27,895 nucleotides of DNA. Source: a virus (Duplodnaviria; Caudoviricetes). Below, one piece after another: positions 1 through 27,895 of the stretch. The position numbers and the translations under genes were made by a program. How positions within the stretch are numbered: the stretch's first letter is position 1; every line of letters starts with the position of its first letter. Location: positions 1 through 27,895 of IMG/VR virus record IMGVR_UViG_3300006641_000134; one strand, written 5' to 3'. The notes under the pieces are model-generated. The model did no database searches. It was not told where the DNA came from and saw only the letters and a program-made list of their open reading frames with translations.

Positions 1-534
1 GGTATATGTATATTGTGTGCTTGAAGCAAGACCTGTTACTGTTATTGGAGAAGATGTTCCTGTAAATGTAGATGGAGAAGTAGATGGAGAAGGGGTAACT
101 ATAAAACTTTTTACTGGCCCGCCAGTTGTTGCTGCAGTAAATGCTACAGATGCCTGACCATTATTGAATGCCCGACCAGATCCTTGATTTGTGGCGGTTA
201 CGCCAGTAGGAATTCCAGGAGTAATATTTGCAATTAACCAATTGCCATTTTGCCATACTTCAATTTCCATATCATCAGTATTAAAGTATAAATCTCCATT
301 TGATGCAGATCCTGGTCTTTGTGCTAATGTTCCAGAGTTTAATCCTTTTGCTGGAGTTGTCCAAGTTACATTAGTTCCATCTGTTGCAAGAACCTTATTG
401 GCATTGCCGCCTTGGGCGGGAAGTAAAGAATTTAAGGTATTAGTAGTAGAGGTTTGTCCAGTTCCACCCATAGAAACAGGGAGGGGGGTCTGGATATCTA
501 ACCCATTCTTTACCTTAAAATCTTTATTAGCCAA
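1..534 (-). CDS. Virion fibre/adhesin protein with FN3-like domain, N-terminal part (runs off the window edge)
   Basis: Not in the ORF track. TTG start at 534 after an AGGGGA SD. Open to base 1: MANKDFKVKNGLDIQTPLPVSMGGTGQT...NGDLYFNT...TPGIPTGVTATNQGSGRAFNNGQASVAFT. Clear paralogy to 587..3187 and 7756..8478. Confidence 0.85.
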   Translation of the reverse strand, partial: MANKDFKVKNGLDIQTPLPVSMGGTGQTSTTNTLNSLLPAQGGNANKVLATDGTNVTWTTPAKGLNSGTLAQRPGSASNGDLYFNTDDMEIEVWQNGNWLIANITPGIPTGVTATNQGSGRAFNNGQASVAFTAATTGGPVKSFIVTPSPSTSPSTFTGTSSPITVTGLASSTQYTYT

Positions 535-586
535 TTTAGTTCACATATCCCCTAATTGTTTATTAGTTAATTATAGCATTATCCAA

Positions 587-3187
587 TTACACTGGATAAC
601 GAATAACTACAAGTCCTGATGCTCCATTACTTCTATTAGTTGAAGAGCCCCATCCACCGCCACCGCCACTACCAGTATTAATAACAGCAGGAGTTCCTGT
701 CATAACATAACTTCCTGAATTACCTTCTTGTCCTCCACCAAGACCACCACTACCACCAACACCAGCAGAACCACCTAAAGCGCCTCCACCGCCACCGCCT
801 GCATAATAATAATTACCTCCAGATAAAACACCAGTTGATGTTGCTGCAGCTATTGCGTTTATTAAAGACGATGTAATACCATCTCCGCCTGTTTTAACGT
901 TTATACTTCCGCTATTTTTACTTTGTCCAGCACCTGCACCACCTGCAGTTCCAGCACCACCACCACCGCCAGATACCCACATACCAGATTGATAAACATA
1001 AGAACCTCCACCATTATTTCCTTCTCCAGAAATTCCAGATCCTCCAGATGTACCAGTATTGCTTCCATTACCAGCGCCGCCTCCGCCGCCGCCAGAACCA
1101 CCATTGTTTCCACCTGCTTGTGAAGAACTATCTCCTACAGATGATCCACCACCACCGCCAGAACAAGAAGTTGAATTAAAACTTGAATTACCACCATTTG
1201 TTGAATTTATAAGACGACCATAATTGCCAACTCCACCAGCACCTACTGTAACTGTGTAATTCCCTGATGTTAATGATGCTCCAGTTGTAGAACGGAATCC
1301 ACCTGCACCACCACCACCGCCAAGATCTGATCCACCACCACCACCGCCTGCAATAACAATATAATCAGCAGTAATAGATTGTGTTGGTGTAAATGTTCCT
1401 GATCCAGTAAATGTGTGATACCAGTAAGAGCCGTCTGTTGTTACTGTTCCACCTGTTGCTTTAGCAGAATAGCTTGCAGTTGTATTAAATGTACCATTAG
1501 ATGTAAATTTATGCACCCAATATTGACCAGATTGATAAACTTCGTTACCGCCAAATGCTCTTTGAGTAGGACTTACATAACGAATAACTACTATACCAGA
1601 ACCACCTGCACCACTAATTGTTGTATAAGGAACAGTATTTTGATTTCCTCCACCGCCACCACCAGCTCCAAGGCTTGCTGTTCCAGATACTGCTGCTACA
1701 GTAGAATAATTAGAACCTGCTCCACCGCCGCCGTCTCCACCAGCATGAGCATTATTATATGATGCACCTCCACCTCCTCCTGCATATGTTACAGATGAAC
1801 CAGTAATAGATATTGTTACACCATCTCCGCCTTGACCGCCACCATCGGTATTTCCTGCTTCTCCAGCACCACCGCCACCGCCACCATAAATATTAGTATT
1901 ACCAGCACCACCCGCAAAACCTTGAACTGGAGATGCTGTTCTTGCACCAGCAGTATTGTAACCAGTTGTAGCTCCGCCACCGCCACCTGAACCACCAGAT
2001 TGACCAGTATATGTATCTCCACTAACACCACCTGCGCCTCCGCCACCACCTGTAGCAGTAATAGTAGATAAACCAGTTCCACTTATAGAAGAATTAGAAC
2101 CATTATTTCCTTTTCCTGCTGGTGTTAAACTTGCTAATGCTCCAATAGGGGCTCCACCAGCGCCTACTGTAATTGTATAAACGGTATTAGTTTCTAGAGT
2201 TAATGGCGTTTCTAAAGAAGCTCCTCCACCATTTACATCAACTGTAGAACGAAGTCCTCCTGCACCGCCGCCGCCTCCAAGGCCTGATGAATAGTTTTCT
2301 CTGCCTCCGCTTCCGCCACCAGCAATAATAAGATAATCAATAACTAGATTAGCATAAGGGGTTACAGAATTGCTTGCAGAACTTGATACAGATGTGCCGT
2401 TAGCATTTGTGGCTGTTGCGCTAAATGTGTAAGAAGTTCCATTAGTTAATCCTGTAAATGTATAAGTAGTATTTGAAGTGGTTTGTGTTGTAGTTGCTGG
2501 ATTAGAAGTTATTGTGTATTGTGTAATTGATGATCCACCAGTTGCTCCTGGTGTAATAGTAATTTCTACTTGTGTATTTCCTGCAACTGCTGATATTGTT
2601 GGAGCTTGAGGAACTGTAGTTGCAGTTACTGCGTTAGACGCAGATGATGCAGAAGATGTTCCAAGTGGTCCTACTGCGGCAACAGTATATGTGTATTGTG
2701 TACTTGATTGAAGCCCTGTAACTGTAACTGGACTTGAAGATCCACTGCTAGTATATGAACCTGGTGTTGATGTTACAGTATAAGATGTTGCTTTTCCAGC
2801 GTTTGTTGCTGGTGTAAATGCTACTGATGCAGATCCATTATTATAAGCTCTTCCTGAAGGTTGATTTGTAGCAATTACGGATGTTGGAATACCTGGTGTT
2901 GTATTTGGAATCCACCATCCACCATCATATACTTCAAGAATTGAAGTTTCGGTATTATAATATAAATCTCCATTTGATGGAGATGCTGGACGTGAAGCAG
3001 TATTTCCTTTATTTATTCCTTTGTTATTTTGAACATAGGTTTGTGTTGCAAGTGCTGCAGTGTCTGAAATTCCATGTACTGATGTTGTAGAAGAATTATG
3101 GCTAGAGATAGCTGCCGCCGTCTCCGTATCCGTCGCTAAACTAGTGGCGGTGGAGAGAACGTTGGCAACGTCTCTAGCCCTTGTCAA
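587..3187 (-). CDS. Glycine-rich tail fibre/adhesin: two FN3-like domains plus two polyglycine domains
   Basis: 866 aa. FN3-like segments (VTVTGLQSSTQYTYTVAA, YTFTGLTNGTSYTFSATATN). Two domains, each opening with DYxxIAGGG and closing with SGxVVIRY. Confidence 0.8.
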   Translation of the reverse strand: MTRARDVANVLSTATSLATDTETAAAISSHNSSTTSVHGISDTAALATQTYVQNNKGINKGNTASRPASPSNGDLYYNTETSILEVYDGGWWIPNTTPGIPTSVIATNQPSGRAYNNGSASVAFTPATNAGKATSYTVTSTPGSYTSSGSSSPVTVTGLQSSTQYTYTVAAVGPLGTSSASSASNAVTATTVPQAPTISAVAGNTQVEITITPGATGGSSITQYTITSNPATTTQTTSNTTYTFTGLTNGTSYTFSATATNANGTSVSSSASNSVTPYANLVIDYLIIAGGGSGGRENYSSGLGGGGGAGGLRSTVDVNGGGASLETPLTLETNTVYTITVGAGGAPIGALASLTPAGKGNNGSNSSISGTGLSTITATGGGGGAGGVSGDTYTGQSGGSGGGGGATTGYNTAGARTASPVQGFAGGAGNTNIYGGGGGGAGEAGNTDGGGQGGDGVTISITGSSVTYAGGGGGASYNNAHAGGDGGGGAGSNYSTVAAVSGTASLGAGGGGGGNQNTVPYTTISGAGGSGIVVIRYVSPTQRAFGGNEVYQSGQYWVHKFTSNGTFNTTASYSAKATGGTVTTDGSYWYHTFTGSGTFTPTQSITADYIVIAGGGGGGSDLGGGGGAGGFRSTTGASLTSGNYTVTVGAGGVGNYGRLINSTNGGNSSFNSTSCSGGGGGSSVGDSSSQAGGNNGGSGGGGGGAGNGSNTGTSGGSGISGEGNNGGGSYVYQSGMWVSGGGGGAGTAGGAGAGQSKNSGSINVKTGGDGITSSLINAIAAATSTGVLSGGNYYYAGGGGGGALGGSAGVGGSGGLGGGQEGNSGSYVMTGTPAVINTGSGGGGGWGSSTNRSNGASGLVVIRYPV

Positions 3188-3192
3188 TTATA

Positions 3193-3564
3193 TTACTCTC
3201 CTATTACAACTTCTTGCCAGTTCAAATCTTCTTCTACCCAACGATACATCTTTCCATCTGTTGGATATGGTGTTGGTGCATCCCAAAGACATGTGTCTTC
3301 GTTTAGTAACCATGAGTTGAAAGGCTTTGGTGGAATGAATGCATCACGAGTTGCGTCGTATGAATATCCAATTCCTGCGTAATTCTTTCTTAGCGGGGTT
3401 CCGCCCAAAGAATGAACTCCACCCTGTGTATTATATGAAGTCTTTACCCAAGTTCCGCCAAGGTTATCAATTAACCACTGATAGCCCTCGTCTGGATCTT
3501 CGTTGCTTCCAACTAGTACACGAGTAACGATATTATTCTCGTCTAATTCGGCCCAATGTGCCAT
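3193..3564 (-). CDS. Conserved small phage protein accompanying glycine-rich fibres (possible assembly chaperone)
   Basis: 123 aa, AAGGAGG SD. Motifs MAHWAELDENNIV, WVKTSYN, RKNYAGIGYSYD, DAFIPPKP are recalled from aquatic phage fibre loci. Confidence 0.75.
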   Translation of the reverse strand: MAHWAELDENNIVTRVLVGSNEDPDEGYQWLIDNLGGTWVKTSYNTQGGVHSLGGTPLRKNYAGIGYSYDATRDAFIPPKPFNSWLLNEDTCLWDAPTPYPTDGKMYRWVEEDLNWQEVVIGE

Positions 3565-3619
3565 ATTTGTTACCTCCTTTTAGGTATTTTCTTATTTTAC
3601 CATTTGGTAAATGATAAGT

Positions 3620-5428
3620 CTAGAATGTTATTGTTCCATTATTTAAAAATCTATATACGTGAACTCCAGAAGATGGGGTTGTATATGTTGGAGAACCTGT
3701 TGTAGATGCTGCTGCTTGAGTAGCTCTAATATAAAATATTCCAGAACCGCCAGCACCACCTGCTGCGCCAGGAGCATTTCCTCCAGCGCCACCTCCGCCA
3801 CCACCAGTATTTGCTCCACCAGCTCCACCTGGCAAATCGCCAGTGCCAGAAGCATTATTATTAGTTGCACCATTTCCACCAGAATTTATAGACGAACCTC
3901 CACCAGTACCGCTATTTTGAGAATTTGCACCTCCGCCACCGCCACCAATGCCCCCGTTACCAGCGCTTGCATAAATGTAATGTCCACCACCACCACCACC
4001 GCCAGCAAAATAAAGAGTCGAACCAGTTATGGTTGTTGATTTACCTGCACCACCATGAGGTTTTGTGGCAGTTGGATATCTACCGCTATCTGCATTTGTT
4101 CCTGCAGCTCCTGCACCACCGCCGCCACCGCCATCAACTTTTTCACCGCTTACGTGATAAGCACGACCACCATCATTTCCTTCACCAGATACACCAGTAC
4201 CAGCAGCAGGACCTTGAGAATATCCACCAGAAGAACCACTACCTCCACCTGAGCCACCATTACCACCAGCAATGTAAACTGGTCCAGCAGCTCCATAGCC
4301 GCCACCAGTAGTAGAAATTAAAGTAGTTAAACCTTGCTTAAATGTTGTAGCAGTTCCTTGATTTCCATTACTATTATCGCTACCACCAGTAGATCCACCG
4401 CCACCTATAGTTACTGTATATGTTATTCCTGGAGTAATTGTATAAGTTGATTCTTTAAATCCGCCTGCGCCACCACCGCCAGAACCACAGCCTTTACCCG
4501 CTCCGCCGCCGCCAGCTACAGCAAGGTAGGTAACTGTTATATTATCTGGATTTATAACATGTGTAAATGTTCTATTTACTGCATTACCACCAGAATCTGT
4601 TGCAGATATTGTAATTGTTGTAGTTCCTGCAGAACCTGTCGGAGTTCCAGAAATTACACCTGTTGATGTATTTAAAGAAAGTCCTGTTTGAAGTGCACCT
4701 GAAACAATTGCATATGTAATTGATGACCCACCATCTGAATCAGTTGCTGAAATTGTTTGAGAAAATGCTGCATTAATTGTAGCTGCATTTAATGTTGTAG
4801 ATGTAACCCAAACTGGCACAGCACCAGCAGTAATTGCATTTAATGATGTTGCTGTTAAATTAGTGCTTGGATTTGTTACAATTACATCATATGGAGCATC
4901 TCCTGGTGCAAATGAATCTGGGCGTGTAGCAATAATAGATGTTGCAGATCCTCTAACTGTTGTTTTAGCATTTACCAATGTAGAATCATCTGATTTACGG
5001 AATTTAACATCTACGTTTGTTGCAAAATTTGTGCCTGTAATAGTTGTTGTATCGTTAGCATTTGGCAAGCCACTTGGAGTAATATCTGTAATTGTTGGAG
5101 GAGCCCATACTGCATCTGTTTTAGTTGCAAGAGTAGCTGCTGATTTTAATGTAAATATAACAGCATCATTAGCATCTGCATTTACTGTTGTTACATATAG
5201 GAAGGAGGCTGAAGCTGTAACTGTTTTTGCTCCTGCCGTCGCCGATCCAACTTGTGTTCCATCTGATGCACCTAGATATACCTCTAGGTTGGTATCCATC
5301 GCCTTAGATTCAATTAAATATGTTCCTGCTGGATATGACTTATCAAGGGTAGCTGTTTTAGATCCGCCTGTAGATGTGACTACTGTAAATGATGTTCCAC
5401 CAGATAAACTAGAAAAACTAAGTGTCAT
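3620..5428 (-). CDS. Glycine-rich virion protein with IPT/TIG-like and putative Ig (He_PIG-like) domains
   Basis: 602 aa. PTITDITPS...TITGTNF (TIG-like), GALQTGLSLNTSTGVISGTP (He_PIG-like), C-terminal polyglycine domain ending YRFLNNGTITF. Confidence 0.8.
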   Translation of the reverse strand: MTLSFSSLSGGTSFTVVTSTGGSKTATLDKSYPAGTYLIESKAMDTNLEVYLGASDGTQVGSATAGAKTVTASASFLYVTTVNADANDAVIFTLKSAATLATKTDAVWAPPTITDITPSGLPNANDTTTITGTNFATNVDVKFRKSDDSTLVNAKTTVRGSATSIIATRPDSFAPGDAPYDVIVTNPSTNLTATSLNAITAGAVPVWVTSTTLNAATINAAFSQTISATDSDGGSSITYAIVSGALQTGLSLNTSTGVISGTPTGSAGTTTITISATDSGGNAVNRTFTHVINPDNITVTYLAVAGGGGAGKGCGSGGGGAGGFKESTYTITPGITYTVTIGGGGSTGGSDNSNGNQGTATTFKQGLTTLISTTGGGYGAAGPVYIAGGNGGSGGGSGSSGGYSQGPAAGTGVSGEGNDGGRAYHVSGEKVDGGGGGGAGAAGTNADSGRYPTATKPHGGAGKSTTITGSTLYFAGGGGGGGHYIYASAGNGGIGGGGGGANSQNSGTGGGSSINSGGNGATNNNASGTGDLPGGAGGANTGGGGGGAGGNAPGAAGGAGGSGIFYIRATQAAASTTGSPTYTTPSSGVHVYRFLNNGTITF

Positions 5429-5832
5429 TATCCAACCCTCCAGCCATATGTTGCTCCAGTATAAATTAATGAAGCCCCTGCTCCATCTACGTCAATTGTA
5501 AGATTTTGAACTGTACCATTAATTTTACCACTGTTTGAATTAATTGTAATATTATTTGTTCCCGCTGTGCCTGTTGCATCTATAACAACAATTTCATTTC
5601 CAACTGCGGGGGAAGCAGGAAGTGTTAATGTTCTAGCAGCAGTTGTATCTACAAAATATCTACGTCCCGCCACTAAATTTGTATTTGCTGATATAGAAAC
5701 GTTTATTTCTAATTTATAAGAAACAAGGGCGGCGTTAAGAGCAGTTGTATCTACATAATCAGGGGGAAGAGCAGCTTTTACTCCAAGATCTACCCAATCT
5801 GTACCGTTCCAAATTTTAACTGTTTTAGCCAT
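5428..5832 (-). CDS. Small tail-fibre-associated protein (T4 gp34-like repeat)
   Basis: 134 aa. YFVDTTAARTLTLPASPAVGNEIVVID motif. Stop/start overlaps with both neighbours. Confidence 0.65.
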   Translation of the reverse strand: MAKTVKIWNGTDWVDLGVKAALPPDYVDTTALNAALVSYKLEINVSISANTNLVAGRRYFVDTTAARTLTLPASPAVGNEIVVIDATGTAGTNNITINSNSGKINGTVQNLTIDVDGAGASLIYTGATYGWRVG

Positions 5833-7412
5833 TAGAATGTTATACTTCCCGATCCCGCCGTAAATCTATAAACACGATATCCAGAGCGTGTTGGTTGATC
5901 ATAGGTTAATGTTCCAGGAATTGTTGTAATTGCTGGCCATGAATTTGGATAAGCGATAATTACTACACCAGAACCGCCTGCTGCGCCGAGTCCTTGTGGA
6001 ATGTTTGCTCCACCACCGCCACCACCGCCAGTATTAGCTGTTCCAGGATAACCTGCTCCACCATTTGCGTTTCCTCCATTACCACCGCCTCCTGTTCCAC
6101 CAAGACCTTGTAGGTAGAAGTATGGTGTGGTGTTTCCATTTGGACCATCAAATGCTTGTCCACCTCCACCACCGCCTGCATAATATGTTGCAGTTCCAGT
6201 TATTGAAGATTGTTTTCCAATTCCACCATTTGGTCTATTAGATGAAGTTGTTGGAGCAGATGAAGAACCTGCTGCACCAGCGCCTCCGCCTCCACCAATA
6301 ACGTTTGTTCCACCAGCGCCACCAGCATTACCAAATCCATATTGACCAGATAAACCAGATTGACTTGATTGTGTTGCAGATCCAGCAGAACCTGAACTCC
6401 ATCCACCACCACCGCCAGAACCACCAGATGAACCAGAACCAGTCATGTTTCCACCACCGCCACCTACGGCTGTCAAAGTTCCTTGCTCACAAACTAATGT
6501 AGAAGATCCTCCAGTTCCTCCAAGAACACCTGAACCAGTACCTCCTGCGCCACCCGTTCCAACAGAAATATTATAAGAAGAGCCAACTCTAAATGTTATA
6601 ACTCCAGCTGGAATTTCTACATATCCGCCAGCGCCACCACCTGAACCTCTATCGTATCCACCTCCACCGCCGCCGCCAACTAAGAGTGCTTCAAATCTAT
6701 TATCAAGTGCTGTGATACTAAATGATCTAGAAACTACAGTATTAACTCCATCAGATGCATTTATTGTAAATGTATATGTTGTATCTGCTGCTACTGTAGG
6801 AAGAGTTCCAGAAATTAATCCACTTGAAGAATTAAGAGTAAGTCCAGAAGGTAAAGATGACCCACTTGCTAATGAGTATGTAATAGTAGAATCTGAATCT
6901 GTAGCTGTTGCTGAAACTGATACAGATACCTGTTCAGCAAATGTACCAAGGGAACCACTTGCGGTTTGCCATACTGGACTTGCATTAACATATAATGCAT
7001 CTGGTATAAGTCCAAACAGGTTTGATGGATTTGTTACTTTAATATCATAAGGTTCATAAGCATTAGAAAGATTTGCAAATACTGCAGTTAGCTGCACTAT
7101 AGAATTATATGTTGTTGATTGAGCTTGAGTTTCAACACCATTTGTTCCAATTGCAGAGGCAATTGCTCCAGATACAAAATTAGTTCCTGAAATTGTTATT
7201 GTTCCTGAATTTGAAGATTCTGAATATGTTCCAGTAATGCTTGCAACGCCTGGTGTTTCTTGAACAATATTTTGCCAACCATTTGCAGTATATAATTCTA
7301 TACGAGCAGTTTCACCATTAGAATATAATTTACCAGTTGCAGGTGTTGGACGACCTGCTGTATTTCCGTATGGAATTCCACCTGCTGAAGGATTTAATTT
7401 ACTGATTCCCAT
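5832..7412 (-). CDS. Glycine-rich virion protein with TIG-like and He_PIG-like Ig domains
   Basis: 526 aa, same architecture as 3620..5428 (ITISGTNF, YDIKVTNPS, LPSGLTLNSSSGLISGT, polyglycine domain, YRFTAGSGSITF). Confidence 0.8.
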   Translation of the reverse strand: MGISKLNPSAGGIPYGNTAGRPTPATGKLYSNGETARIELYTANGWQNIVQETPGVASITGTYSESSNSGTITISGTNFVSGAIASAIGTNGVETQAQSTTYNSIVQLTAVFANLSNAYEPYDIKVTNPSNLFGLIPDALYVNASPVWQTASGSLGTFAEQVSVSVSATATDSDSTITYSLASGSSLPSGLTLNSSSGLISGTLPTVAADTTYTFTINASDGVNTVVSRSFSITALDNRFEALLVGGGGGGGYDRGSGGGAGGYVEIPAGVITFRVGSSYNISVGTGGAGGTGSGVLGGTGGSSTLVCEQGTLTAVGGGGGNMTGSGSSGGSGGGGGWSSGSAGSATQSSQSGLSGQYGFGNAGGAGGTNVIGGGGGAGAAGSSSAPTTSSNRPNGGIGKQSSITGTATYYAGGGGGGQAFDGPNGNTTPYFYLQGLGGTGGGGNGGNANGGAGYPGTANTGGGGGGGANIPQGLGAAGGSGVVIIAYPNSWPAITTIPGTLTYDQPTRSGYRVYRFTAGSGSITF

Positions 7413-7756
7413 TAAGGTGTCACCTCAGAGCCATATGCGTTAAATGAAATGCTAGAAGATGAACCATAAACGATTATTTGATCTCCCGCCGCAAGAGTAG
7501 CTCCGATAGTGACAAATGTTGTGTCATTGGCAGCTACTGTAGAACCATACGCAATATATTGTTTTGCTAAAATTGTAGATGTTGAGGCATCAGCAGCCTT
7601 CTGTGTAGCAATTCTAAATGTAGCATCAGATGCTGTTTGATTACATACTGCAATAGTTGAAATTACGGCAGACTTACCTGATGGAACTGTATACAAAGCG
7701 GTATTTGTAGTTCCTGGTGCTTCCTGCCCTAATATCTTAAATACTTCTGTTGCCAT
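7412..7756 (-). CDS. Small beta-rich virion/fibre-associated protein
   Basis: 114 aa. KILGQ..P...LYTVP..KSAVISTIAVCN motif. Translationally coupled on both sides. Confidence 0.7.
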   Translation of the reverse strand: MATEVFKILGQEAPGTTNTALYTVPSGKSAVISTIAVCNQTASDATFRIATQKAADASTSTILAKQYIAYGSTVAANDTTFVTIGATLAAGDQIIVYGSSSSISFNAYGSEVTP

Positions 7757-8478
7757 TATGCCCCCATCAACATAAATGTTGACGCCTTAAGCGGTGTATC
7801 AACAACATATGCGGATAAATTGGTTTGAATAAAGATTTCTACTGAGTCTCCTACTGCCGCCCCTGAAGCAAGAACGACGGAAGAGGTGGTAGGAGTTGTA
7901 TAATCATCTCCATATACCAAAAGTATACCATTAAGAAATACTTGCTCATATCCCTGAATAAATGCTTGTGCTGTAGAAAATGTAGTTTGTCCAGCAGTTG
8001 CTGTAAACTTATTACGACTAATAATATATGGATTGAATGTAGTTACGTCATCATCTGAATCCACCCAGATTTGTCCGACTACTGGACTTGAAGGTGCAGT
8101 TGTCTGATATTTTGCACCTGTAGGAAGAGTAATTATTGTTGTATCTGTTTCAGCATCATCTGTAATTGTTGCTCCGACAAAATTTACAACGCCTCTTGGA
8201 GTTACAGTTACGCCAGCATCTTTAATTGTTTGATTATAAAGTTTAGACCAACTTATATTTACGCCATCTGATTTAATTGCATAATTTACTGTAGATCCAT
8301 TTTGTACTGGCAAGAGGGCGTTAATAGCATTTGTTGCTGATGTTTGCCCTGTTCCGCCAGCTGAAATTGGCAAAACTGCGGTGGATGAAATATTACCACT
8401 TGAATCTGTGGTTAAAATAGCAGCAGAGGTAATCGGGATATTTAGTCCAGATTTTACTTTAAAGTTCTTATCTGCCAC
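7756..8478 (-). CDS. Tail-fibre-associated structural protein
   Basis: 240 aa, GTG start. LPISAGGTGQT, APSSPVVGQIWVDS and TATAGQTTF...VFLNGILL...DY motifs typical of fibre/baseplate modules. Confidence 0.7.
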   Translation of the reverse strand: MADKNFKVKSGLNIPITSAAILTTDSSGNISSTAVLPISAGGTGQTSATNAINALLPVQNGSTVNYAIKSDGVNISWSKLYNQTIKDAGVTVTPRGVVNFVGATITDDAETDTTIITLPTGAKYQTTAPSSPVVGQIWVDSDDDVTTFNPYIISRNKFTATAGQTTFSTAQAFIQGYEQVFLNGILLVYGDDYTTPTTSSVVLASGAAVGDSVEIFIQTNLSAYVVDTPLKASTFMLMGA

Positions 8479-8493
8479 TTAATTATCCCTCCT

Positions 8494-11400
8494 TTATAAC
8501 TTTACTTCGCTAAATTTAACCGTTACGTTTGTTGTTGCTGCATCTGTTACAGTTACCTGTAGAAGAGCATTTCCTGCAGATGTTGTTGCTGAAACTACTA
8601 CTCCTGACATTGTTCCGCCAGTTTCTGTAATTGCAAATTCTGTCATATCTACAGAAGTGCCATCAGTTTGCAGAACTACCTTTGAAGTTCTAATCTTTGA
8701 TCCCTGCTTTAGAGATACCATATATTCAATTGATGTAAATCCTGATAGGGGATTTGTATCAATTGTTGTTGCTGTATTTGAACTTATTGTTTCAATTCCA
8801 GTTGTAATTGGAACAACCAAAGTTCCCCAAGAAGCAGTGGTTCCGTCAGTTGTTAAATATTTACCTGAATTTCCAGTTTGTGATGGAAGTGTAATTGGGG
8901 CTGCTGCCCATGAAGGAACTCCAGAAGCAAGTGTTAGTATTTGTCCATCTGTGCCCTTTGCTAATTTAGCAAGAGTGTCTGTAGCAGAAGCATAAACAAT
9001 ATCTCCAGCTGCATATGATGTTAGTCCAGTTCCACCCTTATTTGTAGCAATTGTTGTACCAGACCATGTTCCAGTTGCAATTGTTCCTAATGTTGTAATA
9101 TTTGTGCTTCCAGCCCAAGTTGAAAGAGCTGTATTTTCAACATTACCAAGTCCGACCATAGTCTTTGTAATGCCAGCAACTGTTCCAGTAAATGTTGGGT
9201 TATTAATTGGAGCATATGTTGAGGCGGCAGTTGATGATAGCAAGGCATCAGTAATGCCATATCCAGCCAATGTTGTAGGGGTAGAAGATATCTTAGACCA
9301 TGCTAAAGATGTAATCCATGCAGGATTTGAATATGTTTCTGATGTCAAAACAATTGGGTCTGTAATTCCATATCCTGCAATTGTTGTAGGGGTTGATGAA
9401 ATCTTAGACCAAGCTAAGCTTGTTAACCATGATGGATTTGAATATGTTCCACCAGTTGAAACGCCATCTGTAATTCCATATCCCGAAATTGTAGTTGGAG
9501 TTGAAGAAATCTTAGTCCATGCAAGCCCTGTTATCCAGGATGGGTTTGAATAGCTTCCTGTAGTATAAACTCCATTTGTTACAGTTCCTGCATTTCCAGA
9601 AACATCACCAGTTACATTACCAGTAAGATTACCTGTAACATTTCCACTTACATTTCCTTCGAGTGTGGCTACTGCTAAGGTATCTAGAGATCCCTGAGTA
9701 AAATTAACTGTTGTTGTAGGCTCATCTGTTACGCCTTTGAATAGTTTCCATTTATTATCTGAAGCATCACGAACAAGTCCCGCATGTTGATATGTGCCAT
9801 TATCAAATGATGCTACAAATCCAAGGTCTACTGAGTTTCCAGTATTTCCCTCTCCAATATAAATAAGTGGATCATTTACAATTAAGTCTGCTGTATTTAC
9901 AGTTGTAGTTGTTCCATTAACTGTAAGATTTCCAGATAGAGTTAAATTTTGAATTGATAAGGTTTTTGTATTTACCCAGTTACCAGAAGTTGAATCATAT
10001 TTTAGAACATCATTATTAGCAACAGAAGATATTGCTACGTCATGTAGTTCATTTAGCTCATATCCATTCTGTGGCTTAATATAAACCATACCATTGCCAT
10101 TATTTGCTTTTGCTACCACTCCAATAAATACCATATGGTTTGGAGCAGATGGCTTTGTTGATGTAAATGATCCTGGTGTTGAACCAAGCCAGAGTATGTC
10201 TCCTGGTGTATATGATCCAAGCGAAAGTCCAGAAAGCATTCCTTGCGTAATAATTAAACCATCGGCTGATGCTGCAATTGATTCTGCTGCAATACCGATT
10301 GTTTTTGAAGATGTTGTATCTGATGAATTAGAGGCTAATCTTACAGAAGGCCTGTCTCCCTGTGCTCCATATAGATAAACTACTGAACCTTTAGGAATTG
10401 TTGAGCCTTGAGCATTAAATACTTTGAGAACAATATCTCTACCAATATGATTTGCAAAGTTTCCGCCAATTAATCCCAGCTGTAGGGTTCCATCAGTTGC
10501 ATTCCATGATAATTCTCCTTCTGCAGGAGTTACTGTTGCTGTTTTATCAATTTGAATCGAGTCAACTGAGGAAATTTTTCCAGTTATAGTTAGATTATTA
10601 GAAACTGTTACATCATTTGGAAGTCCAACAATTACTGCTCCAGTAGATGTATCAACTTCTACCTCATTTGCTGTACCAGTTAATGATGTTACACCAGTGT
10701 TATAAAATTCAATTACGTCATTTGTAGCATTTGCTAGTGCTCCAACACCATTGCTTCCGACAAATGTTAGAGTGTCGTTATTGCCATCTGCTACAACTGT
10801 AGTTGCGCCTACGACAATATTTTTAAATATATTTTGTGATGACCCTTTATCTGTATTAGTAAAGGCAAGGGTTCCTGCACCTGTTCCAGAATCTGTATAT
10901 GCTACAGAAACTCCGTCATGAGTAGATCCTGTAATTAATCCAGCTACAGCATCTCGTGCTTCTTCGTCTGTATATCCAGGAGCGGCTGCAAGGCTGATTG
11001 AGTTAGCATTATCATTATATGAAACTGTAATATTTGTATGAGTTCCATTTGCCAATGCTTGTGCTGCTGCATCTTGAGCTAATTCTGCAGAGAAGTATTT
11101 ATTTGTAGTACCCTCTTGAATATTATCTGTTGAATATGCTGCTTCTCCACCAAGTGGGATTGGGAATCCGTTAATTGTAATAGAAGAGTTTGCAAGTTTA
11201 TTATTTGCAATTGATCCTGCAAGCATAGTATTTGTAACTGTGCCTGTATCTCCACTAGTAATAACAGTTCCTGAATTATTTGGAAGAGTAATTGTTCTAT
11301 CTGCTGTAGGCTGTGTAGCTGTAACAGTTGTGCTATATGTATAGTCTGCATCGTTCCAGAGAATAATTGAGTTTTCTGGAATTACTAAGTCTCCACTAGA

Positions 11401-11643
11401 ATTTAGTTCTGCTGGTCCGCCAGGAGCTCCTTGGTCTGCAGCTAAAATATATTGATTAAGACTATTTGATAAACCTGAAGGAGTTACGTTTGCATAATTT
11501 GGTGTGGCTGTCCATGTTGCACCAGTACCAATTTTAAATTTAAGGGTATCTGTTTCAATACCTATCTCACCTGCACGAAGAACGGGATCTGCTGATACCC
11601 AGTTTGCGGCGGTGTCTCTGCGTAATTGAATTCTAACTGCCAT
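8494..11643 (-). CDS. Long tail fibre protein with major-tropism-determinant-type N-terminal domain
   Basis: 1049 aa. N-terminus RIQLRRDTAANW...PVLRAGEIGIETDTLKFKIG matches the recalled Mtd_N motif. Contains GNVTGNLTGNVTG and PTTIAGYGITD fibre repeats. Confidence 0.8.
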   Translation of the reverse strand: MAVRIQLRRDTAANWVSADPVLRAGEIGIETDTLKFKIGTGATWTATPNYANVTPSGLSNSLNQYILAADQGAPGGPAELNSSGDLVIPENSIILWNDADYTYSTTVTATQPTADRTITLPNNSGTVITSGDTGTVTNTMLAGSIANNKLANSSITINGFPIPLGGEAAYSTDNIQEGTTNKYFSAELAQDAAAQALANGTHTNITVSYNDNANSISLAAAPGYTDEEARDAVAGLITGSTHDGVSVAYTDSGTGAGTLAFTNTDKGSSQNIFKNIVVGATTVVADGNNDTLTFVGSNGVGALANATNDVIEFYNTGVTSLTGTANEVEVDTSTGAVIVGLPNDVTVSNNLTITGKISSVDSIQIDKTATVTPAEGELSWNATDGTLQLGLIGGNFANHIGRDIVLKVFNAQGSTIPKGSVVYLYGAQGDRPSVRLASNSSDTTSSKTIGIAAESIAASADGLIITQGMLSGLSLGSYTPGDILWLGSTPGSFTSTKPSAPNHMVFIGVVAKANNGNGMVYIKPQNGYELNELHDVAISSVANNDVLKYDSTSGNWVNTKTLSIQNLTLSGNLTVNGTTTTVNTADLIVNDPLIYIGEGNTGNSVDLGFVASFDNGTYQHAGLVRDASDNKWKLFKGVTDEPTTTVNFTQGSLDTLAVATLEGNVSGNVTGNLTGNVTGDVSGNAGTVTNGVYTTGSYSNPSWITGLAWTKISSTPTTISGYGITDGVSTGGTYSNPSWLTSLAWSKISSTPTTIAGYGITDPIVLTSETYSNPAWITSLAWSKISSTPTTLAGYGITDALLSSTAASTYAPINNPTFTGTVAGITKTMVGLGNVENTALSTWAGSTNITTLGTIATGTWSGTTIATNKGGTGLTSYAAGDIVYASATDTLAKLAKGTDGQILTLASGVPSWAAAPITLPSQTGNSGKYLTTDGTTASWGTLVVPITTGIETISSNTATTIDTNPLSGFTSIEYMVSLKQGSKIRTSKVVLQTDGTSVDMTEFAITETGGTMSGVVVSATTSAGNALLQVTVTDAATTNVTVKFSEVKL
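9247..9558 (-). repeat. Three tandem 36-37 aa coding repeats in the long fibre
   Basis: YSNPxWxTxLAWxKISSTPTTxxGYGITD occurs three times in succession. Confidence 0.9.
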
Positions 11644-11646
11644 TTT

Positions 11647-12111
11647 CTATGCTGCTCCTCCGTCTATTATATCATTGTTTGGTGCTGATGAATAGTTTGA
11701 AGTTGCCGCTCCACCGTCCATAGATACAATATAATTTAAATCTGAAACATATTGACCATAATCAACATGGCGAACAAGACCTTCTCCAGCGTAGTGTTGG
11801 TGATCCAATAATTCTTTAGGACCAGCCACGTCATACCAGATATTTCCGTTATATACCTTTATTGTATTTTCAGAAGAATCAAAATACACTCTTCCTTGTG
11901 CTGGAGATGCTGGAGCATCTGCTAATACCTCAAATGAGTTTGAAGTTCCACTTCCTCCGCCGCTTCCTGTTCCAATTATAGACCAAGTAGCGCCATTGAA
12001 AAACTTCAAAGCATTAATTGTACTGTTATAGTAAATTTCTCCAACATAAGATCCTGTAGGATCTGAACTTAGGGCTGGCGGAGCAATCGTTGTCTTAAAT
12101 TGCTTTGCCAC
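11647..12111 (-). CDS. Structural protein with two GxxYY/FxS fibre motifs
   Basis: 154 aa, GTG start. GEIYYNSTINALKFFNGATW and GRVYFDSSENTIKVYNGNIW. C-terminal DGG motifs. Confidence 0.65.
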   Translation of the reverse strand: MAKQFKTTIAPPALSSDPTGSYVGEIYYNSTINALKFFNGATWSIIGTGSGGGSGTSNSFEVLADAPASPAQGRVYFDSSENTIKVYNGNIWYDVAGPKELLDHQHYAGEGLVRHVDYGQYVSDLNYIVSMDGGAATSNYSSAPNNDIIDGGAA

Positions 12112-12112
12112 G

Positions 12113-13525
12113 TTAACCTACTACTATTACCTTGTATGCTCCTGCTGAAGGGGCTGTAGCAAATTTAATTGTTACAGCAGAGGCAGATGTAAGTTCGACA
12201 TCTGTTTCTACCTTAGCATAAGGTGATGCAGTTTCAGATACCTGAACCATCACATCTGTAGTTCCTAAATTATGTGTTACTGTATAAGATGTTGCTGAAG
12301 TTGAAAGAGTTTGAACATACTTACGTGTAATTGCGTGGTAATTTGTACCATCATTTGTAAGGGTCCAGTTATCATTTGTCTCATTCCAAAGTACTGATAC
12401 ATTTGTCTCTGTTCCACGTTCAACTTCAAGACCAGCATTAGCTGTAGGAGAAGTCGTAACATTACTATTTAATACAACAACGTTATCTTCAATTGTTACT
12501 TGCTCTGTATTTAGTGATGTTAGGGTTCCGTTAACTGTTAAGTTTCCGCCAACTGTCAAGTCGCTGGTAATTGTTACGCTATCTGGAAGTCCAATTGTTA
12601 CTGCTGAATTTTCTGATCCTGAACCAGATACTTCAATTTCTCCAGCTGTTCCAGTTATTGTAGCTACATAATTGCCAGTTGTTTGAGTTGCAAGGTTAAC
12701 ATTCTTGATGCTTACTGCACCATTTGTTACTGTAAAGTCTGCATCTGCGAATGAAGCAACACCCTTATTAGATATCGATGCATCTTCGCCAGCTACCGTA
12801 ATTGATGTTCCAGTATGAGTTACATCAATTCCTTCTCCGCCTAGAATTGATAGGCTATGTCCTGATGGCGTTAAAGCACCAGAATCAGTTGTAACTGTCT
12901 TAACTACTGTATCTTCTAGCTCTACATGTCCAGTAGTTACATTGAAATCATCTGCATTGAATGAAGCAACACCTTTATTAGATGTGCTTGCATCTTCTCC
13001 AGCAATTGTAATTGTATTATTTGTTACAGTTGTATCAATTCCTTCTCCCGCCGCAAATGTGAGAGTATCGGTTAGAAGGTTTACTGTATCTGCTGTTCCA
13101 GATTCTGCAGCAATTGAAAGTGTTGTTGCTACGTTTACAGTTCCTGCAGCAGTCAAACGACCTTGTGCATCTACTGTAAATGTTGGAATCTGTGTTGTTG
13201 AACCATATGATCCTGCAGTTACTGTAGTATTATCAAGATCGATAGTTGTAGTTCCAGCATTATCATCATATGTTGCTGTGAGGGCGACTCCACCTATTAC
13301 GGAAGATCCAATTACATCTTGGATTACTTCTGTGGAACCAGACATTGGCATCCATGGGCCATTAGGCGATGCCAATCCATTGTAATAGTACATCGTGTTA
13401 TTCGATGTATCATAATAAATCTGACCAGAAACTGGGCTGGACGGAGCCGAACCTAAGTTCTGAATTCGAGCGTTTTGTAACTCATTCTTATTGAGATCAA
13501 CGCTAACTAAAAATTTTCTTGCCAT
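12113..13525 (-). CDS. Tail fibre/virion structural protein
   Basis: 470 aa. TAGSYGSTTQIPTFTVDAQGRLTAAG motif, C-terminal VTHNLGT domain. Confidence 0.75.
   Translation of the reverse strand: MARKFLVSVDLNKNELQNARIQNLGSAPSSPVSGQIYYDTSNNTMYYYNGLASPNGPWMPMSGSTEVIQDVIGSSVIGGVALTATYDDNAGTTTIDLDNTTVTAGSYGSTTQIPTFTVDAQGRLTAAGTVNVATTLSIAAESGTADTVNLLTDTLTFAAGEGIDTTVTNNTITIAGEDASTSNKGVASFNADDFNVTTGHVELEDTVVKTVTTDSGALTPSGHSLSILGGEGIDVTHTGTSITVAGEDASISNKGVASFADADFTVTNGAVSIKNVNLATQTTGNYVATITGTAGEIEVSGSGSENSAVTIGLPDSVTITSDLTVGGNLTVNGTLTSLNTEQVTIEDNVVVLNSNVTTSPTANAGLEVERGTETNVSVLWNETNDNWTLTNDGTNYHAITRKYVQTLSTSATSYTVTHNLGTTDVMVQVSETASPYAKVETDVELTSASAVTIKFATAPSAGAYKVIVVG
12713..13049 (-). repeat. Two 70-aa-period coding repeats
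   Basis: GEGIDxxxTxxxITxAGEDASxSNKGVASFxxxDFxVTxGxV occurs twice, 210 nt apart. Confidence 0.85.
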
Positions 13526-13537
13526 TTGCTTTGCTCC

Positions 13538-13996
13538 TTAAGACAGGTACGCTGTCCCTGAAAACGGTTGAGCCATTGTCAGTGTTAAAGTGTTGTTATT
13601 ATTATAGTCTATTCCAGTTTCTAATACATCTCCAGCGCTTGACTTAACCGTAACATTAGGCTTTATTCCTAAATTATGGGGTATCGCTACTGAATATATT
13701 CCATCTACTGGTCCAGTGACTTGAGCCATTTCCCAAGAGTAAACAAATGTGGCATTTAGGTAGTAGCTTGTTGCTCCAGCCCAAGTTAGGTCTGTAGGCT
13801 TAGGGCCATAAAATTTTGTAGTTGTCTTATCATAGTAGAAATCTCCCTCTAGACCCAAATTCTCTGCTGGAATCCCATTTCCATTAAGAATTGTTTTACC
13901 ACGGGGACCTTGTGGACCAGGGGTATTTACTACAACTTTACTAACTTGTTCTGTTACTACTACTGTTGGGTTATCGTTATTATTTATAATAGGCAT
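13538..13996 (-). CDS. Structural protein with short collagen-like motif
   Basis: 152 aa. PGPQGPRG, GLEGDFYYD...YGPK and C-terminal HNLG..P.V.V domain. Confidence 0.7.
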   Translation of the reverse strand: MPIINNNDNPTVVVTEQVSKVVVNTPGPQGPRGKTILNGNGIPAENLGLEGDFYYDKTTTKFYGPKPTDLTWAGATSYYLNATFVYSWEMAQVTGPVDGIYSVAIPHNLGIKPNVTVKSSAGDVLETGIDYNNNNTLTLTMAQPFSGTAYLS

Positions 13997-14346
13997 TAAA
14001 TTGTCACCGATCTACTCAATGTCATAAAGCCCTCTAGCAATTTAATTTTATTTGAATTGCTGTCAATAAGCATGATGTCATATGAGGATTTTGGATAGAA
14101 TAACTTATTAGTCTGAGTAGGAGTAATCTTAATGGTTAATTTACCATTTGGCCCGTCAATTGTTATTCCACCTGTAGAAGGTGAGGTTAATGTGAAAGCT
14201 AATTTGCTTCCGCCCTTTGTATCACGAACCTGCATTTTTGCGGTGCTACCAGTGATATCAATGGGATCTCCATCGTTGTCTTTATATTCAACGGTAAATG
14301 TGAAGGTAGTGTTTTGATCCACTTCCCAATTTTTTTGTCCTGCCAT
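13996..14346 (-). CDS. Virion structural protein (baseplate/fibre-attachment Ig-like type)
   Basis: 116 aa, AGGAG SD. DQNTTF...PIDITG.TAKMQVR...YDI...KLLEG motif common at the head of fibre operons. Confidence 0.65.
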   Translation of the reverse strand: MAGQKNWEVDQNTTFTFTVEYKDNDGDPIDITGSTAKMQVRDTKGGSKLAFTLTSPSTGGITIDGPNGKLTIKITPTQTNKLFYPKSSYDIMLIDSNSNKIKLLEGFMTLSRSVTI

Positions 14347-14369
14347 TTGCTAAAATCTCCTAAAATAGG

Positions 14370-14400
14370 AAAACTCCTACGCCCATTTTAGCATAGGAGC
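14370..14400 (-). terminator. Terminator-like hairpin that also contains an extended -10 element
   Basis: Minus strand GCTCCTATGC-TAAAATGG-GCGTAGGAGT-TTT. TGCTAAAAT spans the stem-loop junction upstream of the fibre operon. Confidence 0.55.
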
Positions 14401-14423
14401 TATCCTAACTACTTATTAAGTTA

Positions 14424-14651
14424 TTACTTCTTTGTGAAGCCGAAAGCTGGCTCATTTGGATTGAGTGCCTTCAGGATAACTGGGAGACATGCGGCAATAC
14501 CGCCCTTAATTAAATCTCCTGGGTCTGTGTTACCAGTCATATATAGAGCAATGGCTGCACCAAGAAAGTGACGACCATAGCTTGCTAACGCTGCTAGAAT
14601 TTTCTCTTGCATTGTTACCTTTCCATCATTATTTAGATCTTCTTTTGCCAT
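14424..14651 (-). CDS. Holin-like small membrane protein
   Basis: 75 aa, AGGAGG SD, two hydrophobic segments, C-terminal LKALNPNEPAFG. Confidence 0.6.
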   Translation of the reverse strand: MAKEDLNNDGKVTMQEKILAALASYGRHFLGAAIALYMTGNTDPGDLIKGGIAACLPVILKALNPNEPAFGFTKK

Positions 14652-14719
14652 AAGATCCTCCTATTTCTGGGCCTTGTGCCCAGGAATTTTGGGTTTCCCC
14701 AATATTTATTATATACCTT

Positions 14720-16654
14720 TTAGGCGGAAATGTCTACAATCTCACAATTGCCGTCTGAAGTACAAGCAAGAGTTTGAGTCCCAGATGTTCCGTCTTCTGT
14801 TTCATAGAAAGACAAATCTTCCCATCGAATAGAAGAAGGCATTTTAGAAAGAAGTTCAAGATATTCAGTCTCAGTTACTTCTTGGTATGGTGCTTGCTTA
14901 TATGAGTGATCTGAATGCGGTAGGAATGAAATTCCAGATACCTCATCAAAATGCTTATATACCCATGCCCCTACTTCCATCCATTCATCTTCCTTAACAG
15001 AAACTGTAATTGATGGCTTGTGTTCACACCAAGCACGTTGGTAAACCAACCATGTATTTAAATGTTCAATTGCTGTAAGATCATTACGTAGAATTGCACC
15101 TTCTGGTGCTTTTACTGGAAATGAAAATACGTATGTATCATTTGGCTTCATGAAGTCATCTTCTACTGGAATTCCGACTTCTTTTAGAAATGTTGATAAT
15201 GGGTCTTTCTTGTCTCCACGAACTGTACGAATATAATACTGTGAATGCCATGGATGCATTCCTGAAGATACTCCAACAAGTTGTGATACTGTTCCAGAAG
15301 GCTTAACGCATGTAATTGCTGCTGATACTGGAATCTTAAGAGATGCAGCCATTTCAGCATTAATTTCTCTAGCGTATTCACGAAGCCCTTCTAGTGTCTG
15401 CTCAAGCTTCTTCAAGTCCTGCTTTCCAGAAAAGAATTTGTTTCCAAACTGTCCAGTAAGAGAAACTCCTAATAGACGTTCTTCTTCTGTATTATCTTTC
15501 CAGATTTTACGTAGGTATTTAAAGTCTGTAAGAGTTGACTGCCATGTTCCAAGGATAGTTGCTAGACGTACCTTTTCTGCTACGGTTTTAGGAGTGTCGT
15601 TTTCACGAATTACAACTTCGGATAAATTACAGAACTGATAAGGTCTAAGGATAATTTCTGAGCAGGGGTTGGTTCCATAATGGATTTCAGGATCCCGCCT
15701 TCCCCATTTTCCTGCTTGCTTTTGAGCAGCGGCAACATTGTATATGCCACGCTCACCTGATTTGGAATCATATAGATTCTTCCATTCCGCAATAAACTGT
15801 TCCATTTCTGGCTTACGAGAATATGCTACTGAATTATTTGAAAGGGCTCGCTGTGAGTTGTTTTCCCACCAGTTTCCTGATTTTGCTGCTGCCATTTCAA
15901 TATCATTAATATTTGAAAGAGAGATCATCGCAGAACGACGAACTCCACCAACCACAACGATTTCGCCAATCTTACACATAATATCATGAGCCTCAATAGG
16001 CTTCAACTGGCGACCTGCTGCAGCTTTAAATTTTGCAATTGTAAAGTCAAAAAGGTTAATTAATGGTTGTGGTCCAGAAGAACGACCACCCATTGTCTTA
16101 AGACGTGCACCTGCTGGACGAAGTTTAGAAACATCTACAGATGGAATCTGTCCCGCCCATAGCATTGCAAGAAGTTCTCGGTATGCTTTTGCCCAACCAG
16201 TTTTAGAGTCCTCAACTACGATTGTAGTTGTAGACTTTTCAAATGATTCTGGGACGGCAGGAAGCTTATTAACATACTTGTATTCTACAGAGAAACCAAC
16301 ACCTGTACCACACATAAGAATATACATCGTCTCATCAAATGATCGTGGTGAATCTACTGGAACAAATGAGCAGTTATATCCTGCAACATGGTCTCTTTCA
16401 AGAGCAGCACCTGCAGTCATTACTGCTCGCATTGAAGGCATTACGCTTCTGTCATATACAGCCTTCTTTAAATCTTCTACAAGTTTAGAATCTGGCTCAT
16501 ATGCATAGTTAGTAAAAAGATGATCAAGCATATACGCAAAATATCTATCTACAGTTTCACCCCATGTTTCACGACGGTTTTCTTCAGGGATCCATCTTGC
16601 ATATCGTGACAATGCAATAAAGTTTTCATAGGGGTTTTCAATAGTTCTTGACAT
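14720..16654 (-). CDS. nrdJ: Class II (adenosylcobalamin-dependent) ribonucleotide reductase
   Basis: YNCSF, VVVGGVRRSA, TNPCSEI, TCVKPSGTVSQL, WCEHKPSITV and a C-terminal cysteine pair (CTSDGNC). No small subunit nearby. Start moved to ATG 16654 (AAGGAG SD). Confidence 0.92.
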   Translation of the reverse strand: MSRTIENPYENFIALSRYARWIPEENRRETWGETVDRYFAYMLDHLFTNYAYEPDSKLVEDLKKAVYDRSVMPSMRAVMTAGAALERDHVAGYNCSFVPVDSPRSFDETMYILMCGTGVGFSVEYKYVNKLPAVPESFEKSTTTIVVEDSKTGWAKAYRELLAMLWAGQIPSVDVSKLRPAGARLKTMGGRSSGPQPLINLFDFTIAKFKAAAGRQLKPIEAHDIMCKIGEIVVVGGVRRSAMISLSNINDIEMAAAKSGNWWENNSQRALSNNSVAYSRKPEMEQFIAEWKNLYDSKSGERGIYNVAAAQKQAGKWGRRDPEIHYGTNPCSEIILRPYQFCNLSEVVIRENDTPKTVAEKVRLATILGTWQSTLTDFKYLRKIWKDNTEEERLLGVSLTGQFGNKFFSGKQDLKKLEQTLEGLREYAREINAEMAASLKIPVSAAITCVKPSGTVSQLVGVSSGMHPWHSQYYIRTVRGDKKDPLSTFLKEVGIPVEDDFMKPNDTYVFSFPVKAPEGAILRNDLTAIEHLNTWLVYQRAWCEHKPSITVSVKEDEWMEVGAWVYKHFDEVSGISFLPHSDHSYKQAPYQEVTETEYLELLSKMPSSIRWEDLSFYETEDGTSGTQTLACTSDGNCEIVDISA

Positions 16655-16748
16655 TTTTGAGTAAAGCTCCTTCTCCGCCTTGCGGTTTAATTTAAAAAAT
16701 TGAATAGATACCAATTCTACCAAACTTTATTTAGTGTGGGAAGAGGTT

Positions 16749-17753
16749 TTAGAATCTTTCTTCTAAATGTTTAAATGCATTCTTAGTCAACTGAGTCCAA
16801 CTATATTGTTCATGTATTTTAGTTGACTGAGCAAAGTAATAACCAGATAAAGCTTTAAAATTAATTGCGGCAAAAACCATTTGATCTTCTAAATGCTCAC
16901 GATCTGGCTTAAAGAAACTTCCTAAATGTGGATCTCCTACTGCTTTAGGAACTCCTTCTGTTTCTGCATCTGTAAACCTTGACTTTAACTTTAATGGACC
17001 AATAAATTCTTTATAATGTGCCCAATCATAAGTTGTTATAACTGGCATGCCTGTAGCAAGCCCTTGTAGTGGAATAAATCCAAATCCTTCTCCCCATGTA
17101 GGATAAACCAAAACGTGGTGGGAATGATAAAGATCTACTAGCCTATCTATTGGATACTCTTCTGTAATAACCTTAATATTACTATATTTATGTTCTGGCA
17201 ATATAAGATTTTCATCATCATATAATCTAATAGTATGTGGACCTATTGATTTTATTGTTAATTGATATTCTGGATTATTACCAAATAGTTTAATGAAAGT
17301 ATCTACTACTGCCTGCCCGTCTTTTCTTGGAGAAGGTTCTCCTACATGCAAAAACTTTAACGGTTGTCCTTCTTTAATAATTCTTTTTACAGGTTTCCAT
17401 ATTGACTCTATACCATGTGGATAAACATATATTGGTTTAGTTATTCCATTATTACGATATACATCTGCACACCAATCAGATGTTGCCCAAACTTCATCAC
17501 ATAAATTCATACGCTCTGTCCATTCTGGACGGATCTTAGTAGATTCCCACGGAGTATAACCAATCTGATATTGATTTTTATGTAATTTATAATGATGAGG
17601 TTGTGTAAAGTTTAATTGAAGTTGAGCTTGAGGATTTGCAAAATCTACTTTATGTCCTAATTCTTGTAATGTACGAACAATATTTTGTCCAGCATAGCCG
17701 AAACCTACTGCTGGATTTAATCCCGCCTTAATTGTGTAATAAGATATATGCAT
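16749..17753 (-). CDS. GT-B fold glycosyltransferase (family 4-like)
   Basis: YTPWES, CDEVWATS, PHGI, RKDG and YPTWGEGFGFIPLQGLATGMPVI motifs. Likely start ATG 17753 (AGGA SD). Confidence 0.85.
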   Translation of the reverse strand: MHISYYTIKAGLNPAVGFGYAGQNIVRTLQELGHKVDFANPQAQLQLNFTQPHHYKLHKNQYQIGYTPWESTKIRPEWTERMNLCDEVWATSDWCADVYRNNGITKPIYVYPHGIESIWKPVKRIIKEGQPLKFLHVGEPSPRKDGQAVVDTFIKLFGNNPEYQLTIKSIGPHTIRLYDDENLILPEHKYSNIKVITEEYPIDRLVDLYHSHHVLVYPTWGEGFGFIPLQGLATGMPVITTYDWAHYKEFIGPLKLKSRFTDAETEGVPKAVGDPHLGSFFKPDREHLEDQMVFAAINFKALSGYYFAQSTKIHEQYSWTQLTKNAFKHLEERF

Positions 17754-17773
17754 TAAATTCCTAGTCAACCAGC

Positions 17774-17803
17774 TTGACACTAATTGTCAAACAATGCTAT
17801 TAT
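17774..17803 (+). promoter_or_regulatory. Divergent sigmaA-type promoter region
   Basis: TTGACA-N18-TATTAT with TG extension. TTGACA-CTAAT-TGTCAA is an inverted repeat that gives a -35 on each strand. Confidence 0.55.
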
Positions 17804-17830
17804 TATAGTTCGTTATCTCTATAGGAGGAA

Positions 17831-18391
17831 ATGCCCATGGAGAATATCAAACAACGTGTGAGCGAAGTTGCTCATACTTGGACATCAATAGCAATGATAA
17901 CATTATTTCTATTTGGTGTCCAGCCTCAACCGATAGAATCGGCGCAGGCATTGGTAGTAGAACCAAGCAAGACACAACTACAACTGAAGAAAGAAACGCT
18001 GGAAAAATTCAGCAACACTGTATACAAACCTTCAGAAATGTTGTCAGATACAGAATTAAAAAATCTGTTGAAGGCAGTAGGATTTGAAGGAGTAGCCTTG
18101 AAAAAGGCTTGGGCCATTGCCAAAGCGGAGTCTAATGGACGCCCGATGGCATATAATGGCAACAGGAATACTGGAGACAGTTCCTACGGAATTTTTCAGA
18201 TTAACATGTTGGGAAAACTCGGCATTGATCGTAAAGAGAAATTCGAATTAAAGTCGAACATATTATTGTTTGACCCAGTAATAAACGCAGAGATAACGTA
18301 CTACATGACCCAAGGCGGTAATGATTGGAGTTCATGGTCATCCCATACAACTGGGGCGATGAAAGAGTGGTTAGGAAAGTTTCCTAATTAA
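17831..18391 (+). CDS. Secreted/membrane-anchored lytic transglycosylase (lysozyme-like)
   Basis: N-terminal hydrophobic segment. AIAKAESNG (catalytic ES), SYGIFQIN, LFDPVINA, WSSW. True start may be ATG 17837 given SD spacing. Confidence 0.85.
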   Translation: MPMENIKQRVSEVAHTWTSIAMITLFLFGVQPQPIESAQALVVEPSKTQLQLKKETLEKFSNTVYKPSEMLSDTELKNLLKAVGFEGVALKKAWAIAKAESNGRPMAYNGNRNTGDSSYGIFQINMLGKLGIDRKEKFELKSNILLFDPVINAEITYYMTQGGNDWSSWSSHTTGAMKEWLGKFPN

Positions 18392-18408
18392 TAGGAACGG
18401 AGAAGTCA

Positions 18409-18615
18409 TTGAAGGTACAGATAGTATCTAAATATTTGGCTTTAGCAGCAGAGGGCCTTGTGCAGAAAATGGATTGTCCATTATGCCAGGGCCTTCTGAT
18501 GCCTAACCAGGATTTAAATGATATAATTTATGTATACTGCCTAGCATGCCAGTATAGAAATAACATTGGACTTGTAGAATATGAACGAATGGAAAAAGCC
18601 GTCAGAAATATCTGA
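18409..18615 (+). CDS. Small zinc-ribbon protein
   Basis: TTG start after GGAG. CPLC...CLAC. Confidence 0.7.
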   Translation: MKVQIVSKYLALAAEGLVQKMDCPLCQGLLMPNQDLNDIIYVYCLACQYRNNIGLVEYERMEKAVRNI

Positions 18616-18703
18616 AATCCAAACCGACGGCGGTCAAATAAAAGAAACAGACGCTATGGGTAGAGAAAAATTCTGGGAAGACTTGGGCAGACCAAATGAC
18701 TGA
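18581..18703 (+). CDS. Hypothetical 40-aa protein
   Basis: Not in track. MNEWKKPSEISEIQTDGGQIKETDAMGREKFWEDLGRPND fills the gap and overlaps both neighbours. Confidence 0.55.
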   Translation: MNEWKKPSEISEIQTDGGQIKETDAMGREKFWEDLGRPND

Positions 18704-18911
18704 AAACGAAAAATCACAAAATTTAGAAGATAACCTAGACATGGTTAATTACATCATGCTACATAGAATTTATGATCTATTAACAATTATTGCAAATAAG
18801 CTAGTGGGACCTGAAGATACATCCAAACTTATACAGTATCATGAACAAGGATTTTTATTGGGTCCCACTCCAGCATATACACCATCTGAAGATTCTTCAG
18901 AAAACTCTTGA
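18696..18911 (+). CDS. Hypothetical protein
   Basis: 71 aa, last gene of the plus-strand operon. Confidence 0.7.
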   Translation: MTENEKSQNLEDNLDMVNYIMLHRIYDLLTIIANKLVGPEDTSKLIQYHEQGFLLGPTPAYTPSEDSSENS

Positions 18912-18936
18912 CTTAGAAAATTCGCTATGTGATAAT
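18908..18936 (+). promoter_or_regulatory. sigmaA-type promoter of candidate small RNA
   Basis: TTGACT-N17-GATAAT with TG extension. Confidence 0.6.
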
Positions 18937-18942
18937 AATCTT

Positions 18943-19033
18943 GCACTGGTTGTAGCATCCCACCACTTTTGCTCCCAGTGCTTGCACGTAAGTGCAGCAA
19001 GACCCATTCGGATCCGCCTCTGAATGGGTTTTG
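18943..19033 (+). ncRNA. Candidate three-hairpin small RNA
   Basis: GCACTGG/CCAGTGC stem with C-rich loop, TGCAC-GTAA-GTGCA GNRA hairpin, 14-15 bp terminal hairpin ending in TTTT. Has its own promoter and no credible ORF. Confidence 0.6.
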
Positions 19034-19045
19034 TCCTATATAGAG

Positions 19046-19118
19046 CACCCCTGGCAAGAATTGAACTTGCGACACATGGCTTAGAAGTCCATTGTTCTAT
19101 CCACTGAACTACAGAGGT
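19046..19118 (-). tRNA. tRNA-Arg(UCU)
   Basis: Cloverleaf, acceptor ACCTCTG/CAGGGGT, anticodon loop CT-TCT-AA, T-loop TTCAATT. No encoded CCA. Confidence 0.9.
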
Positions 19119-19119
19119 A

Positions 19120-19194
19120 TGGAGCCCAATATCAGATTTGAACTGATGACCCTCCGCTTACAAGGCGGATGCTCTGCCACTGAGCTAATCGGGC
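19120..19194 (-). tRNA. tRNA-Thr(UGU)
   Basis: TCCGC-CTTGTAA-GCGGA anticodon arm, T-loop TTCAAAT, 3' CCA. Confidence 0.93.
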
Positions 19195-19195
19195 G

Positions 19196-19269
19196 TGGAG
19201 CGGATGATGAGAATCGAACTCACCCCTTCTGCTTGGAAGGCAGAGGCACTACCAATATGCAACATCCGC
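19196..19269 (-). tRNA. tRNA-Gly(UCC)
   Basis: Acceptor GCGGATG/CATCCGC, TCTGC-CTTCCAA-GCAGA anticodon arm, T-loop TTCGATT, 3' TCCA. Confidence 0.95.
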
Positions 19270-19270
19270 A

Positions 19271-19346
19271 TGGCTGGACCACCAGGGCTCGAACCTGGGA
19301 CCTAGAAGTTAACAGCTTCCCGCTCTGCCGACTGAGCTATGGTCCA
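19271..19346 (-). tRNA. tRNA-Asn(GUU)
   Basis: Acceptor TGGACCA/TGGTCCA, GAAG-CTGTTAA-CTTC anticodon arm, T-loop TTCGAGC, 3' GCCA. Confidence 0.95.
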
Positions 19347-19420
19347 ATTATTATAAGTATACTAAATGTAGTGCGAAATGAAAAGTGCGCCCGAAAAAAG
19401 TGCGGCGGGACTAGAAGAGA

Positions 19421-19436
19421 TGTTTCACATGAAACA
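19421..19436. promoter_or_regulatory. parS-like centromere palindrome
   Basis: TGTTTCACATGAAACA, 15/16 match to the bacterial parS consensus TGTTTCACGTGAAACA, intergenic. Confidence 0.75.
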
Positions 19437-19457
19437 ATAGAGGGCCAATTATCCTAT

Positions 19458-19739
19458 TTACGAAGCCTTACGTATTTTCCTGAAATGAGTCCTAATACGA
19501 TGACAATTGCTACATACGATCTCACATTTAGCAATTTCTTCATCTATCTTCTTCTTGGACAGAGTTGGGATTAATTCCATTACATTTGCATGTTTCTTAC
19601 CACGGACGTGGTCAAAGTCCATGACATAATATGGATAATTGATCCCACAGTCCAAACAAGGAGTCCTCTCCTTGAGCTCTCGTATATACTTGGCCAAATA
19701 AGCCTTTTGCTTGGCAATAGAGAGCTTTTCAGTCTTCAT
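19458..19739 (-). CDS. HNH endonuclease
   Basis: CLDCG...MDFDHVRG...EEIAKCEIVCSNCHRIRT. Confidence 0.88.
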   Translation of the reverse strand: MKTEKLSIAKQKAYLAKYIRELKERTPCLDCGINYPYYVMDFDHVRGKKHANVMELIPTLSKKKIDEEIAKCEIVCSNCHRIRTHFRKIRKAS

Positions 19740-19841
19740 TGGTTATAATGCCTAGAACAAGGGATCATATGGCTCTAGTATATCAAGGAAATTTTTTCGA
19801 CTACCCGCCTTTTTTAAATTTTAACCATGCTTATACATGGC

Positions 19842-20213
19842 TTAGCCATGTTCATACCATTTAGGAGTAGGACTTAAATATGCAATTGCTTTATTTAGTA
19901 GATCAATATCATCTCTGAATTGTCCTAATCCGATATTACAAGAATTACAGAGCCATGATCTGAATGCTCCTGTTTTCCAATCATGATCTAGATACCATTT
20001 TGGAGAATCCCCGCCACAAATTGGACATCTATAATTTTCATCTGGATATGGATTCTCTAATTTTAGTCGACTAGTAATTTTTTGAGATATAGATTGACAA
20101 GGACGACATACAGATTTGTAATGAATTTTCTTTGTGCTTGTAACAGCAATAACCATTTCTTCAATTGGTTTTTCTACTTTACATACACGACAAGTTCTAA
20201 ACCTTTGAGTCAT
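19842..20213 (-). CDS. Recombination endonuclease VII-like nuclease
   Basis: CPICG...LDHDWKTGAFRSWLCNSCNIGLGQFRDD...AIAYL, plus N-terminal CRVC/CRPC zinc finger. Confidence 0.85.
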   Translation of the reverse strand: MTQRFRTCRVCKVEKPIEEMVIAVTSTKKIHYKSVCRPCQSISQKITSRLKLENPYPDENYRCPICGGDSPKWYLDHDWKTGAFRSWLCNSCNIGLGQFRDDIDLLNKAIAYLSPTPKWYEHG

Positions 20214-20284
20214 TCTTTAGGGTTTTTAATAAACATAAAATATAGAACCCAAAGAGTTAGTCCTATGAAAATTACTGCATCCAT
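20210..20284 (-). CDS. 24-aa single-pass membrane peptide
   Basis: Not in track. MDAVIFIGLTLWVLYFMFIKNPKE, AAGGCGGG SD-like sequence, ATGA overlap with the EndoVII gene. Confidence 0.6.
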   Translation of the reverse strand: MDAVIFIGLTLWVLYFMFIKNPKE

Positions 20285-20459
20285 TGTATTACCCGCCTTA
20301 TTTTATTACATAGATATCATATAGATATATATTGATATCTGGGAATTTAGATTTTAGCAAAGCCCCCCTACCCCCCATAGATTAAAAATCTATTTGAGAT
20401 AGAGAAGCTGACATCTGGTATATTTGAGTATCAGTGTAAGCCCCCCACAAACCATGATA

Positions 20460-20489
20460 AGTATAACATTAAAGATTTTGATAGGTCAA
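20460..20489 (-). promoter_or_regulatory. Leftward sigmaA-type promoter
   Basis: Minus strand TTGACC-N18-TATACT with TG extension, reading into the G-tract region. Confidence 0.55.
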
Positions 20490-20599
20490 GAGTTTTTACA
20501 AACTTTTTTATGATTGCTTAAAGTCATGTGTGCAAAGTCAGATCTAACATCTATTTCCGCCCCGCATTTATCACAAACAACGATTCGATTAGCTGCCAT
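20486..20599 (-). CDS. 37-aa zinc-finger peptide (CxxC...HxxxC), probably leaderless
   Basis: Not in track. MAANRIVVCDKCGAEIDVRSDFAHMTLSNHKKVCKNS. TGA-TATTAT lies 6 nt before the ATG, no SD. Confidence 0.65.
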   Translation of the reverse strand: MAANRIVVCDKCGAEIDVRSDFAHMTLSNHKKVCKNS

Positions 20600-20801
20600 G
20601 TAGGAATAATATCATATTTGATTCTAGTTGACTAGTAATTTAGATTTATAAAAATGTTAATATAATTTTAATTTGTATGATCCACGATTTTAAAATGTCC
20701 GTTTTGTCTAATTAGTGCGCCCATATGTGTTCTAACTCACAGAAAAAAGTATGTGATGTGCCTCACAATGTCCTAATATGTCCGAATTGTCCCCTTGAAA
20801 T

Positions 20802-20823
20802 TGTCGGTGGGGTCGTGTAGAGT
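20802..20823 (+). promoter_or_regulatory. PafBC-type promoter 1
   Basis: TGTCGG-N10-TAGAGT, also TTGAAA -35 at 17-nt spacing. Confidence 0.8.
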
Positions 20824-20852
20824 TATATATATAACGAAAGGAGATAACCACA

Positions 20853-20951
20853 ATGGATTATCTAGACTATATGGACGAAATCTACGAGGAATTAGTAGAG
20901 GAGTTTGGACACGAGATAGAATCTCAGTGTGTTCATAATCACACCGATTAG
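20853..20951 (+). CDS. 32-aa acidic peptide
   Basis: Not in track. GAAAGGAG SD. MDYLDYMDEIYEELVEEFGHEIESQCVHNHTD. Confidence 0.7.
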   Translation: MDYLDYMDEIYEELVEEFGHEIESQCVHNHTD

Positions 20952-20971
20952 AGGGTGTGTCGCCTTGATAA

Positions 20972-20993
20972 TGTCGGTCATAGGTGATAGTCT
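20972..20993 (+). promoter_or_regulatory. PafBC-type promoter 2
   Basis: TGTCGG-N10-TAGTCT, also TTGATA -35 at 17-nt spacing. Confidence 0.8.
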
Positions 20994-21021
20994 TACAGAC
21001 ATAACAATTAAATAAGAATTA

Positions 21022-21074
21022 GAGCGTGAGCCTAGCAAATAAACCGAAAGGGTGAGCCTAGCAAATAATCGCTC
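21022..21074 (+). repeat. 17-nt perfect direct repeat enclosed by a stem (candidate symmetric leader RNA)
   Basis: GTGAGCCTAGCAAATAA at 21026 and 21052, linked by CC-GAAA-GG and closed by GAGCG/CGCTC. Confidence 0.75.
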
Positions 21075-21109
21075 CCAACAAAATTAACTAACGAAAGGTA
21101 GGTAGCCAA

Positions 21110-21304
21110 ATGAGTGCTAATCTATACAATGTCCAATCCCTACTAGTAGGCAAGGCTTATCGTAGCCGTACCCTAGAGGGTATAATCCAAGACGCTGAGC
21201 CGTCTGATGTCTTCTATGATAACGCTAATGCGTACCTTGTCCGTATCCGCCCTACTCATGGGCTTAGCGATAAGTATCGTATCGTAGCCGTAGCGTGTGA
21301 TTAG
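21110..21304 (+). CDS. Hypothetical protein (paralog of 22936..23151)
   Basis: 64 aa, GAAAGGTAGG SD. Confidence 0.8.
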   Translation: MSANLYNVQSLLVGKAYRSRTLEGIIQDAEPSDVFYDNANAYLVRIRPTHGLSDKYRIVAVACD

Positions 21305-21339
21305 TATCACACCTACGCCCTAGCGTGTCGGCTTGATAA

Positions 21340-21361
21340 TGTCGGTCAAGTCTGATAGTCT
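21340..21361 (+). promoter_or_regulatory. PafBC-type promoter 3
   Basis: TGTCGG-N10-TAGTCT, also TTGATA -35 at 17-nt spacing. Confidence 0.8.
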
Positions 21362-21407
21362 AACGACATAACAAAATAAACAAAACGAAAGAATAGGAAA
21401 TAAATAA

Positions 21408-21566
21408 ATGAAAATCGAAACCGCAATATGGAATGGTAAGAAAACAAGAGTTTTAGCAGTGCCTAGTTTCTCTACTTCAGATGAAGCCCTAGAGTTTCTA
21501 AAGGAAATACAGAAACTAGATAAAGAGGCAACTCTTACAATTACAGCAGTTAGCCAATACAACTAA
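21408..21566 (+). CDS. Hypothetical 52-aa protein
   Basis: Not in track. AGGA SD. MKIETAIWNGKKTRVLAVPSFSTSDEALEFLKEIQKLDKEATLTITAVSQYN. Confidence 0.75.
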   Translation: MKIETAIWNGKKTRVLAVPSFSTSDEALEFLKEIQKLDKEATLTITAVSQYN

Positions 21567-21583
21567 GAAAGGAAACTAGATAA

Positions 21584-21703
21584 ATGATAAACGCCGTTCA
21601 AGTAATCAAATGCTCATCGTGCTATGGTGAGGGCTTAGTTTTCATCGGTGATGAAAATGACTTTCATATTGAACCCTGCGAATGTGTAAAGGAGTTAGCG
21701 TAA
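21584..21703 (+). CDS. 39-aa zinc-binding peptide (CxxCxGxG...CxC)
   Basis: Not in track. GAAAGGA SD. MINAVQVIKCSSCYGEGLVFIGDENDFHIEPCECVKELA. Confidence 0.75.
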   Translation: MINAVQVIKCSSCYGEGLVFIGDENDFHIEPCECVKELA

Positions 21704-21873
21704 TGTATGCTATGTCTTGGGAACTAAATAATCGTGACTACAAATACGAAAGTATTCAACACGGATATTCTGAAATAGATTTCTATGATGAAGAAGAAGA
21801 AAACGAAATAGAGGAAATCTCTCTTGAAGAAATAATGGAAGATGGTTTTGATTTAGAGGAGGAGGTTTTCTAA
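21703..21873 (+). CDS. Highly acidic small protein
   Basis: Start moved to ATG 21703 (AAGGAG SD, TAATG overlap). C-terminal half is dominated by D/E. Confidence 0.75.
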   Translation: MYAMSWELNNRDYKYESIQHGYSEIDFYDEEEENEIEEISLEEIMEDGFDLEEEVF

Positions 21874-22032
21874 ATGTGGGAAAATGATTTCTTAGGTATT
21901 CACCTAGATGAATATGGATTTACAATAGATAGCGCATGGTTTTATTTATCTATTAGTTATAATCTGCTACTAATTGCGGGAGCGTTTATTCTAGCCCGCC
22001 GATTTTATCTAAAGCGCAAGCGTGTAAGGTAA
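21874..22032 (+). CDS. 52-aa membrane protein with basic C-terminus
   Basis: Not in track. GGAGG SD. MWENDFLG...YNLLLIAGAFILARRFYLKRKRVR. Confidence 0.75.
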   Translation: MWENDFLGIHLDEYGFTIDSAWFYLSISYNLLLIAGAFILARRFYLKRKRVR

Positions 22033-22097
22033 ATCACAAAAAGGATCGGCGTGTCGATTTGACAAATCGGCAGCTGGCCCGCACGTTCTTGCGGGCG

Positions 22098-22159
22098 TTA
22101 TTCACAGCTTTATACACAGGTGTGGAAAACCCCTGGATTTTGAGCGTAAGTTATCCACA
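22098..22159. promoter_or_regulatory. Cluster of four DnaA boxes
   Basis: TTATTCACA (22098), TTATACACA (22110), reverse TTTTCCACA (22121), TTATCCACA (22151). All fit TTWTNCACA. Confidence 0.75.
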
Positions 22160-22211
22160 TGACCTAAATCACAAAAATAGTTTTGCGACACGCCCGAAAA
22201 ACGGGTCAAAA

Positions 22212-22233
22212 TGTCAGTGGTCTATGTTAGGAT
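22212..22233 (+). promoter_or_regulatory. PafBC-type promoter 4
   Basis: TGTCAG-N10-TAGGAT. Confidence 0.8.
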
Positions 22234-22268
22234 ACTAGTATCAAGATAAAAGAAAGGTAGGTCAGAAA

Positions 22269-22466
22269 ATGACTACACTAAATAAAAATGAAATAATCGG
22301 ATACTTAGTAGATAATGATTTTTGCGTAACAGATAAAATCTGCGTATTTTGCTCATCTCTAACAGACGGGTGGAACGCTTTCTGCCCTAGATGTCGTGAC
22401 TATAAAGGAATGATGGATTTGTATTCCGCCGTAGAATACTACGGAACAGAAATCCTACCTAACTAA
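22269..22466 (+). CDS. Small zinc-finger protein
   Basis: 65 aa. CVFC...CPRC, GAAAGGTAGG SD. Confidence 0.8.
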   Translation: MTTLNKNEIIGYLVDNDFCVTDKICVFCSSLTDGWNAFCPRCRDYKGMMDLYSAVEYYGTEILPN

Positions 22467-22482
22467 GAAAGGAAAACTAATA

Positions 22483-22695
22483 ATGGGTTATTTAGAAATT
22501 TTTGAAATGAATGAAAATGGTGCTGGTTGGGTATCATTAGAAAATGCTTCCACTTCTACTAAACTAGATTTGGAATTAGCAATGCTAACAAAAGCAGAAG
22601 TGAAAATGCTTTGCTTTGTTTGTCATAAAGAAATCGCAAAAGGAAATGTTTGCGTAAATCATAAAAATGTTAGAGGCGCAGTTTATTTTGAATAA
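22483..22695 (+). CDS. Small protein with C-terminal CxxC...CxxH motif
   Basis: 70 aa, GAAAGGA SD. Confidence 0.8.
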   Translation: MGYLEIFEMNENGAGWVSLENASTSTKLDLELAMLTKAEVKMLCFVCHKEIAKGNVCVNHKNVRGAVYFE

Positions 22696-22881
22696 AAATA
22701 AATAGCGTGTCGACTTGACAAAATGATCAGCTGCCCGCACAAAAGCTATGGGGGCGATTTGTCTTTTAAGTCCATTATGTCCGATTTGCCAGATCCCTGC
22801 GACACGCCGAGGAATTTGTGAATTTTCTCACACGGCTTGAGCGTCTCAAAATATGAAATTACTCGCTAGTAAGTTGAAGAA

Positions 22882-22903
22882 TGTCAGTGGCTTTTGGTAA
22901 AAT
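22882..22903 (+). promoter_or_regulatory. PafBC-type promoter 5
   Basis: TGTCAG-N10-TAAAAT. Confidence 0.8.
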
Positions 22904-22935
22904 TACGGAGTAACAAAATGAAAGGAAAACTAACT

Positions 22936-23151
22936 ATGAAAAGTTATTCAATTGTCGATTTGCTAGTAGATACTTACTACGCACCTACTTCTCTCCGCCG
23001 TCGTTTCAATGGCGGAATTATCAACCACGCAGAAAAGCGTGAGGATATTTATTTACCAGAAGGCTATGAGGCTTTCGCTATTCGCTACCGCCCAACAGGT
23101 CGCTTCAATGACGAATGGGCAACAGTAGCCGTCAGGGTCGCCGACTACTAA
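22936..23151 (+). CDS. Hypothetical protein (paralog of 21110..21304)
   Basis: Start moved to ATG 22936 (GAAAGGA SD). Confidence 0.8.
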   Translation: MKSYSIVDLLVDTYYAPTSLRRRFNGGIINHAEKREDIYLPEGYEAFAIRYRPTGRFNDEWATVAVRVADY

Positions 23152-23153
23152 AA

Positions 23154-23175
23154 TGTCGGTGGCTTCCGCTATAAT
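23154..23175 (+). promoter_or_regulatory. PafBC-type promoter 6
   Basis: TGTCGG-N10-TATAAT. Confidence 0.85.
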
Positions 23176-23203
23176 CTAATCAACTAAACGAAAGGGAAAC
23201 TAA

Positions 23204-23332
23204 ATGAAACTAGATGAATTCAAGGCTCTTGTTATAGAGCAACGCAAGGCGCAACAGGCGCAAAACTTACAGGCGATTTTGTCAGTCGCTTCTGCTACAA
23301 TTCCAGCAACAACAGAACGAAAGGAAAACTAA
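23204..23332 (+). CDS. 42-aa protein whose 3' half overlaps promoter 7
   Basis: Not in track. GAAAGGGA SD. MKLDEFKALVIEQRKAQQAQNLQAILSVASATIPATTERKEN. Confidence 0.65.
   Translation: MKLDEFKALVIEQRKAQQAQNLQAILSVASATIPATTERKEN
23280..23301 (+). promoter_or_regulatory. PafBC-type promoter 7
   Basis: TGTCAG-N10-TACAAT. Confidence 0.8.
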
Positions 23333-23334
23333 AA

Positions 23335-23544
23335 ATGGAAAAACTAGAATACATTGTAAATCAAATCCTAGACTGCGATTTGTGTAATGGTGTCGGTGCT
23401 CAGTATTTCTCTAATGGAGAGGACTACGATTTCGAGGACTGTATTTGTAATCCTTATGGGATTATTCTTGACGGGAAAGATGTCATTTTTGATAATGGCA
23501 TACTTTCAGAAAATCAACTATTCGCAACAGGGGAGGCTATCTAA
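23335..23544 (+). CDS. Zinc-binding acidic protein (CxxCxGxG...CxC), paralog of 21584..21703
   Basis: 69 aa, GAAAGGA SD. Confidence 0.8.
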   Translation: MEKLEYIVNQILDCDLCNGVGAQYFSNGEDYDFEDCICNPYGIILDGKDVIFDNGILSENQLFATGEAI

Positions 23545-23690
23545 TGAAAAAAAATGTTTTGATTAGTTATGTAGTAGAAGCAGACAGCGATTTGTCTGCT
23601 ATCTTTGCCCTGAATAAATCTCTTTCTACTTTGCCTGATAGCGAATTAGTAAAGTTTGACGCTTTTGATGTTTTGGAGGTATCAGAATAA
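23544..23690 (+). CDS. Hypothetical 48-aa protein
   Basis: Not in track. GGAGG SD, TAATG overlap. MKKNVLISYVVEADSDLSAIFALNKSL... Confidence 0.75.
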   Translation: MKKNVLISYVVEADSDLSAIFALNKSLSTLPDSELVKFDAFDVLEVSE

Positions 23691-23878
23691 TGATGACCCG
23701 TAAAGACTATGTTGAAACCGCTAAAATTCTAAACTATGTTAGCGATAAAACTCACCCTGCCGTTTTTTCTAAAATGGTTGTTGATTTCGCAGAAATGTTT
23801 GCGAAAGATAATCCGAGATTTGATGCGAATAGATTTTATTCCGCAGCGAATTATAAAATTCCAAGTTTTAGAAGTTAG
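23690..23878 (+). CDS. Conserved phage hypothetical protein (MTRKDY...DNPRFDxxRF family)
   Basis: 62 aa, GGAGG SD. Motif recalled from many phage early regions. Confidence 0.8.
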   Translation: MMTRKDYVETAKILNYVSDKTHPAVFSKMVVDFAEMFAKDNPRFDANRFYSAANYKIPSFRS

Positions 23879-23886
23879 GAAATAAA

Positions 23887-24042
23887 ATGACAAAAGAAAA
23901 AGTAAAACGTGTTCAAGAATTGCGCCGCAGTAATGCGGCAACACCAATTCCGTCTAAGAAAAAATATAAACGAAAATCAAAAAATCAAAAAGAAAAATAT
24001 CTAAAAACTTATTGCGAGCTGATCGCTCCGTTTTTTAGATAG
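23887..24042 (+). CDS. 51-aa very basic protein (weakly ArfA-like motif)
   Basis: Not in track. AGGA SD. MTKEKVKRVQELRRSNAATPIPSKKKYKRKSKNQKEK... Confidence 0.7.
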   Translation: MTKEKVKRVQELRRSNAATPIPSKKKYKRKSKNQKEKYLKTYCELIAPFFR

Positions 24043-24138
24043 TTGAAATTTCAACAAGCCCGCACACGGTGCGGGGTCGGGCGTGTCCTTACGAATGTGA
24101 TAATAATCACCCCGAAACCTGCGGCGTGTCGCTGAAAA

Positions 24139-24160
24139 TGTCAGTCGTTTACGCTATAAT
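24139..24160 (+). promoter_or_regulatory. PafBC-type promoter 8
   Basis: TGTCAG-N10-TATAAT. Confidence 0.85.
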
Positions 24161-24190
24161 TGCTGCGTATCCCAACGAAAGGAAAAACTA

Positions 24191-24685
24191 ATGGGTTTAG
24201 ATATGTATCTCCACGCTAAAAAGTATGTGGAAAAAATTGACTGGAATAAATTGAGAGATTTAGACCTTGACATGGATAGCGATGAGGCTATCATGCCACT
24301 CTGGAATGATATTGTAGAAACGGCAGGAATGAAAGATATTGCTACCGATATCTATGGTGTAAATGTTGAAGTAACTGCTGCTTATTGGCGTAAGTCTAAT
24401 CAAATTCACAAATGGTTTGTCGATAATGTACAAGGTGGAAATGATGACTGCGGCAATTACTATGTGTCTAAAGATAAACTAAAGGAATTGCGAGAGACTT
24501 GCCGTCAAGCCTTATTCGCTAAAGACCCTAGTTTGCTGCCGCCGCAGGCTGGCTTCTTCTTTGGCTCATATGATATCGATGAATGGTATTGGGAAGATAT
24601 CAAGCGTACTATCAAGAAACTAGACCGCTTGTTCGAATTGCCCGATTTCGACCAATTGTCCTTCTACTATAACTCATCTTGGTAA
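24191..24685 (+). CDS. Conserved phage protein (MGLDMYL...YWRKxNxIHxWF...YxSSW family)
   Basis: 164 aa, GAAAGGA SD. Widely recurring phage family of unknown function. Confidence 0.85.
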   Translation: MGLDMYLHAKKYVEKIDWNKLRDLDLDMDSDEAIMPLWNDIVETAGMKDIATDIYGVNVEVTAAYWRKSNQIHKWFVDNVQGGNDDCGNYYVSKDKLKELRETCRQALFAKDPSLLPPQAGFFFGSYDIDEWYWEDIKRTIKKLDRLFELPDFDQLSFYYNSSW

Positions 24686-24686
24686 A

Positions 24687-24708
24687 TGTCGGTGGGCCCT
24701 GCTACAAT
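24687..24708 (+). promoter_or_regulatory. PafBC-type promoter 9 (with -10 in a hairpin loop)
   Basis: TGTCGG-N10-TACAAT. TGGGCCCT/AGGGCCCA flank the -10. Confidence 0.85.
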
Positions 24709-24733
24709 AGGGCCCATAACGAAAGGTCTATAA

Positions 24734-25453
24734 ATGAAACTAAAACGCTCTAACGATAGGAAAGTAACTAATGCCGTCTCCCCAAATGGTAAAACCCCAA
24801 CAATTGCTAACACCTTCGGATTACCCGCAGGAAAGGCTTATTCATGTCCTGGCGCAACGTCTATCTGTGAAAGTGTTTGCTACGCTGGTAAACTTGAAAA
24901 GGTATACAAGGGAGTAAAGGCTACTCTTCTCCATAATTGGGAGCTCCTACGTAATGCCGACATGGATGCCATGCTGCTATTACTAGATGAGATGATTGTT
25001 GACTTTGTCAATGATTGTGAAAAGCGCAATGCTAAAAAATTATTCCGTATTCACTGGGATGGCGATTTCTTCAATGATACTTACGCATATGCCTGGAAGA
25101 CTGTTATATCTAATCATCCTGACATTCAATTTTGGGTATATACACGAGTAAAGTCTGCAGCGCTTATTCTTAGAGGTACACCTAATCTATCTCTTTATTA
25201 TTCTACCGACGATGAAAATAAAGAAATTGCTCATGACCTAAAACTAAATCAAGGTATCCGCCTTGCTTACTTAGGCAAAACGTTTGCTGTCACCGAAAGC
25301 ACAATGAAAGAATTGACTGGCAAGCCTGGCGCTAAATGTCCTGAGAATGCTAAGAAAATTCCTCTAATTTCTACTAATGGTTCTGCCTGCGTATCGTGTG
25401 GCCTATGTGTGTACGGTAAAGCAGACATTCGATTTTCTGCGAGTAAAAAATAA
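24734..25453 (+). CDS. Gp88-like protein (radical-SAM-related Fe-S protein)
   Basis: 239 aa. FGLPAG...CPGATSICESVCYA, FRIHWDGDFF, FWVYTR and C-terminal CP...CVSCGLC, as recalled for the mycobacteriophage gp88 family. Confidence 0.75.
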   Translation: MKLKRSNDRKVTNAVSPNGKTPTIANTFGLPAGKAYSCPGATSICESVCYAGKLEKVYKGVKATLLHNWELLRNADMDAMLLLLDEMIVDFVNDCEKRNAKKLFRIHWDGDFFNDTYAYAWKTVISNHPDIQFWVYTRVKSAALILRGTPNLSLYYSTDDENKEIAHDLKLNQGIRLAYLGKTFAVTESTMKELTGKPGAKCPENAKKIPLISTNGSACVSCGLCVYGKADIRFSASKK

Positions 25454-25632
25454 TGCCTGCTAATATTTTTACTAATCAGATCGCAGAATATTTGGAGGTC
25501 CCTTTAAATGTTGCAGAATCAATTCAAAATGTTATCGATACTTATTTTTATTTAGACTGGAGCGAATGTGATAAATTTGAAATGCATGCAACGTTCTTAG
25601 CTGCATATCAATTTTATAAAAACGAGCTGTAG
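25453..25632 (+). CDS. Hypothetical 59-aa protein
   Basis: Not in track. TAATG overlap. MPANIFTNQIAEYLEVPLNVAESIQ...LDWSEC... Confidence 0.7.
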   Translation: MPANIFTNQIAEYLEVPLNVAESIQNVIDTYFYLDWSECDKFEMHATFLAAYQFYKNEL

Positions 25633-25746
25633 AGCCCGCACACGTATGGGGGCAAAATTTGTTTTACGTCAAGTTACGACACACCCTGAAATTTGTGAGG
25701 TTTATCACAAAATAAATCTACGACACGCCGATAGCCAAATGGTAAA

Positions 25747-25768
25747 TGTCGGTGGCTTCGGCTATAAT
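25747..25768 (+). promoter_or_regulatory. PafBC-type promoter 10
   Basis: TGTCGG-N10-TATAAT. Confidence 0.85.
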
Positions 25769-25796
25769 TGCGCTATCAACAAACGAAAGGAAACAA

Positions 25797-26048
25797 ATGC
25801 TAAACACAGATAACTGGGCTTCTTACCCGTTTTCCGTCGAGGGTGTAGATTTTGTATCTAAACTAGACCCACAAGGCTCTTTCTATCCACAAGTAGAACG
25901 CCTGCCTGCTGGAGTATTTACTGCTGAAAATACTCGTATGGTAACTGAACTAATCGGTAATCCTGCTCTCTTTACTCGTCAAGAATTGCAAGATGAGTTA
26001 GACCGCATAAATGCTGGCGCTTCGCAGGCTCTCGTAGCCTTAGCCTAA
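25797..26048 (+). CDS. Hypothetical protein
   Basis: Start moved to ATG 25797 (GAAAGGA SD). The track start lies inside the promoter. Confidence 0.8.
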   Translation: MLNTDNWASYPFSVEGVDFVSKLDPQGSFYPQVERLPAGVFTAENTRMVTELIGNPALFTRQELQDELDRINAGASQALVALA

Positions 26049-26051
26049 CAA

Positions 26052-26073
26052 TGTCGGTGGGCTAGTGTATAAT
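26052..26073 (+). promoter_or_regulatory. PafBC-type promoter 11 (with -10 in a hairpin loop)
   Basis: TGTCGG-N10-TATAAT. GGTGGGCTAG/CTAGCCCACC flank the -10. Confidence 0.85.
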
Positions 26074-26103
26074 CTAGCCCACCACAACAACGAAAGGAAA
26101 CAA

Positions 26104-26379
26104 ATGTTATCAACCGCAACCGCCCTTATCGAAGCAACCGAACAGAGTATTTTTGATGAGGAAGTAATGGGCTTTGCTCAGGCTTTCTGCCACAATGCTA
26201 AAGACTTGGATACTGAACAATTCGCTAAGTCTATTTATGTTTATTCTTGTATGCTTGCTTCTCTCGCAGTAGATAAGGCTATGAAAGTTTTACTAAGCGA
26301 AGATGAAATCATAGACCTAATGAACGCTATTGACGAATTGGAAACAATGAGAGATGAGGTAATGAACAATGGGGAGTAA
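26104..26379 (+). CDS. Hypothetical acidic helical protein
   Basis: Start moved to ATG 26104 (GAAAGGA SD). Confidence 0.8.
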   Translation: MLSTATALIEATEQSIFDEEVMGFAQAFCHNAKDLDTEQFAKSIYVYSCMLASLAVDKAMKVLLSEDEIIDLMNAIDELETMRDEVMNNGE

Positions 26380-26644
26380 TTTCGCAACCGATTTAGCTGA
26401 ACTAGATTTAGGTTTATCTTTAGAGGATAGTATTGCTATCCACTTATCAGCTAATCATTATCCACCCGTTCCCCGCTCTATGGTAGAACCTTGTATTGCC
26501 GCCATAGATGCTTATCACGATGAGGATTACCAACGCCTTATTGACCTACCCGCACCTATTACTTGGCGGGATCAAAATCAAGCACCTGCTTCCGCTATCG
26601 TAGAGGCTCACCACCTAGACGCTTGGCTTCCGCAGTATGACTAA
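26369..26644 (+). CDS. Conserved hypothetical protein (HLxxNHYPPVP...HHLDAW)
   Basis: 91 aa, GAGG SD, overlaps the upstream gene. Confidence 0.8.
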   Translation: MGSNFATDLAELDLGLSLEDSIAIHLSANHYPPVPRSMVEPCIAAIDAYHDEDYQRLIDLPAPITWRDQNQAPASAIVEAHHLDAWLPQYD

Positions 26645-26669
26645 AATCACACTTTCCAACCCTACCGCT

Positions 26670-26691
26670 TGTCGGTGGGGTCTGGTAAAAT
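26670..26691 (+). promoter_or_regulatory. PafBC-type promoter 12
   Basis: TGTCGG-N10-TAAAAT. Confidence 0.85.
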
Positions 26692-26717
26692 ACAACCCTA
26701 ACAGAAAGGAAAAATAA

Positions 26718-26870
26718 ATGGCAACAACGCTAGAAATCGGACAAACCTTCACAACTGAGAAATCAGGTGTAATCGGTGTAATCAAGGCAGTAGATAACCA
26801 CCCTTCAGGTGTGGCTCGTGTGCTTCTTGATGTAAATGGCTCAGAACGCTGGACAAGCGTATCTATCTAA
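26718..26870 (+). CDS. 50-aa beta-rich (SH3-like) protein
   Basis: Not in track. GAAAGGA SD. MATTLEIGQTFTTEKSGVIGVIKAVDNHPSGVARVLLDVNGSERWTSVSI. Confidence 0.78.
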   Translation: MATTLEIGQTFTTEKSGVIGVIKAVDNHPSGVARVLLDVNGSERWTSVSI

Positions 26871-26893
26871 TCAAATGGCAGGGCTCACCAAAA

Positions 26894-26915
26894 TGTCGGT
26901 GGGCTCTGCTACAAT
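26894..26915 (+). promoter_or_regulatory. PafBC-type promoter 13
   Basis: TGTCGG-N10-TACAAT. Confidence 0.85.
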
Positions 26916-26945
26916 CTCTCTCTAACCTAAACGAAAGGAAATCAA

Positions 26946-27368
26946 ATGGCTAGAAACGGAAAATCTATTAGCGTGAAAATCGCTACAACCAAAGTTATCA
27001 AGGCTTTGGAAAACAAGTTAGCACAAGTCAAGAAAGACAAGGCTAACCAAAAAATCAACGAGGAGAAATACTCAAAGGCTATGGAAAAGTATAACAAGGA
27101 AATCGCTAAGATTGCCCTTGCTAACATTACCAAAGCAAATGACTTATCTGCTCACACAAGATACAATGGCGAACTAAATGTATCTTTCTCTATTCCAAAA
27201 GGTAGCCTAGACCTACCTGCTGAACCTGAAAAGGATTTTGAGACTTTTCACGATTGGCAATACAAGGAAATGGTAGATGAAATTGAGAACGCTATCCGTA
27301 TTCTCAAGATGACCGATGAGGAAGTCGTAAGCACTTCTACTTACAACGCTATCGCAAGATACTTGTAA
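26946..27368 (+). CDS. Hypothetical coiled-coil protein
   Basis: 140 aa, GAAAGGA SD. Confidence 0.85.
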   Translation: MARNGKSISVKIATTKVIKALENKLAQVKKDKANQKINEEKYSKAMEKYNKEIAKIALANITKANDLSAHTRYNGELNVSFSIPKGSLDLPAEPEKDFETFHDWQYKEMVDEIENAIRILKMTDEEVVSTSTYNAIARYL

Positions 27369-27375
27369 TCTTAGC

Positions 27376-27411
27376 GGGGGCTAGACAAAATCTAGCCCCC
27401 TATGCTAAAAT
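27376..27411 (+). promoter_or_regulatory. Hairpin overlapping a sigmaA-type promoter
   Basis: GGGGGCTAGA-CAAAA-TCTAGCCCCC, with TAGACA-N18-TAAAAT and a TG extension. Confidence 0.6.
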
Positions 27412-27440
27412 ATTTATCCCTACTAACAGAAAGAAAACAA

Positions 27441-27641
27441 ATGTATAAACTAACAGTATTATACGATGGCGATGTATTCGCTACTTACCAATACTCAGAT
27501 GCCCTACAAGCGTTTGAGGCTTTCGCAAGATGTATAGATGTGGGCTTTGCTGAAAATGAGGCAACCTATAATCTCTCAATGCCAACAGGCAAAATGTATA
27601 CCAAAAATTTCAATCGAGCAGGATTGGTGTCCGCAAAATGA
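27441..27641 (+). CDS. Hypothetical protein
   Basis: Start moved to ATG 27441 (GAAAGA SD-like sequence). Confidence 0.75.
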   Translation: MYKLTVLYDGDVFATYQYSDALQAFEAFARCIDVGFAENEATYNLSMPTGKMYTKNFNRAGLVSAK

Positions 27642-27880
27642 AAAATCGTTATCGTGTAGAAATCTTTGACGAAATCAAAGATAATGACCTAACTCTTTAC
27701 TCAGATGAGGGCGTGAATAAAGAATATCTAACTGAACTTGTATTTTCTAATCTCCGCCGCTTTTCTGGTAATGTTCGTGCTTATGTTTTTGATAATCTAA
27801 AGAAAAAGAAAACAACAGCACTTTATTTACCGATGGAAGTTATTCCTAAGAAAACGGAACTAACAAAACTTCTCGGATAA
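27638..27880 (+). CDS. Hypothetical protein
   Basis: 80 aa, ATGA overlap with the upstream gene. Confidence 0.75.
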   Translation: MKNRYRVEIFDEIKDNDLTLYSDEGVNKEYLTELVFSNLRRFSGNVRAYVFDNLKKKKTTALYLPMEVIPKKTELTKLLG

Positions 27881-27895
27881 AAAGCTTGGGGCGGG

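Follow-up and report, generated by a model that had tools for sequence, protein, structure and literature searches.

An array of candidate PafBC-type promoters ahead of the small genes of an uncultured actinophage

The small-gene block and its promoter-like sites

As listed in Table 1, a co-directional block of small genes, nearly all of them without a Pfam family, occupies one end of the window (the whole 27,895-nucleotide stretch of viral DNA analysed here, from IMG/VR record IMGVR_UViG_3300006641_000134). The block includes a GP88-family gene (PF17338), whose homologues lie within the terminal repeat of Streptomyces Stanwilliamsviridae phages. It is likely that the block is early and borne on a terminal repeat, the timing being judged from these homologues. 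The closest cultured relatives are the Stanwilliamsviridae, which are lytic. The phage itself is uncultured, likely a lytic actinophage of roughly 110 kb, and probably of lake origin. For an anti-defence role of the block there was no indication: none of the papers listed dealt with DUF932 or DUF1281, and the families and the Atlas gave no function.

A motif scan of the whole window found 13 TGTCRG-N10-TAnnnT sites, all on the plus strand and none on the minus strand; 100 dinucleotide shuffles gave a mean of 0.50 and a maximum of 3. With a spacer of 9 or 11, no match was found in the window. The number, positions, strand, 10-nt spacer and first spacer base given in the original prediction were all reproduced; this base is T at 13 of 13 sites (67-68% across relatives). 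The claimed absence of sites upstream of the late genes also holds, since positions 1-20801 contain no match on either strand. Every site is followed, as had been noted, by an A/C-rich leader closing in an AAAGG/AGGA-type SD plus ATG. When leaders are counted from an assumed start 28 nt after the first T of the motif (a register calibrated on host leaderless genes only), 12 of 13 are 19-40 nt long, and that of site 2 is 110 nt. The GTC triplet of TGTCRG falls in the -28..-23 register at all 13 sites. The proposed likeness to the PafBC motif agrees with the motif found in vivo, tGTCgg(N10)tA(N3)T (PMC8635444). A literature search found no description of such a phage array of PafBC-type sites. 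A longer contig of the same phage (G005, 100% identical across window positions 9362-27895) has 19 copies, 6 of them past the window end.

Table 1. Features of the window.
Feature	Position	Strand	Remarks
HNH and endonuclease VII genes	19458..20213	-	immediately outside array head
BldC-like TGTCC direct repeats	20696..20792	+	array head; further copy at 22778
Nine CRP/GlxR-like boxes, TGTGA-N6-TCACA, at most 1 mismatch	20726, 20752, 20928, 21296, 22023, 22817, 24096, 25694, 26636 (span 20726..26651)		chance expectation 1.01
Small-gene block	20853..27880	+	
PafBC-type site 1	20802..20823	+	array head; -35 TTGAAA at 20795; ORF from 20853
PafBC-type site 2	20972..20993	+	-35 TTGATA; ORF 21110
PafBC-type site 3	21340..21361	+	-35 TTGATA; ORF 21408
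PafBC-type site 4	22212..22233	+	ORF 22269
PafBC-type site 5	22882..22903	+	ORF 22936
PafBC-type site 6	23154..23175	+	ORF 23204; 23158 G>A in related strains, at the degenerate R
PafBC-type site 7	23280..23301	+	within 3' end of ORF 23204-23332; ORF 23335
PafBC-type site 8	24139..24160	+	ORF 24191
PafBC-type site 9	24687..24708	+	ahead of GP88 gene
PafBC-type site 10	25747..25768	+	ORF 25797
PafBC-type site 11	26052..26073	+	ORF 26104
PafBC-type site 12	26670..26691	+	ORF 26718
PafBC-type site 13	26894..26915	+	ORF 26946
Six WhiA-type boxes, GACACGCC	22048(-), 22187(+), 22801(+), 24080(-), 24123(-), 25722(+) (span 22048..25729)		chance expectation 0.20
Four DnaA-box-like 9-mers	22098, 22110, ~22121-22129 (on -), 22151 (span 22098..22159)		exact TTATCCACA at 22151
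GP88-family gene	24734..25453	+	

The -35 consensus is absent at 10 of the 13 sites. The first three had been credited with a canonical -35 at 17 nt; the elements are present, but each is one mismatch from TTGACA. Across 50 loci of the family, -35 elements gather at the first two promoters (26/50 at rank 1, 19/50 at rank 2, 2-6/50 at ranks 3-6), in agreement with dual -35/-26 promoters at the array head. Of 665 phage sites, 548 have a -10 that agrees with TATAAT in 5-6 of its 6 bases, whereas 55 of 65 host recA sites match at 3 of 6; an extended TG is found at 62% of phage sites and 12% of host recA sites. Hairpin promoters were also considered, as 8-bp inverted repeats surround the -10 at two window sites, and were discarded: repeats of at least 7 bp occur at 7/665 family sites against 1-3 in shuffled sequences. 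Sigma-70 and terminator scans came close to chance. Contigs from RNA libraries cover all 30 bins in two runs, although contigs tell nothing of start positions, strand or level, and DNA may have been present; contig depth across the putative terminal repeat is too patchy to show doubling.

Other boxes lie in the same block, and none of them figured in the earlier reading. Seven of the nine CRP-like boxes, assigned by the CRP/GlxR consensus, begin 34-65 nt ahead of a -26 element, and the boxes are in helical phase. The 9-mers resemble the DnaA consensus and number 323 family-wide against 26 in shuffled sequences. The WhiA-type motif was taken from PMC13473873, and positions 20779-20792 are identical to 14 bp of an optimised BldC site (PMC5859096). 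By consensus match and enrichment, with host orthologues of CRP, WhiA and BldC present, these boxes are predicted sites resembling those of CRP, WhiA, BldC and DnaA, stacked upstream of many PafBC-type sites. The LexA SOS box CGAAC-N4-GTTCG was not found in the window or in the phage records G001 and G002.

Related phages and candidate hosts

Each of 79 related contigs examined has the array again, though these relatives are not independent of each other. They hold 1095 sites on the array strand and 9 on the opposite strand; by spacer length, N10 gave 1095 matches, N9 7 and N11 4. In complete 110-kb relatives the sites are restricted to one block. A non-circular test used anchors chosen by SD+ATG and -10 only, without TGTCRG. 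The exact hexamer was found at -28..-23 in 314 of 445 array-strand anchors, in only 1-2 when the register was shifted by one base, and in 0 of 26 on the opposite strand. A survey of 11 cultured phage records, as had been suggested for actinophages, found no carrier of the array (0-4 scattered matches, controls 0-4).

The likely hosts are actinobacteria of the acI/Planktophila type, and the phage family probably infects acI, a dominant lake bacterial group; the phage WhiB resolves the host to phylum only. The candidates covered were acI-type and other actinobacteria outside the Acidimicrobiia. WYL domains occur in all 201 sampled Actinomycetes genomes, and in 4 of 5 small host genomes the tandem pair are the only two clear WYL genes. 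The DNA- and ssDNA-binding arginines of PafB and PafC are present in candidate acI hosts: Planktophila-like PafB retains R46/R50 and R211/R214, and PafC retains R201/R204. Directly upstream of recA, the motif is present at 11 of the 13 loci from small genomes and at 55 of the 80 from actinobacteria; candidate hosts bear it at recA, at carD and at the methyltransferase of a defence island. An ATG lies exactly 28 nt downstream at 11 of 40 host sites, which fits leaderless promoters. Scored with a matrix built from the phage sites, acI-type recA promoters take places 1-4 and 6 out of 56, a ranking that may partly reflect low GC. Thus, the presence of pafBC in candidate hosts is borne out for the actinobacterial host group, where the genes are kept and the motif is in use.

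Two other routes to the host were abandoned. An RNR search of genome bins gave 15 loci, but the bins belonged to unrelated taxa and the loci were taken for misbinned phage contigs. The phage AhpC matches 22 of 201 genomes at 43-55% identity; none of these is a small acI-type genome, so the result is uninformative and mildly against a recent acI origin of the AhpC gene.

Possible control of the block and rival explanations

It is known that PafBC requires ssDNA for activity and binds its motif only jointly with RNAP. It is fairly probable that the 13 sites are housekeeping-sigma promoters whose -26 TGTCRG is read by the host's ssDNA-activated PafBC, switching on or strongly boosting the likely early block. 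Judged from the motifs, the phage likely uses the host ssDNA alarm to start its infection programme. In this model, the block would sit in a long terminal repeat near the genome end and be expressed early. The first two or three promoters, which also have a -35, would fire without PafBC. PafBC would then be activated by ssDNA arising in the course of infection, perhaps through end resection, nicking or replication. Once active, it would adapt SigA-RNAP to the other promoters, where no LexA brake would apply, and host CRP, WhiA, BldC and DnaA would tune single cassettes. Since repair genes and a defence-island methyltransferase of the likely host stand behind the same motif, the takeover genes of the phage would come on at the very moment of the host alarm; the phage copies of the motif, being numerous, could also draw off PafBC. 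The earlier claim that most early genes belong to the host DNA-damage regulon is favoured by the motif match and by a host group that keeps pafBC, but not in its strict form. In strength the -10 boxes of the phage far exceed those of host recA promoters, which weakens strict PafBC dependence and points to a degree of basal activity; promoters of this kind may do without an activator, and PafBC may only boost them.

A wider scheme is conceivable, though I hold it rather doubtful: a switchboard made wholly of host regulators, in a widespread lytic lake phage without a repressor. The head promoters, with -35, CRP and BldC elements, would start a few genes, ssDNA would trip PafBC, and PafBC, CRP, WhiA and DnaA would license the rest only in an energised, cycling host. 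The host alarm, which also stands ahead of the host's own defence-island genes, would be the on-switch, drained by the phage copies.

The sites might instead be strong constitutive extended -10 SigA promoters, with the -26 element mainly a decoy titrating active PafBC from host repair and defence genes and the other boxes further decoys. The near-consensus -10 with its frequent TG would suit this, as would promoter-like sites without a -26 elsewhere in the genome (in G001 and G002, 26 of 40 promoter-like anchors, tallied by eye, lack it, 8 of these 26 having TG and a strong -10). So would the 14-24 exact sites per phage record against 10-15 per host genome (6-11 of the latter matched by the control), and the host motif heading the defence-island methyltransferase. 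I consider it unlikely, however, as PafBC binding only with RNAP would make the decoys working promoters anyway, and the loss of the -35 relative to the phage Wipeout and the phasing of the CRP boxes suggest contact with the initiation complex. It is still less likely that TGTCRG is recognised by a phage protein of a kind not identified as such, in the way that MotA/AsiA of T4 act at middle promoters. The family does encode a 46-52-aa sigma-region-4-like HTH (10 of 14 phage records), a 161-aa HTH_17 protein, WhiB and many unassigned genes. But 86 records of cultured phages of Streptomyces and Rhodococcus also have the small HTH, among them Comrade and Wakanda, which lack the array; it was dismissed as the reader. 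The phage-encoded PafBC mimic once offered as an alternative was not found either: WYL, PafC HTH, PafB HTH and sigma searches gave nothing above cut-off in 14 phage records, where the weak matches below it were all short (PafC-HTH E 0.009; PafB-HTH E 0.006 and 0.03). Moreover, in both its sequence and its spacing the motif equals that of host recA promoters.

A further reading is a dormant genome, integrated or carried, that is woken by damage through PafBC with no repressor cleavage. In its favour, PafBC is a damage switch, and in a slow-growing host the boxes could serve as indicators of growth state. I regard it as very improbable: none of 5 complete relatives has a tyrosine integrase (PF00589), the 131 of 147 G001 ORFs scanned include no integrase, partition or repressor family, and the closest cultured relatives are lytic. 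Thus, the induction of a dormant genome raised in the original prediction is unsupported, because no integrase was found; a non-integrated stalled state may exist. Least credible of all is that a host factor other than PafBC reads the element or that the sites are not promoters, given the fixed register to -10 and SD, the tandem pair as the only clear WYL genes of most small host genomes, and the leaderless ATG register in hosts.

The known roles of WYL sensors are the regulation of host repair and of anti-phage functions. If PafBC control is true, the phage would have placed its first genes under such a sensor, reversing that role, and a lytic programme would be under positive, repressor-free control by the host damage alarm. 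Since the family is large (at least 591 confirmed relatives) and probably infects acI, lysis rates could be set by damage or UV. Set beside Wipeout, the phage would offer a natural example of -35 recognition giving way to -26 recognition throughout a promoter array.

Comparison with known systems

PafBC-dependent (RecA-NDp, recA P1-type) actinobacterial promoters share with the phage sites TGTCRG at -28..-23, the 10-nt spacer from T(G) and a SigA-type -10, mostly without -35 (PMC8635444, PMC11804915). The phage sites differ in being phage-borne, in 13-24 copies in one block, with a near-consensus extended-TG -10, no LexA box, and stacked CRP-, WhiA-, BldC- and DnaA-like boxes; their PafBC dependence is predicted. 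T4 middle promoters likewise combine a non-canonical upstream box with a canonical -10 to redirect the housekeeping holoenzyme (PMC8635444). T4 encodes the adaptors, whereas the search of this phage gave no adaptor gene, and its box is one that the host itself uses.

Among host promoters, that of acI (Planktophila-like) recA has a WhiA box and TGTCAG-TGG..TG- followed by the -10, like the phage sites, and that of acI carD has the extended TG and TAGAAT. In contrast, the -10 of acI recA is weak and is followed directly by an SOS box, two traits that the phage sites lack. The terminal-repeat array of Wipeout, a Streptomyces Stanwilliamsviridae phage, shares GP88, co-directional small genes each with its own promoter, extended -10 boxes and, at the head of the array, TGTCC repeats together with an HNH gene. 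However, its -35 is TTGNNN/TAGACA, and it has no TGTCRG, no DnaA boxes and one CRP-like box in 16 kb. Since the homologous array uses ordinary -35 promoters, the -26 element appears to be lineage-specific.

SOS-controlled temperate phages, with RecA-cleaved repressors or LexA-repressed promoters, likewise tie phage genes to host DNA-damage sensing. There, repression is released in lysogens; here, in a phage in which no integrase was found, the proposed control is positive and exerted by a host activator.

The promoter-like array and its conservation

A motif scan of the window recovered all 13 predicted TGTCRG-N10-TAnnnT copies (from 20802 to 26894) at their predicted positions, all on the plus strand, where 0.50 copies are expected and at most 3 were seen in 100 shuffles. 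It was also confirmed that the spacer is exactly 10 nt (no match at spacer 9 or 11 in the window), that no copy precedes the late genes (none before 20802 in the window), and that each site is followed by an A/C-rich leader, then a purine run resembling an SD, then an ATG. When the start is taken 28 nt after the first T, the leaders are 19-40 nt at 12 sites and 110 nt at one, site 2, whose leader contains the direct repeat GAGCCTAGCAAATAA twice in a stretch that is replaced in related strains. The -35 elements at 17 nt, which had been called canonical, are present at sites 1-3 but are one mismatch from consensus and not strictly canonical. The predicted PafBC signature held when the sites were compared with the in vivo motif tGTCgg(N10)tA(N3)T, whose upstream element lies at -23 to -28 (accessible text of PMC8635444). 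At two promoters, perfect 8-bp inverted repeats flank the -10, which would sit in the loop; there is little family-wide excess.

The window has a GC content of 39.7% and belongs to a virus record. Tail-fibre-like genes, four tRNA genes and genes for ribonucleotide reductase, a glycosyltransferase, a lytic transglycosylase, HNH and endonuclease VII are followed by the plus-strand small-gene block, where GP88 alone could be assigned to a family above the cut-off. This phage is also represented by a longer contig (G005), identical at 100% over window 9362-27895 and carrying 19 sites, and four complete relatives are 110-116 kb each. A WhiB was found in all five phage records searched; WhiB is an actinophage marker (PMC10202952) that resolves hosts at the phylum level only (PMC12143481), as far as the accessible parts of these papers go. 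By portal protein, the nearest cultured phages are Streptomyces Stanwilliamsviridae (52-58% identity), and the two largest-share runs are aquatic metatranscriptomes. The complete relative G001 (loci L104, L105, L106 and L109) also has about a dozen 2OG-Fe(II)/JmjC/cupin oxygenase genes, an AhpC-AhpD-like pair, Hsp20 and RecA. In relatives, the block continues into TIGR03299/DUF932 and Api92-like (DUF1281_C) genes, whose families are known from mobile elements.

Conservation was assessed in the best 80 of at least 591 confirmed GP88 relatives, one of which is the window phage itself. The array is present in 79/79 of the others, with 6-19 sites each and 1095 TGTCRG-N10 sites on the array strand vs 9 on the opposite strand; other spacers are found 24 (8 nt), 7 (9 nt), 4 (11 nt) and 75 (12 nt) times. 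Since the contigs are mutually related, these counts are not independent. In complete genomes, one 10-15-kb block holds nearly all sites. Because circularity was to be avoided, anchors were also chosen by SD+ATG and the -10 alone; an exact in-register TGTCRG was found at 314 of 445 array-strand anchors, a GTC shifted by one base at 1-2, and none at 26 opposite-strand anchors.

Coordinates of features in the window, its relatives, a candidate host and RedRock
Feature	Location	Remark
Match to optimised BldC site	window 20779-20792	within the TGTCC direct repeats
Direct repeat in leader	window 21027-21070	
GCCCGCAC units	window ~22077-22096, 22734-22756, 24059-24078, 25635-25655	
TTTTACG	window 25662	
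DnaA-like cluster	window 22098-22159	
Inverted repeats	window 24693-24717, 26058-26081	
-35-type promoter TAGACA-18-TAAAAT	window 27382-27411	extended TG; overlaps strong hairpin 3' of gene 26946-27368
Sigma-region-4-like HTH	L106:17847-18005, L535:1480-1620	beside RuvC; conserved in relatives, Streptomyces and Rhodococcus phages
TIGR03299/DUF932 and Api92-like genes	L117:10274-11281, 7285-8064; L105:1968-2969, 5579-6349	
Variable island	G130:C1:439654-489183 (L546-L548)	
RedRock motif	L003:5923-5944 = 45922-45943	minus strand
RedRock second motif	52782-52803	near right end

Candidate hosts and further regulator-like boxes

WYL domains were found in 201/201 sampled genomes of Actinomycetes (195/195 without six unpublished ones). 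In candidate hosts, pafBC, on which the original prediction depends, was detected as a tandem WYL pair (five genomes of 1.3-1.4 Mb). G197, an acI/Planktophila-like genome, encodes a PafB that shares 95% identity with its counterpart in Ca. Planktophila versatilis and retains R46/R50 and R211/R214; in the PafC of G088, R201/R204 are retained. These are DNA-reading and ssDNA-binding residues (accessible parts of PMC8635444 and PMC11804915). Immediately upstream of recA, the motif is present in 11/13 small-genome loci, and it is found within 400 bp in 55/80 actinobacterial loci. Among 40 host sites examined, 11, including some orthologues, have an ATG exactly 28 nt downstream, as leaderless promoters would. 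Among the genes downstream of host sites are those for CarD, a RadA-like ATPase, a LysM protein and a C5 DNA methyltransferase; in G130, the last of these shares an island with DrmD-like and HEC-06-like genes and a second methyltransferase gene. In G130, 10/15 exact motifs cluster in a 50-kb variable island of TPR, trypsin-like, methyltransferase and defence-like genes; G088, G182 and G197 are similar, which suggests a PafBC-controlled variable island in acI. Of the host promoters, the one closest to those of the phage precedes carD in four Planktophila-like genomes (L151, L155, L157, L555), where the motif comes with extended-TG and TAGAAT. When 56 promoters were scored with a matrix derived from the phage -26 element and spacer, those of acI-type recA took ranks 1-4 and 6, which is consistent with an acI host, although base composition possibly helped.

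The block also holds nine CRP-like boxes (chance 1.01), six WhiA-type GACACGCC boxes (chance 0.20), four DnaA-like boxes (family count 323 vs 26 shuffled) and BldC-like TGTCC direct repeats, a pattern chosen post hoc, in which one stretch is identical to the optimised BldC site over 14 bp. GACACGCC is the WhiA/WhiB2 ChIP motif, bound also at recA (accessible text of PMC13473873). The blocks of relatives G001 and G002 hold 11/11 and 11/14 of their CRP-like boxes and 6/6 and 8/8 of their WhiA boxes, respectively. No CRP or WhiA gene was found in G001 or G002, and in each of three candidate hosts CRP, WhiA and BldC-like genes were found above cut-off, one of each. The distance from the start of a CRP box to the -26 element downstream is mostly 34, 43-44, 53-54 or 64-65 nt, which amounts to a 10-bp phase (R 0.63, n=362); fewer boxes fall off phase, at 49-50. 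In 50 non-redundant loci with an array head, the rank 1 promoter has a -35 in 26, CRP in 46 and the BldC-like repeat in 35, and rank 2 a -35 in 19, CRP in 45 and WhiA in 27; a -35 occurs in 2-6 loci at ranks 3-6 and again in 7-11 at ranks 10-12. From these sequences I infer that CRP, WhiA, BldC and DnaA would occupy the boxes. The DnaA-like cluster, which is enriched family-wide, may mark an origin assisted by DnaA instead of a transcription signal; genes for DnaB, primase and Pol III alpha are present in the phage. Repeated units of the form GCCCGCAC...G-rich, hairpin-like but lacking a T-tail, lie upstream of the regulator boxes, two of them after a GCGTGTCG-x-TTGACA stretch lacking a -10.

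How the promoters may be used

The phage promoters are probably read by host PafBC. SigA would suffice for the promoters at the array head; ssDNA formed in the course of infection would activate PafBC, which requires ssDNA of at least 6 nt (accessible text of PMC11804915); and active PafBC would switch on or boost the remaining block, with CRP, WhiA, BldC and DnaA tuning its expression. There would be no LexA brake: acI recA promoters have a LexA box just 3' of the -10, whereas none turned up in searches of the window, G001 and G002. Strict PafBC dependence is another matter. The phage -10 boxes match 5-6 of 6 TATAAT positions in 548/665 sites, with extended-TG in 62%, and these strong boxes count against it; host recA sites, a set of mostly high-GC taxa, match 3 of 6 in 55/65, with TG in 12%, and acI carD, unlike them, combines TG with TAGAAT. 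TG and a strong -10 also occur at 8/26 promoter-like anchors without a -26 element in G001 and G002 (counted by eye). Constitutive promoters that titrate PafBC are a doubtful reading of the array.

The original prediction had also allowed a phage-encoded PafBC mimic. In 14 phage records, 12 of them at least 90% complete, there was no WYL domain, no PafC HTH or sigma factor above cut-off, and of PafB-type HTH only two weak 25-residue matches; the mimic was thus not borne out. A weak sigma-region-4-like match in 10/14 records is a stand-alone HTH of 46-52 residues adjoining RuvC, which also occurs in 86 cultured phage records, including the array-less Comrade and Wakanda. A phage factor of unrecognised type is improbable. 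Damage-induced waking of a dormant genome is less probable still: 0/5 complete relatives have a tyrosine integrase, and 131 of 147 G001 ORFs scanned include no integrase, partition or repressor family, so that this reading is without support. Some other reader of the same sites is the least to be expected.

Comparison with cultured phages

No description of PafBC-class phage promoters was found in the literature on PafBC/RecA-NDp and phages, Streptomyces phage terminal repeats and freshwater actinophages, a coverage with few subscription papers. Rafique et al. 2025 (ACS Infect Dis), who tied pafBC to mycobacteriophage resistance as cited in the accessible text of PMC12848934, could bear on this. 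As for the proposed survey of actinophages, the array extends to all 79 relatives examined but not to eleven cultured phages, with just 0-4 scattered motif matches each. In the cultured cluster A phage RedRock, one exact match lies between gene 75 and repressor gene 74 and there is a second; both may be chance.

In Wipeout, a cultured Streptomyces Stanwilliamsviridae phage, the GP88 block is duplicated, one copy at each end, and the offset between the gene copies points to a terminal repeat of 12.2 kb. The array head lies some 1 kb in from the right end and is oriented inward, with an HNH gene outside. By homology to this terminal-repeat block, the block of the window phage would be expressed early. 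Wipeout promoters have a TTGNNN/TAGACA -35 (19/31 listed -10-like matches) and often an extended -10, with TGTCRG in 0/31. Thus, the extended -10 is common to Wipeout and the window phage family, while the -26 element seems to be confined to the low-GC lineage.
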